Position numbers and translations under genes: made by a program | Notes under the pieces: generated by a model | Told to the model about the DNA's origin: nothing | Seen by the model: the letters and a program-made list of their open reading frames with translations, nothing else | Database searches by the model: none | Assembly (NCBI GenBank): GCA_024407875.1 | Contig: JAKSVT010000001.1 | Span: 117,091 to 181,090, forward strand | DNA: 64,000 nucleotides | Direction of reading: 5' to 3' | Origin: Alphaproteobacteria bacterium | Lineage (GTDB): Bacteria; Pseudomonadota; Alphaproteobacteria; CAAGCB01; CAG-977 | Part shown: positions 1 through 64,000 of the stretch, piece by piece | Position numbering within the stretch: the stretch's first letter is position 1 | Layout of the letters: every line of letters starts with the position of its first letter

Positions 1-2
1 CT

Positions 3-542
3 CATGGTGGAAATGATATTGAAGCAACTGTTAAAGAAACAACACAAGCTATTGCTGATGGTGCAGATGAAATTGACGTTGTATTACCATATAAAGCTTT
101 TATGAATGGAGATGTTGAAACAGCTCGTAATTTGTTAAAAGCAACACGTGAAGCTTGCAAAGGTAAAGTAATGAAAGTAATTATTGAAAGTGGTGTTTTA
201 ACACATGCTCAATTAATTGCTGATGCTTCTCGTTTGTCAATTGAATGTGGCGCAAACTTTATTAAAACATCAACAGGAAAAACACCTGTTAGTGCAACAT
301 TAGAAGCTGCAAACGCAATGTTAGAAGTTATTCGTGAAAGCGGTAAACCAGTTGGCTTCAAGGCTTCAGGTGGTGTTCGTACAACAGAACAAGCTGCAGA
401 TTACTTAACATTAGCAGATAAAATCATGGGACCTAAATGGGCAGCAAAGATGACATTTAGATTTGGTGCTTCAGGTTTGCGTGATAGTTTGTTGGCATCA
501 ATGGGTTTTGGTGATAAGCCAACAGAATCTCAAGGCTATTAA
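3..542 (+). CDS. deoC: deoxyribose-phosphate aldolase, 5'-truncated by window edge
   Basis: In-frame ORF runs from the window start. The translation has FIKTSTGK and GFKASGGVRT, matching E. coli-type DeoC (FIKTSTGK...GFKPAGGVRT). Confidence 0.85.
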   Translation, partial: HGGNDIEATVKETTQAIADGADEIDVVLPYKAFMNGDVETARNLLKATREACKGKVMKVIIESGVLTHAQLIADASRLSIECGANFIKTSTGKTPVSATLEAANAMLEVIRESGKPVGFKASGGVRTTEQAADYLTLADKIMGPKWAAKMTFRFGASGLRDSLLASMGFGDKPTESQGY

Positions 543-565
543 TTTTTATAAATTTTTTTAATAAA

Positions 566-592
566 GCGCCGAGGTATGACTTCGGCGTTTTA
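566..592 (+). terminator. rho-independent terminator/attenuator after deoC
   Basis: Stem cgccga (567-572), loop ggtatgact, stem tcggcg (582-587), then tttt. The ATG at 576 from the ORF track lies in the hairpin loop. Confidence 0.55.
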
Positions 593-614
593 TGTAAATC
601 AAAGGGTAAAGATT

Positions 615-1940
615 GTGCTTGTACAAGAAATTATAAGACATAAAAGAGATTGCCATAAGTTATCTCAGGAAGAATTGAATTTTATTGTTCAAGGTATAGT
701 TGATTGGTCGGTAAGCGAATCTCAAATAGCAGCATTTGTAATGGCTTGCTATTTAAGAGGTTTAGATTTAGATGAAAGTGCTAATTTAACTTTAGCCATG
801 GCAAAAAATGGCAGAGTTATGGATTGGTCTTCTTTAGATTTAAATGGTCCTGTATTAGATAAGCATTCAACAGGTGGTGTAGGGGATAAAACAAGTATTG
901 TGTTAGCTCCTATTTTAGCAGCTTGTGGTGCTTATGTTCCAATGATTTCTGGTGTAGGTTTATCATACACAGGTGGTACTGTTGATAAAATGGATGCTAT
1001 TCCAGGTTATCAAACTAGTCCATCATTAGAGAAATTTTATGAGACAACAAGAAATGTTGGATGTGCAATTATAGGACAAACTGGTGATTTAGCTTTAGCT
1101 GATAAGCGTATTTATGCTGTAAGAAATTCAACAGGGACTATAGAATCTTTACCATTAATCGCAAGTTCAATTGTATCTAAAAAAATTGCAGCAGGCGTTC
1201 AAGGCTTAGTTTTCGATTTGAAATGTGGAAACGGAGCTTTCATGAAAGATGTTGATAAATCACGTGAATTAGCAACAATTATGGTTGAAATAGCACAATA
1301 TTGTGGTGTTAGTGCTAGCGCTGTAATTAGTGATATGAATTGTGTTATGGGAAGAAGTGTCGGTAATGCCGTTGAAGTTGAAGAAGCGATTCGCTTTTTG
1401 CGTGGTGATTTTAGAGATGAAAGATTATATGAATTAGTTTCTACATTGGCAAAGCAAGTACTAGCCAGCAAAGGCTTGATACATGATGAAAAAGCTGGTC
1501 AAATGAAAATAAACCAAGTTTTAAACTCGGGATTAGCTTGTGAAAAGTTTGCTCAAATGGTTGCATCTATGGGGGGACCTGTAGATTTAGTAGAAAATTT
1601 AGATGTTTATTTTCCAAAATCAGAAATTGTATATCCTGTTTTTGCAAAGGAAAAAGGATATATTAGTTCAATGAATGCAGAACAAATAGGTTTAACATTA
1701 AGTATTTTGGGCGGAGGAAGAAATAAAGTTGATGCTCAAATAGATTATAATGTTGGCTATAGCAATTTTAAAACTATTGGGGAATATGTAGATTCTGAAA
1801 ATCCAATTGCATTTATTCATGCAAGAACGCAAGAATCATTTGCAAGTGTTGAAAAAATCGTGCAAAATGCTATTACAATTAGTGATGAGAAGCCTGTAAA
1901 TAAAAACAGTGTTATCATCGAAACTTTAAACAAAAGGTGA
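615..1940 (+). CDS. deoA: thymidine phosphorylase
   Basis: Canonical TP motifs HSTGGVGDK and SGVGLSYTGGTVDK, plus ADKRIYAVRNSTGTIESLPLIASSIVSKK. The likely start is GTG 615 after RBS aaaggg (N-terminus IVLVQEIIRHKRD matches TP N-termini). The track start at 576 sits inside the deoC terminator hairpin. Confidence 0.85.
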   Translation: MLVQEIIRHKRDCHKLSQEELNFIVQGIVDWSVSESQIAAFVMACYLRGLDLDESANLTLAMAKNGRVMDWSSLDLNGPVLDKHSTGGVGDKTSIVLAPILAACGAYVPMISGVGLSYTGGTVDKMDAIPGYQTSPSLEKFYETTRNVGCAIIGQTGDLALADKRIYAVRNSTGTIESLPLIASSIVSKKIAAGVQGLVFDLKCGNGAFMKDVDKSRELATIMVEIAQYCGVSASAVISDMNCVMGRSVGNAVEVEEAIRFLRGDFRDERLYELVSTLAKQVLASKGLIHDEKAGQMKINQVLNSGLACEKFAQMVASMGGPVDLVENLDVYFPKSEIVYPVFAKEKGYISSMNAEQIGLTLSILGGGRNKVDAQIDYNVGYSNFKTIGEYVDSENPIAFIHARTQESFASVEKIVQNAITISDEKPVNKNSVIIETLNKR

Positions 1941-1943
1941 GAA

Positions 1944-3191
1944 ATGAAACGTGTTATAATTTTAATGATGGACTCTTTTGGTTGCGGTGAAGGCCCAGAC
2001 GCAGATAAATTTGATGATATCGGATGCGATACATTAGGTCATATTGCAAAAGCTTGTGCTGAAGGTAAAGCAGAAGTTGATCGTACAGGCCCTTTAAAAT
2101 GTCCAAATTTAACAAAATTAGGTTTGGGTGAATTATACAAGCAATGCAATGGTGTTTATCCTGAAAATATGCAAATTCCTGTATCAGAAATCAAAGCTGC
2201 ATACGGATATAGCAAGGAAGTTTCAAAAGGTAAGGATACTACATCAGGACACTGGGAAATGGCAGGCGTTCCTGTAACATTTAAATGGGGATACTTCCCA
2301 GGAGAATATCCTTCATTCCCACAAGAATTAATTGATGAATTCTGTAAACGTGCAAAGCTTCCAGGAGTTATTGGAAATAAAGCAGCTTCAGGAACAGTTA
2401 TTTTAGAAGAACTTGGAGAAGAATGCATGAAGACAGGTAAACCTATTGTTTACACTTCAGCAGATAGTGTTTTCCAAATTTGTGCACATGAAAAGACATT
2501 TGGCTTAGAAAGATTATATGAAATTTGCCATATTGCACGTGATTTGTTGAATGAATGGTTTGAACAAGACAAATTACCAGGAGCTATAGCTCGTGTAATT
2601 GCAAGACCTTTCGATGGTACTGATGCATCTAATTTTAAACGTACAGGCGGTCGTCATGACTATTCTGTATTACCTCCAGCAAAAACAGTTTTGGATAAAA
2701 TGAAAGAAGCTGGTGGAAATGTTATTTCAATTGGTAAGATTAGTGATATTTTTGCAGCACAAGGTATTACAAAAGCTGTCAAAGCTGTTGGATTGCAAGA
2801 ATTATTTGATCGTACTTTAGATGAAGTTCGCACAGCTCCTGATAATTCAATTATTTTCCCTAATTTCGTAAATTTCGATATGGATTGGGGACATCGTCGT
2901 AATGTTTCAGGATATGCTTCAGGTTTGGAATATTTTGATTCTCGTTTGCCTGAATTATTTAAAGAATTGAAAGATGGTGATCTTTGCTTTATAACAGCAG
3001 ATCATGGTTGTGATCCAACATTTAAGGGATCAGATCATACTCGTGAACATGTTCCTGTAATTATGTTCGGAAAAGGTGTAGAACCAAGATTTTTAGGCCG
3101 TCGTGAAACATATTCTGATATTGGTCAAACAATAGCTGAATATTTAGGCTTACCATTATTTGAAAATGGAAAATCATTTTTAAAGAAATAG
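1944..3191 (+). CDS. deoB: phosphopentomutase
   Basis: 415 aa. The N-terminus [20 protein letters not shown] is the typical DeoB metal site and the length fits. Confidence 0.85.
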
Positions 3192-3207
3192 TTTTTTTTC
3201 GTTAATT

Positions 3208-3236
3208 AAAGGGCATTTTTATAATGCCCTTTAATG
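3208..3236 (+). terminator. hairpin between deoB and second deoA paralog (weak terminator/attenuator)
   Basis: Stem aaagggcat, loop ttttata, stem atgcccttt, followed by an AT-rich tract. The track start at 3224 lies inside the stem. Confidence 0.35.
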
Positions 3237-3259
3237 TATTTTTATTAGGCTATAGAATT

Positions 3260-4540
3260 ATGCTTGCTCAGGAAATTATTAAGAAAAAAAGAGATGGTGA
3301 AAATTTAACCGCTAAAGAAATTAAAACTTTTGTTCAAGGTGTTTTAGATTGGTCTGTCTCTGATGGTCAGCTATCAGCTTTGTTGATGGCTTTCTTAATT
3401 AATGGAATGAGCCATGAAGAACTTCAAAACTGGATAAGTGAAATTATAGATTCAGGTATGGTTCTTGATTGGGATAGTGTTGATTTAAATGGGCCTGTGG
3501 CATCAATTCATACAATGCCTTCTGTTGGTGATAAATCAGAGATTATTGTTGGAGCTGTTTTAGCAAGTGCAGGAATGTATGTTCCTATGCTCTGTGATAA
3601 AATGCAATATCATACAGGAGGCACAATTGATAAATTAAGTTCTATTAGTGGTTATGATATTAATCCTTCAAAAGCAAGATTTCGTAAAACTTTACTAAAT
3701 TCAGGTTTTGCTTTTTTGACTTCATCAGAACAGTTAGCTCCTGCTGATGTTAGAATTCAATCTATTCGTGATACAACAGCAACAATTTCTAGTATTGATT
3801 TGTTAATAGCTTCATTATTAATTAAAAAAGTTGCTAGTGGTGTTAAAAAATTGACTGTAGATATTAAAACAGGTTCAGCAAGTTTTACAACAACAGAAGA
3901 ATATGCAAAAGAATTTGAAGAAAAATTATTATTAAATGCTGCTCCATTTGGACTTGATGTAAAAACTATTTTCTCGAATGTTAATGAAGTTGTCGGCCAA
4001 AATATTGGCAACTCCTTAGAAATTTATGAAGTCTGGGCTTTTTTAACAGGTGCTTTGGGCAATAGGGATAAACAATTGATGAAGCAGACAAAAACTATTG
4101 CTAGTGTTGCTTTAGTTCAAAATGGTATTTGTTCAAATGAAGAAAATGCAAAGCAACTAGTTGAAGATTTAATTACTTCAGGTAAAGCTGCAGAACAATT
4201 TTCTAGAATGCTTTATGAAATGGGAGTTTCTCAAGCGTTTATGTCAAATCCTATGACGTATTTGCCACAAGCGCCAGTTGTTTTACCTGTATATGCGGGA
4301 AAAACAGGTATAGTTGAAACTATGAATATGAGATGGATAGGTTTGTCTGTTATTGAAATGGGTGCTGGTCGTTTATATAGCGAACAAAAAATAGATTTGT
4401 CAGCAGGTTATTCTAATATGATTAAACCAGGAACTAAAGTAATGCCAGACACAGTACTAGCCTTTATTCATGCTCAAGATGAACAAACAGCTCTAGCAGC
4501 ACAAACTCATTTGCTGGGTGCTATAAATATTAACGGTTAA
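3260..4540 (+). CDS. thymidine phosphorylase paralog with diverged phosphate-binding loop
   Basis: It shares the TP fold and N-terminal helical domain with deoA (MLAQEIIKKKRDGENLTAKEIKTFVQGVLDWSVSDGQLSALLMAF). HSTGGVGDK is replaced by HTMPSVGDK and SGxGLxHTGGT by CDKMQYHTGGT. The likely start is ATG 3260. Confidence 0.7.
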   Translation: MLAQEIIKKKRDGENLTAKEIKTFVQGVLDWSVSDGQLSALLMAFLINGMSHEELQNWISEIIDSGMVLDWDSVDLNGPVASIHTMPSVGDKSEIIVGAVLASAGMYVPMLCDKMQYHTGGTIDKLSSISGYDINPSKARFRKTLLNSGFAFLTSSEQLAPADVRIQSIRDTTATISSIDLLIASLLIKKVASGVKKLTVDIKTGSASFTTTEEYAKEFEEKLLLNAAPFGLDVKTIFSNVNEVVGQNIGNSLEIYEVWAFLTGALGNRDKQLMKQTKTIASVALVQNGICSNEENAKQLVEDLITSGKAAEQFSRMLYEMGVSQAFMSNPMTYLPQAPVVLPVYAGKTGIVETMNMRWIGLSVIEMGAGRLYSEQKIDLSAGYSNMIKPGTKVMPDTVLAFIHAQDEQTALAAQTHLLGAINING

Positions 4541-4543
4541 ATC

Positions 4544-5125
4544 TTATTCAGTTTTTTCCAAAATATTTGCTGAAATAAAATCTGCACAATGCAATAAAAC
4601 TGCTATTGGTGAAATTTTAAATACATTGCTAAAATTAGGATCGTTAATTCTTGAGTCAAATGCTCCCATATGAGAATTAATTGCAAGAATTTCGTCTTTT
4701 GTTAATTTGATAAATTGCATTAATCTAAATACAGATTTTTCACTATGGCCTGCAGGAAATTGATCATCATAATCCCATGAATCATATTTTACCCATTGAT
4801 TGTTTGCGTCCTTTTTAAATTTTTCAATAGGTTTATATAAGTCAACTTTGCATAGGTCATGCAATAATCCACAAATAATAATAGTTTCTCTTGGACATTC
4901 TATTTTGTATTGAGATAATAAGTTTTCAAAAGTATGAAAAACATTCAAACTGTGTTGGCACAATCCACCATAACAATTTAAGTGATTTCTAACAGATGAA
5001 GGAGCTGTGAAGTAATCGCTATTATTTAAATATTCGATTAATTTATTTATGCCATCGCGTTTGATTTCATTTAAAAGAGCCAAAGCTTCATTTTTGTTAT
5101 TATACATTGTTTCTGTATCGAGCAT
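4544..5125 (-). CDS. HD-domain phosphohydrolase, YfbR-like 5'-deoxynucleotidase family
   Basis: 193 aa with the H..HD..H..D pattern. QHSLNVFHTF...ICGLLHDLCKVDLYKPIEKF aligns with YfbR EHSLQVAMVAH...[22 protein letters not shown]. It is convergent with the deo genes. Confidence 0.6.
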   Translation of the reverse strand: MLDTETMYNNKNEALALLNEIKRDGINKLIEYLNNSDYFTAPSSVRNHLNCYGGLCQHSLNVFHTFENLLSQYKIECPRETIIICGLLHDLCKVDLYKPIEKFKKDANNQWVKYDSWDYDDQFPAGHSEKSVFRLMQFIKLTKDEILAINSHMGAFDSRINDPNFSNVFKISPIAVLLHCADFISANILEKTE

Positions 5126-5148
5126 TATTCTTTGTCCTTAATAATATA

Positions 5149-7062
5149 TTATTGTAAAGGTGGAATAGGAGGAATTTCCGGTATTTCAGGAATATCTTCT
5201 TGAGGAGGTTGTAATGGTTGAGCCCTTGTAATTGGAGGAATAGGGGAAGAAGCAACATTTGATGGAACTTTTGTTGAGCGTTGTAATGTAGAATTTTGTT
5301 GTTGTGTTTGAGGTATAGCTTTAGCAGCATTAATAGCTGCGTTGATAGCCTCATTTTGTTTCTTTATTCTATTTTCATTCATTAAAGCCATTAAATCTTG
5401 TTCAGCTTTTGATTTGAAGTCGTAATTCTTTAAAAATGTTTCATAATCACCACGAGTGTTTATATCAGACAAAATTAAAGGGTCTTTTATTTCATATTCT
5501 ACAGTTATATCTGTATGTTCAATTAGAGTTGGAATACAATATGAATCTTCAGGTATAACTTTTATTTGATCAAATAATTCTCTAGGCCATAAAACAGGAT
5601 TTGATCTAACATGGGCGTATGAAGGAACTACAACAGGTTTAAAATCATGAGTTTCTCTAAATAATCTAAACATGTCGTTCATCTGTCTAAAACTAAAAGC
5701 AGGCATATCAGTAGGCATTACTAGTACGCAATTAACGTCATTTGGTAACACAGAAATTCCTATTCTAATAGAACTTAAGATACCAGATAAGTAATCGGCA
5801 TTTCGTACTATTTTAACATCATATTGTTCTAATTGTTTTTCTATAAAATTGGATTGGTGCCCTGTTACAACAATTACATAGCCAGCATTAGAACTAAGAG
5901 CTTGTTCTACAATTCTTGTGATAAATGTTTGGCCTCCAACATCTAACAAAAGTTTGTTTTCGCTCATACGACCACTACGACCTGCTGCTAAAATAATTAC
6001 AGCAGTTTTGTCTCCTTTTTCTATTTCTCCTAAAGCTACAGATCTTCTTTTTTCTAGATCTTTTATTGCTCTATATTGATTATCTAAAGCTTGAGAGCCC
6101 ATAACCATAGATGGAATTAAGTCCATAGGAGGAATTGTTTTGGTGTTAACATGACAGAATAATCGCCGTAAAGAATTTTTAAAAAAGTCTGGATAATTAT
6201 ATCCTAAAAATACAGTATTTTTTCTGTGAGCTAAAACAATCTGAGAACCTTCGTCAAAAGGCCAATTCATTCTGTCAATATCAGTTGAAGCTTCAATAAG
6301 AGCTTTAGGAATAATATCTGATTTATCTTTAATTAAAGACATATCAGGAATACGACTTTCGATTAATACTACAGTAATTCCTGTTGCATAAGCACTTCTT
6401 ATAGCATTTTCAATTGAGGCAACAGTGCCTTCGCACATTTCAAAGTTTCTAATATCAAAACCAAAGGTTGCAAATCTTTTTTTTATGGCGGTATCATCTT
6501 CCGCATTTTTATTGATTTCATCTTTTTTATCAAAAACTTGAACTAAAACAGCTTTTACCAAATCATATTTTTTTATGGATAAAAGTATACCCATTCCACT
6601 TAAGCCTGATGTAATGCTATTAACAACACTTTCATCTACAGCAGGAGAATATATATGCAATGTTCCAATATATTGTCCATTAAAGACCGGAGTATAAGCA
6701 GGTAATAAAGATAATGAAACGCTATCAGATACTTTGTTTAATCTGTGAAGTCTTTCCTTGTCGTATACTAGTACGCCATTTATATCAGAAAATATATCTA
6801 TACAACCTTCATTTGAAATAGTTGTATATCTAGTGTAATCACCGCAAATAGAATGAACAAAAACATCGCCAGCTGTTTTTGCAGGAACATCTTTCGTAGA
6901 ATATAAAACACCAGAAACGCTGTGTATGCCGATGTTTCTAAGTATACGAATGTCTTCGCTAGTAAGGATATGTCCTACTGGGAAATCTCCTTGCGTAGTA
7001 GGAATTCTCTTTGTAAGCTCAACACCTTCAGCTTGATATAATCCAAACGTTCCTATTTGCAT
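5149..7062 (-). CDS. multidomain protein with MobA/MocA-like nucleotidyltransferase domain, ~340-aa N-terminal domain of unknown function and Pro-rich C-terminal tail
   Basis: Residues ~345-540 read KTAVIILAAGRSGRMSENKLLLDVGG...VLVMPTDMPAF, a MobA-like NTP_transf_3 signature. The C-terminal tail is PIPPITRAQPLQPPQEDIPEIPEIPPIPPLQ. It lies 23 bp upstream of the HD gene on the same strand. Confidence 0.55.
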   Translation of the reverse strand: MQIGTFGLYQAEGVELTKRIPTTQGDFPVGHILTSEDIRILRNIGIHSVSGVLYSTKDVPAKTAGDVFVHSICGDYTRYTTISNEGCIDIFSDINGVLVYDKERLHRLNKVSDSVSLSLLPAYTPVFNGQYIGTLHIYSPAVDESVVNSITSGLSGMGILLSIKKYDLVKAVLVQVFDKKDEINKNAEDDTAIKKRFATFGFDIRNFEMCEGTVASIENAIRSAYATGITVVLIESRIPDMSLIKDKSDIIPKALIEASTDIDRMNWPFDEGSQIVLAHRKNTVFLGYNYPDFFKNSLRRLFCHVNTKTIPPMDLIPSMVMGSQALDNQYRAIKDLEKRRSVALGEIEKGDKTAVIILAAGRSGRMSENKLLLDVGGQTFITRIVEQALSSNAGYVIVVTGHQSNFIEKQLEQYDVKIVRNADYLSGILSSIRIGISVLPNDVNCVLVMPTDMPAFSFRQMNDMFRLFRETHDFKPVVVPSYAHVRSNPVLWPRELFDQIKVIPEDSYCIPTLIEHTDITVEYEIKDPLILSDINTRGDYETFLKNYDFKSKAEQDLMALMNENRIKKQNEAINAAINAAKAIPQTQQQNSTLQRSTKVPSNVASSPIPPITRAQPLQPPQEDIPEIPEIPPIPPLQ

Positions 7063-7087
7063 AAGAAATACTCTAACTTAATGATTG

Positions 7088-10039
7088 TTATTTAGCATTA
7101 TTCATCATTAATAATACGTCTGAATCTATATCAACTAATCTATTGTCAGGTTTAAACATTTTCTTGAAAGGATAGTTGAAATTCAATTCTATTCTATCAT
7201 TTGTTGTATTTAAAGGAGTATGCCCTTCTAATCGAAGTTTAAATGAAGCGTTTTCATTCATATTGCCTTTACCTTTAAGAGCAAATTTAGATACCATAGT
7301 TTCTTTTAACAAATTTAATGTGTTTGGATCCATAGCAGCTTTTGTTGCATCATCAGGATTAAAGTGAATTGTGCCTGGTAATTTAGATGCAGCTGTTAAT
7401 TCGTTCATAGCTAAACCTTTATCAGTAAATCCAATTTTCCAAGTCATTGTTGCTGTTCCATCAGCTTGTAAATTGTTAGAAATTAAATTTTCTGTGAATT
7501 CTGATAAATCTAAATTGCTAATTTCATACAACATATCTGCAGGAGGTTTTCCAAATGGATAAGAGAATGTTTTAATATTCTTTATATTAGCTCCTAAGAA
7601 TTTTCCAGAAATAGAAGAAAAACGAACTTCTTGACTAGGAATTACTTGGTAGTTAAATAACATTTTATTTAAAGGAATGCCAAAATTAATATGAGATACA
7701 AAAAACTTTTGGTCTTCTGGTGTTGCAAATGGTACAAGTTGTGATATTTGCATTACAGAATTAATTCCATCAAATTGAATATTCTTCCAATTTGCTGATC
7801 CATTTTCAATCATCATATTAAGAGGACCTTTAATTCTATCCTCATTTACAGAAATTCTTCCTTTAGCTGTAATTGTTGCTTTTGTATTGTCATCTAAATG
7901 GGATGATAATAAAGGCAATACTTTAGAGATAGTTACTTCTTGTCCATTTATTGCTGTTTTTGGTAAATTGAAATACATATCCCATTGGTGTGTAATTAAA
8001 GAATAAGTACCATCTAATGTGAAATTTACAGCTCCATTGACCATAGCTATTCTTGATTGAATTTGATATTCGTTCATTCTTGTAGGTTTTAAAGAAAATT
8101 GCATTGCCATTTCAGCATATTTTTCTTTTTCATTAGGAATAAACTGAGCAATATTAAATCTTCCACTTGGCCAAGTTTTATCATTTATTTCTAAAGCTGC
8201 TGCTATGCCTCGGATTGTAAAGTCTTTAGTAGCGATAGCTCCATTAGATATTGTAACTGTTCCTGTGTGTCCTGGGGAGAATAAATTTGTTTTTACATTA
8301 ATTTTATTGTTGTTAAATGCTCCTGCAACAGCAATATTAGACAAAGCATCTGTAATCATAGCATTAATTGAAACGCCAGGAATAGGAATATTAAAATCTA
8401 AATTACCCCCATCGGTTTTCAAGAAAGGTTCTTTTTCATCAGGATTAATTTTGAAAGAAACCGGTTTGAAGATGTTAATCAACCTAAATTGTGTTTTCAT
8501 AATCATCTTATCAAATGAGATATCCATAGGATTTGACATTTTAATTACACACTTAGAGGTTTCACATTCAATATATGCATCTTGCTTCATGCTTAATTTA
8601 TCAAATTCTGTAGAACCATTTGATAACTTTTCACTAAAGAATTCATATGGTATATGACCCTTAAAGTGTTGTTGTGTGCCACTCATTTCCATATCTTTGA
8701 TTGTGAATAAAATAGCACCAGTAAATTTGCCTGCAGATTTTTCTAAGTCTTCAAAAGATCTATTGATTGTTAAATTAATATCAAATTTTCCATCATGAGG
8801 AACAGTTTCTCCTCTAATGGCGAGTTTTCCTGCATCTGATTGAATGGTTAAATCTGTATTTCCTTTAGTAAGCACACCTTTTATAACAGAGACTTCTGTA
8901 AGGCCTTTTACACTACCAATAACTTTTCCTTCTTTTATTAAATCTCCTTGAGTGATTTCCATTTTAATTTCAGCAGAATCAGAAGTTTTCTTTAAATTAG
9001 TTTCTGTTGTAAGTTTTGATGTCTCTGTATCATAATCTGTTGTAATCGTTAAATTTAAATTAGATCCAATAAGTGAACCTTTTGCACTAAATCCAAATTT
9101 AACAGTTTCATCAATTACTTGATCGTTTTCATCTTTTTTAGGAAAATTTGTTTCGCGCTTTAATGTGAATTTTGAGTTGTTGATGTTTATAGAAGGAATG
9201 CTAACAGGTTTAGCGGAGCTTGCCTTTTTGGAAGATGTAATTAACTCTCCAACAGGTCCTAAAGAAATACCATCGTCTCTTCTAACTCCTGTTAAATTCA
9301 AACCTTCAATTGTTAATGATTTAAGTCTGTTATTTTGCAACAAGTCTTTAAAATCAAAGCGAGCAGTAACTTTGCTTGCATTCATTGTCTTTTTTGCATC
9401 TGATACTTTGCTGAGAACCAAATCATGGTATGATACAGATACAACTTCAAAATTACCTAATTTAATACCACTTTCAGCAAGAATTTCTGGTAATTTGTTT
9501 TGTGCTAAAACAGGTAATTTGTCCCAAGCAATTTTTAATCCGATGCCTAATATAATTAATATAACAAGGATTTTGAACCATATTGATTTAATAAAATCAT
9601 GTAATTGGTCCATAAATATTTCTTTGCCTGTTTTACGTTTTGTTGCTTCATCTACTAATCCAACTTCATCAAATCTTGAAGATCTAAAAAGGGCGCTTTG
9701 AGCAGGTTTAGATGTATCTGCATCAGCGCTAGGAGAGGCTTGTGTATTTGCAGTTGGATTTGCTGCCATTGCAGGATTTGATTGAGCTACAGCTTTAGCT
9801 ATCTGAGCTTCTTTTTTGCGAGTGTCTTCATCTTCATCAGGTAAAGGAGGCTCTTCTTCTAAAGAAGGCTTGTTAGTAGGTGCTGCTTGGGCAGGTTTTG
9901 GTGCTCCCGGATTTGCAACAGCTTGAGGATTTGGAGCATTAGGCCTTACGGTCGAAACTCTGAGGGCTTTTTTTACAACTTTTTTTTGCACAGTATTGGT
10001 AGGTTGTGCAGCAGTTGCTTCGTTTTCTGTATCGGCCAT
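7088..10039 (-). CDS. large membrane-anchored protein, AsmA/TamB-like (putative)
   Basis: 983 aa. It has an N-terminal ~150-aa Pro/Ala-rich cytoplasmic region, a single TM segment (IWFKILVILIILGIGLKIAW), then ~800 aa of beta-rich periplasmic sequence. The family assignment is by architecture only. Confidence 0.35.
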   Translation of the reverse strand: MADTENEATAAQPTNTVQKKVVKKALRVSTVRPNAPNPQAVANPGAPKPAQAAPTNKPSLEEEPPLPDEDEDTRKKEAQIAKAVAQSNPAMAANPTANTQASPSADADTSKPAQSALFRSSRFDEVGLVDEATKRKTGKEIFMDQLHDFIKSIWFKILVILIILGIGLKIAWDKLPVLAQNKLPEILAESGIKLGNFEVVSVSYHDLVLSKVSDAKKTMNASKVTARFDFKDLLQNNRLKSLTIEGLNLTGVRRDDGISLGPVGELITSSKKASSAKPVSIPSININNSKFTLKRETNFPKKDENDQVIDETVKFGFSAKGSLIGSNLNLTITTDYDTETSKLTTETNLKKTSDSAEIKMEITQGDLIKEGKVIGSVKGLTEVSVIKGVLTKGNTDLTIQSDAGKLAIRGETVPHDGKFDINLTINRSFEDLEKSAGKFTGAILFTIKDMEMSGTQQHFKGHIPYEFFSEKLSNGSTEFDKLSMKQDAYIECETSKCVIKMSNPMDISFDKMIMKTQFRLINIFKPVSFKINPDEKEPFLKTDGGNLDFNIPIPGVSINAMITDALSNIAVAGAFNNNKINVKTNLFSPGHTGTVTISNGAIATKDFTIRGIAAALEINDKTWPSGRFNIAQFIPNEKEKYAEMAMQFSLKPTRMNEYQIQSRIAMVNGAVNFTLDGTYSLITHQWDMYFNLPKTAINGQEVTISKVLPLLSSHLDDNTKATITAKGRISVNEDRIKGPLNMMIENGSANWKNIQFDGINSVMQISQLVPFATPEDQKFFVSHINFGIPLNKMLFNYQVIPSQEVRFSSISGKFLGANIKNIKTFSYPFGKPPADMLYEISNLDLSEFTENLISNNLQADGTATMTWKIGFTDKGLAMNELTAASKLPGTIHFNPDDATKAAMDPNTLNLLKETMVSKFALKGKGNMNENASFKLRLEGHTPLNTTNDRIELNFNYPFKKMFKPDNRLVDIDSDVLLMMNNAK

Positions 10040-10142
10040 AAAAATTCTCCATAAAGTAAAACATTTATTTACGAAATTTTGCTAAGAATCTCTCGTAGAT
10101 ATTAAAATTTAGGTTATTATACGGAAAAGAAAAATAAATTCA

Positions 10143-10694
10143 ATGAAAATACAAGCTCTACGAACAGTATTTGAAGCAGTTGAATGGATTAGAGATACAG
10201 CTAATGCAGAAAAAATACATTTATCTGCCGTAAAATTGCATTCAATTCTTTATTTAATGCAAGGATATTATTCTGCAATAACTAATGGTGAGAAGTTTAT
10301 TCCATGTGTTTTTTTGGCAACGCATAGAGGCCCAATAGAGCCTTCAAGCTATTATTTGTACGAATCGGCTATTGTAAGATTTACAGATAATTATTTGCTT
10401 AACACAATTAATAAAGATTCAAGAGTTTTTATGGAAACTATATGGCAAAAGTTTGCATTTACATCAGAAGATAATCTTATCGATTTAATTTCAAGACATG
10501 AGCCTTTTATGAAAGCTTTAAAAAATAAAACCAATAATGAAATTAATATTCAGGAATTGGGTGAATTTTTTGCAAATTCTCAAGTTAAATCTAGTCCTAT
10601 GCCGGAAGAATATTCTCCAAACGGTACAAGAGTTCTAAGAAATCAAGCTGGACTTGCAATAAAAGTAAAAAAATGGGTTCCTACAAATAAATAA
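10143..10694 (+). CDS. Panacea-domain (DUF4065, SocA/GepA-like) protein
   Basis: KIHLSAVKLHSILYLMQGYYSAITNGEKFIPCVFLATHRGPIEPSSYY fits the DUF4065 core (kLqKLlYlaqg...feAw.hGPv.p.vY). Confidence 0.55.
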   Translation: MKIQALRTVFEAVEWIRDTANAEKIHLSAVKLHSILYLMQGYYSAITNGEKFIPCVFLATHRGPIEPSSYYLYESAIVRFTDNYLLNTINKDSRVFMETIWQKFAFTSEDNLIDLISRHEPFMKALKNKTNNEINIQELGEFFANSQVKSSPMPEEYSPNGTRVLRNQAGLAIKVKKWVPTNK

Positions 10695-10812
10695 TAAAAA
10701 TATAGATTTTTTTTACTTTCTTTTAATAACATTTTAATAAGTTAATATGTAAAATTATAAATAATAATGAAAAAACTGTTTAATTCAGTTCAAATAGAAA
10801 AGGGAACAGACA

Positions 10813-11697
10813 ATGCAGGATTTAGAATATAGAGTAGAAAAACTTGAAAAGAAATGTCGTACATTAAAAAGATGTGTGATTGGTTTAACATGCTGTGCAG
10901 TTCTTGCTGGATTGTCTGGTCGAGCATCTGTTAATACAAATGCTAATGCTGCAGGTGAGGAATTAACTGCTAAAGATGTTGGTATTCCTTCAATTGTAGA
11001 AGCTCAAATCTTTATGTTAAAAGATTCTGGTGGCAATATTCGTGGTATTTGGACAGCTGATGATATGACAACATCTTTTGCTATGATGCATAAAGGTAAA
11101 TTCCCAATTATTTCTATGGCAGTTGATAATAAAAATGCATCTATGTCTTTGACTGATGTTTATAAAGGCAAAATTAATTTAGGATTGCAAAACAATATTC
11201 GTTCTATTTCTGTAGCTGATGAAACAGGTAAGAATAACATTTATATGGGATTGTCAGGATCTGGCGAAGCTTCTCTTGATATGGTAAGTACAGGTTCTTC
11301 ACAACTCGCAATTGATGGTCAAAAGGCTTCAATTGATTTAACAGGAGACCGTGCTGTTGTTGCTTTGGCAGAAACAGTAGGTTCAGCAGTTGCAATTCAA
11401 GCTCAACCAAGTGCAAGTTCAGTTGTATTCTTGGATCATAAAGAAGCAAAGACTGTAGAATTGTCAACAATCGATGGAAAAACAAAGTTGATGATGAATT
11501 CTCCTGTTGAAAAACAAGAAAAGACAATTGATACAACAAAAGATAAAATAATTGCTGTAGATGCTTCAGTAGAAGAAACAGCAGAAAAAGACGCAGGTAA
11601 AGTATCCACAGAAGGTTCAGAAGGTAAAGATGCTGAAAAAAGCGAAGCAAAAGAGAAAGAAGTCGATTTGAAAGACTATTCTCCATTTAGTAAGTAA
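10813..11697 (+). CDS. hypothetical membrane-anchored/periplasmic protein
   Basis: It has an N-terminal coiled coil, then a TM/signal-anchor (CVIGLTCCAVLAGLSG), then ~240 aa of Ser/Thr/Gly-rich periplasmic sequence and a K/E-rich tail. No recognisable family. Confidence 0.4.
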   Translation: MQDLEYRVEKLEKKCRTLKRCVIGLTCCAVLAGLSGRASVNTNANAAGEELTAKDVGIPSIVEAQIFMLKDSGGNIRGIWTADDMTTSFAMMHKGKFPIISMAVDNKNASMSLTDVYKGKINLGLQNNIRSISVADETGKNNIYMGLSGSGEASLDMVSTGSSQLAIDGQKASIDLTGDRAVVALAETVGSAVAIQAQPSASSVVFLDHKEAKTVELSTIDGKTKLMMNSPVEKQEKTIDTTKDKIIAVDASVEETAEKDAGKVSTEGSEGKDAEKSEAKEKEVDLKDYSPFSK

Positions 11698-11738
11698 AAG
11701 AATATTATTTTTTTTAAGTTCTGTTCTCATACACTTAA

Positions 11739-11766
11739 GGCCGGAAGAATTCCGGCCTATTTTTTC
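11739..11766 (+). terminator. rho-independent terminator
   Basis: ggccggaa-gaa-ttccggcc is a perfect 8-bp stem, followed by tatttttt. Confidence 0.7.
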
Positions 11767-11895
11767 TTTAAAAATCAAAGCGTAAATATAAAAAAAACTT
11801 GATTTTTTAAGGTATAGCGTTATAAAAAAGTCAATAAGTATATTTGTTTTTTTTGTATAGTTTATATTTGTATCTATAAAAGAGTTAGGAAAAAA

Positions 11896-13128
11896 ATGGC
11901 TGTTGTTGTTCAAAAATTTGGTGGAACTTCAGTTGGTGATGTTGATAGAATAAGAAATGTCGCTAATAAAGTAAAAAAAGAATATGATAAGGGCAATCAG
12001 GTAGTTGTCGTTGTATCAGCAATGGCTGGTGTTACAAATCAATTAGTAGAATTATGTGGAGATGTAAATCCTTCATATGATATGAAAGAATATGACACTG
12101 TTGTTTCTACAGGTGAACAAGTAACAATTGGCTTGTTAGCTATTGCTTTACAATCTATTGGAGTTCCGGCTAGATCCTTTACTGGTTGGCAATTGCATAT
12201 GATAACAGATGAAGAAGCAGGTAAAGCTAGAATTGATCATATAGATGTTGATGATATAAAAAAATGTTTAGATAAGGGCATTGTTCCTGTTGTTGCAGGG
12301 TTTCAAGGTGTTGATGAAAATAATCGTATTACAACATTAGGTCGTGGTGGCTCAGATACATCAGCTGTAGCTATAGCAGCAGCTTTAAAGGCTGATAGAT
12401 GCGATATTTATACCGATGTTGATGGTGTTTATACAACAGATCCAAGATTTGTAAAAAGTGCTCGTAGATTAGATAAATTAACTTATGAAGAAATGCTAGA
12501 AATGGCTTCTTTAGGTGCTAAAGTTTTACAAACACGTTCTGTAGAATTGGCTATGAAATATCAAGTTAATTTAAGAGTTGTTTCAAGCTTCGAAGAAGAA
12601 CCTATAGGTACTACTATTTGTGATGAGGAGGATATTGTGGAAAAAGAATTAATAAGTGGAATTACTTACAGTAGAGATGAAGCAAAAATTACTTTGTCTG
12701 GAGTTCGTGATGAACCTGGTGTAAGTGCTGCAGTATTCGATGCTTTAGCATCTGCAAATATTTGTGTTGACATGATTGTTCAAACAGACTCAGCTGATGG
12801 TAGTAGAACAGATATTACATTTACATTAGCTCAAGGTGATGTAAATAAGGCAATAAGTGTATTAGATTCAAATCATGATAAAATTGGGTATCATGGAATA
12901 AAATCAGATACTAATTGTGTTAAAGTTTCTGTTATTGGTGTAGGTATGAGAACTCATGCAGGTATTGCAAACAAGATGTTCCATGCTTTAAGTGAAAAAG
13001 GCATCAACGTCCAAACGATTTCAACATCAGAAATTAAGATTAGTGTTTTAATTGCTGACGAATATACAGAATTAGCAGTTCGTGCTTTGCACACAGCGTT
13101 CAATTTAGAAAACAAACATATTATCTAG
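11896..13128 (+). CDS. lysC: aspartate kinase
   Basis: The N-terminus MAVVVQKFGGTSVGDVDRIRNVANKV, 410 aa and ACT-like C-terminal halves are typical of aspartokinase. Confidence 0.85.
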   Translation: MAVVVQKFGGTSVGDVDRIRNVANKVKKEYDKGNQVVVVVSAMAGVTNQLVELCGDVNPSYDMKEYDTVVSTGEQVTIGLLAIALQSIGVPARSFTGWQLHMITDEEAGKARIDHIDVDDIKKCLDKGIVPVVAGFQGVDENNRITTLGRGGSDTSAVAIAAALKADRCDIYTDVDGVYTTDPRFVKSARRLDKLTYEEMLEMASLGAKVLQTRSVELAMKYQVNLRVVSSFEEEPIGTTICDEEDIVEKELISGITYSRDEAKITLSGVRDEPGVSAAVFDALASANICVDMIVQTDSADGSRTDITFTLAQGDVNKAISVLDSNHDKIGYHGIKSDTNCVKVSVIGVGMRTHAGIANKMFHALSEKGINVQTISTSEIKISVLIADEYTELAVRALHTAFNLENKHII

Positions 13129-13179
13129 TATTAAAAGATTAAAATATATTAAGGATATTTAAATTAAGGACAAAATATT

Positions 13180-14409
13180 ATGGCGAAAAAGAATAGATCA
13201 TTTAATGAAGATAATGCACATGTCGAAAATGATGCTTTTGAAAAAGCAGCAGGAATAGTTTCTATATTTTCTTCTGCTGAAGAAATTGCTGAAGAGCAAA
13301 AAGAAAGAGAAAGAATTGAAGAAGAAAATGAAGAAGTAGTTGAAGAACTCGAAAGAGAAACTGTGGCTGAACCACAAGTTGAAGAAAATCAAGAAGAACA
13401 AGAAGAAGCTGAAGAAATCAATTCTGATGATAAAGTTGGTGATATACTGAAAAAAGCCCGTATTTCTAAAGGTAAGAGTTTAAATGATTTAGCAACGTTC
13501 TTATGCATTAGACCAAGATTTTTACAAGCACTAGAAGAAAATAAGTATGATGAATTACCTGGAGATGCTTATGGCAAAGGCTTTGTACGTAGTTATGCTC
13601 AAGCTTTAGGTCTAAATGCTGAAGATATTTTAATTCGTTATGCAAATGAATCAACAGGTCAATGTGAACAAGATAAACAAAATGTAATTATGGATGACCA
13701 GGAAGATAGTTCAAGACCTACACCTAAGGTATTAATTTTGACAGTTGTTGTGTTGTTCTTGGGAGTTATGTTTATTAGATGGACTAACTCTGTAGATGAA
13801 GTTCCTGAAAATGTATATGAAAGCCAACAATATTCAATTAATGATAATACTTATACAGATTCTAGAATTGTCCCTGAGACAATTTCTGTTAAAGAAACAG
13901 AATATCAAGAAAAGACAGAATCTAATGAAGATGTTAAAAAAGTTGAACCTACAGCTGAAGTAAAAACAGAAGAAAAAACTGTAAAAGAAGAGATTAAAGC
14001 TGAAGTAAAAGTTGAAGCTAATGAGAATAATAAAGAAGCAGAAGCTGTTGTAGAAGAAGAAAAAGTTTATGAACCAAGAACTTATGGTAATAAAAAATCT
14101 CATATTGTTATTGAAGCTTTAGATGAAGTTTGGTTTGAAGTTCGTCGTCGTGACAGAACATTATTGTTCTCAAAGACTGTAAATAAAGGTGATACTTACA
14201 ATGTAGCAGAATATTCAGAAAATCTTTATTTGAAGGTTGGTAATTCTGCTAATGTAAAAATCATTTTAGATGGTGAAGATTTACCTCAAGTTGGACCAAA
14301 AGGTTCTGTCCGTACAGTTTCTTTAGATCCACAAGTTTTAACAGGCAAAAAAGAAATGATTCCTTTGGATCCAGAACCTGTTCAACAAGATGCTGAAATG
14401 GACGAATAA
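13180..14409 (+). CDS. rodZ: RodZ-like cytoskeleton protein (HTH + TM + DUF4115)
   Basis: Xre-type HTH ([22 protein letters not shown]...[14 protein letters not shown]), TM segment [15 protein letters not shown], and a C-terminal DUF4115-like region. It sits immediately upstream of ispG, as in the E. coli rodZ-ispG-hisS order. Confidence 0.65.
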
Positions 14410-15494
14410 TGTTTGAATATAAAATTAATAGACGTAAAAGCCGTCGTATTTATGTAGGTAAGGTTGCAATTGGAGATGGAGCTCCTATTTCAGTCCAGTC
14501 AATGACAAATACTCCTACTAAAGATGTGGCTGCAACAGTTCAACAAATTAAATCTTTAGAAGCTGTTGGTGCTGATATTGTGAGAGTTTCTTGCCCTGAT
14601 GAAGATTCTACATTAGGTTTAAAAGAAATTGTTAAACAAGTTAATGTTCCTATTGTTGCTGATATTCACTTTCATTATAAAAGAGCAATAGAAGCGGCTG
14701 AGGCAGGAGCTGCATGTTTGCGTATCAATCCTGGCAATATAGGTTCACAGGAAAGAGTTCGAGAAGTAATTAAGGCTGCAAAAGATCATAATTGTTCAAT
14801 TCGTATTGGAGTTAATGGAGGCTCTTTAGATAAAGCTTTACTTCAAAAATATGGTGAACCATGTCCTGAAGCTATGGTTGAATCTGCTTTACAACATGCA
14901 AAAATCTTAGAAGATAATGATTTCTTTAATTTTAAGATTTCTGTTAAGTCATCAGATACATTGATGACAATGGAAGCTTATCGTCAATTAGCTGAACAAT
15001 GTGATTATCCTTTGCATTTAGGAATTACAGAAGCCGGTGGTTTAAGAGCTGGTACTGTAAAATCTGCTATGGGCATTGGAGGATTATTAATGCAAGGCAT
15101 TGGAGATACATTGCGTGTATCTTTAACTGCGGATGTAACAGAAGAAATCAAAGCAGGTTTTGAAATCTTAAGAACATTAGGTTTGCGTTATCATGGTATT
15201 AGATTTGTTTCTTGTCCAACATGTGCACGTAGAGGCATTGATGTGGAAAAGACAATTAAGATTTTAGAACAAAGATTAGAGCATATTCAAGAACCTTTAA
15301 AGATTGCTGTTATGGGATGTGTTGTTAACGGTCCTGGTGAAGCAAGTGGTGCTGATATTGGTGTTTGTGGTGGCGGTAATGGAAAAGCATTATTGTTCTT
15401 AAAAGGCAAACAACAAGAAGTTATTGATGCTGAAAATGCAGCTGACATTGTTGCAAAATTAGCAGAAGAAATGGTAGCTAATAAGAATAAGTAA
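14409..15494 (+). CDS. ispG: 4-hydroxy-3-methylbut-2-enyl diphosphate synthase
   Basis: SVQSMTNT near the N-terminus and the C-terminal Cys motifs (CPTCAR...GCVVNGPGE). Its start overlaps the rodZ stop (TAATG). Confidence 0.9.
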
Positions 15495-15504
15495 GGAATA
15501 TATT

Positions 15505-16764
15505 ATGACTATTCAACCAGCAAGGGGAACTCGTGACATATACGGTTCTGATTTGAGAGCTTTTTTGTTCGTTGAACAAACAGCAAGAGAATTAGCAAAA
15601 CGTTACGGATTTGATGGAATTCAAACACCTATTTTTGAATCTACAGATGTTTTTTGTAGAGGTGTTGGAGAGACATCAGATATAGTTTCTAAAGAAATGT
15701 ATACCTTTAGTGATCGAGGAGGAGAGAGCTTTACACTAAGACCTGAAGGAACTGCTGGTGTAGTTCGTTCTTTCATTTCAGAAGGAATGGAACAAAATGT
15801 TCCTGTTAAATTATTTTATGCAGGTCCAATGTTTAGATATGAGCGTCCACAAAAAGGACGTTATCGTCAGTTGCATCAATTCGGTGTAGAAGTATTAGGA
15901 GCAGCTCAAGCTCAAACAGATATTGAAGTATTATGTTTAGCTTGGGATTTGTTAGGAGCTTTAGGTGTTCAAAAGTATGTTCGTTTAGAGTTAAATACAT
16001 TAGGTGATGCTCCTTCAAGAGATGCATATAGAACTGCTTTAGTTGAATATTTTTCTAAATACAAAGATCAATTAAGTGAAGATTCATTAGTTCGTTTAGA
16101 AAAGAACCCTTTACGTATTCTTGATTCTAAGGATGAAGGTGATAAGCGTTTAATTGAAAATGCTCCAAAGATGACAGATTATTTAAATGAGGAATCAAGA
16201 GCATTCTTTGAGGAAGTTCAATCAGGATTAAATACATTGGGTATTCCTTTTGTTGTAAATCCAAGATTAGTGAGAGGCTTAGATTATTACCGTCATACAG
16301 TATTTGAATTTATTACTGAGTCTTTAGGGGCTCAAGGTACAGTTTTGGCTGGTGGTAGATATGATGGTCTAGTACAACAGTTAGGTGGATCAGCTCAACC
16401 AGGAATTGGCTTTGGTGCGGGTATTGATAGATTATCTATTTTAGTGCAAGAATTAGGTCTTGTTCCTAATGCTCCACGTGCTATTGCAGCAGTTCCTGTC
16501 GGAAATGAAAATGTTCCAGAAATGATGAAAATTGCACATGAATTGCGTTTGGCAGGCTATGTAGTTGAAATGGCTTATAGCGGTAATATGTCAAAACGTT
16601 TAAAGAAAGCAAATAAGATAAATGCTTGTTGTGCCATTTTAATGGGAACTGATGAATTCGACAAGGGAGTTGTAACTGTTCGTAATTTAGATTCTGGTGA
16701 ACAAAAAGAAGTAAAAATTAATGAATTGTCAAACGCATTAAACGAATATAGGAATTTACAATAA
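15505..16764 (+). CDS. hisS: histidine--tRNA ligase
   Basis: Class II aaRS motifs ([18 protein letters not shown]; GGRYDGL) in 419 aa. Confidence 0.9.
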
Positions 16765-17837
16765 TGGCTTTTGAAGAAAGATTAGACGTACTTTTGGCTA
16801 GACATGATGAATTAGAAGCTTTAATGGGATCAGGAGATCTTGGGGGCGACGATTTTGTAAAAATGTCTAAGGAATTAGCTGGTTTAAAAGAAATTGTTGT
16901 AGTCATTAAAGAATATAAGTCTACTTTGTCTGGAATTAAGGATACAGAAGCAATGTTAGCAGATCCTGAAACAGATGATGAAATGCGTTCTTTAGCAAAT
17001 GATGAATTATATTCATTAAAAAATTCTCTTCCTGATTTAGAAAAGAAATTAAAAATTTTATTACTACCTAAAAATGCAGTTGATGAAAAGAATGCTATCT
17101 TGGAAGTAAGAGCGGGAACAGGCGGTGAAGAAGCTGCTTTGTTTGCAGCAGAATTGTTCCGTATGTATGAACATTATTCTCAAGAACAGGGATGGAAGTT
17201 TGAACTTATGAGCTTAAATGATACAGGTTTAGGTGGATATAAGGAAGCAACAGCATCAATTACAGGTAAGAATGTTTTTGAAAAATTAAAATTTGAATCT
17301 GGTGTACACAGAGTACAAAGAGTTCCTGAAACGGAATCTGCTGGTCGTGTTCATACATCTGCTGCAACAGTTGCTGTTTTGCCTGAAGCTGAAGAAGTTG
17401 ATTTAAAGATTGACGAAAAAGATTTAAAAATTGATGTTTATCGTGCAAGTGGTGCTGGTGGACAACATGTTAATAAAACAGAATCAGCTGTTCGTATTAC
17501 ACATATCCCATCAGGTTTTGTTGTAGCATGCCAAGATGAAAGATCTCAATTTAAAAACAAAGATCGTGCAATGCGTATTTTGCGTTCTAGATTGTTTGAT
17601 TTCCAACAACAAAAATTGGATGCGGAAAGATCTGAAGATCGTAAGAGCCAAGTAGGTTCAGGTGATAGATCTGAAAGAATTAGAACATATAACTTCCCAC
17701 AAGGACGTGTAACAGATCATAGAATTAATCTTACATTATATAAGATTGACGAAGTTATGAATGGTACAGCTCTAGGTGAAATAGTTGATGCTTTAATTGA
17801 AGATGATCAATTGGCAAGATTAGCTGAATTTGAGTAA
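16764..17837 (+). CDS. prfA: peptide chain release factor 1
   Basis: GGQ motif ([25 protein letters not shown]) and PxT-region context. It overlaps the hisS stop. Confidence 0.9.
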
Positions 17838-18694
17838 TGCTAACTTTAAAACAAGTTGTTTTAGATTTAAAAACAGAATTTGAAAGCTTTACAGTAGAAG
17901 CAAATAGTGATGCTTTATTGTTAGTTGCATATGCAATTAATAATAGTGTTTCGTATGTTAAGTTGCATGGTGATGTTCAGGTAAGTCAAGACCAATTAAC
18001 AAAGCTATTAGAATATAAAGAGAGAAGAAAAAAGAGAGAACCTGTTTCAAAAATTATAGGAAGTAGGGGATTTTGGAAATTAGATTTTTTTGTAAATAAT
18101 GATGTTTTAGATCCTAGAGCAGATTCAGAAACTTTGATAGAAACTGTATTAGAATTAAAAAGAGATTATTCAAAAGATTATAAAATTTTAGATTTAGGCA
18201 CAGGATCGGGGTGTTTGGCTCAATCTTTGTTATATGAATATAAAAATGCAACAGGAATTGGTGTAGATATAAGTGATAAAGCTTTAGATGTTGCTATAAA
18301 AAATGCAGATATAAATAAATTATCTAACAGATTTATTCCATTAAAAGCTAATTGGAATAACACAGAAGATGTAAAAAAAATAAAATCAAAAGGTCCTTTT
18401 GATATAATAATTTGTAATCCTCCATATATTGAAAATGATTATAAATTAGAACCAGAAGTTTTGCTTTATGATCCAAATATAGCTCTTTTTGGTGGTAAAG
18501 ACGGCCTTGATGAATACAGGAGTTTATCAAAGATAATTCCAGAATTTTTAAGTGAAAAAGGAATTGCAATATTTGAATATGGACAAGGGCAAGAGAGAGA
18601 TGTTCGTATGATAATGGAAGCTGAAAACTTAAAGTTCATAATAGAAAAAAAAGATTTAGCTGAAATTACGAGATGTTCTGTTTTTAGTTTGTGA
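17837..18694 (+). CDS. prmC: release factor glutamine N5-methyltransferase (HemK/PrmC)
   Basis: NPPY motif and DLGTGSGC SAM site. It is translationally coupled to prfA. Confidence 0.85.
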   Translation: MLTLKQVVLDLKTEFESFTVEANSDALLLVAYAINNSVSYVKLHGDVQVSQDQLTKLLEYKERRKKREPVSKIIGSRGFWKLDFFVNNDVLDPRADSETLIETVLELKRDYSKDYKILDLGTGSGCLAQSLLYEYKNATGIGVDISDKALDVAIKNADINKLSNRFIPLKANWNNTEDVKKIKSKGPFDIIICNPPYIENDYKLEPEVLLYDPNIALFGGKDGLDEYRSLSKIIPEFLSEKGIAIFEYGQGQERDVRMIMEAENLKFIIEKKDLAEITRCSVFSL

Positions 18695-18849
18695 ATAAAA
18701 TAATTGTGTGGTTTAAAAATTTTAAGATTAAAATAAAAAAATACTTGAAATCATTAAATAATGTGTATAAAAAATAAATCTGTAATTAAGGCATATGATG
18801 GTATGCCAAAGGCCTTTAAAAGGTGGGCTATAGTAAATTTCATAAATGA

Positions 18850-19512
18850 GTGAATAATATGAGTTCAAAAAACAAAAACCGTAACCGTAATGGTTTTAAA
18901 AATAATAACAATAATAAACCACGTCGTAATCCTGATATGCCAAATAGAAATACTGTTTATGACAGTATGGGGCCTGTTGGACGTTTGCGCGGTACGGCTT
19001 ATCAATTAATGGATAAGTATTTAGCTGCAGCTAAAGATGCTCATCAGGTTGATTTAGTTCTTGAAGAAAATTGTTTGCAACATGCAGAATATTATATGCG
19101 CTTAAATGATTTAGCTATTCAAGCTGAACAACGTTACAATCAAGAACGTGCTGAAGAATATGCAAGAATGCAACAAGAACAAAATGATGAAAATGCTGAC
19201 GGTTGCGATGAAACTTGTGAAGAAGAGTTGGGTTGTGATGAACAAGAACCTTTTGATGAACAACAAGAAAATTTAGTTAACGAAAATGTTCAGGAATTTT
19301 CTGAAGAAGCTCCTGCAGTTGAAGAAGAACCAAATACAGAACAATTCATTTCTCAAGTTAAAGATTTATCTGTTCCTGTTTTAGCTATGAATTCTTCTGA
19401 TAAAGTTCAAAAGTCTGATACAATTATTAAAAAAAGACGTATGAAGACTTTAACTAGAAAAAGAGTTCTTAAAACAGAAGAAATAAATGAAGAAGAAAAT
19501 AAAGAAGATTAA
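18850..19512 (+). CDS. DUF4167-family protein (alphaproteobacterial conserved hypothetical)
   Basis: N-terminal N/R/K-rich tail, then GTAYQLMDKYLAAAKDAHQ...QHAEYYMRL, characteristic of DUF4167. Confidence 0.55.
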   Translation: MNNMSSKNKNRNRNGFKNNNNNKPRRNPDMPNRNTVYDSMGPVGRLRGTAYQLMDKYLAAAKDAHQVDLVLEENCLQHAEYYMRLNDLAIQAEQRYNQERAEEYARMQQEQNDENADGCDETCEEELGCDEQEPFDEQQENLVNENVQEFSEEAPAVEEEPNTEQFISQVKDLSVPVLAMNSSDKVQKSDTIIKKRRMKTLTRKRVLKTEEINEEENKED

Positions 19513-19515
19513 TCT

Positions 19516-21411
19516 TTAAGATCTTCCAAATAAGTGTTCTATATCTTTTAATTTTAATTCTATATATGTTGGTCTGCCATGTATGCATTGACCAGAAAAG
19601 CCTGTTTCTTCCATTTGACGAAGTAATTGGTTCATTTCCTCTATGCTCATTTTTCTTCCAGCTCTAATAGAGCCGTGGCATGCCATTCTTGCACATACAG
19701 CTTTAATTTTTTCATCTAAGACAGCTGTAGCATTATCATTTAATGTTTGAGCTAAATCTAAAATAAGTTCTTTAGGATTAATATCTCCAAGAATTGCTGG
19801 AGTTCCACGAACTACAACAGTACCATCTCCAAAAGGTTCAAATAATAAACCTACATTTGATAAATACTCTGTATAATCAATTAATGCTTGAACTTCATTT
19901 ACTCCAACTTCAACAATCTCAGGTATTAATAAATATTGAGAAGCGGCTTTTCCAGCTTTCATATGAGCTGAAATTTTTTCATAAGTTAATCTTTCATGTG
20001 CAGCATGTTGATCAACAATAACAATTCCGTCTTTTGTTTGAGAAACTATATAAGTTTCATGTAATTGAGCTTTTGCAAAACCTAATGGAGGAAATTCAGG
20101 TTCAAGGTTCTCTTCATTTTCCTTTTTTGTTATATTATAGATTTCGTTAGGCTCGTTTTGAATTTGTTCTTTAATAGGAACTGTTGTGTTTAAGCTGTTA
20201 TAGTCAATTTGAGAAGTGCTTTCTTTTGTAAAATTACTATTTTTAAAAGCGTTAGAATTAGGAAGTGAATATAAATCTTTTTGAGAAAATAGGGCAGACT
20301 GTCTAAAACTAGGTGATACTGATACACCATGAGGTTTTGGCATAATTGGCGTGGATATTGTTCCTACGCTATCGAAAATATTTGCTTTAGAAAGTGTTTG
20401 TTCTGATAAAGTAGTAGAAGTCTTAAATTTAGCTGAAGAAACAGCTTCTCTTACAGATACGACAATTACACCTCTTACTTGATTTGCATTTCTAAAACGA
20501 ACTTCAGCCTTTGTCGGATGAACGTTCATATCAACATCTATATTAGCAACGTTTATAAATAAGATAAGGGCAGGAAATTTGTCGTGAGGTAATAACTCTC
20601 TATAAGCACCTTTAATAGCTCCTAAAAGCACTTTATCTTTGACAGGTCTGTTGTTTACAAAAAAGTATTGATCACTTGAGGTTGCTTTACTATATGTAGG
20701 CAAACCTGCAAATCCAGTTATTTTAACTCCTTCTTTTGCAACACTAAAAGGAACGGAGTTATCTATAAAATCTTTTCCTAATACTTGTTCAATACGATCT
20801 ATGGTTTTTTCTACAGCAGGATAATTAATCTTTTTCTTGCCATCTTCAGTCAAGAAAAAAGAAATAGAAGGATAAGCTAAAGCTAATTTATCAAGTATAT
20901 CTCTAATGGCACTAGTTTCTGCTGCAGCAGTTTTTAAAAACTTTAGTCTTGCAGGTACAGCAAAAAATAAATCTCTAACTTCTATTTTTGTTCCGCTATT
21001 TATTGATGCCGGTTCTATTTCTAAAACTTCTCCACCATTAATAGAGATTGACCAGCCTTCATTAGTTCCAGCTTTTTTTGATGTGATTTTCATTCTTGCT
21101 ACAGAACCAATAGAAGGAATAGCTTCTCCTCTAAATCCTAAGTAGTCAATTTTGAATAAATCTCCATCAGGTAATTTTGATGTAGCATGCCTTTGAATGC
21201 ATAAAGATAATTCATCTTTACTCATTCCTTTACCATTATCAATAACGATAATAGATGATTTACCACCTTCAGATAGAATAACTTCTATTTTGTTTGCTCC
21301 AGCATCAATAGAGTTTTCTACAAGTTCTTTAACCGCCGAAGCGGGGCGTTCAAGCACCTCTCCGGCGGAAATTTTATTAATTAAATCTGGTGGTAAAAGG
21401 CGTAATCCCAT
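19516..21411 (-). CDS. mutL: DNA mismatch repair protein MutL
   Basis: N-terminal GHKL ATPase (ISAGEVLERPASAVKELVENSIDAGA) in 631 aa. Confidence 0.9.
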   Translation of the reverse strand: MGLRLLPPDLINKISAGEVLERPASAVKELVENSIDAGANKIEVILSEGGKSSIIVIDNGKGMSKDELSLCIQRHATSKLPDGDLFKIDYLGFRGEAIPSIGSVARMKITSKKAGTNEGWSISINGGEVLEIEPASINSGTKIEVRDLFFAVPARLKFLKTAAAETSAIRDILDKLALAYPSISFFLTEDGKKKINYPAVEKTIDRIEQVLGKDFIDNSVPFSVAKEGVKITGFAGLPTYSKATSSDQYFFVNNRPVKDKVLLGAIKGAYRELLPHDKFPALILFINVANIDVDMNVHPTKAEVRFRNANQVRGVIVVSVREAVSSAKFKTSTTLSEQTLSKANIFDSVGTISTPIMPKPHGVSVSPSFRQSALFSQKDLYSLPNSNAFKNSNFTKESTSQIDYNSLNTTVPIKEQIQNEPNEIYNITKKENEENLEPEFPPLGFAKAQLHETYIVSQTKDGIVIVDQHAAHERLTYEKISAHMKAGKAASQYLLIPEIVEVGVNEVQALIDYTEYLSNVGLLFEPFGDGTVVVRGTPAILGDINPKELILDLAQTLNDNATAVLDEKIKAVCARMACHGSIRAGRKMSIEEMNQLLRQMEETGFSGQCIHGRPTYIELKLKDIEHLFGRS

Positions 21412-21431
21412 TTTACTTTACCAATGTAAAA

Positions 21432-23075
<1,644 letters not shown>

Positions 23076-23279
23076 CTAAAAAATCTCCTTTTATTAACAA
23101 AAATTTTAACTTAAAATTTTGCGTAATTATAACCGTTTATGTGGCCTTACGCAATTAAAACTTTGAAAAGATATATATAAAAAAAACAAATAGTTAGAAA
23201 GGATAATTTTTTATTGTGATTTTTTTTGATTACATATATATTTACAGCAGTGAAGTTGTTTTAAAATAAGGTTTGTAGA

Positions 23280-23597
23280 ATGTTAAAAAAATTAATTTTG
23301 GCTATAACTTTAGTATTTTTGTCAGGATGTATGCAAACTCAGGTTAGATTTGCAGGATATATTCCAAGTGAACCAACTTATTCAAAATTCCACCATTATA
23401 GAGGAAATGATGTTGATCCTGTAAGAATTTGTGGAAGATTAGATAATATTGCTATGGTTGAAGAAACAGAGAATTTTATATCAGCATTGGTAAGAACAAT
23501 ATTATTTGATTTGTGGCAGCCAACATATGTAAATGTTTACTGTAAACAAGATCCAGAAAAGTTAGGAGATAATTCTACAAAGAAAATTAATAATTGA
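23280..23597 (+). CDS. small lipoprotein, hypothetical
   Basis: Lipobox LVFLSGC after the signal peptide. Confidence 0.45.
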   Translation: MLKKLILAITLVFLSGCMQTQVRFAGYIPSEPTYSKFHHYRGNDVDPVRICGRLDNIAMVEETENFISALVRTILFDLWQPTYVNVYCKQDPEKLGDNSTKKINN

Positions 23598-23611
23598 ACG
23601 GATTATAATAA

Positions 23612-23645
23612 AGGCGAGAATTAAATATTCTCGCCTTAAATAATT
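23612..23645. terminator. bidirectional rho-independent terminator between convergent genes
   Basis: Stem ggcgagaat / attctcgcc (9 bp) with loop taaat, flanked by A-rich sequence on the left and T-rich on the right. Confidence 0.6.
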
Positions 23646-23649
23646 TAAA

Positions 23650-24402
23650 TTAGAAATAGAATTTTACGCCACCAGCACCTTCAGAAATAGACTTGAAGGC
23701 ATTTTTATTTCTTTTATCTTTATCGTAAGTAACCATTTTTACAAAATGACCATCGGCATATAAGGAAACATTTTCGTTGATTTTGTATTCTAAACCACCA
23801 CCAACTCTAACACCTGTATGTTTTTCTTCTTGTTCTTTCCAAGAATGGCCATTATGTTTTGATCTTGTTTTAAATTCATAATAGCCAACACCTGTGGATG
23901 TGAAGAAATCTAATTTGTTTGTTAATGGGAAAATCAAATTAATATCACCGCCTACAGAGAAGAATGAGAATTCATATTTATCTTTATCGCCAGTTGTGTG
24001 GTTTTTAATTGTTGTATCATTTGTTGAAGATTGTTCAGCATATGCTCTTGCACCAATAGCAAATCTTTCAAATAAGTTGTATCTAAATCCAAGTTCGCCT
24101 GAAAAAGTAGCAAAACCTTTGCTATAATCCATATCATCTAAGGTTTTATATTCACCTTCAGATTTGAGGTATTTTGGAGCGTCTTTTTTATAATTTACAT
24201 TAGCACCACCAATTTTTAAACCAATAAAATATTGAAAATCTGGTGTAGATCTATGTTTGTTGTTTAAATAGGTTTGTTCTTTTCTGCTTTGTGAAATTTG
24301 TTGGTTGCTAACTTTTTGATTGTATGAAGAAGCAGCCAAAGCAGAGTTTGAAAATAACACTAAACTCGAAAGAGCTGTTAGTGCTAACAATGTCCTTTTC
24401 AT
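23650..24402 (-). CDS. outer-membrane beta-barrel protein (OmpA-like/OmpW-Opacity type)
   Basis: Signal peptide MKRTLLALTALSSLVLFSNSALA, alternating amphipathic strands and a C-terminal aromatic (KFYF). The start is probably the internal ATG (MKRTLL), not 24432. Confidence 0.6.
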   Translation of the reverse strand: MKRTLLALTALSSLVLFSNSALAASSYNQKVSNQQISQSRKEQTYLNNKHRSTPDFQYFIGLKIGGANVNYKKDAPKYLKSEGEYKTLDDMDYSKGFATFSGELGFRYNLFERFAIGARAYAEQSSTNDTTIKNHTTGDKDKYEFSFFSVGGDINLIFPLTNKLDFFTSTGVGYYEFKTRSKHNGHSWKEQEEKHTGVRVGGGLEYKINENVSLYADGHFVKMVTYDKDKRNKNAFKSISEGAGGVKFYF

Positions 24403-24535
24403 GTAAAATCTCCATTGAAATAAGTTAATCAAGTGAGTAAATTTATAGCATTAAATGGTTACATATATGTAAATATTGTGTTATAGATTTTAGAAAAATA
24501 TACTAAACATTTAACTTGTTGAAAGAACGTAAAAA

Positions 24536-27118
24536 ATGTCTCCAAAAACGGTTTATTCAGAAGATTATAAAAAGCCTGATTTTCAAATTAAAAATGTTGA
24601 TATTTCATTTGAGTTAGATAGTGAAAATACGCGTGTTGTAACAAAAATGGATGTGTATAAAAACATTGCTTGTAAGAAAAAAGCCAAAATGTGGCTTGAT
24701 GGAGATGAAGTAGAATTAATATCCATAAAAGTTAATGGAAAAGAATTATCAAAAGATGAATATGTATTAAATGAAGAGGGAATAAGTTTATTAAAGCCAT
24801 TTGATAAATTTGAATTATTAATTGAAACAAAAATAAATCCAAAGGCTAATACAAAATTACAAGGTTTATATGAGTCAAATGGAGTGCTTTGTACTAAGTG
24901 TGAAACGCATGGTTTTAGGAGAATAACTTTTTATCCTGATAGACCAGATGTTATGCCTACTTGGAGAACAACTTTAATTGCAGATAAAAATAAATATCCA
25001 AAGCTTGTTTCAAATGGAAATAAGGAAAGTTTTGAGGAATTAGAAAATGGAAAAATAAGAGCAGTTTTTTATGATCCTATTCCTAAAGCCAGTTATTTGT
25101 TCGCAGTTGTTGCTGGGGATTTAGATGAAGTTAATGATAGTTTTACAACAGTTCTTGGTAAAAATGTTCAGATAAATGTTTTTGTTGAAAAAGGAAAGGG
25201 TAATCTTTGTGGATATGCTATTGATTCATTAAAAAGAGCAATGCGTTGGGATGAAAAAACATTTGGAAGAATTTATGATCATGATGTTTTTAATATAGTT
25301 GCTGTTTCTAATTTTAATTCTGGAGCTTGTGAAAATACATCGTTAAATATTTTTAATGATAAATATATTTTATCAAGTCCATTGTTAGCAACTGATAGTG
25401 ATTATGAAAATATTGAAAGCGTAGTAGCTCATGAATATTTTCATAACTGGTCAGGTAATAGAGTTACTTTAAGACAGTGGTTTGATCTAACATTAAAAGA
25501 AGGCCTAACAGTTTATAGGGATCAAGAATTTTCATCTGATGTTAGGTCTAGAGCTGTTAAAAGAATAGATGATGTTTTCGAATTAAGAGCTGGGCAATTT
25601 GTTCAAGATTCTGGTCCTTTAGCGCATCCTATTAGACCAAGTAGCTATATAAGTGTTCGTTCATTATACACAAGTACTGTTTACAATAAAGGTGCTGAAG
25701 TTATTCGTATGATGGAAAGAATGGTTGGAAAAGAACGTTTTAGGAAAGGAATGGATTTATATTTTTCAAAAAATGATGGAAAAGCAGTTTCTTGTAAAGA
25801 TTTTGTAGATGCAATTAGTGAGGGAGCTGAAATAGATTTAGAACAGTTTTATAAAACATGGTATTTACAAGCAGGTACTCCAAATGTTGTTGTAAAAACA
25901 AAATATTATGAAAAAAAGAAAAAATATATTTTAGAATTAACTCAAAATAATTTGCCATCACCAGGCCAAAAGCACAAGAAACCTTTTGTTATTCCATTAG
26001 AAATAGGATTGCTTGATAATAATGGAAATGATGTTTTATCAAAAGTGATAGTGCTTTATAAAAATAAGCAAAAATTTGTTTTTGAAAATATTTTAAATAA
26101 TCCTGTTTTATCAATTAATAGGGGATTTACTGCCCCTGTAAATATTGTAAGATCTTTAAGTAATTTTGAAAAAGTTTTACTTATGAAAAAAGATAAGGAT
26201 TTGTTTAATAGATGGGATGCTGCTCAAGGCTTTTCTATGGATATTTTATTAGATCTAGTAGCTAGCATTAAAAATAATAAAAAATTAGAAATTCCTTTTG
26301 AATATGTTGAGACTTTGAAAGAGTTTTTAAAACAAGAAGATTTAGATAAATCATTTGTAGCAAAAGCTATGAAATTACCGTCTATAAAAGCTATTTGTGA
26401 AAAGTTAGATGTAATTGATGTAAATGCTGTTGAAGAAGCTAGAAGTTATTTTAAAAAGATCATAGCTAATGAATTAAAGGATGAATTTTTAAGTGTATAT
26501 CAAAATAATAAAACTGATGGAGAATATGAGCCTAATGTAATTGATAATGGAAAAAGAGCTTTAAAAAATGTAGCATTATCATATTTATCTGTTTTGAGTT
26601 TAGATCTAGCAAAAAAGCAATATTTTGATTGTAAAATTATGAATGATAAATTAGCTGCTTTTATGATGTTCGTTAATGAAGAAACAAATGAAGCTCAAGA
26701 GATTATAGATGATTTTTATAAGGAATATAAAGGTCATTCTTTGGTCGTTGATAAATGGATGAGTATTTTAGCTTTAAATGGGGCAAATGCATTAAATAGA
26801 GTTAAAAAGTTATTGGCTCATGAATGTTTTGATATAAAAAATCCAAATAAAGTTAGAGCGTTAATTAATTCTTTTGGTGCAAATATGGAAGCTCTACATA
26901 AGGAAGATGGTTCTGGATATGATTTTATTGTAGAACAAACTTTAGCAGTAGATAAAATAAATCCTCAAGTAGCAGCTATTATTCCTCAATGTTTAGGTAA
27001 ATGGAAAAAATTTAATGAAAAGCATCAAGATTTAATGAGAAATGCTTTAAATAAAATCTTAGAAACAAAGGGCTTGTCGCCTAATACATTTGAAGTTGTT
27101 TCTAAAATTCTAAATTAG
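24536..27118 (+). CDS. pepN: aminopeptidase N (M1 family)
   Basis: HEYFHNWSGNRVT...E zinc motif and GAMEN-like region in 860 aa. Confidence 0.9.
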   Translation: MSPKTVYSEDYKKPDFQIKNVDISFELDSENTRVVTKMDVYKNIACKKKAKMWLDGDEVELISIKVNGKELSKDEYVLNEEGISLLKPFDKFELLIETKINPKANTKLQGLYESNGVLCTKCETHGFRRITFYPDRPDVMPTWRTTLIADKNKYPKLVSNGNKESFEELENGKIRAVFYDPIPKASYLFAVVAGDLDEVNDSFTTVLGKNVQINVFVEKGKGNLCGYAIDSLKRAMRWDEKTFGRIYDHDVFNIVAVSNFNSGACENTSLNIFNDKYILSSPLLATDSDYENIESVVAHEYFHNWSGNRVTLRQWFDLTLKEGLTVYRDQEFSSDVRSRAVKRIDDVFELRAGQFVQDSGPLAHPIRPSSYISVRSLYTSTVYNKGAEVIRMMERMVGKERFRKGMDLYFSKNDGKAVSCKDFVDAISEGAEIDLEQFYKTWYLQAGTPNVVVKTKYYEKKKKYILELTQNNLPSPGQKHKKPFVIPLEIGLLDNNGNDVLSKVIVLYKNKQKFVFENILNNPVLSINRGFTAPVNIVRSLSNFEKVLLMKKDKDLFNRWDAAQGFSMDILLDLVASIKNNKKLEIPFEYVETLKEFLKQEDLDKSFVAKAMKLPSIKAICEKLDVIDVNAVEEARSYFKKIIANELKDEFLSVYQNNKTDGEYEPNVIDNGKRALKNVALSYLSVLSLDLAKKQYFDCKIMNDKLAAFMMFVNEETNEAQEIIDDFYKEYKGHSLVVDKWMSILALNGANALNRVKKLLAHECFDIKNPNKVRALINSFGANMEALHKEDGSGYDFIVEQTLAVDKINPQVAAIIPQCLGKWKKFNEKHQDLMRNALNKILETKGLSPNTFEVVSKILN

Positions 27119-27217
27119 ATGAAAATAAAATAAAAAATAGTTTTTGTATTTGTAGAATTTGGTTTATATTCATTTTCAAATTTTGAATATTCTTATGGAA
27201 ATAAAAAGGAAAAAAAT

Positions 27218-28597
27218 ATGGCTTTAAGAAAATTATTTGGAACAGATGGTGTTCGTGGAAAAGCTAATCAATATCCAGTAACTGCTGAAATTGCTTTAAA
27301 ATTAGGTATGGCTGCTGGTTCTTTGTTCTCTAAAAATGAAAAAAGAAGAGGTAAAGTTGTTATTGGAAAAGATACTAGATTATCAGGCTATATGTTAGAA
27401 TCAGCTTTGGTTGCTGGTTTTACAGCAGTAGGAATGGATGTTGTAAAATTAGGACCTTTACCAACACCAGCTGTAGCTATGTTAACTCGTTCTATGAGAG
27501 CTGATTTAGGTGTAGTTATTTCTGCAAGTCATAATCCTTACGAAGATAATGGTATTAAATTCTTTGGTCCTGATGGCTACAAATTATCAGATGAAGTTGA
27601 AGCTTCAATTGAAGAAAAAATCTTTGCTGATACAGATTTGTTAGCTGTTCCATCTTGTGATATTGGTCAAGTAAAACAAATGGACGATGCTGTAGGTCGT
27701 TATATTGAATATGTTAAAAATACATTCCCAAGAGGAAAACGCCTTGATGGTTTAAAAGTTGTTTTAGACTGTGCTAATGGTGCTTCATATAGAGTTGCTC
27801 CTACAGTACTATCAGAATTAGGTGCAGAATTAGTTACAATTGCTGTTAACCCAGATGGTAGAAACATTAATAAAGATTGTGGAGCTGTTCATACAGATCA
27901 AATGTGCGCAAAGGTAGTAGAAGTTGGCGCAGATATTGGTATTGCATTAGACGGTGATGCAGATAGATTGATTGTTTGCGATGAAAAAGGTCAAGTTATT
28001 GATGGCGATCAAATTATTGCTTTAGTAAGTCGTGAATGGAAAAAATCAGGCATTTTACAAGGTGAAGGCGTTGTTACAACAGTTATGAGTAACTTGGGCT
28101 TAGAAAGATATTTAAAAGGTCAAGGTTTAAAGCATATTAGAACAACTGTAGGTGATAGATACGTTGTAGAAAAAATGCGCTCAGATAACTATAATTTAGG
28201 TGGTGAACAATCAGGTCATTTAATTTTAGGAGCTCATTCAACAACAGGAGATGGGTTGGTAGCAGCATTACAGGTATGCGCAGTAGTTACACGTGAAAAG
28301 AGAAAAACAAGTGAAGTAATGCATTTGTTTGAACCTGTTCCTCAATTATTAAAGAATGTTCGTTTGTCAGATAGAACATTAGCAACAGCAGCTTTAAATA
28401 GCGATACAATGAAGATTGCTATTGATAAAACAGAAAGAGCTTTAGGTGATAATGGAAGATTGTTGATTCGTGCAAGTGGTACAGAACCATTAATCCGCAT
28501 TATGTTGGAAGGTGAAGACTTAAATCAAATTAAACAAATGGCTGATGATTTAGCTAATATTTTAGTATCTGAAGTTAAAGCTTTAGGCGGCGAATAA
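27218..28597 (+). CDS. glmM: phosphoglucosamine mutase
   Basis: Active-site [14 protein letters not shown] in 459 aa. Confidence 0.9.
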
Positions 28598-28623
28598 TTT
28601 ATTTTAAAAAGGATTTTAGTAAA

Positions 28624-29778
28624 ATGAAACCAAGTAAGAAAACTGTATGTCCTAATTTTTCTTCAGGTCCATGTGCAAAAAGACCTGGATGGAAAGCTGA
28701 AAATTTATTCATTAACGATTTAGGAAGATCTCATAGATCTGATTTAGGCCATGAAAGATTAAAGCTTTGCATTGATTTAATGAGAGAAGTTTTACAAGTT
28801 CCTCAAGATTATAGAATTGGCATTTTGCCAGCTTCAGATACTGGTGCTATTGAAGCTGCTATGTGGTCTTTATTAGGTCCACGTGGCATTGATGTATTTG
28901 CTTGGGATACATTTGGTAAAAATTGGTATAAGGATATTAAAGATCAATTGCATTTAACAGATTTAAATGCTTACGTAGCACCTTATGGTGAATTGCCTGA
29001 TTTATCAAAAGCTGATTTTAATCGTGATATCGTATTTACATGGAATGGTACAACATCAGGTGTATGTATTCCAAATGGGGATTGGATTAAATCAGATAGA
29101 CAAGGCTTAACAATTTGTGATGCTACATCTGGTGCATTTGCTATGGATTTGCCTTGGGATAAATTAGATGTTACAACATTTTCATGGCAAAAGGCTTTAG
29201 GTGGAGAAGCTGCTCATGGTGTTATTATTTTGTCTCCTAGAGCTGTTGAAAGATTAACTTCATATACACCTTCATGGCCAATGCCAAAAATTTTTAGAAT
29301 GACAAATAATAATGAATTGATCGAAGGTATATTTGTTGGTGATACAATTAATACACCATCAATGCTTTGTGTTGAAGATTTTATCGATGCTTTAACTTGG
29401 GCTAAGTCTGTTGGTGGCTTAAAAGGATTAATGAAAAGATCTAGAGATTCTTATAATGCTGTAGCAGAATTTGTTAAGAAAACTTCTTGGATTGAATTTT
29501 TAGCTGAAGATGAAAGCTATCGTTCTAATACATCTGTATGCTTAAAAGTTGTTTCTGAAGAATTTAAAAAATTAGATGCAGATAGTCAAAAAGCATTTTG
29601 TAAGAAAATTACAAAAATGTTAGCTCAAGAAGGTGTTGCATACGATTGCAATTCTTATAAAGATGCTCCAGTAGGATTTAGAATTTGGTGTGGCGCAACA
29701 ATTGAGACATCAGATGTTAAAATCTTATTAGAATGGCTTGATTGGGCTTATAATAGCGTATTAGCGGAAAATAATTAA
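28624..29778 (+). CDS. serC: phosphoserine aminotransferase (alphaproteobacterial type)
   Basis: NFSSGPCAKRPGW N-terminus and class-V aminotransferase features in 384 aa. Confidence 0.7.
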   Translation: MKPSKKTVCPNFSSGPCAKRPGWKAENLFINDLGRSHRSDLGHERLKLCIDLMREVLQVPQDYRIGILPASDTGAIEAAMWSLLGPRGIDVFAWDTFGKNWYKDIKDQLHLTDLNAYVAPYGELPDLSKADFNRDIVFTWNGTTSGVCIPNGDWIKSDRQGLTICDATSGAFAMDLPWDKLDVTTFSWQKALGGEAAHGVIILSPRAVERLTSYTPSWPMPKIFRMTNNNELIEGIFVGDTINTPSMLCVEDFIDALTWAKSVGGLKGLMKRSRDSYNAVAEFVKKTSWIEFLAEDESYRSNTSVCLKVVSEEFKKLDADSQKAFCKKITKMLAQEGVAYDCNSYKDAPVGFRIWCGATIETSDVKILLEWLDWAYNSVLAENN

Positions 29779-29779
29779 T

Positions 29780-31036
29780 ATGGCTGATTGTTGTAAAGCA
29801 AAAGTATTTGATTTAGGAGCTCAAGGCGACGGTTTAATCAAATTAGATGGAAAAAATGTCTTTGTTTCTTCTGTATGTAAAGATGAAGAAATAGAATATG
29901 AATTGGTTAGTGAAAATAGAGCTAAATTAATTAATGTTCTAAAAGCTTCGAAAGACAGAATTTCTGAAGTTTGTCCTTTTGCAAAAATATGTGGAGGATG
30001 TGCTTTACAACATTTAAGTAAAGAAGCATATAGGGCTCATAAATTAAGATATTTTAAGCAAAGCTTTCCTGAATTTATGCCTTTGCCGGAAATGGATGAG
30101 CCTGCTTTTATTGATGCAAAATCAAGAAGAAGAGTATCTTTTGCTATTGCGTGGAATGGATTTAGTAAATGGCTCGGATTAAATCCAAAGCAAAGTGATA
30201 AGATATTAGAAATAGATAGTTGTTTTATATTAGTTCCTGAATTAGAAAAGTTAATAGTTCCATTAAGGGAATTAGTAAAAGGTAAAACATTTCCAGTTCA
30301 AAAGAAAAAAGGGGTAGGAGATGTTTCTTTAACACTTACTAATTCTGGTGTTGATATATTGTTTACTCTTCCATTTAATTGTTCTGATGAATTTAGAAAT
30401 TCTTTGTTTGAGTTCGCAAATAAGTATTCTATAGCAAGAATTTCTTGGCGACTAAATGAGAAGTCTTATATAGATCCAATTTTGCAAAATATTGTACCTA
30501 GTTTAAACATAAATGATTTTATTTTAAAACCTCCTGCTGGTGTATTTTTACAACCAAGTGTTGAAGGAGAAAAAGCACTACAAGAAACTGTTGTTGAATA
30601 TGTAGGAAAATCAAAAAAAATTTTGGATTTGTTTTGTGGAGCAGGTACATTTAGTTTAGCTTTGTTACAAAAGAAGAGAGTTATTAAAGGTGCAGATAAT
30701 GCTTCTTTGGCTTTAGAAAGTTTAAAGAAAGCTTCTGAGGGACGTATAGAAACATTTGATAGAGACCTCTTTAAAACGCCAATGTTCCCTGATGAAATGG
30801 AAGACTATGATTGTGTAATCTTCGACCCTCCTAGAGCAGGTGCGAAAGCACAAGCTGAGCAAATAGCAGCTTCTCAAATTAAAACTGTTGTAGCAGTGTC
30901 TTGCAATCCAGAGACGTTTGCAAGAGATGCTAATATTTTAATTTCAGGTGGATATGAAATGGTAATTTTAAAACCAGTTGATCAATTTGTATGGTCAAAT
31001 CATATAGAATTGGTTGCAAAATTTATTAAGAGGTAA
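29780..31036 (+). CDS. RNA (uracil-5)-methyltransferase, RlmD/RumA family
   Basis: TRAM-like N-terminus, Cys cluster CPFAKICGGCALQH and SAM MTase DPPRAG. Confidence 0.7.
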   Translation: MADCCKAKVFDLGAQGDGLIKLDGKNVFVSSVCKDEEIEYELVSENRAKLINVLKASKDRISEVCPFAKICGGCALQHLSKEAYRAHKLRYFKQSFPEFMPLPEMDEPAFIDAKSRRRVSFAIAWNGFSKWLGLNPKQSDKILEIDSCFILVPELEKLIVPLRELVKGKTFPVQKKKGVGDVSLTLTNSGVDILFTLPFNCSDEFRNSLFEFANKYSIARISWRLNEKSYIDPILQNIVPSLNINDFILKPPAGVFLQPSVEGEKALQETVVEYVGKSKKILDLFCGAGTFSLALLQKKRVIKGADNASLALESLKKASEGRIETFDRDLFKTPMFPDEMEDYDCVIFDPPRAGAKAQAEQIAASQIKTVVAVSCNPETFARDANILISGGYEMVILKPVDQFVWSNHIELVAKFIKR

Positions 31037-31038
31037 TT

Positions 31039-31623
31039 ATGATTACTCTTTTAAATTATGGTGGTGGAAATTTACAAAGCGTAGCAAATTTAATGAACTC
31101 GTTAAATGTAGACTACGAAATTACTAATGATACGAAAAAGATTTTAAATGCTGAAAAAATAATATTCCCAGGGCAAGGTCATTTTGGAAATGTTATGGAA
31201 AATTTAAAGAAAAATAAATTAGATGAAGCTCTAAAAACAGCTCTTAATAGAGGTGTTCCTTTTTTAGGAATATGTGTAGGTTTACAGGTGTTGTTTGAAA
31301 GCTCTCAGGAAGCTGTAGGAGTTGAAGGATTATCAATATTTAAAGGTGGATGTGAGAGATTTACTAAAGGAAAAGTTCCTCAAATAGGATGGAATAGAAT
31401 AAAAGTTCAAAATAATAATACGATATTAAATGATGATTATTTTTATTTTGTAAATTCCTATCATGTTGTAGCTAAAGATGAAAGTATTGTTTCTTCCAAA
31501 GCTAATTATTATGACGATTTTGTAGCTTCTGTTGAATATAAGAATATTATGGCAACTCAGTTCCATATTGAAAAAAGTGGAAAAGCTGGTGCTGAAGTTA
31601 TAAAGAAATTTTTGCTAAAATAG
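31039..31623 (+). CDS. hisH: imidazole glycerol phosphate synthase, glutamine amidotransferase subunit
   Basis: GICVGLQ catalytic Cys and QFHIEKS triad region. It aligns along its length to E. coli HisH. Confidence 0.8.
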   Translation: MITLLNYGGGNLQSVANLMNSLNVDYEITNDTKKILNAEKIIFPGQGHFGNVMENLKKNKLDEALKTALNRGVPFLGICVGLQVLFESSQEAVGVEGLSIFKGGCERFTKGKVPQIGWNRIKVQNNNTILNDDYFYFVNSYHVVAKDESIVSSKANYYDDFVASVEYKNIMATQFHIEKSGKAGAEVIKKFLLK

Positions 31624-31630
31624 GTAAAGT

Positions 31631-32389
31631 ATGATTACAAAAAGAATTATTCCATGTTTAGATGTTAAAGATGGGCAAACTGTAAAAGGAGTTCAGTTTG
31701 AGAATTTAATTCATGCTGGTGATCCTGTAGAATTAGCAAAAAAATATTTTGAAGATGGTGCTGATGAATTAGTGTTTTTAGACATTACTGCTACTAATGA
31801 TAAAAGAAAAACAATATTAGATGTTGTTGAAAAGGTTGCTAAAAACGTATTTATTCCTTTTACTGTTGGTGGAGGAATAAGATCTGTTCAAGATATTAGA
31901 GATTTGTTAAGTGCTGGAGCTGATAAAGTTTCTTTAAATACAGCTGCAGTTGAAAAACCTGATTTAATTTCTCAAGCATCATCTACATTTGGAGCTCAAT
32001 GTGTAACGGTTTCTGTTGATGTCAGAAAATATGATGGTGAATACTATGTAGTTATTCATGCAGGCCATGAAAAAACAAAATGGAAAGTTTTAGATTGGGT
32101 AAAAGAAATTGAAAATCTAGGGGCTGGAGAAATTTTATTGACCAGTATGGATGCTGATGGAACTAAAAATGGATATGATGTAGAAGTTACAAAATTGGTT
32201 TCAGAAAATACAAATTTGCCAGTTATCGCATCAGGTGGTGCTGGTGCTGATGTAAATCATTTTATCGATGTATTCAAAAATGGAAAAGCTGATGCTGCTT
32301 TGGCTGCATCAATATTTCATTTTGGTTTATTGCCTGTTCCTAAATTAAAAGCAGAACTATGTAAAGCGGGAATAGAAATAAGATTATAA
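31631..32389 (+). CDS. hisF: imidazole glycerol phosphate synthase, cyclase subunit
   Basis: MITKRIIPCLDVKDG N-terminus and TIM-barrel phosphate sites in 252 aa. Confidence 0.85.
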   Translation: MITKRIIPCLDVKDGQTVKGVQFENLIHAGDPVELAKKYFEDGADELVFLDITATNDKRKTILDVVEKVAKNVFIPFTVGGGIRSVQDIRDLLSAGADKVSLNTAAVEKPDLISQASSTFGAQCVTVSVDVRKYDGEYYVVIHAGHEKTKWKVLDWVKEIENLGAGEILLTSMDADGTKNGYDVEVTKLVSENTNLPVIASGGAGADVNHFIDVFKNGKADAALAASIFHFGLLPVPKLKAELCKAGIEIRL

Positions 32390-32396
32390 ATTAATT

Positions 32397-33248
32397 ATGT
32401 GTGATATTTTAAGTTTTGGAGAGGTTTTGTTTGATATGCTTCCTAATGGCAAAAAATTAGGAGGAGCTCCTTTAAATCTTATATATCATGCAATCAATTC
32501 AGGTGTTAATGGCGCTGTAATTAGCTCAATAGGTAATGATGAAAATGGAAAACTTATTTTGAAAGAGATTGAAAATAAGAAAATCCCGTTTTTATTTAAT
32601 GAGTTAAATTATCCAACAGGAACTGTTGATGTAAAATTAGAAAAGGGCATTCCTTCTTATACAATTGTTGAAAATGTCGCATGGGATTACATTGAACTAA
32701 CAAAAGAAGCTATTGAAAATTTAAAAAATACAAAAGTTTTTTGCTATGGAACTTTAGCTGTTAGAAATAAAAAATCTTTTGAAACTTTAAAAGAAGCAAT
32801 TTATTTATGCTCTAAAGACGCTTTAAAATTTTATGATATAAATTTAAGGCCTCCTTTTTACAAAAAGGAAACTATAGAACAACTTTTAAAGTTATGTGAT
32901 GTTTTAAAAATTAATGATGAAGAATTGTCAATTGTTCAATCAAAATTTGTTAATAAGAATTTAGATGTTGATGGCATCTGTCATTATTTAATGCAAAAAT
33001 TTAATATTAAAATTCTTATTCTGACAGCTGGAGATAAATACAGTAAAGTATACACAAAGGAAAATATTTCTTATATAGGAACTCCAAAGACAAAAGTTGT
33101 TGACACAGTTGGCGCAGGAGACGCTTTCTCCGGAGCTTTTTTAGCAAAAATTATACAAGGAAAAACAATTAATGAAGCTCATGAATATGCAGTTCAAATA
33201 GCTTCATTTGTAGTAGAACATGAAGGTGCATGTCCTATATATGAATAA
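32397..33248 (+). CDS. PfkB-family carbohydrate kinase (fructokinase-like)
   Basis: DTVGAGDAFSGAF motif in 283 aa. Confidence 0.7.
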   Translation: MCDILSFGEVLFDMLPNGKKLGGAPLNLIYHAINSGVNGAVISSIGNDENGKLILKEIENKKIPFLFNELNYPTGTVDVKLEKGIPSYTIVENVAWDYIELTKEAIENLKNTKVFCYGTLAVRNKKSFETLKEAIYLCSKDALKFYDINLRPPFYKKETIEQLLKLCDVLKINDEELSIVQSKFVNKNLDVDGICHYLMQKFNIKILILTAGDKYSKVYTKENISYIGTPKTKVVDTVGAGDAFSGAFLAKIIQGKTINEAHEYAVQIASFVVEHEGACPIYE

Positions 33249-33252
33249 TAGA

Positions 33253-34116
33253 TTATAGCTCTATTTCTAAACCTTCGTAAGATAAATGCAAAGATGGATA
33301 TTTTTTGCATAAATCTTTTGCTACATTATCTAAGAATTTATCTGTATGAGCAGGAGAATGATGGAATAAGTAAACGTCTTTTACATTTCCTTTTTTGCTA
33401 AATTCTGCTGCGATCTTTGGAGTAGAATGACCCCATCCAACAAAGTTAGGATATTCTTCATCGGTATAAGTGGAATCATAAATCATAATGTCAGCATCTT
33501 TAATTAAATCTAAAATTCCAGCTTCAAAGGTAGCATCTGAGTGTTCATGATCAGAGATGTAAGCAACAACTTTACCGCAACCTTCAATTCTATATCCGAC
33601 AGCTCCATTTGGATGATTTAATGGGGATGTTTTTATTTTTAATAAGCCATCAAACAATTCAAAAGAATCATTCTTTTTAATATCAAAAAAATTTAATTTG
33701 GATGATAACTTGTCTATTGTTTTTGGAAAATAAGGGCCCATCATTTGGTGATTTAAAGCATCTTTGATGCTCATGTTATCAATACAACCATATACATCAA
33801 TTTTTGAATTTTCTCTAAAAATAGGACAGAAAAATGGAAATCCTATAGTATGATCCCAATGAACGTGAGAAAATAAAATTTTAATGTTTTCCATTTGTTT
33901 TTGGGTAAGTGTATTACCTAAGACTCTAATGCCTGTTCCTGCATCAAGTACAAGAACTTTGTCTTCAAAATTTATAGACACACAAGGGGTATTCCCACCG
34001 TATTTCTGGAATTCTTTTCCTGTACATGGAGTTGATCCCCTCACACCCCAAAACTTTAGAACGGGCTTCATTTCTATGATTCCTTTTGACAATTCTTTTT
34101 TACTATTATAGAACAT
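33253..34116 (-). CDS. MBL-fold metallo-hydrolase (PhnP-like phosphodiesterase family)
   Basis: HVHWDHTIG (HxHxDH), an N-terminal FWGVRGSTP motif, and downstream His/Asp ligands. Confidence 0.65.
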   Translation of the reverse strand: MFYNSKKELSKGIIEMKPVLKFWGVRGSTPCTGKEFQKYGGNTPCVSINFEDKVLVLDAGTGIRVLGNTLTQKQMENIKILFSHVHWDHTIGFPFFCPIFRENSKIDVYGCIDNMSIKDALNHQMMGPYFPKTIDKLSSKLNFFDIKKNDSFELFDGLLKIKTSPLNHPNGAVGYRIEGCGKVVAYISDHEHSDATFEAGILDLIKDADIMIYDSTYTDEEYPNFVGWGHSTPKIAAEFSKKGNVKDVYLFHHSPAHTDKFLDNVAKDLCKKYPSLHLSYEGLEIEL

Positions 34117-34159
34117 AACAAGTTAAATTTGTATTAATTTTTTTAAGTTGGTTAATATT

Positions 34160-34603
34160 ATGAAAAAAACGTTTTTGGTGTTCTTTTTTTTATTGTTTGC
34201 TTCTGTAGCAAATGCTCAAAGTGTTAAAAAGTTGCCTACCTGTATAGATTTTAATGATGCTTATAAAAAAGTTGTTGGTGAAGCAAGTGAAAATCCAACT
34301 GTTGAAGATAAAGAAAATATGCTTTCATTAGCTTCTATGATGATGGGATATGTTTCTGCAATACAAGATGTTTATGGTGATAAGTTGGTTGGTTTGCAAT
34401 CTGATGATAATGAATGGACACTGTTGGGTGCAGTAAGTTCTATTTGCAAGAAAAATCCAAGAATGAATTTTGCTAATGCTGTAAGAGCGGTTCCTTCTAT
34501 TGCTGATACAATTGCAGCTTTACAACAACATGAATACGATAGATGTCAAAATTATATTAATCAAACAAAGGCAACAATTTGTTTAAATTATATGCCTAAA
34601 TAA
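34160..34603 (+). CDS. secreted hypothetical protein
   Basis: Signal peptide MKKTFLVFFFLLFASVANA and 4 Cys. No family recognised. Confidence 0.4.
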   Translation: MKKTFLVFFFLLFASVANAQSVKKLPTCIDFNDAYKKVVGEASENPTVEDKENMLSLASMMMGYVSAIQDVYGDKLVGLQSDDNEWTLLGAVSSICKKNPRMNFANAVRAVPSIADTIAALQQHEYDRCQNYINQTKATICLNYMPK

Positions 34604-34619
34604 TTTGTAGGTTTTTGTT

Positions 34620-35351
34620 GTGATAGAAAATTATACAATTGATGATTTTTTAGGGGGCAAAGTTAAACTTTATCAGCCTAGAGATGATGGATATAGAGCA
34701 ACAAGTGATTCTGTTTTACTTGCTGCTGCTGTTAATACAAATCCTAATCAATGTATTTTAGAAGTTGGAACGGGAAGTGGGGTTGTTTCTTGCTGTATTA
34801 ATGCAAGAGTTCCTGGTGTCAGAATTACAGCTGTAGAAATTCAAGAAAAAATGGCGGAATATGCCAGATATAATTTTGAAAAAAATAAAGTTAACGGTGA
34901 AGTCATTGTTAGTGATATAAGAAAAAATTTTGGTTATACAGGGGGATCTTTTGACTTTGTTTATTGTAATCCCCCATTCATGATTGAAGATCAAATTTGT
35001 CCTAATAACGTTAGAGATATTTCTAGAAGAGAAAGTGATTGCTCATTAAAAGAGTGGATAAAATATAGCGTTAAATATGTAAAAAATAACGGAATATTTG
35101 TTATGATAAACAAAGCTGATAGAATTACCCAAATAATTACAGCTTTGAAATCTGAAGATATGCCTTTAATAGGCGATATTAAAATTTTACCAATTTATAC
35201 TAAAGCTCAAGAGGGAGCGAAAAGAGTAATCGTTTTTGCAAGAAAAGGTTCTAAAACTCCGGATACAATTCTACCAGGTATTATATTAAACGATGAAAAT
35301 GGTAGGACAAAAAAAGCTGAAGAAATAATGAGAATGGGGCAAGCTTTATAA
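34620..35351 (+). CDS. class I SAM-dependent methyltransferase, TrmN6/YfiC-like
   Basis: EVGTGSGVVS SAM site and NPPF catalytic motif. GTG start. Confidence 0.6.
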   Translation: MIENYTIDDFLGGKVKLYQPRDDGYRATSDSVLLAAAVNTNPNQCILEVGTGSGVVSCCINARVPGVRITAVEIQEKMAEYARYNFEKNKVNGEVIVSDIRKNFGYTGGSFDFVYCNPPFMIEDQICPNNVRDISRRESDCSLKEWIKYSVKYVKNNGIFVMINKADRITQIITALKSEDMPLIGDIKILPIYTKAQEGAKRVIVFARKGSKTPDTILPGIILNDENGRTKKAEEIMRMGQAL

Positions 35352-36035
35352 GAAGTATGCCCAAGTCATTGTGTTCATTTTTTTGCAAGCTTTTATAACA
35401 TCGCCTTTTACAAAAGGGAATTTGTGGCAATTAGGATTGTCTTCGGCACATTCCCATGTAAATACTGAGATATCGCTTTTCCCATCAGAAGATTGAATGT
35501 TGATGGAAATTAAACCTGTAGAAGGGTCATCTCCCCAATCTGAATCTAAAAGTTGAGTACAAACTTGAGCAGGAATTTCACTTAAAGTTACATAGATTGG
35601 TTGTTCTGCTGAATCTTCATTTTCGTTTCCATCTTCGTCTTTTGCATATTCAGTAGGATCACAAGTAACCGTCATTTCTTTCCCAAACACATGATAAGCT
35701 TTATCTCCAACCACCATATTGTTATCATATACACGAGCTTTTTTTAATTGTTCTGGAGTTAAAATCCATTTTGGTGTTGTGTCTGCAGAAGCACCGATTT
35801 CAGCACATGTTATTCCAGCGTAAATTTGACGTAAACCTTTTATAATATAAATAATTTGTTCTCTTTGTTGAGAAACTTTCATTTTAGAACTTATGTTGTT
35901 AACACCTTTGATTATTCCTGAGGTTAACATTGCTAAAATAGCAAGAACGCCTAAAGCTTCTAGCATTGTAAAGCCACGTTGTGATGATGCTTTGTTTAAG
36001 ACATTCATTTTTCTTTCCCTGATATAATAATACAA
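35346..36035 (-). CDS. type IV pilin / pseudopilin-like protein
   Basis: Prepilin signal QRG|FTMLEALGVLAILAML with Glu at +5. The likely start is the internal Met (MNVLNK, ~36008). Confidence 0.6.
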   Translation of the reverse strand: MYYYIRERKMNVLNKASSQRGFTMLEALGVLAILAMLTSGIIKGVNNISSKMKVSQQREQIIYIIKGLRQIYAGITCAEIGASADTTPKWILTPEQLKKARVYDNNMVVGDKAYHVFGKEMTVTCDPTEYAKDEDGNENEDSAEQPIYVTLSEIPAQVCTQLLDSDWGDDPSTGLISINIQSSDGKSDISVFTWECAEDNPNCHKFPFVKGDVIKACKKMNTMTWAYFL

Positions 36036-36041
36036 ATGGTG

Positions 36042-36275
36042 TTAAACTAATATGTTAACGTAAGTTCCTCTTGGCGCATCTAGATAAAGTTTTTTTCCGT
36101 CAACTAAAACAAATCCTTCGTCAGATGTAAAAGGAACTTCAACGCGCCTTGAGTTTTGATATTGACTTTCTTGAGCTTGTGAGACTGTTGAGATTGGAGT
36201 ACGTCTTGACGAAACAGATACTAAGTCTGTTGATAAATTCATACCCGATGAAAATCTGTTTACGTTATTACTCAT
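36042..36275 (-). CDS. small hypothetical protein upstream of pilin gene
   Basis: 77-aa ORF, co-directional and 6 bp upstream of the pilin gene. No recognisable domain. Confidence 0.3.
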   Translation of the reverse strand: MSNNVNRFSSGMNLSTDLVSVSSRRTPISTVSQAQESQYQNSRRVEVPFTSDEGFVLVDGKKLYLDAPRGTYVNILV

Positions 36276-36374
36276 AAACTAAGAAGCCTAAATATTTAAA
36301 TCTACTCATTTATAATATATTAACCTAATTCTTATATAAAGGTAAAAGGAAAAATATTTTTTATTGGTGAAACT

Positions 36375-36992
36375 ATGTCTGAAATTGATTTAAATATTTC
36401 TAAAAATGCTATTACAAGATTAAGCCATGATTTGGCTGGTGTAATGGGGGCTGTAGCTAGCAGTTTATCTTTACTTGGAGAGCTTGGCGGTTGTGATGAA
36501 GAAACGCTTTCTTTAGCAAGTAATAATGCCGATATTTTGCTGGCAAGATTGAGGTTTTTTAGGGCTGCTTATGGTAATGATGGCCCATTAACAGACATTG
36601 GTGTATCACAGCAAATGCTTGAAGATTACTTAAAATCTATAGAGAATCGAGTTGCTTCGTTTAAGGTAATATGGGATTGTGATGCTGAGATTCCTTTATA
36701 TTTCTTTAGATTAATATTGCTAAGTGCTCAAATTGTATCCGAATCGATGATTAGAGGAGGAACTATTACAATTAAGGCAAAAGCTGGAGAAAAGAAATTA
36801 ATTGTTGTTGGTGAAGGACAGACAATTAAGACTGAAGAAGGCCTAGCACAAATATTGTCTGGAGATTTATCTAAGATGAATCCTAAATTGGCTAGTGCTG
36901 TATTTGTTCAAATTTTAACAAGTCAATCTGGCGTTAAATGTGAATTGGAAAAGACACAAACAAGTATAGCTTTGGAGTTTTCTGCAAGATAA
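36375..36992 (+). CDS. chpT: ChpT-like histidine phosphotransferase
   Basis: RLSHDLAGVMGAVASSLSLLGE and RLRFFRAAYGNDG align with Caulobacter ChpT (RLCHDFISPASAIVSGLDLLED; LLQFTRVAFGASA). Confidence 0.65.
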   Translation: MSEIDLNISKNAITRLSHDLAGVMGAVASSLSLLGELGGCDEETLSLASNNADILLARLRFFRAAYGNDGPLTDIGVSQQMLEDYLKSIENRVASFKVIWDCDAEIPLYFFRLILLSAQIVSESMIRGGTITIKAKAGEKKLIVVGEGQTIKTEEGLAQILSGDLSKMNPKLASAVFVQILTSQSGVKCELEKTQTSIALEFSAR

Positions 36993-39818
36993 TTGCTGAA
37001 AAATATTTTCATGAACGAATTAACAGAACCATTCTTGAGTGAAGTAAAATCTGAGTTCGATAAAATCGAGCCTTTCTTATCAATGATAAAAAAAGATCCT
37101 TCATTACCAGAATGTTGGGATGCTTTAAAAAAGTTTTTTGAAAGTATTAGAAGTGTAGCTTTGTTTGCTGAATTCCCTAGATGTCATGCTTTGTCAGTAA
37201 GTGCTATTGAAGAAATAGATGGCTATTTAGATAAAAAATTACCTTTAGATGTTTTACCTAGTGTTTTAATGAAATTTCAAAGAATTAGAAAAATTAGTTC
37301 TTCTGCAAATAATTTAAAACGTGAACCTAGAGAGTCTGATGAAGATTTATTATCAAAGAGTGCTAAGAGTGTAAAAACAAAGGCACCATCTTCTATTGAT
37401 GATAAAGTTTTAGAAGTTAAAAAGAAAGATGTTCTTGAACAAGAAAAAAAATTAGATGAAAGAGAAGAACAATTAGTTCAATGGGCGCAAAAACTTTATA
37501 ATCGTGAAAATGATTTACAACAAAGAGAAACATATCTATTTAAAAATGAACAAAGTAATGCAGATGTTCATAAAAAAATATTAGAAGAGCATTCAAAAAT
37601 AGAAATTGAACATGCTAAATTAGATGAGCGTCAATTAGCCATTGAAGAGTTAGAACGTCAAAACGAAGAAGTTAGACAGAATTTAGATGGTCAAAAAAGT
37701 GTTGTTGCTGATCTAAAGAAAACAATTCAAAATTTAAAAAATGAAAAAGAAGAATGGGATTTTAGATTAGGAAAAAAAGATAAAATAATTGCTGAATTAG
37801 AAGATGAATTAGCTGGTAGTAGATTAAGTGTGGATCGTATGAGCGAACAGCTTAAAGAAAGGGACCATCAGCAATTAGAAATTAGTAATTTATTAGAAAC
37901 TAAAAATAAATCAATTAGAGAAGTGACAGAATCTGTTTGTCAATTAGAAGAAAGATTGCTGAAAGTAAGTAATCAGGCTACTGTTACTGAAAATGAGTTG
38001 AGAGCTGAAGTTTCTGTTACTAAACAACAATTAAGACAAAAAGATGAAGAATTAGAAAGTTTGCGTTTTGAATTAAATAATCTTCATAGCAATATTGATA
38101 AAACATCTTCTGATGCTACAAGTCTTAAAAAAGATTATGATGATGTTTTAGATCAATATAATGTTTCAAAAATAAATTTAGAAAAGATTCAAGCTCAAAA
38201 CGCTGATTTAGAACAACGTTGTTCTGAAATGACAGGACAATTTAATGCTTTAAATGATGAAATTAAAGATAAAGCTATTCAATTAAAACAAGCTCAAGAT
38301 CAATTGAAAAAACAATCAGAGCATTATTTAAATGTCCAATCTGAATTAAGAGCTATTGGATGGCCATTAGATATAGAACATTTACAACAAAATTTAGGTA
38401 AAGTTTTAGCTTTTGATGAAGTTCAAGGCAATGGTGCAAAACTTCAATTGTGGAACTTTATCAGAAACATGAGACTTAAACCAGTAATGATTTTAAAGTC
38501 TTTTGTTCAAGGATTTGCTGCTACAAGAGCAAAAAAATATGAAAAAAATTATGCAGTCTCAGTATCATTCCAAGATATTAAGGTAGATAAAGATTGTTAT
38601 ACAACTCTTGAACATGTATTAGCTTCATTAATCGATAATTCTATAAAATATGCAAATTTTGAGGACAATCAAACTCCTGTATTAATTAAAATTTCAACTA
38701 CACAAGTTGGAACAGTTTTGAAGTTAATTTATCAGGATAATGTTAATAACTTTGCTTATGAAAAGATTAGAAGTAATGTTGTTGAAGTAGGACTGTTTTC
38801 TGTTGAAGATGCTCAAGAATTAAGTAATCAGCAATTATTGGATTATACATTCCATAATAGAGTTTTGGCAAATAGTGGAACTCGTGGTTTGTTGTCAGTT
38901 GCAGGAAGCTTAGAACAAATAGGAGGCACTGTAAAAATGACAGCGGATAATGGAATGAAAACTGTAGTTAATATTCCTATTAATGGCATTTATGATAAAG
39001 CTGTTTTGTTCGAAATATTGAGTGATACAATAGATACATCTAATAATATTTATTCTCTGCCAATGGGAGCTGTTATTGAAACGTTCTCATTAAAAGAAAA
39101 GGATTTTGAGGATTTAGGTTCTTTAATTTATCATACAAAAACTGCTGATTTGCCAGTAATATGTATGCCTGGCGTTGATTATACAAAAATGCAATATGGT
39201 ATTGTGTGTCAAGCAGGGGCATTTACATTCCTGTTGCCTGTTTCTAGAATTTTGGAACCTGAATATGTAGTTGTTAATTTGAATGAAAATATTGAAAATA
39301 GGCCATATTTAAAACAGGTTGTAACATTAGATAATAATAGGTTAACAGCAGGAATAGATATTCCAGTATTGTTAAAAATTTGTCCTATTGGTGTTTCTAC
39401 TAGTGAAGAAGATGTCGTTCATGAAGTTAAGGAAAATAAGATAGTTCCAACCCATAATCAAACAGATTCATATATGATATATAATGCAGATCCTCATAAT
39501 ATTGAAGCTGTATTAGTATCTAATGTTGTACGTATTGAAAGCTTTACTGGTGCAAGTATTGATGGAAATTCTGGTGCAAGTATTTATGTATCACAATCAA
39601 AGACATATCCATTAGTAGATTCTTGTAGAAAGAAAGATTTCCAATATGCTCAAACAGTTTTGCTTTTTGCAGATTTTGCATTAGCAGTTCAAGAAGTTAC
39701 AGATATCGTTGATGTAAATATTGAGAATGATCAACCAATCGACTTCTTGTTATACCAAGGTAGAAAAGTTCCTATTAGAACAGGTAAAGAACCTCCTAAA
39801 AGAGAAATAAAAAAATAA
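36993..39818 (+). CDS. CheA-architecture protein: Hpt-like N-terminus, ~300-aa coiled coil, degenerate HATPase_c and CheW-like C-terminal domain
   Basis: N-box-like HVLASLIDNSIKYA; G1 box DxGxG is replaced by YQDNVNN; G2/G3-like NSGTRGLLSVAGSLEQIGGTVKMTADNGMKTVVNIP; CheW-like YSLPMGAVIETFSL. Start is TTG 36993 or ATG 37011, 0-18 nt after the chpT stop. Confidence 0.55.
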   Translation: MLKNIFMNELTEPFLSEVKSEFDKIEPFLSMIKKDPSLPECWDALKKFFESIRSVALFAEFPRCHALSVSAIEEIDGYLDKKLPLDVLPSVLMKFQRIRKISSSANNLKREPRESDEDLLSKSAKSVKTKAPSSIDDKVLEVKKKDVLEQEKKLDEREEQLVQWAQKLYNRENDLQQRETYLFKNEQSNADVHKKILEEHSKIEIEHAKLDERQLAIEELERQNEEVRQNLDGQKSVVADLKKTIQNLKNEKEEWDFRLGKKDKIIAELEDELAGSRLSVDRMSEQLKERDHQQLEISNLLETKNKSIREVTESVCQLEERLLKVSNQATVTENELRAEVSVTKQQLRQKDEELESLRFELNNLHSNIDKTSSDATSLKKDYDDVLDQYNVSKINLEKIQAQNADLEQRCSEMTGQFNALNDEIKDKAIQLKQAQDQLKKQSEHYLNVQSELRAIGWPLDIEHLQQNLGKVLAFDEVQGNGAKLQLWNFIRNMRLKPVMILKSFVQGFAATRAKKYEKNYAVSVSFQDIKVDKDCYTTLEHVLASLIDNSIKYANFEDNQTPVLIKISTTQVGTVLKLIYQDNVNNFAYEKIRSNVVEVGLFSVEDAQELSNQQLLDYTFHNRVLANSGTRGLLSVAGSLEQIGGTVKMTADNGMKTVVNIPINGIYDKAVLFEILSDTIDTSNNIYSLPMGAVIETFSLKEKDFEDLGSLIYHTKTADLPVICMPGVDYTKMQYGIVCQAGAFTFLLPVSRILEPEYVVVNLNENIENRPYLKQVVTLDNNRLTAGIDIPVLLKICPIGVSTSEEDVVHEVKENKIVPTHNQTDSYMIYNADPHNIEAVLVSNVVRIESFTGASIDGNSGASIYVSQSKTYPLVDSCRKKDFQYAQTVLLFADFALAVQEVTDIVDVNIENDQPIDFLLYQGRKVPIRTGKEPPKREIKK

Positions 39819-39829
39819 AGGAGATTAAT

Positions 39830-40522
39830 ATGGTTGAAGAAATCAATAATATTGAAAAAATATATGAAGTCAAAAATTGGGTTTTTGACTTAGATGATAC
39901 ATTGTATCCCCCAAATAAAACATTAAATAATGAAATGGGCGAAAGAATTTCTAATTACATTATGAAAGTTGCTCATGTTGATAAAGAAAGAGCTGATTTT
40001 ATGAAAAAGGATTTTTATCAACGATATGGGGCTACTGTATGGGGGCTGATGAATGAGTATGAAGTTGATCCTGTAGATTTTACAGAAGACATTCATAAGT
40101 TAGATTTATCTGTTTTAAAAAAGGATCCTGAATTAAGAAAAGCAATAGAGTTATTACCAGGTAAAAAATATGTTTTTACAAATGGGGCTTATCAACATGC
40201 AACAGGAGTTATAAAACAAGTAGGATTAGAAGGATTATTTGAAGGAATATTTTCTATTAGAGAAGCGGAATATATTCCAAAGCCAGCACAAGAAACTTTT
40301 ATGAAAATGTTTGATTATTTTGATTTAATTGGCGAAGAGTGTTTAATGTTTGATGATAATCAAAAAAACATTCTTGGGGCAAAAAAGGCTGGAATGAAAA
40401 CTGTTTGGATTTCTTCAAATGTAGATAACAATAAATATTGTATGTCTGAAGAAGCTGATTTTTGCGATTTCCAAGCATTTAATTGTACGGAATTTATAAA
40501 TAAAATTAAGCATGTTCTTTAA
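39830..40522 (+). CDS. HAD-superfamily pyrimidine 5'-nucleotidase-like hydrolase
   Basis: DLDDTLY motif I, and motifs FTNG and MFDDN in 230 aa. Confidence 0.65.
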   Translation: MVEEINNIEKIYEVKNWVFDLDDTLYPPNKTLNNEMGERISNYIMKVAHVDKERADFMKKDFYQRYGATVWGLMNEYEVDPVDFTEDIHKLDLSVLKKDPELRKAIELLPGKKYVFTNGAYQHATGVIKQVGLEGLFEGIFSIREAEYIPKPAQETFMKMFDYFDLIGEECLMFDDNQKNILGAKKAGMKTVWISSNVDNNKYCMSEEADFCDFQAFNCTEFINKIKHVL

Positions 40523-40533
40523 GGAAATGCACT

Positions 40534-41094
40534 ATGACAAAGTTTGACCATTTAGCTGTATTTTGTGGCTCAAGATTAGGTAATGATTCTATATTTAAAG
40601 AAACGGCTTTAGAACTTGGAAAAGAATTGGCAAAAAATAATGTTGCTTTGACTTATGGGGCAGGCCATACAGGAATTATGGGGACTATTGCCAAATCATG
40701 TTTGGATAATGGTGGTAAAGTATATGGCCATATAAATGATTTGTTAAATAATGCAGAACCTATATTGTTTGACATGACAGATATAAGGGTTTATGGCTCA
40801 TTGCATGAAAGAAAAGATGCAATGTTTAAGGAAGCGGATGCTTTTTGTGCAATGCCTGGTGGTATAGGAACATTAGATGAGCTTTTTGAAATAGTTACTC
40901 TTCGTCAAATTAATGAAATAAATAAACCAATAATTGTATGTAATATAAATGGCTTTTGGACACCATTTAAAGAAATGATTGATACATTAATTAAAACAGG
41001 TTTTGCTGATGAAAGTAATGCTCGGTTAGTTACTTATGTTGATAATGTGAAAGATGTTATACCAACTATAAGAAAAGAACTAGGTTTGATGTAG
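40534..41094 (+). CDS. LOG-family protein (nucleotide 5'-monophosphate nucleosidase/cytokinin riboside-phosphate phosphoribohydrolase family)
   Basis: PGGIGTLDELFE motif and YGAGHTGIMG in 186 aa. Confidence 0.75.
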   Translation: MTKFDHLAVFCGSRLGNDSIFKETALELGKELAKNNVALTYGAGHTGIMGTIAKSCLDNGGKVYGHINDLLNNAEPILFDMTDIRVYGSLHERKDAMFKEADAFCAMPGGIGTLDELFEIVTLRQINEINKPIIVCNINGFWTPFKEMIDTLIKTGFADESNARLVTYVDNVKDVIPTIRKELGLM

Positions 41095-41177
41095 AAAATA
41101 AAGATTTATCAAATGTGTTTTGTTTAATTTGCTATAAGCTTTATTAAAGGTGTTCGGTTGTAAAAAATATTATTAAA

Positions 41178-41215
41178 TCCGACAAAATGTAGTTTGCTAC
41201 AAAAACTCGGAATTG
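41178..41215. repeat. palindromic repeat copy A (tccgacaaaatgtagtttgctacaaaaactcggaattg)
   Basis: One of three near-identical ~37-bp copies. Outer arms are aattccga / tcggaatt and inner arms are tgtag / ctaca. Confidence 0.8.
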
Positions 41216-41250
41216 ACATATTAAAAATAAAGAATTATTATTATAATAAG

Positions 41251-41288
41251 TACGACAAAATGTAGTTTGCTACAAAAATTCGGAATTG
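41251..41288. repeat. palindromic repeat copy B
   Basis: tacgacaaaatgtagtttgctacaaaaattcggaattg, 10 bp upstream of the ATPase start. Confidence 0.8.
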
Positions 41289-41298
41289 GAAAAAATAA

Positions 41299-42558
41299 AT
41301 GCTTATAGAAAGACCATATTATTTAAATAAATTAATTAGAAACAAACACAATAAATTGATTAAAATTGTGACCGGCATTCGGCGTTGTGGCAAATCTTTT
41401 TTGTTAAATACAATATTTTATAATCACTTAATACTATGTGGCGTCGAAAAAAATCATATTCTTTCTTATTCATTAGATGAATTAGAAAATATAAATTTGT
41501 TAGATCCAATTCGTTTGCTTCAAGAGATTAAAAATAAATTGGTGGATGAAGAAATGTATTACATTATTTTAGATGAAATACAGATGGTTCCTCAGTTCGA
41601 AAAATTATTAACTTCATTAAATCATATAGCAAACACAGATGTTTACGTTACGGGAAGTAATTCAAAATTTTTATCAAGTGATATTATTACAGAATTTCGC
41701 GGACGAGGAGATGAAATTAGGGTTCATCCATTGTCTTTTTCGGAATATTATTCTGCTGTTCAGGGAGATTTGAATAAAGCATGGTTTGAATATTACACTT
41801 ATGGAGGAATGCCTTTATTAATTAATAAAAAAGAATATGAAGATAAATCAAGCTATTTAAAATCTATTTATGAAAAAGTGTATAAAACAGATATTCTAAA
41901 TCGTTTTAAAATTAAAGACAAAGAAGAGTTGTTTCAAATTTTACAAGTTTTATCTTCTAGTGTAGGTTCATTGACTAATTCTTTAAATTTAGCTAAAGCT
42001 TTTAAACATTTTCATAATCACTGTATAACAGATAAAACAATTTCAAAATATATTTCATATTTGGAAGATGCTTTTTTAATTTCGGATGCTCAACGATATA
42101 ATATCAAAGGAAAAAAGTATATTAGGGCAACTAAAAAATTTTATTTTGAAGATGTTGGAATTAGAAATGCGATGTTAAATTTTCGTCAAAACGAAGAAAA
42201 TCATTTGATGGAGAATATTATTTATAATGAGTTGAAAATACAAGGTTTTAATGTTGATGTAGGGGTTGTTGAAAAGGTTGAAACAACTAAAGATAAGAAA
42301 AAGGTAAGAAAAAAATTTGAAATTGATTTTGTAGCTTCAAAAGCTGATGATTGTTATTATATTCAATCTGCATTGCATTTGAATACACCTGAAAAATATG
42401 AACAAGAGTTGAAGTCATTGCTGAATATTCCTGATCATTTTAAGAAGATAGTCATTGTTAAAGACTATATGCCTCCAACAAAAAATCCAGATGGAATAAC
42501 AATTATTGGAATTACAAATTTCTTGTTGAAAAGTCTTTTTAATTCCGAAAAAATGTAG
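41299..42558 (+). CDS. AAA+ ATPase with C-terminal DUF4143 (COG1373 family)
   Basis: Walker A GIRRCGKSFLL, Walker B IILDEIQ, and a C-terminal EIDFV...YYIQ region typical of DUF4143. The last 5 codons lie inside repeat copy C. Confidence 0.7.
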   Translation: MLIERPYYLNKLIRNKHNKLIKIVTGIRRCGKSFLLNTIFYNHLILCGVEKNHILSYSLDELENINLLDPIRLLQEIKNKLVDEEMYYIILDEIQMVPQFEKLLTSLNHIANTDVYVTGSNSKFLSSDIITEFRGRGDEIRVHPLSFSEYYSAVQGDLNKAWFEYYTYGGMPLLINKKEYEDKSSYLKSIYEKVYKTDILNRFKIKDKEELFQILQVLSSSVGSLTNSLNLAKAFKHFHNHCITDKTISKYISYLEDAFLISDAQRYNIKGKKYIRATKKFYFEDVGIRNAMLNFRQNEENHLMENIIYNELKIQGFNVDVGVVEKVETTKDKKKVRKKFEIDFVASKADDCYYIQSALHLNTPEKYEQELKSLLNIPDHFKKIVIVKDYMPPTKNPDGITIIGITNFLLKSLFNSEKM

Positions 42559-42580
42559 TTTGCTACAAAATTTCGGAATA
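42541..42580. repeat. palindromic repeat copy C
   Basis: aattccgaaaaaatgtagtttgctacaaaatttcggaata. It overlaps the stop of the ATPase gene. Confidence 0.8.
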
Positions 42581-42639
42581 ATAATGTGGTATATTAAAAA
42601 AAGTTCATTAAAATCTTTCAATGAATACTGCGTAAATGC

Positions 42640-42900
42640 TCATTTTTTTATATTCCGAACAGTATCAATTTCAGAATTGATTTCTTCTAAGGTCATATCG
42701 GTTATGCTATTTTGTTTAGCTAGTTGACGCATTTGATAAAAAGTATTCATTGATTTTGTTATCGTATCGTTAGCACTAATTTAAAAAGGTGTTCTTCTTT
42801 CACAAACAACAGCTTTAGCAAAAATATTAAATGCTGTAGATAATGAAAAGCCAAATTCATGACAAAGTTGCTCAAAATTTTGCTTTAATTGTTCATCCAT
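42640..42900 (-). pseudogene. DinJ/RelB-family type II antitoxin with in-frame TAA stop (pseudogene or truncated)
   Basis: Minus-strand translation MDEQLKQNFEQLCHEFGFSLSTAFNIFAKAVVCERRTPF*ISANDTITKSMNTFYQMRQLAKQ... aligns with DinJ (IDEDLKNQAADVLAGMGLTISDLVRITLTKVAREKALPFDL). The TAA at 42781-42783 interrupts the frame. The ORF track missed it because of the stop. Confidence 0.6.
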
Positions 42901-43110
42901 TCGAATGCTAAAAGTTGATTGAGCTATTTATAACATATGAACATAAATGTAACTATAATGGTATTATATGTTAAAATATATTGTTCGAAAAACTATATAT
43001 TTTTTTGACTTATGAAAGTTTCTAATCGAATTAAATCAAGAAGTTTATCAAAGTGAAGATTTGACTAATATTTAATTTACATTAGCATAAAAATACGACA
43101 CGAAGACCAA

Positions 43111-43150
43111 TAAAAAAAAGCCCCGGCATTACCGGGGTTTCCTTTTCGTT
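43111..43150 (-). terminator. rho-independent terminator downstream of tRNA (minus strand)
   Basis: Stem ccccgg, loop catta, stem ccgggg. An A8 run on the plus strand (a T-run on minus) follows the hairpin on the minus strand. Confidence 0.6.
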
Positions 43151-43191
43151 GATCAAGAACAAAACTTCAAAAGCCAAGTTCTTGATTTTAT

Positions 43192-43267
43192 TGGTAGCGG
43201 GTGAGGGATTTGAACCCACGACACAAGGATTATGATTCCTCCGCTCTACCAACTGAGCTAACCCGCC
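43192..43267 (-). tRNA. tRNA with CAU anticodon (elongator Met or lysidine-Ile)
   Basis: Minus-strand sequence GGCGGGTTAGCTCAGTTGGTAGAGCGGAGGAATCATAATCCTTGTGTCGTGGGTTCAAATCCC...ACCCGCTACCA. It has a D-loop AGCTCAGTTGGTAGAGC, an anticodon loop ATCATAA, a T-loop GGTTCAAATCC and an encoded CCA. Confidence 0.8.
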
Positions 43268-43327
43268 ATCAAGACAAGCACTCTTTTATATGCTTTTTTT
43301 TAGTATGTCAATATATTTTTGTAAAAT

Positions 43328-43987
43328 TTATTCTTCTTTTTGATTAATTTGTTTTTCTAAAGCTTTTACTTGGGCTTTTAATTTTTCAATAGCGTCAATA
43401 ATAGGATCTGTTTTTTCTGCTGCGTAAGCTTCAAATTCTTTTACTTCAGCATTCTTTTTAGCTTTAATTATTTGTGCTGGAACACCAACAGCTGTTGCGT
43501 TATTAGGTACAGCTTTTAAAACTACGGCGTTTGATCCGACTCTTGCATCATCTCCAATTGTTATAGGGCCTAATATTTTTGCGCCAGTTCCGACAATTAC
43601 TCTGTTTCCAAGAGTAGGGTGGCGTTTGCCTTTTTGAGTTGTTGTACCACCAAGTGTCACTCCATGGTATAGAGTGCAATCATCTCCAATTACACTTGTT
43701 TCACCAATAACTAATCCTGTAGCATGGTCGATGAACAATCTTTTCCCAATTACAGCAGCAGGATGAATGTCAACGCCAGTAATAAAGCGAGCTATAGTTG
43801 ATAGGAGCCTTGCTATTGTTGTTAATTTCTTTTCCCATAAAAAGTGTGCGACTCTATAGATCATAATTGCGTGTACGCCAGGATAACACAGTAAAACTTC
43901 AATTTTTGATCTAGCAGCAGGGTCCCTTACTACAACAGAATTAATATCTTCAGATAAATCTTTAAATAATTTTATTAGTTTTGACAT
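43328..43987 (-). CDS. cysE: serine O-acetyltransferase
   Basis: Left-handed beta-helix hexapeptide repeats (DIHPAAVIGKRLFIDHATGLVIGETSVIGDDCTLYHGVTLGG). It has an unusual ~45-aa coiled-coil C-terminal extension. Confidence 0.8.
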   Translation of the reverse strand: MSKLIKLFKDLSEDINSVVVRDPAARSKIEVLLCYPGVHAIMIYRVAHFLWEKKLTTIARLLSTIARFITGVDIHPAAVIGKRLFIDHATGLVIGETSVIGDDCTLYHGVTLGGTTTQKGKRHPTLGNRVIVGTGAKILGPITIGDDARVGSNAVVLKAVPNNATAVGVPAQIIKAKKNAEVKEFEAYAAEKTDPIIDAIEKLKAQVKALEKQINQKEE

Positions 43988-44136
43988 GTCTTAAAACCTT
44001 TAGAAAGCAAACGTTCGCAATATATATATGTAAGATGAATGTAATTATCAAGAGTTAATTTTGTTAACTTTTTGGTAAGAAATGTTTGATAGCTTTTAAA
44101 CTAGAAGTATCTGTATATTTTTAAGAAAGGCAAGAA

Positions 44137-47100
44137 ATGTCTAGTTTAAAAAAAGCTCTATTATTAACGACAGCGCTTACTGCGCTTAAGCCGTGTATTG
44201 TTTATGCAGATACAGTTTCTTCAGCTATTGATTTAACGTCAACTACAAGTATTTCTGAAAATAAATATTATGAAGGTAAATCATTTTCTATATATGATCC
44301 TGGTTCAAATCCTAATATAACTTTTACTGGAGGAAGTATATATCATATTACATCTGTTGTTGCTGAACCTGTTGAAGCTGGACGTTATAAAATATCAAAT
44401 GGTGTTTATAATGAGCCCAATATAGGAGAACATGTAAATGAAAAATATGATGGTTCAGCTCTATCTTTTAATCTGTTTGATGGAAATTCTACTGAAATAG
44501 GTAATTTGAATATTTCAGGAGGGGTTATTTCAGATTCTGATACAGGTGCTATAATTATAAAAAAAGGTAATCCTAATATAAATGTTATAATACCTTCACA
44601 TGGGACTGACCCAGAAATTGCAGAAAAGCAAGTTGCAATAGTGTCATCAGGTAATATTAATATTAATGGTGGTGTGTTTAATGTATTGCATAATTTCGGA
44701 GAAAGCTATATTGACTTTAGTCCTAGTTCAGTAAATGAATCTCAAGAGTTTAATCTTTCTGGCGGCACATATAATGTCGGAGTTAATGGAGGAACGGGAA
44801 ATTCTGTTTTAAATCTTGGAAGTATTGGTAATCCTTTAAATATTTCTAGTGGAACTTTTAATGTTTATGAAAATGGTAAAGTAGTATTTAAAGGAGGTGT
44901 GATAACATTCGAGAATAGTCCTTCAAGACCTAATATATTATTTAAAAATGAAGAAAATGCTGATGGAAACGGTAAAGGAGAAATCGTTTTTACAGGCGCG
45001 AATATTAATTTAAAATCAGCAATGACTTGGGAAAATGGAAATATAAGCATTGTGGGAACTGGAGAAAGAGAAATTGCTATTACAGCCCCATGGTCAGTAA
45101 GCAAATTTGATTATTCAGGTTTTTTAGATTTAAAAAGTACAGTTACCGTAAAACAAGATTTTGTAATGGATTCATCTTCGACTTTGAGAGGAACTGGTAC
45201 TATTGTTTTGCTAGAAGGTGCTAATGCGACATTCCAAACAATTACAGATTATAAAGGTTCTATTATTGTAGATAAAAAGAATAGTGGGGCTGCTGGAACT
45301 TTAACATTTGCTGGTGCGGCTAATGTTGACAATATTGTTTTAAATGAATCTACTATGAACGTAAATTCAAGTATTAGTGTTAATACATTAAATATTAATG
45401 GTAGTATTTTAAATATTAAAGATGACTTAACAGTATCTTCCTTAAATTTAACTTCAGGGCAAATTAATTTTACTCAAGATAAAACTATAACATTTAATTC
45501 TACTGCTAATATAGTAAATACAGCAACATTTACAGGTAAAGGTACTTTACAATCTCAAGCTCCAAAAGAAGGCCAAGATAAAGATTTCGTTAATGTAAAT
45601 TTTGTTGACGCTGATGTACCTGGGGAAACAGGATTTAATGGCTATGATGCAGGTACTGGTTTAGCTATTTCAGTTAAATCAAATAAAAATTCTGAAGTAA
45701 ATTTTGAAATGAGTAATACATCAACATTTAATGTAATGTTTACTGAAGAAGGAACGACGAATTTTATAAAAGGAACTTATGAATTTCAAAATATTAAAAC
45801 AGGTTCTTCAGAAACAAGTGGTATAAGTAGTTTTAATGTTCTAGATGAAGCAAAAGTTTATACTCAACAATTGCAAGCAATTTATGGCTCAAAAATTAAT
45901 ATTGATGGTTTCTTTGATGTAAAAACAGCAGATATAACATATAATGATACTATAATTTCAGGTAAAGGTACATTAAGCGTATCAGGACCTTTTAGATATA
46001 CAGGTAAATTTGATAATTTAAATAATATAACTCTTGATGCATCTAGTGGTAATGTTACATTTGATTATGATTCTAATGCAAGTGAAAGTAGGGTAAATAA
46101 ATTAACGTTTATTGCTGATAGTACTCATTCAGGTACATTTAATATTGGTCAAAATGCTGGTGGTAATAAGGCAAGATTTGAAGTTAAAGAATTAGATTTT
46201 TCACAAGTTGAATCTGGAAGTGGTTCTAAAGTTGAATTGTTCGGTAATGGTATTCTAGCATTAAATAATCCTGGTAATGATGTGTCTGGCAATATAGGTA
46301 AGGTTGTTGGTACAGGTACGTTAGAACTTGTTGGTTCAACAAATATTAGTTTGACAGGAAGCGACTTAGATGACAATCAAAAAACTTTAAGATTGCAAAT
46401 TGGTACAGGAACGGCAACTGTTTCTGGAAATACAGAGTTAGCAGGAGTTCAATTTACTGATGAACAAGGTGGAACTTTATCTATTACTCCTGAAGGTGCA
46501 AATTTAACTTTGAATGATTTACAATCTAATAAAGGAAATACTGTTACAGGCAAAGGTAAATTGAGTTTAACATCAACTACAGCCCCTTCTGTTTTAAAAG
46601 GTAAAACATATGTTAATGAAATAGATATAACTAATTCTGATTTAACATTAGGTGAAGAATCAAAAGTTAATACTATATCAAGTAAATCTTTAACAGTTGA
46701 TCAAAACGGAAAAGCTGAATTAGGAACTGTTAGAGCAACTACTGAAGTAAAGTTGTTAGAAAATAGTGTTTCTATCATTGATAATTTAAATACGCCTAAA
46801 TTTACTCAAAATGAAAATTCAGTTTCAACAATTAAAGAAGCTAATACAATTTCAGATGCAATTGTGAATGGTGTTATGAATTTGTATAAAGGGGTAATAA
46901 CAAAATTATCTGGTACAAAAGGTACACTAAATGTAAAAAGTGATACAACGGGTGTTGAAATTACAACAAATTCACAAATTAATACATTAAATGTTGAACA
47001 AGATGGAAAATTAAAAATTGGGACTTCCGTAACTTTTGAAGTTAATAATGTTAATTTAGTTGGTACGGTTGAGGATGGTACATTAAAAGTCGTTGAAAAA

Positions 47101-50100
47101 GGTGTTTTTGGCGATGCGACAATTAATAGTTTAAATAAATTAGAAGCAAATAACGCTAGAGTTGATTTTAATGGCACAAATACCATAAAAGATTTTAGCC
47201 ACAGTAATTCAGATTTGAATGTAAATGGTACCTTAACAATTTCAAATTCTTATGCTGATGATACTGATAATAATTATTCTGATATTACAGGAAGTGGAAC
47301 TCTTATTTTAAACGCAGAATCAACAATTAATTCCAGAATTATAGATTTAAATAACTTGGTTGCTAATGCAGATGTTACATTAGCTAATGATGCTAAAATA
47401 ACTAATGTAACTACAAGAGGAGATGCTGTATTTAAATATAATGACTATATTGAAAATTTAACTGCAGAAGGAAACTTAACTTTAGAAGATGTAAATATTA
47501 TTGGACATTTAACAACAGTTTCGGGTAAAAATGCAACTTTTAATAAGAATAATATAATAGATTACGCAGATATAGCGGGAACTTTAACTCTAGCTTCTGA
47601 TGCTGTTTTGTCAATTAATAATAACTTAGTTTTAAGTGGAAGTATTACTAATGGTATAATCAGTTTAAATGGCTCAGCAAATGCAACATTAAATGGTAGC
47701 GTAAGTAATTTAGTATTAGGTTCAGGAACTGTTTATGTTAAAGATGACATTACAATCGATAACTTAACTACAACATTAAATCCAGGTGGTGTATTAGAAG
47801 TTGATGAAGGAAAAACAGCAACTATTAGAAATCAAATTACAGGAACAGGCTCATTAACTGTTAATAATGCAGGGGCTATTGAATCTGGTGTTAATATTGG
47901 TGGAAGCCTAGATGTTAATGGTGGAACTTTAAAAGTTACTGGCGGATCAAGTGTTACAAACAAAATTGGATATGATTTTGTAATGAATGGCTCATTAACA
48001 AGTGATAATACAGATGATAATTTAGAAATTGGACATGAAGCTTTCTTCAATACAGGTATAAATGCTTATAGTGGTATTATTAAAACAGCTAATGGTACTT
48101 TGAACTTTAACCAAAACGTTGAGAATGTAAATTTAATTAGTGCAAAAACAGGAACAATTAATTTTAATAATGATTTAGCTAATAGTAATGTTAAGTTAGA
48201 AGATGCCGGTGTTGTTAATTTTAAGAAGAATGCAAATATAAAAACCTTAGATACAGCAAAGAATTCAACAGTAAACTTTACAAATGGTGCTGATATAGTA
48301 GATTGGACAAGTGATGGTCGTACAAATATGGATTATCAAGAACTTAGAATTTCTAATTCAGCAACAATGAAATCTAACAGTGTTTTAGCAGTTTCTATTG
48401 ATCCAATGAATCAAAGATATGGCCATGTTAAATTAGGTTCAGCAGCAATGACTATTGAGGATGGTGCTTCTATTGATTGGTCTGCATCATATGGTATGAA
48501 TAATCAAGAAATGACTGTAAACTTGGTTGAAGGTAGTAATATTACAGGTGATTTTGCATTTACTAATGATAATAAACGCTACTCATTAACTAAAGTTGAT
48601 TGTACAGAAGGACGTTGCTATAACTTTAAGACAATAGCAACAGCTTCAGATGTTGTAAGTCAAAGTGGTACATCTAATGGTAATGATAAAAATAACGAAA
48701 AAGTTGCTGCGGCAATATTAGACGGTAAAATTTTTGAACAAGATGATCCTTTCTATGATGTTGTTGTTGCATTAGATAAATTATCTCAAAAGGGTGGAAA
48801 AGAATATGCTGATGCTTTAACAGCTGTTGCTCCTGATATTTCTGGTCAAGTAACCCAACAAGCTGTAGCTTTACAAGCTAAGATAGGTTCAGTTGTTCAA
48901 AATCGTATGATGAACATTGGCAAAGGCTTGGGTAAATCTGTAAATGTAGGAAGATCTACATTTAATGGCGCTAAATATTATGGCCAAAGTGGCGGACAAG
49001 GTTGGTCAAGCAAATATATGCGTTCACAAGATTACTATCGTAAGAATAGTTATGGTTCAAATAAGTTAGACCGCAAGTATAGTAACGATAATTATCATTA
49101 TGATAGATCAAAATATCAATACAGAAATAATGCATCAAATTCGTATAACAATTCCGGATATTTCAGTAATAAAAAATATGATACAAAGTCATATAAATCT
49201 TACAAAGATTATAAGCAAGAACAAGAATATAATAGAGTAAGACAAATTCAAGAAGCTGAAAGAAATTCATATTTTGATGATCCTATAGATCGTAAATATA
49301 GCAGACCTCAACAAAAGCGTTATGCTGATCAAAGAGATGATAGAGAAATTAATTATGCTCAAAATGAAGTAAAACCAGTAGAACAAATTCCTTATGGTAT
49401 GCATGAACCTGTATCTGTAAATGTAGGTTTGTGGGCAGAAGGTTTATATAATAATACAAAATATAAGAAAAAAACTGATTTCGATGGATTTGAATTTGAT
49501 AGTACAGGCGTATCAATGGGTATTGATGCCGTATTCAATGATAATTTAGCATTCGGTTTAGGTTATGCTTCAACATCTGGTGATTTAAAGACTTTAGGTA
49601 AAAAGACAGATGTAGATGGTGATACATATTTCTTATATACAATGCTTAAACCTTCAAATTGGTATGTTTCTTTAGTTGGATCTACAACAGATAATAAATA
49701 TAAAGAAACAAAGACGGTTGCAGGATATAAGATTAAGGCTGATTATGATGCTAAATCTTATGGCGGACAAGTTATGTTTGGATATGATGGTAATGTTGTA
49801 AAACCTTCTGTAGGTGCAAGATTTACCAAAGTTAAAGTTGATGCATATAAAGATAGCGTAGGTCAAAAAGTAGATTCTTCATCAAATTCCGTATCTACGG
49901 CTTTAGCTAGAGTTGATTTTGAAAATGTATTATCAAGAAATTCTGATAGTATGTGGTTGTTAGATACAGGTGTCGGTGCTGAATATGACTTTAAGCGAAA
50001 TGGTGAAAAGACAAGTGTTTCATTATCAAATGGATCTAACTATGAAGTTGAAGGCAAAAAGTTAGAAAAATTTGGAGCTAATGGATCTGTAGGTATTCGC

Positions 50101-50205
50101 TACCAAGCAGCTAAAGGAGTTGTTGTTTCAGCTGAATATAACTTAGATTGGCGTAAAGATTATACATCTCATAATGTCACAGCAAACATTCGTTGGAATT
50201 TCTAA
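44137..50205 (+). CDS. autotransporter (type Va) with ~1600-aa beta-helical passenger, Tyr/Lys/Asn-rich linker and C-terminal beta-barrel
   Basis: Signal peptide MSSLKKALLLTTALTALKPCIVYA, many degenerate G/N/T-rich passenger repeats, and a C-terminal barrel ending ...NIRWNF. Confidence 0.8.
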   Translation: MSSLKKALLLTTALTALKPCIVYADTVSSAIDLTSTTSISENKYYEGKSFSIYDPGSNPNITFTGGSIYHITSVVAEPVEAGRYKISNGVYNEPNIGEHVNEKYDGSALSFNLFDGNSTEIGNLNISGGVISDSDTGAIIIKKGNPNINVIIPSHGTDPEIAEKQVAIVSSGNININGGVFNVLHNFGESYIDFSPSSVNESQEFNLSGGTYNVGVNGGTGNSVLNLGSIGNPLNISSGTFNVYENGKVVFKGGVITFENSPSRPNILFKNEENADGNGKGEIVFTGANINLKSAMTWENGNISIVGTGEREIAITAPWSVSKFDYSGFLDLKSTVTVKQDFVMDSSSTLRGTGTIVLLEGANATFQTITDYKGSIIVDKKNSGAAGTLTFAGAANVDNIVLNESTMNVNSSISVNTLNINGSILNIKDDLTVSSLNLTSGQINFTQDKTITFNSTANIVNTATFTGKGTLQSQAPKEGQDKDFVNVNFVDADVPGETGFNGYDAGTGLAISVKSNKNSEVNFEMSNTSTFNVMFTEEGTTNFIKGTYEFQNIKTGSSETSGISSFNVLDEAKVYTQQLQAIYGSKINIDGFFDVKTADITYNDTIISGKGTLSVSGPFRYTGKFDNLNNITLDASSGNVTFDYDSNASESRVNKLTFIADSTHSGTFNIGQNAGGNKARFEVKELDFSQVESGSGSKVELFGNGILALNNPGNDVSGNIGKVVGTGTLELVGSTNISLTGSDLDDNQKTLRLQIGTGTATVSGNTELAGVQFTDEQGGTLSITPEGANLTLNDLQSNKGNTVTGKGKLSLTSTTAPSVLKGKTYVNEIDITNSDLTLGEESKVNTISSKSLTVDQNGKAELGTVRATTEVKLLENSVSIIDNLNTPKFTQNENSVSTIKEANTISDAIVNGVMNLYKGVITKLSGTKGTLNVKSDTTGVEITTNSQINTLNVEQDGKLKIGTSVTFEVNNVNLVGTVEDGTLKVVEKGVFGDATINSLNKLEANNARVDFNGTNTIKDFSHSNSDLNVNGTLTISNSYADDTDNNYSDITGSGTLILNAESTINSRIIDLNNLVANADVTLANDAKITNVTTRGDAVFKYNDYIENLTAEGNLTLEDVNIIGHLTTVSGKNATFNKNNIIDYADIAGTLTLASDAVLSINNNLVLSGSITNGIISLNGSANATLNGSVSNLVLGSGTVYVKDDITIDNLTTTLNPGGVLEVDEGKTATIRNQITGTGSLTVNNAGAIESGVNIGGSLDVNGGTLKVTGGSSVTNKIGYDFVMNGSLTSDNTDDNLEIGHEAFFNTGINAYSGIIKTANGTLNFNQNVENVNLISAKTGTINFNNDLANSNVKLEDAGVVNFKKNANIKTLDTAKNSTVNFTNGADIVDWTSDGRTNMDYQELRISNSATMKSNSVLAVSIDPMNQRYGHVKLGSAAMTIEDGASIDWSASYGMNNQEMTVNLVEGSNITGDFAFTNDNKRYSLTKVDCTEGRCYNFKTIATASDVVSQSGTSNGNDKNNEKVAAAILDGKIFEQDDPFYDVVVALDKLSQKGGKEYADALTAVAPDISGQVTQQAVALQAKIGSVVQNRMMNIGKGLGKSVNVGRSTFNGAKYYGQSGGQGWSSKYMRSQDYYRKNSYGSNKLDRKYSNDNYHYDRSKYQYRNNASNSYNNSGYFSNKKYDTKSYKSYKDYKQEQEYNRVRQIQEAERNSYFDDPIDRKYSRPQQKRYADQRDDREINYAQNEVKPVEQIPYGMHEPVSVNVGLWAEGLYNNTKYKKKTDFDGFEFDSTGVSMGIDAVFNDNLAFGLGYASTSGDLKTLGKKTDVDGDTYFLYTMLKPSNWYVSLVGSTTDNKYKETKTVAGYKIKADYDAKSYGGQVMFGYDGNVVKPSVGARFTKVKVDAYKDSVGQKVDSSSNSVSTALARVDFENVLSRNSDSMWLLDTGVGAEYDFKRNGEKTSVSLSNGSNYEVEGKKLEKFGANGSVGIRYQAAKGVVVSAEYNLDWRKDYTSHNVTANIRWNF

Positions 50206-50222
50206 TTTGCTAGTATAAAAAG

Positions 50223-52028
50223 ATGGAAAACGAAGCTCCGATATTTTCAGTACAAAATGTAGAACTTTCATTTGGTGGAAAGCCTTTATTTACAGGTATT
50301 GATATATTTATTAAACGAGGCGATAAAGTATGCCTCATTGGAAGAAATGGTTCTGGTAAATCTACTTTATTAAAAATAATTGCAGGATTAATAGAACCTG
50401 ACAAAGGTGAAAAGTTTTTACAGCCTGGCATTAAAATAGCTTATATGGCACAAGATTCTGATTTTAAAGATTATAATACTTTAAGAGATGTTGTTTTATC
50501 TGGTTTAACAGATCAAAGTGAAACCTTTAAAGCTGATATTTTATTAGACAATTTTGAAATAAATGGCGATTTGTTGGTTTCTAAAGCATCAGGTGGTGAA
50601 AAGAAAAAAGCTGCTATGGCAAAAGCTTTGGTAAGTGAACCTGATTTGCTTTTGTTAGATGAACCTACTAACCATCTGGATATTTGGACTATTGAAAAAA
50701 TAGAAAAGTTAGTAAAAGATTTTAATGGCGCTGTAATTGTTATTAGCCATGATAAGGCTTTTTTAAATTCTGTTTCAAATGCAACGATTTGGATAGATAG
50801 AGGAAAAGTCTATTCAATGGATAAAGGTTTTGTTGAATTTGAAGAATGGTCTGAAAATATTTTAGAACAACAAGAGCTTGAAGCTATAAGATTAAAGAAA
50901 AAAATAGAAAGAGAAACTCAGTGGCTTCATAAAGGCGTTACAGCAAGACGTAAACGTAATATGGGAAGATTAAGACGTTTACAGGATCTAAGATTAGAAA
51001 GAAAAGAACAAATCAAATCTCCACAAGCAATAGATATATTTGTTGATAGCGGCAATGTTGCTTCTAAATTAGTTATTGAATGCAAGCATTTATCTAAACA
51101 ATATGAGGACAGAAAAATTATAGATGATTTTTCATTTAGATTAATGCGTAAAAATAAAATAGGTATAGTAGGAACTAATGGCGTTGGTAAAACAACTCTA
51201 ATAAAGTTGTTAACTGGAAAAATTGAGCCAGATAGTGGTTCAGTTCGAATTATGCGTAATTTGCAGGAAGCTTATTTTGATCAATCTAGAGCGACTTTAG
51301 ATTTAAATAAAACAATAAAAGAAACTTTATGCCCTGATGGCGGCGATACGGTTTTTGTTGGAGAAGAGCCAAGGCATGTAATAAGCTACATGAAAGATTT
51401 CTTGTTTACACCAGCTCAATTAGATCAACCTGTTTTAGCTTTGTCTGGTGGAGAAAAGAATAGACTTATATTAGCAAAAACTTTGGCTAAACCATCAAAT
51501 TTATTAGTTCTTGATGAACCAACTAATGATTTAGATATGGATACTCTTGATTTATTACAAGAGACATTGATGAACTATGATGGAACAGTATTAATTGTAA
51601 GTCATGATAGAGATTTTTTAGATAATGTTGCTACTTCTATTTTGTATTTATCAGGTGATGGAAGTGTGGTTGAATATGTAAGTAGTTGCTCTGATGTAAT
51701 TAAAATGATTAAAGAAAAAGAATTAAAAGCTAAAGAGCAAAAAGAAAAAGCGTTAAAGAAAGAGACAAAAAAGGTAGAAGAGACACCAAAGCAAAATTCT
51801 AATAGAATGTCTTATAAAAATAAAAGATTGTTAGAGATTTTACCTAAAGAAATTGAAGACTTAGAAGAACAAATAAATAAGATAGAAAATGTTTTAAATG
51901 ACCCTGAATTATATTCAAAAAATCCTAATCAATTTACAGCTTGGTCAGAACAATTAGAGCAATTAAAAACACAAAAAGATGAAAAAGAAACATTATGGCT
52001 CGAGCTGTCATGCATGGCAGATGAATAA
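50223..52028 (+). CDS. ABC-F family ATPase (Uup/EttA-like)
   Basis: Two ABC cassettes (GRNGSGKST / GTNGVGKTT, LSGGEKKK / LSGGEKNR) with an inter-domain linker and a C-terminal coiled coil. Confidence 0.8.
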   Translation: MENEAPIFSVQNVELSFGGKPLFTGIDIFIKRGDKVCLIGRNGSGKSTLLKIIAGLIEPDKGEKFLQPGIKIAYMAQDSDFKDYNTLRDVVLSGLTDQSETFKADILLDNFEINGDLLVSKASGGEKKKAAMAKALVSEPDLLLLDEPTNHLDIWTIEKIEKLVKDFNGAVIVISHDKAFLNSVSNATIWIDRGKVYSMDKGFVEFEEWSENILEQQELEAIRLKKKIERETQWLHKGVTARRKRNMGRLRRLQDLRLERKEQIKSPQAIDIFVDSGNVASKLVIECKHLSKQYEDRKIIDDFSFRLMRKNKIGIVGTNGVGKTTLIKLLTGKIEPDSGSVRIMRNLQEAYFDQSRATLDLNKTIKETLCPDGGDTVFVGEEPRHVISYMKDFLFTPAQLDQPVLALSGGEKNRLILAKTLAKPSNLLVLDEPTNDLDMDTLDLLQETLMNYDGTVLIVSHDRDFLDNVATSILYLSGDGSVVEYVSSCSDVIKMIKEKELKAKEQKEKALKKETKKVEETPKQNSNRMSYKNKRLLEILPKEIEDLEEQINKIENVLNDPELYSKNPNQFTAWSEQLEQLKTQKDEKETLWLELSCMADE

Positions 52029-52108
52029 GCTTGGCTTATATTTTTCGTTTTTTGTTTTATTTTACAATTGATTTCGTGTATATTAACGCCATTAAATATT
52101 TTATTTAA

Positions 52109-52459
<351 letters not shown>

Positions 52460-52474
52460 TTAAGGATAAAAAAG

Positions 52475-53896
52475 ATGAACTTAAATGTTGAAGATGCTGA
52501 AGGTTTAGTAAAGTTTGTAAATGAAAATGAAATCGAATTTGTAGATTTTAGATTTACAGATTATTTAGGTAAATGGCACCATGTTAGTTTTCATAACTCA
52601 GCAATTAATGAAGATATGTTAGAAGATGGATTGTTGATTGATGGATCTTCTATGCCAGGATGGTGCACAATTAATGAATCAGATATGCAATTAGTTCCTG
52701 ATTATCAATCAGCAGGAATAGATCCATTTATGGAGAAAAAGACACTTTACGTTATTTGTTCATTATGTGAACCTTTAACAGGACAACCTTATGTAAGAGA
52801 TCCTAGATCTGTTGCTAAAAAAGCTGAAGCCTACTTAGCATTAAGTGGCGTTGCTGATACAGTTTATGTTGGTGCTGAAGCAGAATTCTTTATTTTTGAT
52901 GGCGTAAAATATGCTGTAAAACCAGAAAAGATGTCATTTGAAATTGATAATTATGAAAGTGATTCTGCAAGTGATATTGATTTTGAAGATGGCAATTTAG
53001 GACATAGACCTGGATTAAAGGGTGGATATTTCCCGTTGTCTCCAATTGATAATGCTACAGATATGAGAGCAGAGATGCTTTCAATTATGGCAAATCAAGG
53101 ATTGCCTGTTGATAAACATCACCATGAAGTAGGTGCAGGACAACAAGAATTAGGTTTTGCTTATGATACATTGTTAAAAACTGCTGACAATTTGCAATTA
53201 TATAAACATATTGTAAAGAATGTAGCTGATGCTTATGGTAAATCAGCAACATTTATGCCAAAACCTGTTATGGGTGAAGCTGGTTCAGGAATGCATACAC
53301 ATTTTTCATTATGGAAGAAAAATCAACCATTGTTCCATGGTAATGGTTATGCAGATTTATCTGATAAGGCTTTATATTTTATTGGAGGCATAATCAAACA
53401 TGCAAAAGCACTAAATGCTTTTACAAATCCAACAACAAATAGTTATAAGCGTTTGGTTCCAGGTTTTGAAGCTCCTGTATTGCTAGCTTATTCTGCACGC
53501 AATCGTTCAGCTTCATGTCGTATTCCTCATGGAAATAGTCCAAAGTCAAAACGTATTGAAATTCGTTTTCCAGACCCAACAGCAAATCCATATTTAGCTT
53601 TTGCAGCAATGATGATGGCAGGTTTAGATGGTATTGAAAATAAGATTAATCCAGGGGAGCCAATGGATAAAAACTTGTATGATTTACCTCCTGAAGAATT
53701 AAAAGATGTTCCATCTGTTGCAGCTGATTTAAGAGAGGCTTTAGTTGCTTTAGATGAAGATAGAACATTCTTAAAGAAAGGTGATGTGTTTACTGATGAG
53801 TTGATAGATTCATATTTAGAAGTAAAAAATGCTGAATTAAAAGAATTTATGAAAACTCCACATCCTTTAGAATTTAAGATGTATTATTCATTGTAA
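52475..53896 (+). CDS. glnA: glutamine synthetase type I
   Basis: 473 aa with GS catalytic motifs. It sits immediately downstream of glnB. Confidence 0.9.
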   Translation: MNLNVEDAEGLVKFVNENEIEFVDFRFTDYLGKWHHVSFHNSAINEDMLEDGLLIDGSSMPGWCTINESDMQLVPDYQSAGIDPFMEKKTLYVICSLCEPLTGQPYVRDPRSVAKKAEAYLALSGVADTVYVGAEAEFFIFDGVKYAVKPEKMSFEIDNYESDSASDIDFEDGNLGHRPGLKGGYFPLSPIDNATDMRAEMLSIMANQGLPVDKHHHEVGAGQQELGFAYDTLLKTADNLQLYKHIVKNVADAYGKSATFMPKPVMGEAGSGMHTHFSLWKKNQPLFHGNGYADLSDKALYFIGGIIKHAKALNAFTNPTTNSYKRLVPGFEAPVLLAYSARNRSASCRIPHGNSPKSKRIEIRFPDPTANPYLAFAAMMMAGLDGIENKINPGEPMDKNLYDLPPEELKDVPSVAADLREALVALDEDRTFLKKGDVFTDELIDSYLEVKNAELKEFMKTPHPLEFKMYYSL

Positions 53897-53898
53897 TT

Positions 53899-55230
53899 AT
53901 GAAAATAAAGCAGATTATCTTTATTATATTTTTATTCTTTGCCCAAAGCCATTATGCTTTTGGGCAAAGTGTATCTTTGATTAGAGATGAAGAAATAGAA
54001 AAAGCTATTCATGAATTTTTAGTCCCTCTATTTAAAGCAGCAAATCTAGATACTAGCAATATAGGCATTAATTTAGTTAAAGATGATTCAATAAATGCTT
54101 TTGCAACTTCAGGACTTAATATTTTTATTAATACAGGTTTATTAATGAAAGCAAGTAGTGGCCAAGAAGTTATAGCTGTTTTAGCTCATGAAACAGGACA
54201 CATTAGTGGAGGCCATATTTTAAGACTTTATGATAATATTCAAATAGCACAAAGAAATACTTTAATATCTGTTGTTGCAGGTGTGTTAGCTGGGTTAGCA
54301 TCAGGATCTCCAGATGTTGCAACAGGAATGTTAATGGGCGGAATTTATTCTGCTCAGGGTGTTTTAGCAGGATATAGAAGAGCTGAAGAAAGTGCAGCAG
54401 ATCAAACAGCTGTAAGTTTGTTAAAAAAGACTGGACATGATTTGTCAGGATTTGCAGGAATAATGAAAAAATTAAAAACTCAAGAAGACTTATATAGGGA
54501 TGATAATTTTGCTTTGTGGCAAACTCATCCTATGGTTAAAGAAAGACTTGAGTTAATTTTACAACAAAGTTTTCCTGCTCAAGATACAAATAGAATAGCA
54601 AGAGAAAATAAATTATTTGATAGAATAAGAGCTAAGCTTATAGGTTTTTTAGCTGATGTAAAAACTATCGATAGACTTTATAAAAATGATGATTCCATAA
54701 ATGGTAAATATGCAAAAGTTTTAAAATATTATAGAATAATGCAACATGATAAAGCTCAAAATTTAATTGATGAACTAATAAAATTAGAGCCTAAAAATCC
54801 GTATTTCTATGAATTAAAAGGACAAATGTTGTTTGAAACAGGTAATGGTGTTAAAGCAATTAGTCCTTATAGAAAAGCAGTAGAATTAAATCCTAAGAGT
54901 GAATTATTACGAGTAGGTTTAGCACAAGCTTTATTAAGTGATGATAACGAAGAAACAAATAAAGCTTTAACAAAAGAAGCCATAGATGTTTTAACTCCTT
55001 TAATGAATGAACTTCCTATGATATGGCACTTAAAAGCTGTGGCTTATGGAAGATTAGGAAATATTGCGTACGCTAATTATGCATTAATGGAATATAATAT
55101 AAGTTTAAATAATAAAAAGTTAGCTTTAGATTTTGCAAAAAAAATTCAAAAGGAATTACCTGAAACGCATCCTTATTATGTAAGAGCATCAGATGTTTTA
55201 AGTATCGTTTCTGAAAACCAAAAATTCTAA
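53899..55230 (+). CDS. M48 metalloprotease with TPR domain (BepA-like)
   Basis: Signal peptide, HExxH motif LAHETGHISGGH, and C-terminal TPR repeats. Confidence 0.7.
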   Translation: MKIKQIIFIIFLFFAQSHYAFGQSVSLIRDEEIEKAIHEFLVPLFKAANLDTSNIGINLVKDDSINAFATSGLNIFINTGLLMKASSGQEVIAVLAHETGHISGGHILRLYDNIQIAQRNTLISVVAGVLAGLASGSPDVATGMLMGGIYSAQGVLAGYRRAEESAADQTAVSLLKKTGHDLSGFAGIMKKLKTQEDLYRDDNFALWQTHPMVKERLELILQQSFPAQDTNRIARENKLFDRIRAKLIGFLADVKTIDRLYKNDDSINGKYAKVLKYYRIMQHDKAQNLIDELIKLEPKNPYFYELKGQMLFETGNGVKAISPYRKAVELNPKSELLRVGLAQALLSDDNEETNKALTKEAIDVLTPLMNELPMIWHLKAVAYGRLGNIAYANYALMEYNISLNNKKLALDFAKKIQKELPETHPYYVRASDVLSIVSENQKF

Positions 55231-55245
55231 ATAGGAGTATTATTT

Positions 55246-55605
55246 ATGTTAAATTGTTTGTGGGTAGGATTAGGTGGATTTTTAGGATCAGTGCTTAGAT
55301 ATCTATTAGGTTTTGTTAATTTGCATACAAAACTTCCTATAAATACATTGATTATAAATGTAGTTGGATCATTAGCTATAGGTGTTATTGCTGCATTATC
55401 TTATAAATATTTAGATGCTAATCAACCTTTAAAATTGTTTTTAAAAGTTGGCGTTTGTGGAGGTTTTACAACGTTTTCAACTTTTGCTTTAGAAACACAA
55501 CAATTAGTTCAAAACGGGCATTCGTATATGGCAATGGGATATATTATTTTGAGTGTTGTTTTATCAGTTTTAGCTGTGGCTGTTGCCGAAAGATTGTTTC
55601 AATAG
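55246..55605 (+). CDS. crcB: fluoride channel CrcB/FluC
   Basis: 119 aa with 4 TM segments. The N-terminus LGGFLGSVLRY and GFCGGFTTFSTF are typical. Confidence 0.85.
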   Translation: MLNCLWVGLGGFLGSVLRYLLGFVNLHTKLPINTLIINVVGSLAIGVIAALSYKYLDANQPLKLFLKVGVCGGFTTFSTFALETQQLVQNGHSYMAMGYIILSVVLSVLAVAVAERLFQ

Positions 55606-55678
55606 TTAGAATAAAATCTTGTGTTACGACAAAATAAGTCGTATTTTATAAGCGTTAATAATATAAGGAAATACAATC

Positions 55679-56686
55679 ATGGCTGAAAAAAAATCTAAAG
55701 ATATGACTTATGCTAAAATTAGCTCTTTACTTAAATTAGCAATGGAAATGCAAGGAAGAGCTATGTCATTAGATGAAATTGCTCAGGAATATAATGTTTG
55801 TAGAAGAACTGCTGAACGTATGCGTGATGCTTTGTTTTATACATTTCAGAATGAATTTGAAGAGGTAAAAAATTACGGCGATCGTATTAAACGGTGGAAG
55901 ATAAATAGCAATTCTATAAAAGCTATGGTTAATTTTAAAGCAGAACATATAAAAGCATTAAATTCTGCTAAAAATGCTTTAAAAGCAACAGGGATGGATC
56001 ATGATCATGAAGTTTTAAAAGAAGTTATTAGCCAGATTGAAGTTATTAGAGAAAAAAAAGCAAAAATTGATACAGATGCTGAAGCTTTAATGGCTTCTGA
56101 GGGTATTGCTTTTCGTCCTCGTCCTGTAATTAAAATTGATGGTAAAATTTTATCAACAATACGTAATTGTATTTTAGAGTGTAATAAGGTCAAAATTACA
56201 TATAGAAAAGAAGGTAAATTAAAAGAATATACAGTAATGCCGTATGCTTTTTTATATAGTGATAGAAATAGTTATTTAGTAGCTAAAGCAGAAAATAGAG
56301 ATAAGTATCTTACATTTATGCTTTTAAAAATAGAATCCGCAAAAGATACTAATGAATATTTTGAAATGGATGAAAACTTTAATCTAAAAGAATATAGTTC
56401 TAAATCTTTTGGTGTTTTCCAGGAAGATCCTTTTGATGTTGAATGGAAATTTAACGAAAAGGTTGCTGATTATGTAAGCAATTTTGTGTTCCATCCAAAT
56501 CAAGAAATGATAAAAAATGAAGACGGAACTTTAAGTGTTAAATTTAAAGCCGGTGGTGTACTAGAAATGGCTTGGTATTTAGCAACTTGGGGAAGAACTG
56601 TTGAAGTTGTTCAACCTAGCGATTTTTGGGAAAGAGCTGAAAAAGCAGAAGACGAATATTTTGATAAATTAGAAAAAGGCTTTTAA
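55679..56686 (+). CDS. WYL-domain transcriptional regulator (YafY/PafBC/DriD-like; HTH-WYL-WCX)
   Basis: N-terminal wHTH (ISSLLKLAMEMQGRAMSLDEIAQEYNVCRRTAERMRDAL), a WYL core (KITYRKEGKLKEYTVMPYAFLYSDRNSYLVAKAENRDKYLTFMLLKI) and a WCX-like C-terminus. Confidence 0.65.
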   Translation: MAEKKSKDMTYAKISSLLKLAMEMQGRAMSLDEIAQEYNVCRRTAERMRDALFYTFQNEFEEVKNYGDRIKRWKINSNSIKAMVNFKAEHIKALNSAKNALKATGMDHDHEVLKEVISQIEVIREKKAKIDTDAEALMASEGIAFRPRPVIKIDGKILSTIRNCILECNKVKITYRKEGKLKEYTVMPYAFLYSDRNSYLVAKAENRDKYLTFMLLKIESAKDTNEYFEMDENFNLKEYSSKSFGVFQEDPFDVEWKFNEKVADYVSNFVFHPNQEMIKNEDGTLSVKFKAGGVLEMAWYLATWGRTVEVVQPSDFWERAEKAEDEYFDKLEKGF

Positions 56687-57583
56687 TTATAAAGCTAAAG
56701 CTTTTTGAACTTCTTGTAAATCTATCCAAGCATTAGCTTTTTGTTGAGGCATTCTTAATAAGAATGAAGGGTGAAATGTTGGCATAGAAGGAATAGTGTA
56801 TTCCCCAATAGTAATCTTTTGCCATTTACCTCTTAATGCTGTAATACCTACGCTTGTTTTTAAAACACATTGAGAAGCAACACCTCCCATAAGCATAATA
56901 ACTTTAGGATTAATTAATTCTATATGTTTAAAAACAAATGGTGCAAACATAGCCATTTCATCAAGTGTTGGAGTTCTATTAAAAGGTGGTCTCCAAGGCA
57001 AAATGTTCGTAATATATGTGTTAGATAAGTCTTGTTTAATCGCAATTAACATCTTGTCTAATAATTTACCAGCATCTCCAACAAAAGGAAGTCCTTCTAA
57101 ATCCTCATGTTCTCCGGGAGCTTCACCTATGACCATTAATTTAGCTTTAGGATTACCTTTTGCAAAAACTAAATTATTAGCTTTTTCTTTTAATGAACAA
57201 AATTCAAATTTGCTTATATTTTCCCTTAACTCTTCTAGTGAATTAGACATTTTTGCTAATTCTTTAGCACGATTTATAGCTTCTTCTAAATTTGAAGTTT
57301 GACTTTGTTGTATTGGTAAAGATGTTGTTTTTACAGGTTGTGGTTTTGCTATAATAGGAGCCTTAGTAGATGTTTGATAATAAACCTCTTCTTTTGGCTT
57401 TGAAATATTGCTTGGAGCTTTATAAGCAGGAGCTGAAGGTAAACGATATGTTGGAGTGCTTTGTGCTAGCTCTAAACGATTCGCGACATCATCGCTGATG
57501 CATTCATCAGCGCCAGCTTCAATAAGCCATTGTAATACAGCAAAATTATTAATCTTTTCGTTCATGGGCGATACATATATCAT
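56687..57583 (-). CDS. uracil-DNA glycosylase superfamily protein (family 4-like, GEAPG motif) with N-terminal extension
   Basis: The C-terminal ~180 aa contain MVIGEAPGEHEDLEGLPFVGDAGKLL and HPSFLLR. It lacks the usual family-4 Fe-S cysteine cluster. Confidence 0.6.
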   Translation of the reverse strand: MIYVSPMNEKINNFAVLQWLIEAGADECISDDVANRLELAQSTPTYRLPSAPAYKAPSNISKPKEEVYYQTSTKAPIIAKPQPVKTTSLPIQQSQTSNLEEAINRAKELAKMSNSLEELRENISKFEFCSLKEKANNLVFAKGNPKAKLMVIGEAPGEHEDLEGLPFVGDAGKLLDKMLIAIKQDLSNTYITNILPWRPPFNRTPTLDEMAMFAPFVFKHIELINPKVIMLMGGVASQCVLKTSVGITALRGKWQKITIGEYTIPSMPTFHPSFLLRMPQQKANAWIDLQEVQKALAL

Positions 57584-57670
57584 ATTTTTTTTGTAATTGC
57601 TTGATTTTTTTATAAATAGAGAACAAAATGTATCAAATTACTATGATTTTTCTATATAGGATTACAATAA

Positions 57671-59470
57671 ATGCTAGGTGTTAAAGAAATAAAAAACATT
57701 ATAGTTTCGACAATGTTTGCTAGTACTTTTTTGCTTTGTGAGAATAGTTTTGCAAATGTTACACAGGAAGATAAAGAAAGTTCAGAAAAGTCTTCTGTAA
57801 GTGCTCCTATATCTAATATTTCAATAGACACTTATTTGTTGTCTCAGCAAGCAAAAAGGGATTTAAATTATTCTGAAGCTATAAGTTATTTGTATGCAGC
57901 GCTTCAAGAAGATCCAAATAATAATAATTTAAAAGAAGAACTATTTTCTTTGTTGTCTTATGAAGGAAGAATTGATGAAGCATATAAATTTTCTGATGTA
58001 GATGATTCTGAAAAGAAAAATAATTTACTTCATATATTAGTTTCTTACGCTTTTGAATTAAAAAATAATCATTATAAAAAAGCTTTGAAATACATAGATT
58101 TATTAGAAAAAGACGATAATGTAAAGATGTTGGCTCCTATGTTCCGTTGTTGGGTTTATATAGCAATGGGTAAAGAAGGAACAGCAATTGATGAATTAGA
58201 AAAATTAAGTAATGAAAAAGCGTTCTATCATTTTAATAGAGCTATGATGTTCGATTATTTGAAAAAAATCGATGAAGCTGATGAAGAATTTAAAGATTTA
58301 TTAGATTTGCCTAGTGGACTTACTTTAAGAGTAGCTCAAGTTTATGGAAATTTCTTGATTAGAAGAAATAAGATGAGTGTGTTTGATTCTATGCTTGAAG
58401 CATACAGAAGATTGGATACATCATATGCTATGAAAGATGAATTGTTCTTTACTAGAGGAAATAAAATTGAAAGTGGACGTGTAGATCCTATTATTAAAGA
58501 TCCTAAAGCTGGTGTAAGTGATGTATTTTTTGGATTAGCAGGTTCATTTAAAGCAAGGGATCAAGAAGATTTATCAATATTCTTTATTAGATTGTCGTTA
58601 TATTTAGATAATAAATTATCTTTGGCAAAATTCTTGCTTGCAGAATTGCATGAGAAAAAAGGAAGATTTGATAAAGCTATAGAAATTTATAAAAGTGAAA
58701 CAGAAAAATCAGATATTTATTTAGCATCTAGAATGAAATTGGCAAATATATATTTGAAGATGAAAAATTATGCAGAAGCAGAAAATGTTTTGTTAGATTT
58801 GGTTAAAAAGAAACAAGATTCTGCTTATATATGGTCAGATTTAGGTGCAACTTATGTATCAAAAGAAGACTATGATAAAGCCGTTGATGCCTATAGTAAT
58901 GCAATTAAGTATATGCCTAATGAAAAAGTTTCAAAGTATTTACTCTATTATTATAGGGGAATTGCTTATGATAAAAAAGGTCAATGGGAATTGGCCGAAG
59001 CAGATTTTAAAAAAGCTATAAGCATATTTGATAAAGATAGTTTTTTGCTTAATTATTTGGGTTATTCTTGGTTAGAAAAGAAGATAAATATTGCAAAAGC
59101 AAATGAGTTATTAGATAAAGCAATTAGATTAGAACCAAATAATTATTCAATAATTGATTCTGTTGGTTTTGGAGCGTATTTACAACATAATTATGAAAAA
59201 GCCTTAATTATGTTAGAAAAAGCAACAGCATTAGGAGCAGGTAGTGGTGTTGTAAATGCTCATTTGGGAGATGTTTATTGGAAAGTGGGCAGAAAAAGAG
59301 AAGCTCAATATCAATGGCGTAAAGCTTTAGATGTTAATGACGATTTTCCAAATGGAGAAAAAGAAAAAGTCCAAAGAAAGCTTGAAATAGGTTTGGATGA
59401 ATTCGAAAAAGAAGTTGAATTAAAAGCAAATTCAAACAAAAAAAAGGTAAAGAATAATAGGAAAATTTAA
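57671..59470 (+). CDS. tetratricopeptide-repeat protein (secreted)
   Basis: Signal peptide and multiple TPR units. It is immediately upstream of ispE and overlaps its start. Confidence 0.6.
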   Translation: MLGVKEIKNIIVSTMFASTFLLCENSFANVTQEDKESSEKSSVSAPISNISIDTYLLSQQAKRDLNYSEAISYLYAALQEDPNNNNLKEELFSLLSYEGRIDEAYKFSDVDDSEKKNNLLHILVSYAFELKNNHYKKALKYIDLLEKDDNVKMLAPMFRCWVYIAMGKEGTAIDELEKLSNEKAFYHFNRAMMFDYLKKIDEADEEFKDLLDLPSGLTLRVAQVYGNFLIRRNKMSVFDSMLEAYRRLDTSYAMKDELFFTRGNKIESGRVDPIIKDPKAGVSDVFFGLAGSFKARDQEDLSIFFIRLSLYLDNKLSLAKFLLAELHEKKGRFDKAIEIYKSETEKSDIYLASRMKLANIYLKMKNYAEAENVLLDLVKKKQDSAYIWSDLGATYVSKEDYDKAVDAYSNAIKYMPNEKVSKYLLYYYRGIAYDKKGQWELAEADFKKAISIFDKDSFLLNYLGYSWLEKKINIAKANELLDKAIRLEPNNYSIIDSVGFGAYLQHNYEKALIMLEKATALGAGSGVVNAHLGDVYWKVGRKREAQYQWRKALDVNDDFPNGEKEKVQRKLEIGLDEFEKEVELKANSNKKKVKNNRKI

Positions 59471-60354
59471 TGGAAAAAATACAAATAACAGCTCCTGCTA
59501 AAGTAAACTTATATTTACATGTTGTTGGAAAAAGACAAGATGGCTATCATTTGTTAGATAGTTTGTTTGTGTTTACTGAATTTGGTGATGTTATAAGTGT
59601 TGAAGAAAGTGATAGTTTTTCATTAGAAGTAATAAATTCAATTAATAAAAATAATATTACAAAAGATGAAACTTTCTTATCAAATGGTCCTGATAATATA
59701 GTTTATAAAGCAGCATTTGCTTTGGCTAATAAATTAAATGTTGAGTGTAAAGCAAAGATCGTTTTAGAAAAAAAATTGCCTTTAGCTAGTGGAATCGGTG
59801 GAGGTTCTACAGATGCAGGAGCTACTTTAATAGCTTTGCAAAAATTATGGAAAAAAGAATTAGAAAAAGAAGAGCTAATGAAATTAGCTTTAGAGCTAGG
59901 GGCTGATGTGCCTTCTTGTATTGAAAAGAAACCTGTACAAGTTTCTGGAATAGGGGAAGTGTTAGAAGTTGCTAAAAAAATACCTAATATGTCAATTTTA
60001 TTAGTTAATCCAAATAAACCTGTATCAACACCATTAGTGTTTAAAACAAGAAAACCCGTTTTTTCAAAACCAATGCCTTTAACTATGGCATATTCTTCAG
60101 TTTTTGAATTTGTAAATCAATTAAAATTACGTCACAATGATTTAGAAAATGCAGCTTGTGAATTAGAACCAAGTGTAAGAGAAGTTTTAAATTATTTTGA
60201 TAAGACAGAAAATTGCTTGTTTAGAGCGATGTCTGGATCAGGAGGAACTTGTTTTGGTATTTATAAAGATATTGAAACAGCTAATTTAGCAAAAGAAAGA
60301 GTATGTAAAGCTCATCCACATTGGTGGGTAGAAGCTACGAATATTTTGCAATAA
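59470..60354 (+). CDS. ispE: 4-diphosphocytidyl-2-C-methyl-D-erythritol kinase
   Basis: GHMP kinase motif PLASGIGGGSTDAGATL in 294 aa. Confidence 0.85.
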   Translation: MEKIQITAPAKVNLYLHVVGKRQDGYHLLDSLFVFTEFGDVISVEESDSFSLEVINSINKNNITKDETFLSNGPDNIVYKAAFALANKLNVECKAKIVLEKKLPLASGIGGGSTDAGATLIALQKLWKKELEKEELMKLALELGADVPSCIEKKPVQVSGIGEVLEVAKKIPNMSILLVNPNKPVSTPLVFKTRKPVFSKPMPLTMAYSSVFEFVNQLKLRHNDLENAACELEPSVREVLNYFDKTENCLFRAMSGSGGTCFGIYKDIETANLAKERVCKAHPHWWVEATNILQ

Positions 60355-60374
60355 TTTATGATGTTTTTTATTCG

Positions 60375-60404
60375 TTGACAAAGCAACTTGTTTTAATTTA
60401 ATAT
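60375..60404 (+). promoter_or_regulatory. putative sigma70-like promoter for rpe
   Basis: TTGACA (60375-60380), then a 17-18 nt spacer, then ttaata/taatat. It lies 30 bp upstream of the rpe start. Confidence 0.3.
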
Positions 60405-60434
60405 CAAGGCGAGTTTTTTTATAAGGTTTTTAAC

Positions 60435-61076
60435 ATGAGTATTAAAATAGCACCAAGTATTTTGTCTGCCGATTTTTCTAGATTGGGCGAAGAGATTACG
60501 GCTATAGATAAAGCCGGAGCTGATTATATCCATATTGACGTTATGGATGGTCATTTCGTACCTAATATAACTTTTGGTGCTCCTGTTGTAAAAGCTGTTC
60601 GTAAAGCAACAGATAAAGTTTTTGATGTTCATTTAATGATAGAACCTGTTTCTAATTTTATAGATGCTTTTGCAAAGGCTGGTGCTGATATTATTACGGT
60701 TCATGCTGAAGCTGATAAACATTTAGATAGACTACTTCAACAAATTAAATCTTATGGAATAAAAGCTGGTGTAGCTTTAAATCCGTCTACTCCAGAAAGT
60801 GTTTTAGAGTATGTTTTAGATAAGATTGATTTAGTTTTGATAATGACAGTGAACCCAGGTTTCGGGGGGCAAAGTTTTATTGGTTCTCAATTGGAAAAAA
60901 TGAAAAGAGTTAAACAAATGATTCAAAATCGTCCAATAGAAATTGAAGTAGATGGTGGTGTCAATAAAGATACTGCTAAATTATGTGTAAGCGCAGGTGC
61001 AGACGTTTTGGTTGCAGGAAGTGCTGTATTTAACGATGGTAATTATGCAAAAAATATTGAAGCTTTAAGAGGTTAA
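60435..61076 (+). CDS. rpe: ribulose-phosphate 3-epimerase
   Basis: 213 aa with the metal-binding His/Asp pattern ([12 protein letters not shown]...HLM). Confidence 0.9.
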
Positions 61077-61082
61077 TGTTTT

Positions 61083-61796
61083 ATGACTAAAATAATGATT
61101 GTTGAAGATGAAGCAGATATTTGTACATTATTACAATATAATTTGTTTAATGCAGGGTTCGAAGTTATGTTCGAACAAAATGGCGGAAAAGCTATAGATA
61201 CAATTCGTAAATTCCAACCAGATTTATTATTATTGGATAGAATGCTTCCTGAAAAAGATGGGATTACAATTTGTGCAGAGATTCGTGCAGATGATGATTT
61301 GCGTAATTTGCCAATTATTATGCTTACAGCTTTAAGTTCAGAAAAGGATAAAGTAGAAGGTTTAGCTACGGGTGCCGATGATTATGTAACAAAACCATTT
61401 TCTGTTCCAGAGCTAATTGCAAGAATTCGTGCTATGCTCCGTAGAATGCAACCTGTACAAAATGAAGATGATGTAGAAATTTACCAGTTTGAAGATGTAT
61501 CTGTTGATATGGTGAAACGTAGGGTAATGCGTGGTAAGCGCTATATTCATTTAGGCCCGACAGAATTCAAATTATTGGTAATTTTAATTAAACAACCAAG
61601 AGTTGTTTTCTCAAGAGAAGCTTTGTTAAAAGAAGTTTGGGGAAATGATATTCATGTTGAATTAAGAACTGTTGATGTTCACATTCGTCGTTTACGTAAA
61701 GCAATGAATGAAGGTGGAGAAAGTGATGTAATTAGAACAGTTCGTTCAGGTGGATATTCAATTGATAATAATATTCCTGAAGAAGAATTAGAATAG
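61083..61796 (+). CDS. phoB: OmpR/PhoB-family response regulator (PhoB-like)
   Basis: It is collinear with E. coli PhoB, including GADDYVTKPFS, GPTEFKLL and RTVDVHIRRLRKA. Confidence 0.7.
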   Translation: MTKIMIVEDEADICTLLQYNLFNAGFEVMFEQNGGKAIDTIRKFQPDLLLLDRMLPEKDGITICAEIRADDDLRNLPIIMLTALSSEKDKVEGLATGADDYVTKPFSVPELIARIRAMLRRMQPVQNEDDVEIYQFEDVSVDMVKRRVMRGKRYIHLGPTEFKLLVILIKQPRVVFSREALLKEVWGNDIHVELRTVDVHIRRLRKAMNEGGESDVIRTVRSGGYSIDNNIPEEELE

Positions 61797-61829
61797 TTGA
61801 AATTTTAATCAAAAAATTAAAATAAACTA

Positions 61830-61856
61830 TTGACAATTTACCCCTTAAAATACGAT
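61830..61856 (+). promoter_or_regulatory. putative sigma70-like promoter for aspS
   Basis: TTGACA (61830-61835), then 15 nt, then tacgat. A strong RBS aggaagg lies before ATG 61908. Confidence 0.3.
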
Positions 61857-61907
61857 AACTAATCATTAAATTTTATTTTTTTGTTTAATATAAGGAAGGT
61901 ACTTTCC

Positions 61908-63701
61908 ATGCATGCATATCGTTCGCATACTTGCGGTGAATTGCGTTTAGCAAATGTCGGACAAACAGTTCGTTTGTCAGGCTGGATTCATCGTAAAAGA
62001 GATCACGGTAATTTGATTTTTATCGATTTGCGCGACCATTACGGCTTAACACAATGTGTATTTGATGTTTCAAGCCCAGTATTTAAAATTTTGGAACGTT
62101 GTCGTCCAGAATCTGTTATCTGTGTTACAGGTCATGTTGTAAAACGTGAAGGTGATACAATTAATAAGAATTTGGCAACAGGTGAAATAGAAGTTTATGT
62201 TGATGAAGCAAAAGTTTTATCAGAAGCTGATATTTTGCCATTACAAGTAGCTGGTGATTTTGAACAACCAGAAGATGCTCGTATGCGTTATCGTTTCTTA
62301 GACTTACGTCGTGAAAAATTACACAATAATATGATTTTACGTTCAAAAGTTATTGCTTCTGCACGTCGTCGTATGATTGAACAAGGATTTATTGAATATC
62401 AAACACCAATTTTGACAGCTTCTTCTCCAGAAGGTGCTCGTGACTTCTTGGTACCTTCTCGTTTACATCCAGGTCAATTCTACGCATTACCACAAGCTCC
62501 ACAACAATTTAAGCAATTGTTGATGGTCTCTGGTTTTGACCGTTATTTCCAAATTGCACCATGCTTCAGAGATGAAGATAGCCGTGCAGATCGTTCACCT
62601 GGTGAATTCTATCAATTAGACTTTGAAATGTCATTTGTAACTCAAGATGATGTATTCAATGCAATTGAACCTGTATTAGAAGGTATCTTTAATGAATTTG
62701 CAAATGGACGTAAAGTAACACCAGCTCCATTCCCACGCATTCCTTTCCAAGAAGCTATGTTAAAGTATGGTTCTGATAAGCCTGATTTACGTAACCCATT
62801 GATTATTTCAGATGTTTCTGAAATCTTCCGCAATTCAGGTTTTGCTATTTTTGCAAAAGCTGTTGAAAATGGTTCTTTGGTTCGTGCAATTCCTGCACCT
62901 GGTGCTGCAGCAAAACCACGTAGTTGGTTTGATAAGATGAATTCATGGGCTCATGAAATCGGATTGCCAGGCATTGGCTTTATTACATATACAGCAGAAG
63001 GTCCAAAAGGCGCTATTGCTAAGAATTTGGATGAAGATCGTATCAATCAAATTAAAGCTACATGTGGCGTTAAAGAAGGTGATGCTGTATTCTTCGTATG
63101 TGAAAAGAAGGGTAAAGTTGAGAAGTTTGCTGGTCAAGCTCGTTTACACATTGGTGATCAATTGGATTTGTGTGAAAAAGGAATCTTTAAGTTCTGCTGG
63201 ATTACAGATTTCCCAATGTACGAATTAGACGAAGAAACAGGTAAGATTATATTCTCTCATAACCCATTCTCAATGCCACAAGGCGAAATGGATGCTCTTA
63301 TGAATATGAACCCATTAGATATTAAAGCATATCAATATGATATTGTTGTTAATGGTATTGAATTGTCTTCAGGAGCTATTCGTAACCATCGTCCTGACAT
63401 TATGTACAAAGCATTTGAAATTGCTGGTTATGGTCCAGAAGTTGTTGAACGCAAGTTCGGCGGAATGTTGAATGCATTTAAGTATGGTGCTCCTCCTCAC
63501 GGTGGTGCAGCTCCTGGTATCGACCGTATGGTTATGTTATTAGCTGATGAACCAAATATTCGTGAAGTTATTTTGTTCCCAATGAATGGTATGGCTCAAG
63601 ATTTAATGATGCAAGCACCATGCGAAGTAACACCTCAACAATTGAAGGAATTGCATATTAAAGTTGATATGCCAAAGACTGTTGAAGTTGAGAAAAAATA
63701 A
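61908..63701 (+). CDS. aspS: aspartate--tRNA ligase
   Basis: Class II aaRS motifs ([12 protein letters not shown]; [16 protein letters not shown]). The likely start is the ATG at 61908 ([13 protein letters not shown]), not the track start at 61881. Confidence 0.9.
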
Positions 63702-63724
63702 TATTTTGAAAATATAATATAAGA

Positions 63725-63759
63725 TGGGGGAAGAAATAGATTTCTTTCCCCATTTTTTA
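63725..63759 (+). terminator. rho-independent terminator after aspS
   Basis: ggggaagaaa-tagat-ttctttcccc hairpin followed by attttttaa. Confidence 0.65.
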
Positions 63760-63820
63760 ATATTGAAAAGAAAACATAAATATTTTAAACTTTTTATAAG
63801 TCTTTTTATTAGGAGGGGAT

Positions 63821-64000
63821 TATGAGTTCTAATAAGATAAAAAAGTTTGAATGTAATTTTGAATATATTTTAGATAAGACAATAGAAGAAGTTGCAGATA
63901 AGGTTTCAAATCCTAATAAAATAGAATATCCTACTTATTTAGAAGATTTAGATGATTGTATTGGAGGAATTAAAACTAAACAAGTCTACCTATTAGGAGG
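63821..64000 (+). CDS. 3'-truncated ORF; possible RecA-fold ATPase (DnaB-C/RadA/AAA_25-like)
   Basis: YPTYLEDLDDCIGGIKTKQVYLLGG resembles the LDxxLGGGxxxGxL segment that precedes a Walker A motif. Only 60 aa lie in the window. Confidence 0.25.

Follow-up and report, generated by a model that had tools for sequence, protein, structure and literature searches.

A vertically inherited Panacea-domain gene adjoining a predicted envelope protein of an unnamed family in gut Alphaproteobacteria

The two genes described here, A and B, are probably not a classical PanAT toxin–antitoxin (TA) module. Our preferred explanation, which we hold tentatively and at somewhat less than an even chance, is an inherited housekeeping unit in which a domesticated Panacea binder or adaptor is co-expressed with a clade-specific envelope protein, and not a mobile TA system. 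It builds on what we observed of conservation, synteny, vertical inheritance and domain anatomy, and on the probable co-transcription of the two genes. An earlier note on this DNA had proposed a PanA-type TA or adaptor module; the TA reading found little support in the comparison with relatives, and the adaptor alternative is the one we infer for A.

The locus and its two proteins

All elements that the earlier note had described were found: both open reading frames, the AT-rich gap between them, the terminator and the divergent AsmA-like gene. Positions below are those of the window, i.e. the whole 64,000-nt stretch of DNA that was analyzed.

7088..10039, minus strand: YdbH-like (AsmA-like) gene, 983 aa, PF11739; divergent neighbour of A by synteny
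10040..10142, unstranded: divergent intergenic region common to A and the YdbH-like gene
10143..10694, plus strand: gene A, ORF of 183 aa, cytoplasmic Panacea-domain protein of a Rhodospirillales order-wide family
10143..10586, plus strand: Panacea core of A, aa 1–148, predicted bundle of helices, small beta-hairpin at aa 58–65
10329..10337, plus strand: G63-P64-I65 signature of A, from the family alignment and PMC8832971
10587..10622, plus strand: linker of A, aa 149–160, variable and predicted disordered
10623..10691, plus strand: basic C-terminal peptide of A, aa 161–183, consensus in relatives PRV[LM]RSQTGKxVxVKKWxP
10695..10812, unstranded: A–B intergenic gap, 118 bp, AT-rich, no convincing terminator inside
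10813..11697, plus strand: gene B, ORF of 294 aa, envelope protein predicted to be bitopic (N-in), family unnamed
10813..10872, plus strand: N-terminal heptad helix of B, aa 1–20, predicted cytoplasmic
10873..10923, plus strand: hydrophobic membrane segment of B, approximately aa 21–37, followed by a conserved AxA-Q
10984..11532, plus strand: beta-hairpin meander of B, aa 58–240, predicted periplasmic
11662..11694, plus strand: C-terminal motif of B, V[ND][ML]KxYSPF[GS]K, after a disordered K/E-rich tail
11738..11758, plus strand: intrinsic terminator closing the A–B unit, 9-pair stem with 6 GC pairs, then a T-run

A and B are probably read as one transcript. Hairpins equivalent to the terminator lie directly 3′ of B at two further loci (L001 and L004), which like the window have none between the two genes, and an Rfam scan of 9900–12000 returned nothing beyond sub-threshold matches on this hairpin. 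Promoter-like matches in the A–B gap occur at chance level; one weak promoter-like site is present there, so that separate transcription of B is possible. There is no GC anomaly at the locus and no tRNA nearby.

The Panacea (DUF4065) core that the earlier note had placed in the 183-aa protein holds through the protein family and its signature motif, but not through A's own score against PF13274, which is sub-threshold (19.9 bits, E 0.0015, cut-off 25.7) with profile positions 4–110 of 113 covered. Among the relatives 14 of 16 match this profile at E≤0.1 with 20–28 bits, and only two members of the family, P0119 and P0120, pass the cut-off. PHROG 1281 matches across the family with 4e-10 to 4e-19 (aa 8–160 of the window's A at 4e-10), and a Foldseek search of A against BFVD retrieved unnamed phage proteins (TM 0.60/0.75, prob 1.0, E 7e-6), the sole match named ‘SocA-like Panacea’ being weak and at rank 10. 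[quoted passage not shown] It is on these family matches, the phage structures and the motif that we classify A, by sequence and predicted fold, as a divergent Panacea-domain protein. Foldseek against the PDB gave nothing significant, the PDB sequence search with A gave no match, NCBIfam gave no meaningful matches for either A or B, and PADLOC gave none. With a cut-off of 190 bits, the SocA equivalog model NF047745 gave only 15 (E 0.015), confined to aa 17–74.

No hydrophobic segment was found in A. In the AF2 model (pLDDT 83.7) the blocks of the core mostly lie at pLDDT 88–97, with a dip to ∼66 at aa 71–90, and the linker falls below 50 at aa 150–158; length and sequence of this linker differ among family members. 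The C-terminal peptide carries a net charge of +6, its residues R163, R166, G170, V175 and W178 are invariant, and K176 and P180 are conserved to at least 90%. This peptide is also kept, and equally invariant, in relatives without B, and core and tail of A show equal conservation in lineages with and without B. Such a succession of core, disordered variable linker and conserved tail suggests an adaptor-like layout in the model.

Hydropathy and the AF2 model of B (pLDDT 65.7; helix at aa 2–40) bear out the earlier description of a coiled-coil N-terminus, a single membrane segment and a K/E-rich tail. Across 30 homologues five positions of the heptad helix (net charge +3) do not vary: L4, E5, R7, L11 and E12. 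The one hydrophobic segment has its Kyte–Doolittle maximum of 1.72 at aa 18–34 and is followed by the conserved A44 and A46; it is a candidate anchor or cleaved signal peptide. B was also considered as a lipoprotein and rejected, since the Cys residues in the membrane segment are not conserved and there is no lipobox. The tail contains 35% K+E at pLDDT <50 and ends in the motif with the conserved residues K287, Y289, P291 and F292. The body of B had been called repetitive and S/T/G-rich: repetition is present as a beta-strand period of ∼12 residues, clearer in distant relatives (half-against-half self-alignment gave only z = 1.8), but the S/T/G richness was overstated with S+T+G at 26%. As the earlier note had said, B falls outside any named family, with none assigned by Pfam, NCBIfam, PADLOC or PDB and only trivial coiled-coil matches in the PDB sequence search. 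We collected 70 homologues at 44–66% identity, and a profile built from 30 of them brought in 86 representatives (E≤1e-3), whose matches to positions 60–160 come in several stretches. The common layout is an N-terminal helix of the LExxNRxLK type and a single TM helix, then hairpin repeats of the VEAxxFxLxDxxGxxRGxW type; Pfam has no family for these sequences. By this sequence layout B is a member of a broad, unnamed ‘coiled coil–TM–beta-hairpin repeat’ family of proteins predicted to be anchored and periplasmic.

Inheritance and gene neighbourhood

The A family is chromosomal and vertically inherited, and diverges in step with its housekeeping neighbours. It occurs in at least 212 GTDB species genomes with at most one copy per fetched locus, and the best 80 of these at least 212 genomes are Rhodospirillales and gut or rumen Alphaproteobacteria. 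Pairwise identities of A correlate with those of the neighbouring MocA-like gene (Pearson r 0.92–0.93) and of the YdbH-like gene (r 0.89–0.91). With A-family and B proteins, tblastn searches of 72,556 plasmids and 50,697 phage records found no relatives. A word-indexed search had returned A alone; this apparent singleton was a sensitivity artefact, as the relatives are 26–44% identical and were reached in two steps, from conserved synteny around B homologues and then with profile searches. Several non-gut Rhodospirillales have a monocistronic A, flanked either by ydbH and a convergent chaN or by enolase and a diguanylate cyclase gene. The Novispirillum PanA/T47 pair of the Kurata dataset was rejected as an A-family locus: the A gene fetched there has no same-strand downstream neighbour and is directly followed by a convergent gene. 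A literature search found nothing on a housekeeping Panacea family and nothing on DUF192 function.

In the gut clade B directly follows A in 24/24 species genomes, and a DUF192 gene usually lies downstream of B, at 24/24 in the locus census, making a locus of three genes. The A–B adjacency is retained in the window genome despite the lack of DUF192 in these 64 kb. The gap between A and B measures 41–139 nt in relatives and 41–94 nt in several of them. In the more distant L095-type lineage B is only 33–41% identical and still adjoins A with overlapping reading frames (A/B by 8 nt, B/DUF192 by 11 nt in L095). These 24 genomes and the overlapping genes bear out the claim of a conserved and probably co-transcribed pair within the clade. 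Outside it the pair is not conserved: B follows A in 0/48 other Rhodospirillales, where A is often alone and divergent from a ydbH-ynbE-ydbL operon, and it was the occurrence of the Panacea gene without its downstream neighbour that the earlier note itself had named first as evidence against its proposal. The region as a whole is a syntenic backbone with lineage-specific insertions, namely f24, the ydbH block and DUF192, the last at distances that vary.

The divergent neighbour of A, a large protein with an N-terminal anchor, matches PF11739 (41.5 bits, 1.1e-10, cut-off 26.3), and this arrangement recurs at 23/23 loci of the gut clade and at 15/49 of other Rhodospirillales. In non-gut Rhodospirillales ydbH is followed by YnbE-like (PF13617) and DUF1318/YdbL (PF07027) genes; neither was found in the window or at any of the 38 gut-clade/L095–L096 loci, within the 12–64 kb covered per genome. 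B and the YdbH-like protein co-vary beyond phylogeny (partial r = 0.69), a fragile value given non-independent pairs and the saturation of identity. For A and B such co-variation is absent, with partial r(A,B|NTP) = −0.22. We also considered whether A binds the YdbH-like protein at an N-terminal extension in the cytoplasm. This candidate was rejected, as the 150-aa extension of the window protein is not conserved and the Phaeovibrio orthologue has ∼30 aa before the TM.

Weighing the explanations

In the housekeeping unit that we favour, A would be a domesticated Panacea protein that acts as a cytoplasmic binder or tethering adaptor, with aa 1–148 as binding core, aa 149–160 as disordered linker and aa 161–183 as basic docking peptide. 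Retention of this peptide with or without B suggests docking onto an order-wide partner such as a protease or some other machine, in the manner of SocA and ClpXP; the docking role is read from the architecture, by analogy. B would be a gain of the gut/rumen ancestor, placed between A and the DUF192 gene, and would be inserted N-in in the inner membrane, with its helix on the cytoplasmic side, its beta-hairpin sheet in the periplasm and a disordered tail bearing the YSPF motif. One client of A in this clade may be the N-terminal helix of B, the sole part of B that would be within A's reach; the contact might control insertion, assembly or turnover of B. The locus would thus serve envelope biogenesis beside the divergent YdbH-like lipid-transport gene. 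An extended version, in which an order-wide Panacea housekeeping adaptor for envelope biogenesis, docking by its C-terminal peptide, controls B in the gut clade and B together with DUF192 replaces YnbE/YdbL, is in our view a long shot.

A more modest account, possible though we consider it doubtful, holds that A and B are functionally unlinked and that B was inserted between A and DUF192, sharing a transcript or merely a neighbourhood. This agrees with the conservation of A where B is missing, with the lack of A–B co-variation past phylogeny, with the equal conservation of tail and core in either setting and with a backbone that takes up different genes in each lineage. It fits poorly, however, with an adjacency that is strict in the 24 genomes and persists in the L095-type lineage at low identity of B and with overlapping frames, with the common position of the terminator, and with the window genome, which keeps the two genes together although DUF192 is absent from the window. 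Alternatively, B together with DUF192 might serve the YdbH-like lipid bridge of the gut clade from the periplasm, functionally in place of YnbE/YdbL, with A as bystander or regulator. That ynbE and ydbL follow ydbH in non-gut Rhodospirillales, that B is found in their place in the 38 loci and the window, and that B and the YdbH-like protein show a partial correlation all speak for this. We nevertheless regard it as quite improbable: ynbE and ydbL could sit elsewhere in these genomes, a partial correlation on pairwise identities is fragile, B and ydbH lie on opposite strands, and B is predicted to be anchored in the inner membrane whereas YnbE is an outer-membrane lipoprotein (PMC11126948).

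A PanA–PanT type II pair, or a SocA-like type VI pair, would make B a membrane toxin and A its neutralizer, by binding B or delivering it to a protease, with DUF192 as accessory third gene. The predicted Panacea fold with its GP[V/I] motif, the antitoxin-first gene order, the TM helix in B and a pair shared by at least 24 species, many of its gaps being ≤100 nt and the L095 genes overlapping, would fit the published in-silico criteria for PanAT pairs, and membrane-targeting PanTs are known; a toxin role for B is therefore possible. We consider it unlikely. The A family is order-wide, single-copy per locus and co-diverges with housekeeping genes, whereas published PanA trees do not track taxonomy; 48/48 other Rhodospirillales keep A with no B behind it; the pair is present throughout its clade and not patchy; there are no plasmid, phage or defence-database matches, no GC anomaly and no tRNA; the gap in the window exceeds the 100-nt criterion; and the SocA equivalog score is far below its cut-off. 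Membrane PanTs are described as small TM peptides (PMC8832971), whereas B has 294 aa, mostly predicted periplasmic, with a conserved domain of 180 aa. B does not look toxin-like: it is ubiquitous in the clade, belongs by its layout to a broad anchored beta-repeat family and is conserved like a housekeeping neighbour (mean pairwise identity 61.7% versus 62.1%). A point against the housekeeping unit is that SocAB is itself a Panacea pair both chromosomal and stably inherited.

Comparison with known systems

With the PanA/PanT type II pairs (Kurata et al. 2022, PMC8832971) the locus shares the Panacea core and GP[V/I] signature of A, the antitoxin-first order, a TM helix in the downstream partner and conservation of the pair across species. 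In contrast to these pairs the A family is vertical, one copy per locus, order-wide and mostly without an adjacent partner; B is a conserved predicted periplasmic protein and not a small toxic peptide or enzyme; and the locus lies amid envelope genes without signs of mobility, with Pfam scores at or below threshold. The Panacea domain is known from mobile antitoxins that are hyperpromiscuous, and about half of these domains lie outside TA-like loci with no known role (PMC8832971). The locus offers a well-sampled case of this kind, with a core-genome family, an adaptor-like tail and an envelope/lipid-transport neighbourhood. It also cautions that TA modules should not be called from domain content and adjacency alone, and it draws attention to the widespread, still unnamed family of beta-repeat proteins, anchored and predicted to be periplasmic, to which B belongs. 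As cultured Rhodospirillum and Magnetospirillum carry A but no B, they give a tractable entry to non-antitoxin functions of Panacea proteins.

SocA is the ClpXP adaptor of the Caulobacter type VI TA system SocA–SocB (Aakre et al. 2013, as summarized in PMC5422525 and PMC8832971). Like A it is a Panacea-domain protein on an alphaproteobacterial chromosome, and the way it works as an adaptor gives the best functional parallel to the layout of A. However, A is no SocA equivalog (NF047745, 15 versus 190 bits) and a link to ClpXP would be one by analogy; B resembles no known toxin and is predicted to be a membrane/periplasmic protein, in contrast to the cytoplasmic clamp-binding SocB.

Tethered proteolytic adaptors of the SspB type combine a substrate-binding domain, a flexible linker and a C-terminal ClpX-binding peptide, a three-part layout like that of A. 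Their fold is unrelated, and the tail VAVKKWxP of A only loosely resembles the LRVVK peptide of SspB.

The YdbH–YnbE–YdbL lipid bridge (PMC11126948 and PMC13464000) relates to the locus through the YdbH-like neighbour of A, and non-gut Rhodospirillales carry ynbE and ydbL as E. coli does. Unlike there, ynbE and ydbL are locally missing in the window and the gut clade, and the E. coli system has no counterparts of A and B. Should the extended version of the envelope-adaptor reading be true, A would represent the first non-TA cellular role of a Panacea protein and the locus a new accessory system of AsmA-like lipid transport.

The A–B locus and its neighbourhoods

An earlier note on this DNA had proposed that the gene of a 183-aa protein with a Panacea (DUF4065) domain (A) and that of a membrane-anchored 294-aa protein (B) form a PanA-type toxin–antitoxin (TA) or adaptor module. 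ORF calling returned both genes; the AT-rich spacer of 118 bases between them, the closing terminator and the divergent orientation relative to an AsmA-like gene are likewise as described:

5149-7062, minus strand: MocA-like nucleotidyltransferase fusion, 637 aa, next after the YdbH-like gene
7088-10039, minus strand: YdbH-like/AsmA-like gene, 983 aa (PF11739, 41.5 bits), divergent, upstream of A
10143..10694, plus strand: ORF A, 183 aa
10813..11697, plus strand: ORF B, 294 aa
11738..11758: strong intrinsic terminator after B, 9-pair stem with 6 GC pairs, T-run

A hairpin search found no convincing terminator in the A–B gap; in two relative loci (L001, L004) terminator-like hairpins lie directly after B and none between A and B. 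The downstream genes (aspartokinase, rodZ, ispG) are all housekeeping, and the locus shows no GC anomaly (window GC 31.4%) and no tRNA in its vicinity. The 637-aa fusion is composed of an N-terminal domain of ~340 aa without known identity, a MocA-like NTP transferase (TIGR03310, 1e-38, under the model's cut-off) and a Pro-rich C-terminal tail. The YdbH-like protein begins with a low-complexity A/P/Q/N/K-rich cytoplasmic extension preceding its membrane anchor (aa 1-150, window 9590-10039, minus strand); it is not conserved in the Phaeovibrio orthologue, where ~30 aa stand in place of ~150.

For the neighbourhoods, ORFs were called in all loci and clustered, HMMs built from the clusters were searched back, and 24 species genomes of a gut/rumen clade were compared with 56 other Rhodospirillales loci. 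B directly follows A in 24/24 clade genomes versus 0/48 judgeable other loci: the pair is conserved within the clade, but the proposed TA pairing finds no support outside it, where the Panacea gene occurs without B directly downstream in all 48. DUF192 (PF02643) stands directly after B in 24/24 clade loci and is found in 10/56 others, in Haematospirillum directly after A. The window genome is unusual in this respect: DUF192 is absent from the whole 64 kb, and in 11698-11895 the terminator is followed directly by aspartokinase. A metagenome scan with B's nearest out-clade relatives (P0127, P0129, P0131) yielded a locus, L095, whose A homologue, B-like gene and DUF192 make up a tight operon with overlaps of 8 and 11 nt; in L096, too, B comes after A.

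The YdbH-like gene lies divergently upstream of A in all 23 judgeable clade loci and in 15 of 49 judgeable others. Directly behind it the gut clade carries the MocA-like fusion, whereas in other Rhodospirillales (L039, L045, L060, L070, L091) genuine YnbE-like (PF13617) and DUF1318/YdbL (PF07027) genes follow, as in E. coli. Neither is found locally in the window or in any of the 38 gut-clade and L095-L096 loci, where the fusion abuts ydbH instead; the presence of B is complementary to that of local ynbE/ydbL. By sequence inspection only, the fusion orthologue in other Rhodospirillales adjoins XdhC-, CoxM- and CoxS-like genes.

Elsewhere A follows an unnamed gene of ~137 aa or stands alone, as in Novispirillum, where enolase and a convergent diguanylate cyclase flank it. 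In at least 13 non-gut loci a member of the unnamed family (clusters f24 and f181, ~137-155 aa) directly precedes A in the same orientation (f24 in L041, L050, L062, L081, L087, L088 and L090; f181 in L076, L078 and L083; also L014 6438-6905). The N-terminus of these proteins is disordered, and a 'YEL.xRV..G' motif is conserved C-terminally. They match no Pfam model, and neither the window nor the gut clade encodes one; in ydbH-adjacent loci the gene lies 5.5-6.5 kb from A, not adjoining it.

Protein A and its family

The Panacea assignment of A is sound but marginal at the family level. The window copy matches nearly the full PF13274 profile (4-110 of 113; E 0.0015), but with 19.9 bits stays under the cut-off of 25.7, and the Panacea core described earlier is assigned to it through the family: 14/16 relatives match, at 20-28 bits, and only two exceed the cut-off. 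A GPV motif is the Panacea signature according to Kurata et al. (PMC8832971); A carries G63-P64-I65, and G63, P64, E66 and P67 are invariant in its family. PHROG 1281 matches aa 8-160 at 4e-10 (relatives reach 4e-19), and the AF2 model, confident over aa 1-148 (mean pLDDT 83.7), superposes on BFVD phage proteins with TM 0.60/0.75 and probability 1.0; the sole BFVD match named SocA-like Panacea is weak (rank 10). The NCBIfam SocA equivalog model is clearly missed (15 bits versus 190), and solved structures gave neither a sequence match nor a significant Foldseek match.

A word-indexed search with A returned A itself only. However, A is not a singleton: B has 70 homologues at 44-66% identity, and in every contig read B is directly preceded by a 175-181-aa gene that aligns full-length with A at 33-42% identity. 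A profile from these relatives collected 52 clusters, including cultured Phaeovibrio and Terasakiella, and a scan with one genome per GTDB species found relatives in 212 genomes. The 80 best loci come from gut, rumen and faecal Alphaproteobacteria MAGs and from Magnetospirillum, Rhodospirillum, Caenispirillum, Novispirillum, Haematospirillum, Telmatospirillum, Roseospira, Rhodospira, Terasakiella and others; no fetched locus holds a second copy. Two contigs titled Limosilactobacillus gorillae and Candidatus Sulfotelmatobacter (L023, CAVCSV010000013.1; L090, DATLJS010000038.1) show alphaproteobacterial A-family synteny and are probably mis-binned in their source MAGs.

A is order-wide and vertically inherited, with at most one copy per fetched locus. 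Its pairwise identities follow those of the MocA-like gene (Pearson r 0.92 and 0.93 in two computations), the YdbH-like gene (0.91 and 0.89), DUF192 (0.83, one computation) and B (0.77 and 0.75), and the window lineage is a long branch for A and all compared neighbours alike. We found no tblastn match of the A family or B in 72,556 plasmids or of the A family in 50,697 phage records, and no PADLOC match.

A has no hydrophobic segment and is therefore predicted to be cytoplasmic. Behind its Panacea core (aa 1-148) it has a linker of variable length and sequence (aa 149-160, predicted disordered, pLDDT below 50) and then a basic C-terminal peptide of net charge +6 with the consensus PRV[LM]RSQTGKxVxVKKWxP, in which R163, R166, G170, V175 and W178 are invariant, while K176 and P180 are almost so. 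This tail is conserved to the same degree in lineages without B, so its contact should be common to the whole order.

Protein B

The first 20 residues of B form a heptad helix (net charge +3; L4, E5, R7, L11 and E12 invariant), which leads into the protein's only hydrophobic segment (Kyte-Doolittle 1.72); an N-in topology is predicted from this arrangement. A conserved AxA-Q ~10 residues past this segment (aa 40-46, window 10930-10950) is a possible signal-peptidase I site, so that cleavage may occur. For the conserved periplasmic body (aa 58-240), 13 antiparallel strands are predicted (pLDDT 70-84), and the disordered K/E-rich tail ends in the conserved motif V[ND][ML]KxYSPF[GS]K (aa 284-294, window 11662-11694). 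The coiled-coil N-terminus, anchor and tail agree with the earlier description, but the repetition of the body is weak at the sequence level (z = 1.8; hydrophobic periodicity ~12 residues). An exhaustive profile search placed B in a broad, unnamed family (roughly 70-350 aa, mostly ~150-330 aa) whose inspected members share the helix and TM segment, followed by repeated VEAxxFxLxDxxGxxRGxW-type hairpin units; no Pfam model covers it, in line with the earlier note, which had recognised no family for B.

Readings of the A–B unit

A domain-plus-adjacency pipeline of the published type could well flag A–B as a TA pair: A is a Panacea protein, the putative antitoxin gene comes first, its partner carries a TM helix, and the adjacency is conserved with gaps of ≤100 nt in several relatives. 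However, the distribution of both genes argues against a PanAT- or SocAB-like pair, which we consider unlikely, and the proposed TA module is largely deflated. A is vertical, order-wide and single-copy and persists in most lineages without B or any fixed partner; A–B(–DUF192) occurs throughout its clade and is not patchy; B equals the housekeeping neighbour in conservation (mean pairwise identity 61.7% versus 62.1%) and is mostly periplasmic, whereas characterised membrane PanTs are small membrane peptides (PMC8832971). The same order-wide, partner-independent and non-patchy distribution favours the reading that we tentatively prefer: A is a Panacea protein domesticated for binding or as an adaptor, and it is expressed together with the clade-specific envelope protein B. 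A would reach B only via B's conserved cytoplasmic N-terminal helix, and the C-terminal tail of A would serve as docking peptide.

After control for the MocA-like gene in 22 gut-clade genomes, no co-variation is left between A and B (partial r = -0.22), while that between B and the YdbH-like protein persists (+0.69); these values are a soft signal because pairwise values are non-independent, and they hint that it is the lipid-bridge protein, not A, that B follows. A and B may thus merely share synteny or a transcript without any functional link, which is possible although we hold it to be somewhat improbable. B, with DUF192, might alternatively be a partner of the YdbH-like bridge and replace YnbE/YdbL, which are missing locally where B occurs; this appears very unlikely to us.

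Both the Panacea domain and its role in TA systems are already known. What is new is a core-genome Panacea subfamily that has a conserved tail, lies among envelope genes and is paired with a non-toxin-like protein; no description of it turned up in the searchable literature. The locus offers an experimentally tractable non-antitoxin Panacea example and an unnamed periplasmic protein family. The published PanA tree is discordant with taxonomy, and partner swapping reflects mobility; the A family instead diverges with its neighbours. Tethered adaptors such as SspB consist of a folded domain, a flexible linker and a short terminal peptide, a layout that the core, linker and invariant terminal peptide of A appear to resemble. 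It is also compatible with the precedent of SocA, a Panacea protein that acts as a ClpXP adaptor (PMC5422525; PMC8832971).

What the first reader, a model, noticed from the sequence alone, without database searches (positions are those of the whole stretch)
36375..39818. ChpT-like phosphotransferase translationally coupled to a CheA-architecture pseudokinase with a giant coiled coil
The 205-aa protein matches ChpT, the CckA-to-CtrA/CpdR phosphotransferase of alphaproteobacteria. Its stop is 0-18 nt from the start of a 941-aa protein. That protein has an Hpt-like N-terminus, ~300 residues of continuous heptad-like coiled coil in place of CheA P2/P3, a kinase core whose G1 box (DxGxG) reads DNVNN and whose G2 box has lost its glycines, and a CheW-like C-terminal domain. 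There is no cheW, cheY, cheB/R or MCP gene in 64 kb. Divergently upstream sits an orphan pilin operon. Pairing a cell-cycle phosphotransferase with a likely ATP-binding-deficient CheA scaffold is not an arrangement I recognise. It could be a polar scaffold or phosphorelay branch.
Basis: partly seen in the sequence, partly recalled or inferred. Interest (0 to 1): 0.72.

Follow-up and report, generated by a model that had tools for sequence, protein, structure and literature searches.

The report
Dead CheA scaffold paired with ChpT
A group of gut and rumen Alphaproteobacteria keeps, right after the gene for the phosphate-carrier ChpT, a remnant of the chemotaxis kinase CheA that has lost its phosphorylation site, receiver domain and most ATP-binding motifs, has gained a 310-residue coiled coil, and is still under purifying selection, so it probably now works as a non-enzymatic scaffold.

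Summary
Window 36375-36992 encodes a ChpT-type histidine phosphotransferase with its histidine intact. Eighteen nucleotides later, 37011-39818 encodes a 935-aa CheA derivative. It has a P1/Hpt four-helix bundle with Glu in place of the phospho-His. About 310 residues of coiled coil replace P2/P3. The P4 fold keeps the N-box Asn and G1 Asp, but G1 reads DNVNN and the F and G2 boxes are gone. P5 and a second CheW-like domain follow, and there is no receiver domain. No che, MCP or flagellar gene lies in the 64 kb.

About 13 clusters of this protein exist among 1.84 billion representatives. All loci with a named source are gut or rumen alphaproteobacterial MAGs, and all sit in the same module: pilin-like and small gene, divergent from chpT and pseudo-cheA. 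dN/dS is about 0.12.

The pairing itself is not exotic. In 47 of 61 informative metagenomic chpT loci a genuine cheA follows chpT, and two fully read operons also carry cheY-cheB-cheR, one with cheW and ctrA beside it. The closest real CheAs are those hybrids. This is therefore a decayed, repurposed CheA. Its most likely role, inferred only, is a ChpT-associated scaffold or regulator. It is a new variant of a known kind and is unannotated in public records.

The parts
35346..36008 (-). Pilin or pseudopilin-like gene of 220 aa. NCBI MCQ2913706.1, named 'type II secretion system GspH family protein'.
   Evidence: Pfam N_methyl E=2e-5. NCBIfam prepilin-type N-terminal models match weakly. The G|FTMLE leader, Glu+5 and two Cys are conserved across loci. 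The gene is present in 10 of 11 related genome loci, by blastp in 9 plus inspection of L008, and in L013, L014, L020-L022. Name.
36042..36275 (-). Small 77-aa protein of unknown function with a conserved C-terminus, FVxxDGKxYxLxAPRGTYVNILV.
   Evidence: It is present next to chpT in 11 of 11 related genome loci and in L013, L020-L022. It belongs to a wider family of 184 hypothetical proteins of about 75 aa. No Pfam family matches.
36309..36343 (.). DNA motif in the divergent promoter region, conserved across loci (consensus GGTAAAGATTGTTTAACTTAATTAGTATACAAAAAA). It contains a CtrA-box-like (T/G)(T/A)AA-N7-TTAAC followed by TATA(C/A)A.
   Evidence: Alignment of 12 loci shows an invariant TTAA core followed by a nearly invariant C, although the flanking proteins are only 21-55% identical. 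The CtrA-box reading is only a resemblance. The full consensus is not enriched in the window.
36375..36992 (+). ChpT-type histidine phosphotransferase of 205 aa, with His18 intact.
   Evidence: PF10090 E=4e-15. PDB 4qpj E=3e-10. The family alignment keeps His18 and RLRFFRAAFG. 30% identity to the canonical ChpT of L015 that lies beside cheA and ctrA.
37011..37310 (+). P1*: a CheA P1/Hpt-type four-helix bundle (residues 1-100) without the phospho-accepting His. Glu44 sits at that position and Arg47 replaces the Lys.
   Evidence: Profile against PDB finds CheA P1 2ld6 and 1tqg. hhalign against CheA P1 gives 97.3%, E=2e-11, and the His column is variable in the family. AF2 predicts four helices at residues 5-102.
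37314..37349 (+). Conserved acidic linear motif L-K-R-E-P-R-E-S-D-E-D-L (residues 102-113), at the start of a predicted disordered linker (residues 108-132).
   Evidence: Nearly invariant in the family alignments. pLDDT is below 50 for residues 108-132. A similar EPxGxDxDL segment follows P1 in related genuine CheAs.
37401..38354 (+). Coiled coil (residues 131-448) that replaces CheA P2 and most of P3. It forms two helices of about 150 residues with a break at 286-301.
   Evidence: No Pro and 4 Gly in residues 136-445, with heptad periodicity z=2.2-5.9. Weak hits to SMC, Rad50 and crescentin coiled-coil models. AF2 predicts helices 131-285 and 302-448. Its length varies between family members.
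38355..38975 (+). P3 remnant and linker plus P4*: a CheA-type GHKL domain (residues 449-655). The N-box Asn543 and G1 Asp576 are kept. G1 reads DNVNN, the F-box PG/S is lost, and G2 is reduced to RG.
   Evidence: phmmer against CheA 1b3q E=2e-5. Foldseek finds CheA P3-P4-P5 at E=2.8e-18 and P4 at rmsd about 2.6 A. The residue-by-residue table against 21 genuine CheAs is, and the motif scan.
38976..39425 (+). P5: the CheW-like regulatory domain (residues 656-805).
   Evidence: Foldseek alignments cover CheA P5. Pfam CheW E=0.002, below its cutoff. phmmer alignments to 1b3q run into P5.
39462..39785 (+). W2: a second CheW-like domain (residues 818-925), equivalent to the 'Class 5' domain of CheAs with two CheW-like domains. 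No receiver domain follows it.
   Evidence: The W2 profile scores best on the C-terminal CheW-like region of hybrid CheAs P0049, P0025, L012 CheA and P0117. Those CheAs show two CheW stretches, with or without REC. Pfam CheW matches weakly in 4 of 12 members. The AF2 model is beta-rich with pLDDT above 90. The class definition comes from 10.1101/2022.05.07.491035.

Best explanation
Shown:
- The two genes are a conserved operon of a clade of low-GC gut and rumen Alphaproteobacteria.
- The first gene encodes a ChpT-type phosphotransferase that looks functional.
- The second is a descendant of the alphaproteobacterial hybrid CheA (Hpt-P3-P4-P5-CheW2-REC, the architecture of A. brasilense CheA1, R. 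centenum CheA1 and A. caulinodans CheA).
- In many free-living relatives that CheA lies directly downstream of chpT. In the two operons read in full it heads cheA-(cheW)-cheY-cheB-cheR.
- In the loci read from this clade the other che genes are absent. The CheA lost its phospho-His, its receiver domain, the F and G2 boxes and several catalytic residues. P2/P3 were replaced by a coiled coil of about 310 residues.
- Every domain is still under purifying selection.

Inferred:
- The protein can neither autophosphorylate nor relay phosphate.
- It most likely works as a dimeric or oligomeric, non-catalytic scaffold or allosteric partner of ChpT.
- Its coiled coil and its P5/W2 lattice-forming domains would set where or when ChpT passes phosphate to CtrA-type regulators.
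- This would be analogous to the pseudokinase DivL and to the coiled-coil polar scaffolds of Caulobacter.
- The shared promoter with the pilin-like and small genes suggests co-regulation with a pilus or pseudopilus function.
For: Anatomy:
- ChpT.
- P1 homology without the His.
- Coiled coil.
- CheA P3-P4-P5 fold.
- Loss of H405, R408, H413, the second G1 Gly, the F-box PG/S and G2, against 21 genuine CheAs. None of the full-length family members P0001-P0013 has the G2 motif or the Hpt His, whereas the genuine CheA hits carry G1 and nearly all carry G2.
- W2 domain and absence of REC.

Family and selection:
- 13 clusters among 1.84 billion representatives.
- The same four-gene module occurs in 10 of 11 genome loci. 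The eleventh, L009, lacks only the pilin-like gene.
- The same module is found when searching from ChpT.
- dN/dS is 0.11-0.14 overall, and 0.06-0.23 for each structured domain (P1*, coiled coil, P4*, P5, W2) wherever dS was not saturated. The short linker gives 0.23-0.41.

Origin:
- A genuine cheA follows chpT in L012 and L015, and ctrA (76% identical to Caulobacter CtrA) sits next door in L015.
- The same adjacency holds in 47 of 61 informative metagenomic loci.
- The family's P1* and W2 profiles score best on exactly these hybrid CheAs. P0117, the L015 CheA, is the top P1 hit.

Context:
- No che, MCP or flagellar genes in the 64 kb or in the flanks of related loci.
Against: - No experiment or interaction prediction links the two proteins. 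Adjacency and conservation are the only evidence for a physical or functional ChpT partnership.
- The N-box Asn543 and G1 Asp576 are invariant, and most members keep the first G1 Gly. Nucleotide binding is therefore not excluded.
- One sublineage (L013, L014, P0006) lacks P1* altogether, so P1* cannot be essential to the core function.
- I could not check whether these genomes encode CckA, CtrA, MCPs or CheW elsewhere.
- Polar localisation is pure analogy.
Confidence: 0.5

Rival explanations
1. Split kinase. P4* still binds ATP and phosphorylates the His of ChpT in trans. ChpT has replaced the His-less P1 as the substrate domain, giving a CckA-independent input into ChpT. This would resemble R. 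sphaeroides CheA4 phosphorylating CheA3 in trans.
For: The N-box Asn and G1 Asp are invariant, and the first G1 Gly is kept in 10 of 13 members. ChpT keeps His18. P1* lost its His and one sublineage dropped P1* altogether. The two genes are always adjacent. The CheA3/CheA4 precedent is from my own knowledge.
Against: The whole G2 box (SGRGVG), the F-box PG/S, H405, H413 and R408 are lost or charge-reversed, and an ATP-lid residue is deleted in all members. In the window protein G1 has no glycine at all (DNVNN). From general knowledge, G1 and G2 glycine substitutions abolish CheA autophosphorylation. The ChpT His lies on a DHp-like bundle, which is not the P1 geometry that P4 recognises.
Confidence: 0.13
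2. An ordinary chemotaxis or type IV pilus chemosensory component. The protein still assembles with MCPs and CheW encoded elsewhere and modulates a genuine CheA or ChpA, as a non-catalytic array subunit controlling the neighbouring pilin.
For: P5 and W2, the array-coupling domains, are the best conserved parts. A pilin-like gene is conserved divergently upstream. Pil-Chp ChpA-type kinases of about 1800 aa appear among the CheA hits. His-less Hpt domains are known in ChpA (PMC10542144).
Against: No MCP, CheW, CheY or pilus machinery gene in 64 kb of the window or in about 16 kb around each of 11 related loci. The closest genuine relatives are flagellar-type hybrid CheAs, not ChpA-specific ones. 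Whole genomes could not be searched.
Confidence: 0.17
3. An evolutionary leftover with no specific function, or a generic coiled-coil cytoskeletal protein unrelated to ChpT, kept next to chpT only by inertia.
For: Catalytic motifs are gone. The precomputed Pfam table shows no family hit for the product, and NCBI names it 'hypothetical protein'. The coiled-coil length varies between members.
Against: Intact ORFs of 670-950 aa persist in more than 15 genomes that have diverged to 21-37% identity. dN/dS is about 0.12, and P1*, P4*, P5 and W2 are each constrained. A gap of 3-22 nt to chpT is maintained while all other flanking genes differ.
Confidence: 0.08

Closest known systems
[quoted passage not shown]
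   Same: The domain order is the same: P1, P4, P5, then a second 'Class 5' CheW-like domain. The P1 start (MxDLLxEFL...LExNPxD) and the acidic segment after P1 match. The CheA-specific ATP-lid helix and LFxP motif are present. The family profiles score best on this class, and those CheAs also lie directly downstream of chpT.
   Different: It has no phospho-His, no receiver domain and no recognisable P2. Most of P3 is replaced by a coiled coil of about 310 residues. The F and G2 boxes and several catalytic residues are lost. No cheW, cheY, cheB or cheR gene follows it.
ChpT of the CckA-ChpT-CtrA/CpdR phosphorelay (Caulobacter, Brucella)
   Same: It matches PF10090, keeps the conserved His in an HD-type motif and the RLxFFRxAFG helix, and has a length of about 205 aa. 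It matches the solved ChpT structures significantly.
   Different: It is only about 30% identical to canonical ChpT, and it falls far below the NCBIfam equivalog cutoffs (46.6 bits against 240). The presence of its partners CckA and CtrA in this genome was not verifiable.
DivL, the histidine-kinase-derived pseudokinase that controls CckA in Caulobacter
   Same: It offers the same concept: a kinase-fold protein in the CtrA pathway that has lost phosphorylation chemistry and is kept as a regulator or scaffold (PMC4211667 and PMC5361649 appear; I did not read them, and the rest is from my own knowledge).
   Different: DivL derives from a classical HisKA/HATPase kinase with PAS domains, not from CheA. 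There is no sequence relationship beyond the GHKL fold.
Split CheA3/CheA4 of Rhodobacter sphaeroides
   Same: CheA functions are distributed over two polypeptides, so a kinase core without a usable P1 works with a separate His-carrying partner (own knowledge).
   Different: CheA4 has intact N, G1, F and G2 boxes, and CheA3 carries a genuine P1 His. Here the kinase core is degenerate and the His-carrying partner is ChpT.
His-less Hpt domains of Pseudomonas ChpA
   Same: These are CheA-family Hpt domains that lack the conserved His and are not phosphorylated, and their function is unknown (PMC10542144).
   Different: In ChpA they coexist with functional Hpt domains and an active kinase. Here the only Hpt-like domain is dead.

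Membership tests
CheA histidine kinase | N-terminal P1 (Hpt) four-helix bundle | tested here: met
   hhalign against a CheA P1 alignment gives 97.3%, E=2e-11. PDB CheA P1 hits. Four helices in the AF2 model. Pfam Hpt itself gives no hit.
CheA histidine kinase | Phospho-accepting His in P1 (HxxKG) | tested here: not met
   The column aligned to the His is Glu44 in the window and is variable in the family. It is His in 1 of 17 members. No H[ST]xKG motif in the full-length family members P0001-P0013.
CheA histidine kinase | P3 dimerisation domain (H-kinase_dim) | tested here: inconclusive
   No Pfam H-kinase_dim hit. The phmmer and Foldseek alignments to 1b3q and 6s1k begin within P3. The long coiled coil occupies the position of P2/P3.
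CheA histidine kinase | P4 GHKL ATP-binding fold with the CheA-specific lid | tested here: met
   Foldseek finds CheA P4 with TM (target) about 0.8 and rmsd about 2.6 A. phmmer E=2e-5. Pfam HATPase_c scores 22-25.7 bits, just below the 26.4 cutoff.
CheA histidine kinase | N-box Asn (Mg2+-ATP ligand) | tested here: met
   Asn543 is invariant in the family and aligns with the CheA Asn in A3. The neighbouring H405, R408 and H413 equivalents are lost.
CheA histidine kinase | G1 box DxGxG | tested here: not met
   The window reads DNVNN. The family reads DNGxx, and the second Gly is lost in 11 of 13 members. Asp576 is kept.
CheA histidine kinase | F box and G2 box (GxGxG) | tested here: not met
   F-x-P-G-F-S-T is reduced to LF(H)Px, and SGRGVG is reduced to xxxxRG. 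No family member has the G2 motif.
CheA histidine kinase | C-terminal P5 (CheW-like) domain | tested here: met
   Foldseek alignments span P5. Pfam CheW E=0.002, below its cutoff. A second CheW-like domain is also present.
CheA histidine kinase | Encoded with or acting with CheW, CheY and MCPs | tested here: not met
   None in the 64-kb window or in the flanks of 11 related loci. The genome-wide absence could not be tested with these tools.
ChpT (HPTransfase, PF10090) | Pfam HPTransfase domain above the gathering score | tested here: met
   56 bits against 22.9, E=4e-15. PDB ChpT hits.
ChpT (HPTransfase, PF10090) | Conserved phospho-accepting His on the DHp-like helix | tested here: met
   His18 in RLSHDLAG aligns with the His of Brucella and Caulobacter ChpT. 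It is nearly invariant in 18 relatives, and the one apparent exception was a truncated gene call.
ChpT (HPTransfase, PF10090) | Equivalog-level similarity to characterised ChpT (NCBIfam NF046018, NF046025) | tested here: not met
   46.6 and 42.8 bits against cutoffs of 240 and 225. This is a divergent subfamily.
ChpT (HPTransfase, PF10090) | Works between the CckA receiver and CtrA/CpdR | not testable with these tools
   No CckA or CtrA in the window. The only OmpR-type regulator, 61083-61796, is 30% identical to CtrA. In L015 a canonical ChpT lies near ctrA.
Type IV pilin / T2SS pseudopilin | Prepilin N-terminal cleavage/methylation motif with Gly-1 and Glu+5, followed by a hydrophobic helix | tested here: met
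   PF07963 E=2e-5. QRG|FTMLEALGVLAILAML is conserved across loci.
Type IV pilin / T2SS pseudopilin | Assembly machinery (prepilin peptidase, ATPase, platform, secretin) nearby | tested here: not met
   None in the 64 kb. Genome-wide presence was not testable.

The most novel reading that the evidence does not exclude
The chpT-cheA pairing may reflect a real, undescribed signalling connection. In many Alphaproteobacteria ChpT would be the phosphotransfer partner of the receiver domain of the hybrid CheA with two CheW-like domains, so chemosensory arrays would feed the CtrA regulon. The gut-clade protein would then be a fossil of that link. It would have been converted into a DivL-like pseudokinase scaffold that still docks ChpT through retained CheA surfaces and organises it on a coiled-coil lattice.
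Probability: 0.2. Interest if true: 0.8.

Novelty: new variant of a known kind. Interest (0 to 1): 0.58.

Why it matters
- It would be a clear case of a CheA turned into a pseudokinase, a route so far best known for classical histidine kinases such as DivL. Current annotation misses the family. The precomputed Pfam table shows no hit, NCBI calls it 'hypothetical protein', and the CheA architecture survey I searched by keyword (PMC10542144) has no mention of coiled-coil or degenerate CheAs.
- The comparison that explains it shows that chpT sits directly upstream of a hybrid cheA in most environmental alphaproteobacterial loci sampled. I did not find this regularity discussed in the papers searched. 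It makes testable the idea that chemosensory hybrid kinases talk to the ChpT-CtrA pathway.
- It also gives a handle on the 'Class 5' CheW-like domain, whose function is unknown. That domain is retained under strong constraint here even after kinase function was lost.
- For the biology of uncultured gut and rumen Alphaproteobacteria, it marks a conserved regulatory module linked to a pilin-like gene.

Tried and rejected
- The word-indexed protein search with the C-terminal half found nothing. The exhaustive HMMER search was needed.
- My first reading of the phmmer alignment suggested that the N-box Asn was replaced by Ser. The family and CheA alignments show a 4-residue shift, and the Asn is kept.
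I rebuilt them from full database proteins.
- The W2 profile against PDB sequences gave no hit. Pfam CheW on W2 is weak.
- The afdb50 fold library was unavailable.
- I asked whether the small protein is DUF3553, which sits upstream of chpT/cheA in L012 and L016. Reading the translated DUF3553 sequences by eye showed no resemblance, and Pfam gave no DUF3553 hit for the small protein.
- Distant small-protein homologues lie by gap-pgk or ftsY, which gives no functional clue.
- The full CtrA-box consensus is not enriched in the window (2 found, 3.07 expected).
- Promoter and terminator scans were no better than shuffles.
- Literature searches for a ChpT-CheA link, CheA pseudokinases or RF32 biology found nothing specific.
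- Five contexts of hybrid CheAs chosen by similarity gave chpT upstream in only two, counting L012, which was reached from its ChpT. The ChpT-centred metagenome scan was more informative.
- One script call produced no output.
- Hairpin or extended rod geometry of the coiled coil could not be decided, because model coordinates are not exposed.

Full report
**1. What is in the sequence**

The window is about 30% G+C and otherwise full of housekeeping genes. It belongs to the NCBI MAG GCA_024500545.1, 'Alphaproteobacteria bacterium', on a contig of 205,615 bp.

ORF 36375-36992 (+, 205 aa) matches Pfam HPTransfase PF10090 (E=4e-15, 56 bits against a cutoff of 22.9). It also matches the solved ChpT structures of Brucella (4qpj, E=3e-10) and Caulobacter (4fmt, E=7e-4). 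The phospho-accepting His (His18, RLSHDLAG) and the RLRFFRAAYG helix are conserved in 18 relatives. The one apparent exception was a truncated gene call. Scores against the NCBIfam ChpT equivalogs are far below their cutoffs (46.6 against 240), so this is a divergent ChpT subfamily.

The chpT stop codon ends at 36992. The next ORF can start at TTG 36993, but the family alignment fixes the start at ATG 37011 (MNELTEPFL aligns with MPDLxxEFL). The gap is therefore 18 nt, and it is 3-22 nt in related loci. This is a tight operon. Translational coupling is possible but not shown.

**2. Anatomy of the 935-aa protein (37011-39818)**

- *P1\*, residues 1-100.* A profile of 17 family N-termini finds T. 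maritima CheA P1 (2ld6 E=0.005, 1tqg E=0.022), designed bundles whose sequences closely resemble T. maritima P1, and E. coli and Salmonella P1. hhalign against an alignment of 17 genuine CheA P1 domains gives 97.3% probability, E=2e-11. The column aligned to the phospho-His is Glu44 here. In the family it is variable (E, S, C, K, D, A, N, G, Q, R, and His in one of 17). The Lys of HxxKG is an invariant Arg47, and the H64/E67 equivalents are lost.
- *Acidic motif, residues 102-113.* A nearly invariant motif, LKREPRESDEDL, sits at the start of a predicted disordered linker (residues 108-132).
- *Coiled coil, residues 131-448.* Residues 136-445 contain no Pro and only 4 Gly. They are rich in E, L, K and Q, and the 3.5-residue hydrophobic periodicity has z=2.2-5.9, against about 0 elsewhere in the protein. 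AF2 predicts two helices, 131-285 and 302-448. Coiled-coil models (SMC, Rad50, crescentin) match weakly.
- *P3 remnant, P4\*, P5 and W2, residues 449-935.* phmmer against PDB finds CheA 1b3q and 3ja6 (E=2e-5). An AF2 model built on 12 family members and 21 genuine CheAs has pLDDT 85.9 and pTM 0.70. Its best Foldseek matches in the PDB are CheA P3-P4-P5 (6s1k_A E=2.8e-18, 3ja6_C, 1b3q, 8c5v, about 380 aligned columns). The P4 crystal structures superpose at rmsd about 2.6 A.
- *W2, the last 110 or so residues.* This is a second CheW-like domain. The genuine CheAs that align to the very end of the query carry two CheW stretches, often followed by a receiver. A W2 profile scores best on that region of such CheAs. 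Pfam CheW is weak on 4 of 12 members. No receiver domain follows W2.

**3. Is it a dead kinase?**

I compared the family with the residues conserved in at least 85% of 21 genuine CheAs.

| Kept | Lost or changed |
|---|---|
| the 'ELD' Asp | H405 equivalent (variable) |
| the N-box Asn (Asn543, 13/13) | R408 to D/E; D412 to K/R |
| the G1 Asp (Asp576, 13/13) | H413 to Y; G414 to A |
| the first G1 Gly in 10/13 (Val in the window) | an Arg deleted and a Lys lost after the N box |
| the first F-box Phe | the second G1 Gly in 11/13 |
| the last G2 Gly | the F-box PG and Ser |
| structural Gly and Pro residues | four of the five SGRGV positions of G2 |

A motif scan shows D[DN]GxG in the genuine CheA hits, G[RK]GxG[ML] in nearly all of them, and the Hpt His in most full-length ones. 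None of the full-length family members P0001-P0013 has the G2 motif or the Hpt His, and only the two deepest-branching members keep DNGxG.

With no phospho-His and no receiver, canonical CheA chemistry is impossible. Residual nucleotide binding cannot be excluded, because the Asn and Asp are invariant.

**4. Family, distribution and selection**

An exhaustive HMMER search of 1.84 billion cluster representatives found 13 members with E below 1e-10, most of them full-length (837-945 aa). After a gap in scores, ordinary CheAs follow at E of 1e-8 and weaker.

A scan of one genome per species found 11 loci. All are gut, faecal or rumen 'Alphaproteobacteria bacterium' MAGs (horse, sheep, water buffalo, human), including Acetobacter sp. 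CAG:977.

All 11 loci carry the small gene (-), divergent from chpT-like (+) and pseudo-cheA (+). Ten also carry the pilin-like gene (-); L009 lacks it. Almost nothing else in the ±8 kb flanks is shared with the window. Searching from ChpT instead recovers the same module (P0176, P0177, P0179).

Members are 21-72% identical. For the three closest pairs dN/dS is 0.11-0.14 overall. P1*, coiled coil, P4*, P5 and W2 each give 0.06-0.23 wherever dS was not saturated, and the short linker gives 0.23-0.41. This is not a decaying pseudogene.

One sublineage (L013, L014, P0006) has a 672-aa version without P1*.

Public records call the protein 'hypothetical protein' (MCQ2913709.1). The precomputed Pfam table shows no hit for its relatives.

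**5. Where it came from**

The only distant ChpT relative found by the word search (P0180) lies in L012 directly upstream of a genuine cheA. That CheA has HTIKG, DDGRG and GRGVGM intact, P5 plus a second CheW-like domain plus REC, and is followed by cheY, cheB and cheR.

The CheA P0117 lies on a 3.59-Mb chromosome (L015) in the order chpT-cheA(REC)-cheW-cheY-cheB-cheR. Next come a response regulator 76% identical to Caulobacter CtrA, then fliI and fliJ. Its ChpT is canonical in sequence and 30% identical to the window protein.

A metagenome scan with a ChpT alignment returned 80 loci.

| Category | Loci |
|---|---|
| Too little downstream DNA to judge | 19 |
| Genuine cheA starting about 80-520 nt downstream on the same strand | 47 |
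| At least 1 kb of downstream DNA and no cheA | 14 |

In several of the 47 loci cheW follows the cheA, and in at least 17 the alignment runs through the receiver. Four of the 14 loci without cheA have ctrA nearby (67-73% identical to Caulobacter CtrA, counted by hand from its table). The sample is biased towards relatives of the L015 ChpT, but the adjacency is clearly common.

Among 128 genuine CheAs, the family's P1* profile scores best on P0117, the L015 CheA. P0049, P0037 (a ChpA-length CheA of about 1800 aa), P0072 and P0032 follow. The W2 profile scores best on P0049, P0025, the L012 CheA and P0042, with P0117 sixth. Most of the top hits are hybrid CheAs with two CheW-like domains.

That architecture is known as 'CheA.V' (A. 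caulinodans CheA, A. brasilense CheA1, R. centenum CheA1). Its second, 'Class 5' CheW-like domain has no known function (10.1101/2022.05.07.491035).

The simplest history is this. The ancestor had chpT-cheA(hybrid)-cheW-cheY-cheB-cheR. The gut clade lost the che genes and kept a CheA that lost the His, REC and G boxes and gained a coiled coil.

**6. How it most likely works (inference)**

A protein that keeps a dimerising or oligomerising coiled coil and two lattice-forming CheW-like domains, but cannot carry phosphate, is best read as a scaffold or allosteric partner. It also keeps the P4 fold, and in most lineages a His-less P1.

Its invariant gene partner is ChpT, so the most likely client is ChpT. 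The protein would control the location or availability of ChpT for CckA-to-CtrA-type transfer. I give this about 0.5, and the anatomy and origin about 0.85.

Rivals:
- A split kinase in which P4* phosphorylates ChpT in trans (0.13). The invariant Asn and Asp speak for it; the missing G2 and F boxes and the DNVNN G1 speak against it.
- A non-catalytic subunit of chemosensory or pilus arrays encoded elsewhere (0.17).
- A functionless leftover (0.08), contradicted by the selection data.

**7. The divergent genes and promoter**

The pilin-like protein has a prepilin leader (QRG|FTMLE) and two conserved Cys. NCBI names it a GspH-family pseudopilin.

The 77-aa protein has an invariant APRG and a TYxNI(L/I)V tail. 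It belongs to a wider family of about 75-aa hypothetical proteins (184 hits). In environmental contigs these lie beside gap-pgk or ftsY, not beside chpT.

The intergenic region carries a motif of about 30 bp conserved in all 12 loci. It has an invariant TTAA core followed by a nearly invariant C, and an upstream (T/G)(T/A)AA at N7 spacing, one mismatch from the CtrA box TTAA-N7-TTAAC. A TATA(C/A)A element follows. The CtrA-box reading is a resemblance only.

**8. Comparison with what is known, and novelty**

The protein works like, and descends from, CheA, but it fails the defining chemical features: the His, G1, F and G2. It should not be filed as a CheA kinase. It is a CheA-derived pseudokinase.

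The nearest concept is DivL, a classical histidine-kinase-derived pseudokinase in the same pathway. A His-less Hpt domain has a precedent in ChpA (PMC10542144). A CheA split over two polypeptides has a precedent in R. sphaeroides CheA3/CheA4 (own knowledge).

I found no description of this family or of the chpT-cheA adjacency in the literature searched. Verdict: new variant of a known kind.

**9. Limits**

- Whole genomes could not be searched, so CckA, CtrA, MCP, CheW and pilus machinery remain unknown for this clade.
- No interaction prediction was possible.
- The geometry of the coiled coil (hairpin or rod) is unresolved.
- dS is near saturation in the dN/dS pairs.
- The assignment of these MAGs to the GTDB order RF32 is my recollection and was not tested.

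Noticed in passing
window 36309-36343 (and the equivalent intergenic regions of L001-L011): A noncoding motif of about 30 bp (GGTAAAGATTGTTTAACTTAATTAGTATACAAAAAA) is conserved in all 12 loci, although the flanking proteins are only 21-55% identical. It resembles a CtrA box with one mismatch plus a -10-like TATA(C/A)A. It may be the shared regulatory site of the divergent operons.
   Followed up: partly
L012, L015 and L027-L103 (metagenome loci): chpT is directly followed by a genuine, often hybrid (REC-bearing) cheA in 47 of 61 informative environmental loci. ctrA lies next to chpT or to the che operon in several others (L015, L057, L058, L060, L061, L105). I did not find this regularity discussed in the papers searched.
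   Followed up: partly
window 36042-36275 (-); L023-L025: The 77-aa protein belongs to a family of at least 184 uncharacterised proteins of about 75 aa, with an N-terminal MADQGS and a ...GRREVP...APRGTYLNILV C-terminus. In environmental Alphaproteobacteria the gene sits beside gap-pgk or ftsY-miaB-dapF. No Pfam family covers it.
   Followed up: partly
L013 and L014, 9938-12569: One sublineage has a 672-aa pseudo-CheA that starts inside the coiled coil, so it has no P1* and no acidic motif. Its chpT gene call was truncated (the true GTG start is at 9938 and restores the His).
   Followed up: yes
window 44137-50205 (+): A 2022-aa protein with a C-terminal autotransporter beta-domain. A partial relative (29% identity over 266 aa) lies downstream of the module in L001.
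   Followed up: no
window 576-1940 and 3224-4540 (+): Two paralogous thymidine or pyrimidine-nucleoside phosphorylase genes flank phosphopentomutase (deoB). In L013 and L014 a phosphorylase/deoC/PNP/cytidine-deaminase cluster also lies within 10 kb of the module.
   Followed up: no
window 39830-40522 (+): A HAD-family hydrolase gene starts 12 nt after the pseudo-cheA stop and may be co-transcribed here. It does not follow the module in the other loci. In L013 a HAD gene lies about 5 kb away on the opposite strand.
   Followed up: partly
L013, L014, L020-L022: Several relatives share a wider synteny: AsmA - LpoB-like lipoprotein - [pilin-like, small gene, chpT, pseudo-cheA] - Lnb_N/DUF784x protein - DUF3015. 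This is absent from the window.
   Followed up: no
window 61083-61796 (+): This is the only response regulator in the window. It is OmpR-type (REC plus Trans_reg_C) and 30% identical to Caulobacter CtrA, so it is not a CtrA orthologue.
   Followed up: partly
L003 8001-8330: One family member (L003) has His at the position aligned to the CheA phospho-His (FFHFIR). It lacks the Lys-Gly and H64/E67 context, so this is probably a chance reversion.
   Followed up: no

Follow-up and report, generated by a model that had tools for sequence, protein, structure and literature searches.

Locus-specific palindromes bracketing the predicted promoter of an AAA+/DUF4143 ATPase gene as its candidate operators

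RESULTS

The ATPase gene and its surroundings

The locus centres on an AAA+ ATPase gene in a 64,000-nucleotide stretch of an alphaproteobacterial metagenome-assembled genome (MAG), the whole of which is referred to as the window. Three copies of a palindromic repeat and a predicted promoter accompany the gene (Table 1), and besides a RelB pseudogene its neighbours encode a HAD nucleotidase, LOG, cysE, an autotransporter and an ABC-F protein.

Table 1. Features of the ATPase locus, in window positions
Feature	Position	Strand	Remarks
Repeat copy 1 (distal palindrome)	41178-41215	.	38-nt core TCCGACAAAATGTAGTTTGCTACAAAAACTCGGAATTG; centre ~-104 from the ATG
Predicted sigma-70-like promoter, TTGACA-17-TATTAT	41213-41241	+	11/12 consensus match only; between copies 1 and 2
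Repeat copy 2 (proximal palindrome)	41251-41288	.	38-nt core TACGACAAAATGTAGTTTGCTACAAAAATTCGGAATTG; centre ~-31 from the ATG
ATPase gene	41299-42558	+	419 aa; AAA_14/DUF4143; PADLOC candidate PDC-S01
Repeat copy 3	42544-42581	.	38-nt core TCCGAAAAAATGTAGTTTGCTACAAAATTTCGGAATAA; at the ATPase stop codon
RelB-type antitoxin pseudogene	42640-42936	-	Two in-frame stops
tRNA-Met(CAU)	43192-43267	-	
Repeat sequence			TCCGAnAAAATGTAGTTTGCTACAAAAnnTCGGA

The encoded protein matches AAA_14 (PF13173, E = 2.1e-31, residues 20-150) and DUF4143 (PF13635, E = 1.8e-19, residues 197-355), and a check against defence HMMs yielded a strong match to the PADLOC candidate PDC-S01 (PDLC04787, E = 4.8e-113, residues 2-411), in agreement with the AAA+/DUF4143 assignment of a preliminary description of this DNA. 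The Walker A (GIRRCGKS) and Walker B (ILDEIQ) motifs are conserved in the family alignment. AAA+, winged-helix and nuclease-like domains are seen in an AlphaFold model, with the winged helix at residues ~205-285 and the PD-(D/E)XK-like domain at ~300-410, and a PDB sequence search with the family profile gave no match. The canonical ExK of the nuclease-like domain reads QSA in this ATPase subfamily, so that an intact PD-(D/E)XK catalytic motif is absent.

Sequence and arrangement of the three palindromes

The preliminary description had also claimed three near-identical palindromic copies, two in tandem just 5′ of the ATPase start and one on its stop codon, and both their number and their placement were confirmed, with the third core delimited as in Table 1. 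Pairwise identities among the three 38-nt cores are 36/38, 33/38 and 33/38, and repeat detection in the window recovered the same three-copy family (D2). When a 15-nt core was searched with up to two mismatches, exactly 3 sites were found in 64 kb versus 0.36 expected, and none of 100 shuffles reached 3. The palindrome is built of a TCCGA(A) outer arm, an A-run, a TGTAG inner arm, a TTTG loop, CTACA, a further A-run and (T)TCGGA; the left outer arm of copy 2 is degenerate (TACGA), and symmetry is most nearly perfect in copy 3.

Copies 1 and 2 lie 73 bp apart, 5′ of the ATPase ORF. Copy 3 spans the last five ATPase codons, N S E K M, and its inner arm contains the TAG stop (42556-42558); the window ATPase ends in FLLKSLFNSEKM where the family consensus has the C-terminus FLLDENSLxL, with the last five codons supplied by copy 3. 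Similarity between the copies is confined to the ~38-bp core and does not extend significantly into the flanks (p = 0.14 to 0.98). A larger duplication of the upstream region was considered for copy 3 and rejected, as the flank likeness seen by eye failed the shuffle test (copy 1 versus copy 3, p = 0.14 and 0.47). The core of copy 3 is 33/38 identical to the upstream copies, yet its flanks are unrelated, and the closest clade has a downstream copy of its own (see below), which together suggest that the third copy is under constraint.

The repeats might alternatively be genome-wide REP- or MITE-like palindromes, or sites of a host global regulator, that cluster here by chance, which we consider very unlikely. 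Some alphaproteobacterial symbionts are rich in small palindromic repeats, the host is AT-rich, and the part searched was 64 kb of a 205-kb contig; but all three copies lie at one gene with none elsewhere in the 64 kb, and relatives from other phyla hold different palindromes at equivalent positions, which a host-specific element cannot explain. Queries with the exact 21-mer core gave no match in IMG/VR and a single one among 185,579 species genomes other than the source MAG, in a Paludibacteraceae MAG (L001), which was judged a chance match because it has neither the outer arms nor any ATPase. Terminal inverted repeats with a target-site duplication were not found either, the unit being a single 38-bp palindrome with no duplicated target in its flanks. 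With no further copies in the 64 kb, no target-site duplications and no related match of the core elsewhere, the MITE-like reading offered in the preliminary description is not supported.

A predicted promoter between copies 1 and 2

TTGACA-17-TATTAT is the best sigma-70-like match within 40900-43400. Such matches were not enriched in this AT-rich region (21 found versus 17 expected), and the promoter call is based on this one 11/12 match and on its conserved position, since 16 of the 27 homologous loci that were inspected share this layout (match >= 9/12, with the -10 ending 41-61 nt before the ATG, beside the proximal palindrome). The right arm of copy 1 abuts or overlaps the -35 hexamer, and copy 2 begins ~10 nt past the -10 hexamer, leaving 10 nt between its end and the ATG. 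Apart from two tiny ORFs (31 and 23 aa), both overlapping palindromes, the upstream intergenic region contains no ORF, and thus no other candidate binder is encoded nearby.

Paired palindromes at homologous ATPase loci

The paired arrangement recurs widely among relatives of the ATPase. Of 72 non-redundant metagenomic loci with a homologue, 43 showed a 72-78 bp offset in the best-scoring direct repeat upstream of the gene, versus a chance expectation of 2.9 (binomial p = 7e-41), and this was independently replicated in IMG/VR viral contigs (16/34 homologous loci, p = 7e-14). Control regions 3′ of the genes gave 4/66 at 72-78 bp, none above the shuffle threshold. Minor offset classes of 85-88, 95 and 147 bp correspond to ~8, 9 and 14 helical turns, and such whole-turn spacings, like that of the 72-78 bp class, are the signature of one protein complex bridging both sites. 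About 40% of the homologous loci scored below the repeat threshold. Named isolates carry the paired module as well, i.e. Butyricicoccus, Roseburia and Prevotella nigrescens plasmid records.

Palindrome centres cluster at -23 to -38 and at -97 to -120 from the ATG, with those of the window at -31 and -104. The palindromes differ in sequence among loci (for example TGTAG in the window and TGCGGA at L037) and agree within a locus, a pattern that shared ancestry alone would also give; across loci, nearly every arm position shows each of the four Watson-Crick pair types, and the only gene common to the otherwise unrelated neighbourhoods is the ATPase. Counted from the centre, the arms pair well at positions 1-5 and 11-19 but poorly at 6-10, i.e. 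the half-sites are bipartite.

The pair was not seen in relatives of at most 35% identity (Ruminococcus albus, Ilyobacter, Listeria and Moraxella), nor at a second, canonical (IEVK) DUF4143 paralogue in the locus L003, and therefore the module is a trait of a subfamily and not of all DUF4143 genes. Beyond the window, a downstream copy occurs only in the closest clade (L002-L006), 3 nt past the stop, and it matches the clade's own, different, upstream palindrome; none was present at 40 other scanned loci with paired upstream sites of their own.

DNA sites or RNA hairpins

The palindromes could instead work as RNA hairpins at the 5′ (copy 2) and 3′ (copy 3) ends of the transcript, being stabilising, terminating or factor-bound, a reading that we regard as unlikely. 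Copy 3 folds as RNA at -14.6 kcal/mol (z = -5.7) exactly at the stop, and no other terminator precedes the convergent relB remnant, the only ones called within 40900-43400 lying at 43118-43140; but it lacks a U-tract (AAUAAUAAUG comes next) and was not called by the terminator scan. Given the predicted promoter, copy 2 would sit at the extreme 5′ end of the mRNA, but its hairpin is weak (-5.7 kcal/mol, z = -1.1), and folding of the predicted 5′ UTR does not exceed that of shuffled sequence (z = 0.11). The distal palindromes, both copy 1 and its counterparts at the other paired loci, lie 5′ of the promoter and would not be transcribed, and hairpins that merely stabilise need not share sequence, as these copies do. 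No Rfam family matched the palindromes: in the Rfam 15 scan the tRNA alone passed the gathering score, and the sole match with E <= 1 in 41100-42700 was a chance-level Lnt inside the ORF.

Mismatches within the arms bear on the same question. G:T and A:C mismatches were equally frequent across loci (28 versus 29 in proximal and 33 versus 31 in distal palindromes), so no RNA wobble signature was detected, and the lack of G:U bias together with the distal copy lying 5′ of the promoter points to action on double-stranded DNA. A further point in favour of the RNA reading is the strand-specificity of the A-runs beside the inner stem: sense-strand A-runs flank both sides in all three window copies and in many other loci (proximal A:A mismatches 69 versus T:T 16), an asymmetry that is unexplained by a purely symmetric protein-DNA site.

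Genomic neighbourhood and the question of mobility

A tRNA(CAU) gene and a decayed toxin-antitoxin locus had been proposed to lie beside the ATPase. The tRNA-Met gene is indeed there, and of the toxin-antitoxin locus the RelB pseudogene with its in-frame stops was found, but no toxin gene is present. A comparison of GC and codon usage between the ATPase and its neighbours had been suggested as a check. Of 46 ORFs, the ATPase gene is the poorest in GC (26.2%, z = -2.4), a deficit that arises at codon positions 1 and 2; in GC3 it does not stand out from the window (z = +0.8), nor does its codon-usage distance rank among the ten largest, and hence there is no compositional sign of recent transfer. 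The flanking ORFs within 36993-52028 include no integrase, transposase or recombinase, the core occurs only at the three copies and thus not in the tRNA gene, and most relatives have no downstream copy, all of which told against the att-like reading. Among the three readings offered, the regulator-operator one alone fitted the comparative evidence, namely sequence-distinct palindromes at the same two positions, bracketing a promoter-like -35/-10.

The closest ATPase homologues are at most 60% identical, the named few coming from Bacilli-type MAGs and the rest from metagenome contigs, and the host here is an alphaproteobacterial MAG. For the neighbouring LOG gene, the nearest homologues are at most 59% identical, lie among different genes and are not syntenic. 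The ATPase family is patchy, occurring on 217 plasmids, on viral contigs and also embedded in other loci. A 2630-bp circular Prevotella record comprises the ATPase gene and part of a TaqI-like restriction-modification gene, and that ATPase gene also lies on a 568-kb replicon of another P. nigrescens strain.

Such patchiness and the circular record would suit a mobile cassette (site, promoter, site, ATPase, site) that entered by the tRNA-Met gene and displaced a relBE-type toxin, with the repeats as its recombination or end sites. As direct repeats, copies 1 and 3 enclose the gene precisely, the last codons come from copy 3 in place of the family C-terminus, and the place where the toxin of the RelB pseudogene would be expected is the 3′ end of the ATPase gene. 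However, the downstream copy is confined to the window and L002-L006, the upstream copies keep promoter-fixed positions across the family, no recombination gene lies nearby, neither a target-site duplication nor similarity to the tRNA was found, GC3 and codon usage are those of the host, and the nuclease-like domain has no canonical ExK. We therefore hold a cassette of this kind to be quite unlikely.

A remnant replicon, in which the paired palindromes and the AT-rich stretch form an origin-like or iteron-like site on which an AAA+ winged-helix protein similar to ORC/Cdc6 is loaded, appears highly improbable. The inverted-repeat sites do flank an AT-rich 35-bp stretch beside the gene, and the family is frequent on plasmids; but the stretch has well-placed -35 and -10 hexamers in many loci, the plasmids inspected range from 23 kb to 2.1 Mb with a MOB-suite-typed replicon cluster in two, the 2.6-kb Prevotella circle with its restriction-modification fragment is not a minimal replicon, and chromosomal copies like that of the window are single genes in housekeeping neighbourhoods. 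A role of the ATPase as plasmid replication protein was likewise found unsupported, given the content of the 2630-bp record and the presence of the same gene on the 568-kb replicon.

DISCUSSION

The three repeats are, on balance, probably cognate DNA recognition sites, i.e. operators, of the ATPase gene that they surround, as judged from sequence comparison. The ATPase itself is most likely the binder, as suggested by its co-occurrence with the palindromes and its DNA-binding folds; the effect on the gene would presumably be repression, and a role of the third site is likewise proposed here from its position and conservation. In the arrangement envisaged, copies 1 and 2 would bracket the promoter with the distal site touching the -35 and the proximal one covering the transcript start, and as their centres are 73 bp, or about seven helical turns, apart, they would lie on the same face of the DNA. 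Each half-site of the ~38-bp palindrome would offer an outer and an inner block about one helical turn apart with an A-run between them, and the ATPase may bind each palindrome as a dimer. Its AAA+ domains could then join two bound sites, wrapping or occluding the promoter, and this occlusion would repress the ATPase's own transcription. The third site, in this clade, may give the ATPase a hold on the 3′ end of the gene, through which a loop with the promoter sites could form or transcription entering or leaving the gene could be blocked. One property of the protein sits uneasily with this proposal: the predicted recognition helix of the winged helix (residues 245-257) is rather conserved across loci with differing sites, so that specificity must come from elsewhere, or the assumption about the binder is wrong.

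A wider interpretation, which seems rather unlikely, is that this subfamily of PDC-S01 is not a free-standing nuclease but a site-specific AAA+ DNA-binding machine, whose nuclease-like domain has become a sequence reader. Each gene would then have a private 'address' of two, or here three, bipartite palindromes placed whole helical turns apart, and the protein would assemble on these sites and wrap the promoter of its gene, while in this clade the entire gene would be looped. An ATPase addressed to its own gene in this way could serve as a switch, an activity being set free once the complex is disturbed, for instance by phage DNA or proteins; alternatively, within the same interpretation, a self-contained mobile gene cassette could have these sites as its ends.

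AAA_14/DUF4143 genes of the PDC-S01 type are reportedly among the commonest candidate defence genes in bacteria and archaea, and a large subfamily with locus-specific, helically phased palindromes around its own promoter provides a concrete and testable handle on them. The module predicts sequence-specific DNA binding by the protein and supplies candidate sites for each member, and a nuclease-like domain without ExK may read DNA, not cut it. One PDC-S01 representative was assayed in E. coli B, and the four candidates reported to protect against T7, T5 or T4 do not include it (bioRxiv 10.1101/2024.09.26.614923); such a screen, in which the bare coding sequence is driven by a foreign promoter, leaves out the native control region. 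For the window itself, what looked like a 'mobile islet' would, on the operator reading, be an ordinary single gene that regulates itself.

PDC-S01 has been described as an ATPase fused to a PD-(D/E)XK superfamily domain and as the fourth most common prokaryotic defence candidate (PMC12988326; PMC3424549). The window protein resembles it in matching the HMM over its full length and carrying both Pfam domains, and differs in that its subfamily has QSA for the canonical ExK; in the literature searched, no description of conserved palindromes flanking PDC-S01 genes was found.

REP, MITE and Rickettsia palindromic elements are likewise short, AT-rich, imperfect palindromes in several copies, but the window repeat is undispersed in the available sequence, lies at one gene in fixed positions, and has counterparts of different sequence in relatives. 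The archaeal orc1/cdc6 origin recognition boxes share with the locus an AAA+ winged-helix gene beside inverted repeats that flank an AT-rich stretch. C-boxes of restriction-modification C proteins and toxin-antitoxin operators resemble the sites described here in being locus-specific palindromes 5′ of a mobile, conflict-associated gene; they evolve together with their binding proteins, and autoregulation through them is tight. However, small HTH or RHH dimers bind these operators, which are short and either adjoin or overlap instead of lying 73 bp apart, and no ATPase is involved.

Paired, phased operators that bracket a promoter are known from gal (OE/OI), lac (O1/O3) and ara (I1/O2). The window and its relatives have in common with these systems two putatively cognate palindromes on either side of a predicted core promoter at approximately whole helical turns (72-78, 85-88, 95 and 147 bp). 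We know of no established precedent for a third operator at a stop codon, and the window sites differ further in being ~38 bp long and bipartite. The binder in gal, lac and ara is a dedicated small repressor, whereas the sole candidate here is the 48-kDa AAA+ protein encoded by the regulated gene itself.

Three palindromes surround the ATPase gene

The window derives from the metagenome-assembled alphaproteobacterium GCA_024500545.1 (∼31% GC; 205,615-bp contig), in which the AAA_14/DUF4143 ATPase gene had been described as surrounded by three palindrome copies, and this was borne out by coordinates, core identities and frequency. The 38-nt cores of copies 1–3 displayed identities of 36/38, 33/38 and 33/38, and the 15-nt centre ATGTAGTTTGCTACA (≤2 mismatches) occurred three times in 64 kb versus 0.36 expected, with no shuffle reaching three. 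Copies 1 and 2 are spaced by 73 bp and both located 5′ of the ORF. No further copies were found in the 64-kb window by the 15-nt core scan and repeat search, and among 185,579 species genomes the sole exact match to a 21-nt core, at 4860–4880 of L001 (Paludibacteraceae MAG JAEEMG010000083.1), was judged to be due to chance rather than a related copy, as it lacks the outer arms, has no ATPase nearby and lies just 5′ of an unrelated 603-aa ORF. On the 64 kb and the species genomes searched, a dispersed MITE-like element, as once proposed, is thus unsupported.

Features of the ATPase locus and of the encoded protein
Feature	Position	Strand	Remarks
Palindrome copy 1	41178–41215		Upstream of ATPase ORF
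Sigma-70-like promoter, TTGACA-17-TATTAT	41213–41241		11/12 consensus match, best of region
Palindrome copy 2	41251–41288		Upstream of ATPase ORF
ATPase ORF	41299–42558	+	419 aa
Palindrome copy 3	42544–42581		Contains ATPase stop codon
RelB/DinJ-type antitoxin pseudogene	42640–42936	−	One frame, two in-frame TAA stops; Pfam RelB E = 4e-9
Terminator-like site, bidirectional	43118–43140	both	GC-rich hairpin, T-runs both sides
AAA+ domain	ATPase		AlphaFold2 model
Winged helix	Helices 208–220, 228–239, 245–257; beta hairpin 261–283		AlphaFold2 model
Alpha/beta domain	Residues ∼300–410		AlphaFold2 model

Downstream of the ATPase, the RelB pseudogene is followed by tRNA-Met. Of the decayed toxin–antitoxin locus suggested in the preliminary description, the antitoxin part with its two stops stood; no toxin gene lies beside it, the expected place being taken by the ATPase 3′-end and copy 3. 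The only two terminator calls in 40900–43400, one per strand, fall at the site that separates the RelB remnant from the tRNA gene. A 2022-aa ORF (44137–50205, + strand), which NCBI names autotransporter domain-containing protein, immediately follows cysE and the tRNA. The GC3 of the ATPase (18.6%) lies within the usual range of the window (z = +0.8) and its codon usage unremarkable, so comparison with its neighbours gave no sign of a recent transfer; its overall GC of 26.2%, the lowest of 46 ORFs, is due to codon positions 1 and 2. No integrase was found among the genes near the ATPase and the repeat core was not found in the tRNA gene, leaving the proposed att-like site unsupported as well. 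Together with GC3 and codon usage, these observations speak against an insertion that is recent or has definable boundaries, and no relatives near enough for defining an empty site were found. An old acquisition would fit both the RelB/tRNA-Met context and the presence of Bacilli-type MAGs among the nearest named homologues listed.

Paired palindromes bracket a predicted promoter in many homologous loci

At least 8000 ATPase homologues exist (8000/8000 scored candidates at E ≤ 1e-20); among the matches listed, the closest are only 60% identical, and the few named ones are Bacilli or Izemoplasmatales MAGs. In the first loci examined, the palindromes 5′ of the gene shared outer arms (ATTACGAAA ... 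TTTCGTAAT), whereas their inner arms differed yet remained self-complementary; one clade had such a palindrome 3 bases past the stop as well. A search of the 260 nt upstream of homologous genes in 80 metagenomic and 39 viral-contig loci yielded a best direct repeat at an offset of 72–78 bp in 43 of 72 non-redundant metagenomic loci versus 2.9 expected (p = 7e-41), with 40 loci above the 99th percentile of shuffles. This was replicated in 16/34 viral-contig loci (p = 7e-14), while control regions 3′ of the genes had this offset in only 4/66, none over the shuffle threshold. Minor offset classes of 85–88, 95 and 147 bp were also observed, so that the offsets are quantised near 7, 8, 9 and 14 helical turns. 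Extra locus-specific copies beyond the usual two positions were present in L021 (∼−844 from ATG) and L024 (∼−607).

Across loci, the palindrome centres fall 23–38 and 97–120 nt before the ATG (31 and 104 nt in the window), and a sigma-70-like −35/−10 sits between them, the proximal palindrome beginning directly after the −10; a ≥9/12 promoter match was found in the same place in 16 of 27 loci inspected. This module of paired palindromes and promoter is present in the named isolates Butyricicoccus, Roseburia and Prevotella nigrescens; paired palindromes were not found in relatives at ≤35% identity, nor beside the canonical paralogue. The P. nigrescens locus L093 (NZ_CP133466.1, 1–2630) is a 2630-bp circular ‘plasmid’ record containing only a TaqI-like restriction-modification/methyltransferase gene fragment and the ATPase homologue (45% identical), which is preceded by GCGTATTTACGC and GCGTTTTTACGC at a distance of 76 bp; one methyltransferase motif region recurs at both record ends. 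This ATPase gene seems to split a restriction-modification gene; alternatively, the circle was generated by excision or during assembly.

The sites would act on double-stranded DNA

Across 39 distinct proximal and 42 distinct distal elements, complementarity counted from the centre was high at positions 1–5 (inner arm) and 11–19 (outer arm) and low at 6–10; each half-site thus consists of two blocks separated by roughly one helical turn. Nearly every arm position displayed all four Watson–Crick pair types, symmetry being kept while the sequence varies by locus, and G:T and A:C mismatches were equal (28 versus 29 and 33 versus 31), and the G:U tolerance that an RNA helix formed by one strand should show was not apparent. 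The distal palindrome sits 5′ of the promoter, copy 2 is weakly folded as RNA (hairpin of −5.7 kcal/mol, z = −1.1), shuffled sequences fold as well as the predicted 5′ UTR, and no Rfam family matching the repeat region was found. Judged from sequence, these features place the probable site function on double-stranded DNA. A symmetric protein–DNA site does not explain the strand bias of the A-runs on both sides of the inner arms (A:A 69 versus T:T 16 in proximal sites), which occur on the sense strand in all three window copies, where the spacer positions are A:A mismatches, not A:T pairs.

A third site overlaps the stop codon

When 41 loci with paired upstream sites (window included) were each scanned for their own palindrome, a further downstream copy was found in the window only. 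The only other one was found in the closest clade (L002–L006), whose upstream site is single; it matches that palindrome at 33/38 (counted by hand) and begins 3 bases past the stop. The genes of this clade, 60% identical to the window ATPase, lie in an island (e.g. L003 1–9254) with a Pkinase/PIN protein, an HTH_3 protein, a VapE-like primase and, on the opposite strand and without paired palindromes, a second, canonical (IEVK) DUF4143 ATPase.

Copy 3 has a conserved core, but its flanks show no relationship to the copy 1 and copy 2 flanks; it is therefore a discrete maintained site, the leftover of a larger duplication being ruled out by the flanks. It encodes the last five codons and stop of the ATPase, the usual family C-terminus FLLDENSLxL being replaced by FLLKSLFNSEKM. 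As RNA it folds well (−14.6 kcal/mol, z = −5.7), has no U-tract and was not called in the terminator scan. It could loop with the promoter sites, block transcription arriving from the convergent relB remnant, or form a 3′ hairpin.

The ATPase is the most economical candidate binder

The ATPase matches AAA_14 (E = 2e-31) and DUF4143 (E = 2e-19); no NCBIfam model was found for it. The PADLOC check proposed earlier gave a strong full-length match to the candidate model PDC-S01 (E = 5e-113). DUF4143 is listed in the PD-(D/E)XK superfamily without an assigned function (PMC3424549), and PDC-S01 is described as an ATPase fused to a PD-(D/E)XK domain and as the fourth most common prokaryotic defence candidate (PMC12988326). 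In the only PDC-S01 test found in the literature, one representative expressed in E. coli B was outside the four candidates reported protective against T7, T5 or T4 (bioRxiv 10.1101/2024.09.26.614923). An AlphaFold2 model (pLDDT 80, pTM 0.79) comprises three parts. In a profile alignment, the IEVK (ExK catalytic motif) of the canonical paralogue lies opposite Y-I-Q-S-A, which is invariant in 22/22 aligned subfamily members, so the nuclease-like domain may be catalytically inactive.

The neighbourhoods inspected in detail were unrelated, such as housekeeping genes in the window, the kinase/primase island of L002–L006, and dCMP deaminase plus BcrAD in a Bacilli MAG, the sole common gene being the ATPase. 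The window upstream intergenic region holds only two tiny ORFs (31 and 23 aa), both overlapping palindromes. As the only shared gene product, with a winged helix and a restriction-enzyme-like domain, the ATPase would be the most economical binder. Reading palindromes as a dimer is classical for restriction-type folds. The ATPase would thus bind its own palindromic sites, and its AAA+ domains would join two bound palindromes across the promoter; caution is called for here, as the predicted recognition helix shows fair conservation between loci that differ in their sites. Of the three readings of the repeat, a regulator operator is favoured by the palindrome pairs at fixed spacing in both locus sets; the palindromes are most likely autoregulatory operators, a real feature of an ordinary functional kind.

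Comparison with known operator systems

No description of the paired-palindrome module was found in the accessible literature, and its family-wide occurrence is a modestly novel clue, amenable to direct testing, to an abundant gene family that is uncharacterised. Functionally, the module resembles the gal, lac and ara operators, which are paired, helically phased and promoter-bracketing, and, as self-specific operators of conflict genes, those of restriction-modification controller proteins and toxin–antitoxin loci. Four features set it apart: its presumed binder, a large AAA+ protein, is the product of the regulated gene; each site is bipartite and spans ∼38 bp; the spacing is constant at seven turns; and a third site lies at the stop codon in the window's clade.

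Follow-up and report, generated by a model that had tools for sequence, protein, structure and literature searches.

The 64,000-nt window (the whole stretch of DNA analysed here) carries on its minus strand what are very probably the remains of a type II toxin-antitoxin operon, lying between a convergent ATPase gene and a tRNA-Met gene (Table 1). The original prediction had described a decayed locus of this type in which a RelB/DinJ-family antitoxin, interrupted by a single in-frame TAA, overlapped by ATGA with an 11-codon toxin stub. All of these elements are present in the sequence. The antitoxin frame runs from 42900 to 42640 as predicted, with the TAA at 42783-42781, and the stub ORF at 42643-42608 reads MSIYAVFIERF followed by a stop and shares the ATGA with the antitoxin stop. 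The family assignment was borne out by matches to PF04221 and TIGR02384 above their cut-offs.

Table 1. Features of the relic locus and its surroundings (positions in the window)
Feature	Position	Strand	Remarks
AAA_14/DUF4143 ATPase gene	41299..42558	+	Intact, convergent with the relic; PADLOC candidate defence family PDC-S01
Third copy of 36-nt palindromic repeat	42544..42579	.	46 nt past the breakpoint; overlaps the ATPase stop codon
FIERF-stop, tail of the stub ORF	42608..42625	-	Unrelated flanking DNA; breakpoint 42625/42626
PIN_3 (VapC-like) toxin remnant, codons 1-6 (MSIYAV)	42626..42643	-	ATG overlaps the antitoxin stop as ATGA; 18 nt identical to the L170 toxin
RelB/DinJ-family (ribbon-helix-helix) antitoxin pseudogene	42640..42927	-	95 codons and TGA stop; PF04221, TIGR02384, collinear with homologues
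In-frame nonsense codon TAA, codon 49	42781..42783	-	GAA (Glu) in the intact paralogue
Lost start codon, ATA for ATG	42925..42927	-	ATG in all 80 full-length homologues and the intact paralogue
Junction of 23-nt deletion	42928..42931	-	Intact copy has ATAATTATAAAAAAGGAGAAAAA, holding an AAGGAG Shine-Dalgarno site
Upstream remnant: 8-nt inverted repeat (42931-42938, 42966-42973) and weak promoter-like site TTAACA-17-TACATT	42931..42974	-	
tRNA-Met gene	43192..43267	-	Terminator 43121-43137, upstream of the relic

The antitoxin frame had been drawn from an ATG at 42900, but it begins nine codons further upstream. It is open through these codons (IAQSTFSIR) to an ATA at 42927-42925, which is itself preceded by an in-frame TAA. 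With the nine codons included, the score against Pfam RelB rose from 31.1 to 38.1 bits (PF04221 cut-off: 22.4; E 1.5e-9), and the frame with two lesions mended (the repaired frame) scored 52.5 bits with the NCBIfam model TIGR02384 RelB_DinJ (cut-off: 45.65). Judged by these profiles, the RelB signal of the repaired frame is far above what would be expected by chance.

Among 5.8 billion proteins searched, 88 homologues were found, mostly 96-101 aa long, with E-values down to 3.6e-28 and, for most of them, 55-61% identity to the repaired frame. All except seven partial matches covered 91-100% of that frame, the part after the TAA included. The alignment spans the beta-strand TFSIRMD, both helices up to PFE and then the C-terminal part; the repaired frame thereby has the predicted architecture of RelB/DinJ antitoxins, an N-terminal ribbon-helix-helix domain with its beta-strand and a C-terminal toxin-binding extension. 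Among 15 homologues aligned in full, all but one divergent member start with MAQ(A/S)TFSIRMDE, and Glu is the usual residue behind the PF motif. Position 1 is Met in each of the 80 homologues of 90-106 aa. The relic retains 40 of the 46 columns that are conserved in at least 90% of homologues and deviates at M1, D19, M27, R42, I46 and A62. The proposed collinearity with E. coli DinJ was not recovered: DinJ itself gave no match to the relic antitoxin, and the solved DinJ structure 9lew_A matched residues 5-53 only (E 1.6e-5).

The locus had been described as missed by ORF calling, which is at odds with the public record. NCBI lists the 39-aa ORF at 42781-42900 in GCA_024500545.1 as MCQ2913713.1, a 'type II toxin-antitoxin system RelB/DinJ family antitoxin'. 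No entry exists for the 36-aa ORF that follows the TAA, and four further small ORFs at the locus are absent from the protein collection. A literature search on the assembly and run accessions found no paper.

An intact paralogue of the antitoxin (95 aa; MCQ2914796.1, P0097) is encoded on a 37-kb contig of GCA_024500545.1, four accession numbers from a VirB4-like ATPase. It surfaced only through an exact-sequence cluster look-up of the small ORFs. The homologue search missed it in spite of 86% identity, which may be explained by the fact that its 90% cluster, shared with MCQ2913713.1, is represented by that 39-aa fragment. The same protein is encoded on Logan contig L170, from another sample (28% GC), where the RelB gene overlaps by ATGA with a downstream gene for a 139-aa PIN_3 toxin that begins MSIYAVIDTN (MSIYAVIDTNVLVSAFL), and type IV secretion genes come next. 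The exact sequence of this toxin is not in NCBI, and the complete pair with this RelB protein was seen on L170 alone. The intact copy (L170 798-4037; MCQ2914790-MCQ2914796) adjoins a VirB4/TrbE-like ATPase gene and small VirB-like genes, which suggests that the pair is an addiction module of a conjugative element or plasmid. The interval from the VirB4-like gene to RelB comprises three accessions in GCA_024500545.1 and two genes in L170.

Over 285 nt, relic and intact paralogue have 24 differences, of which 11 are synonymous, 12 non-synonymous and one nonsense. This corresponds to 92% DNA and 86% protein identity, with a dS of 0.23 and a dN/dS of 0.24. By this measure the two are not a recent duplication, and the relic would be a diverged second copy. 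The part after the TAA has a mean identity of 41% to the homologues, compared with 34±14% for intact pairs at equal N-terminal divergence. These values suggest that purifying selection acted over most of the separate history of the relic and that its inactivation was fairly recent. Given the dN/dS of 0.24 and the normal conservation after the TAA, decay would thus be recent relative to the split of the two copies.

Comparison with the intact paralogue exposes three disabling lesions in the antitoxin. The nonsense codon had been ascribed to a GAA to TAA change, and the paralogue does carry GAA at this position. The lost start codon and the 23-nt deletion, which removed the Shine-Dalgarno site, had escaped notice, as had the nine upstream codons; in homologous loci, AAGGAGG lies 6-9 nt upstream of the ATG. 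In the DNA alignment with L170, substitutions are also found at two conserved positions, CGT to TGT (R42C) and ATA to ACA (I46T). A Logan assembly, L008, likewise reads the ATA and the 23-nt deletion, and it may derive from the same reads as the metagenome-assembled genome (MAG). It ends at 42895, short of the TAA, which is thus known from one assembly alone. TAA ends 37 of the 46 long ORFs in the window, and since it is the usual stop in this genome, recoding or read-through at codon 49 is unlikely. For an operon to function, its antitoxin ORF has to be uninterrupted and to possess both a start codon and a ribosome-binding site, and the toxin gene directly downstream has to be intact. Here the ATA, the 23-nt deletion and the TAA disable the antitoxin, and of the toxin only codons 1-6 are left.

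The stub had been read as the beginning of a RelE/YafQ-family toxin. We compared 87 homologous loci, seven from the contigs of the nearest homologues and 80 from a metagenome scan. In the former contigs, the antitoxin is followed by a 136-137-aa PIN_3 protein (PF13470), which also passes TIGR00305 ('toxin component, PIN family'). Overall, 84 of the 87 loci have PIN_3 sequence (PF13470 or TIGR00305) downstream, full-length and in one frame in 63 of them, and none has a RelE-like gene. The partner PIN_3 toxins begin M-x-x-YAVIDTNVLVSALLS, and many share the ATGA overlap with the antitoxin stop. The first 18 nt of the stub are identical to the start of the 139-aa L170 toxin gene, MSIYAVIDTNVLV..., and the two sequences are unrelated from the next base on. 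Six of the eleven codons are therefore toxin, as had been proposed for all of them, and FIERF-stop is flanking DNA. Scored with a profile of the first six columns of the partner toxins, MSIYAV ranks first among 127,966 six-frame positions of the window (17.5 bits; next best: 11.6). The remnant stops one codon before I-D-T-N, so the first catalytic residue of PIN domains, in (I/V)DTN, is lacking. We assign the presumed ancestral toxin to PIN_3 solely through the 18-nt identity with the PF13470-bearing toxin of L170.

Searches by tblastn, hmmsearch and block-wise profile scans detected no toxin remnants past codon 6, beyond the ATPase gene or elsewhere in the window. The string DFNELFLIY was considered as a frameshifted form of the motif DTNVLV (rank 2747) and as the C-terminal motif NEFLDIL (rank 525), and was rejected in both roles. 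In about 13 of the 87 loci (L089, L100, L105, L106, L109, L112, L124, L145, L147, L151, L153, L165 and L168), a truncated or frameshifted PIN_3 sequence stands beside an intact antitoxin despite enough downstream sequence. Toxin decay appears to be recurrent in the homologous RelB-PIN_3 family, with the reservation that some of these cases may be assembly errors.

The end of the toxin remnant coincides with a breakpoint. The toxin body had been proposed to be deleted at the edge of a segment with the ATPase gene and a palindromic repeat, and this agrees with the homology ends of two contigs. The toxin-antitoxin homology of L170 ends at 42626. Contig L169, from a strain in another sample (SRR25429151) that is 97-99% identical in the flanking DNA, matches the window from a LOG-family gene through the ATPase 3' end to the palindromic repeat (L169 1-1301 versus window 40490-42625). 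Past 42625, L169 carries sequence that is absent from the whole 64 kb, and it ends 274 nt beyond the junction. Because the homologies of L170 and L169 abut, a single rearrangement would have joined toxin codon 6 to the ATPase-flanking DNA; most simply, this was a deletion in the lineage of the window. L169 also lacks window positions 41217-42310, a 1.1-kb deletion at an AATTGA microhomology which leaves only the last 84 codons of the ATPase gene. Together, this deletion and the breakpoint indicate that the small tRNA-adjacent segment is structurally unstable between strains. A search for the orthologous site among GTDB species representatives with CysE as query gave a best identity of 58%, and all matches were from gamma- and betaproteobacteria.

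The ATPase matches the PADLOC PDC-S01 profile PDLC04787 over its full length (residues 2-411; E 4.8e-113) and is on this basis a candidate defence protein. Three copies of the 36-nt palindrome flank its gene, with no others in the window; the predicted hairpin has a free energy of -15 kcal/mol and a z-score of -4 to -6. In three unrelated loci, spaced repeats whose sequences differ by locus lie just upstream of the ATPase start. In the window (41163-41286 and 42529-42579), two copies of the palindrome are upstream of the gene and the third overlaps its stop codon. L005 carries four repeats of about 32 nt (1295-1417) and L153 two of 39 nt (3745-3866), all upstream. Such repeats could be operator-like or iteron-like sites. 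Homologues of the ATPase (43-52% identity) occur within 4 kb of the RelB-PIN_3 pair in five of the 87 loci (L005, L153, L157, L160 and L161), which could be chance for genes of defence islands. In four of these five the ATPase gene is downstream and convergent, as in the window.

An Rfam scan detected the tRNA only. Just past cysE, the window encodes a 2022-aa autotransporter-domain protein (MCQ2913715.1; 44137-50205, plus strand). This protein, the GC content of about 29% and the type IV secretion genes suggest a host-associated alphaproteobacterium.

The inverted repeat TAACATAT/ATATGTTA upstream of the antitoxin exists, as reported, and had been proposed as the former operator. Perfect 8-nt inverted repeats with a loop of up to 40 nt occur 2.8 times per kb of the window, and about 11% of 60-nt stretches contain one. 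The repeat is thus at chance frequency, and the operator reading, though conceivable, gains no statistical support. Two positions of the proximal arm are different in L170, the weak promoter-like site overlaps its distal arm, and the upstream region of the relic is about 80% identical to the 28 nt available upstream in L170. Many homologous operons have a palindrome, AACCTAWTAGGTT, in their upstream region; no match to it lies near the relic, and the window contains fewer matches than shuffled sequence does. In the form (G/A)CACCTAATAGGTT(C), the palindrome is found once or twice around the -35 region, within the upstream 100 nt, in many of the loci L091-L164, and is absent from the closest homologues (L003 and L004) and from the window. 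It is likely the operator of the antitoxin subfamily to which the relic belongs, and we regard it as a candidate for that role.

Taken together, we consider it very probable that the locus is a non-functional relic of an operon of a RelB/DinJ-family ribbon-helix-helix (RHH) antitoxin and a PIN_3 (VapC-like) ribonuclease toxin, and that a second copy of the module is intact elsewhere. In the intact module, the RHH antitoxin would neutralize the PIN_3 nuclease and probably repress the operon, as in other RHH-PIN systems. The rearrangement that ends at 42625/42626 removed toxin codons 7-139. The toxin was presumably lost first, or together with antitoxin function, because loss of the antitoxin alone with an active toxin would be lethal. 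With the toxin gone, nothing would have maintained the antitoxin, and AT-biased mutation pressure in a genome of about 29% GC may then have eroded it.

Other readings of the locus have to be set against this one. That it is a decayed dinJ-yafQ or relBE operon, in which an mRNA interferase of the RelE/YafQ family left its N-terminus as the stub, is suggested by the family of the antitoxin, and short hydrophobic N-termini that read M..Y.V.F bear a loose resemblance to RelE. The stub, however, reads M-S-I-Y-A-V-F and does not fit the motif M-x-Y-x-V-x-F that had been put forward for it. The survey of the 87 loci speaks against this reading, and the identity of the first 18 nt of the stub with the PIN_3 gene of the intact paralogue has already refuted it; we leave it practically no probability. 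The lesions might also be errors of sequencing or assembly, so that the living cell would hold an intact, orphan antitoxin. The source is a MAG, the TAA comes from the assembly alone, and a paralogue with 92% DNA identity could cause mis-recruitment of reads. Yet errors would have to account for all three independent disabling lesions, two of which recur in L008, and the 24 sites that differ between relic and paralogue are scattered over the gene, a pattern to be expected of a genuine second copy. The toxin is absent either way, and we find an artefact hardly credible.

Some residual function is conceivable, either of a short RHH peptide (48 aa from the ATA or 39 aa from the internal ATG) or of retained promoter/operator DNA that would still bind the antitoxin of the paralogue or compete with it. 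In favour are the NCBI annotation of the 39-aa ORF as a gene, the partial conservation of the upstream region between relic and intact copy, and a dN/dS below 1. The 39-aa product, however, lacks FSIR, the beta-strand with which RHH proteins read DNA, the Shine-Dalgarno site is gone, the conserved R42 and I46 are replaced, and a dN/dS below 1 is to be expected had the copies diverged mostly before inactivation. We therefore hold residual function to be very improbable. A wider scenario would make the relic and the PDC-S01-type ATPase gene the scar of an older integration at tRNA-Met by a conjugative (type IV secretion) element of the kind that carries the intact RelB-PIN_3 pair, with surviving promoter/operator DNA that still binds the intact antitoxin and so couples the two loci. 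We regard the scenario as unlikely. A search of positions 40500-43400 for a tRNA-derived attachment-site duplication detected no repeat pairing the tRNA gene with a site near the relic or the ATPase gene.

The decayed RelB-PIN_3 operon calls for two corrections of the record: MCQ2913713.1 should become a pseudogene feature spanning 42626-42927, and the toxin type is to be given as PIN_3 instead of RelE/YafQ. Relevance beyond annotation is small. The locus offers a base-resolved example of the death of a toxin-antitoxin module in an AT-rich reduced genome, in which deletion of the toxin would have been followed by loss of the antitoxin start, ribosome-binding site and frame, with both an intact paralogue and a strain-level breakpoint at hand for comparison. 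It also cautions that the antitoxin family alone is a poor guide to the type of toxin.

Pairing of an RHH antitoxin with a PIN toxin is common. RelB/MetJ/Arc-like (RHH) domains make up 29% of the PIN-associated antitoxin domains, and PIN_3 proteins are typical toxins of toxin-antitoxin systems (PMC5499597). With the RHH-PIN (VapBC-type) modules that combine a RelB/DinJ antitoxin and PIN_3, the locus shares the order antitoxin-toxin, the ATGA overlap, the N-terminal RHH and C-terminal toxin-binding parts of the antitoxin and the toxin start M-x-x-YAVIDTN, of which the intact copy preserves the whole; that copy adjoins conjugation genes, as addiction modules often do. The relic differs from them in being dead, with a TAA at codon 49, only six toxin codons and neither start codon, Shine-Dalgarno site nor catalytic residues. 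E. coli DinJ-YafQ and RelBE have an antitoxin of the same Pfam and NCBIfam family, whose RHH domain ends in a PF(E) motif. The C-terminal half of the relic antitoxin, however, has no detectable similarity to DinJ, and its partner is a PIN-domain nuclease, which differs in fold and mechanism from the ribosome-dependent RelE/YafQ interferases.

Toxin-truncated variants of toxin-antitoxin systems are found on mobile elements, for example Tn5501.5 (PMC7157771). The locus resembles these and other decayed toxin-antitoxin loci, as in reduced or host-associated genomes, in that the toxin was truncated by deletion and a recognizable antitoxin was left. In contrast to examples such as Tn5501.5, the antitoxin is inactivated here too, and the genome has an annotated intact paralogue. 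We conclude that this AT-rich alphaproteobacterial MAG has an ordinary decayed RelB-PIN_3 module at the locus, a new dead member of a well-known kind.
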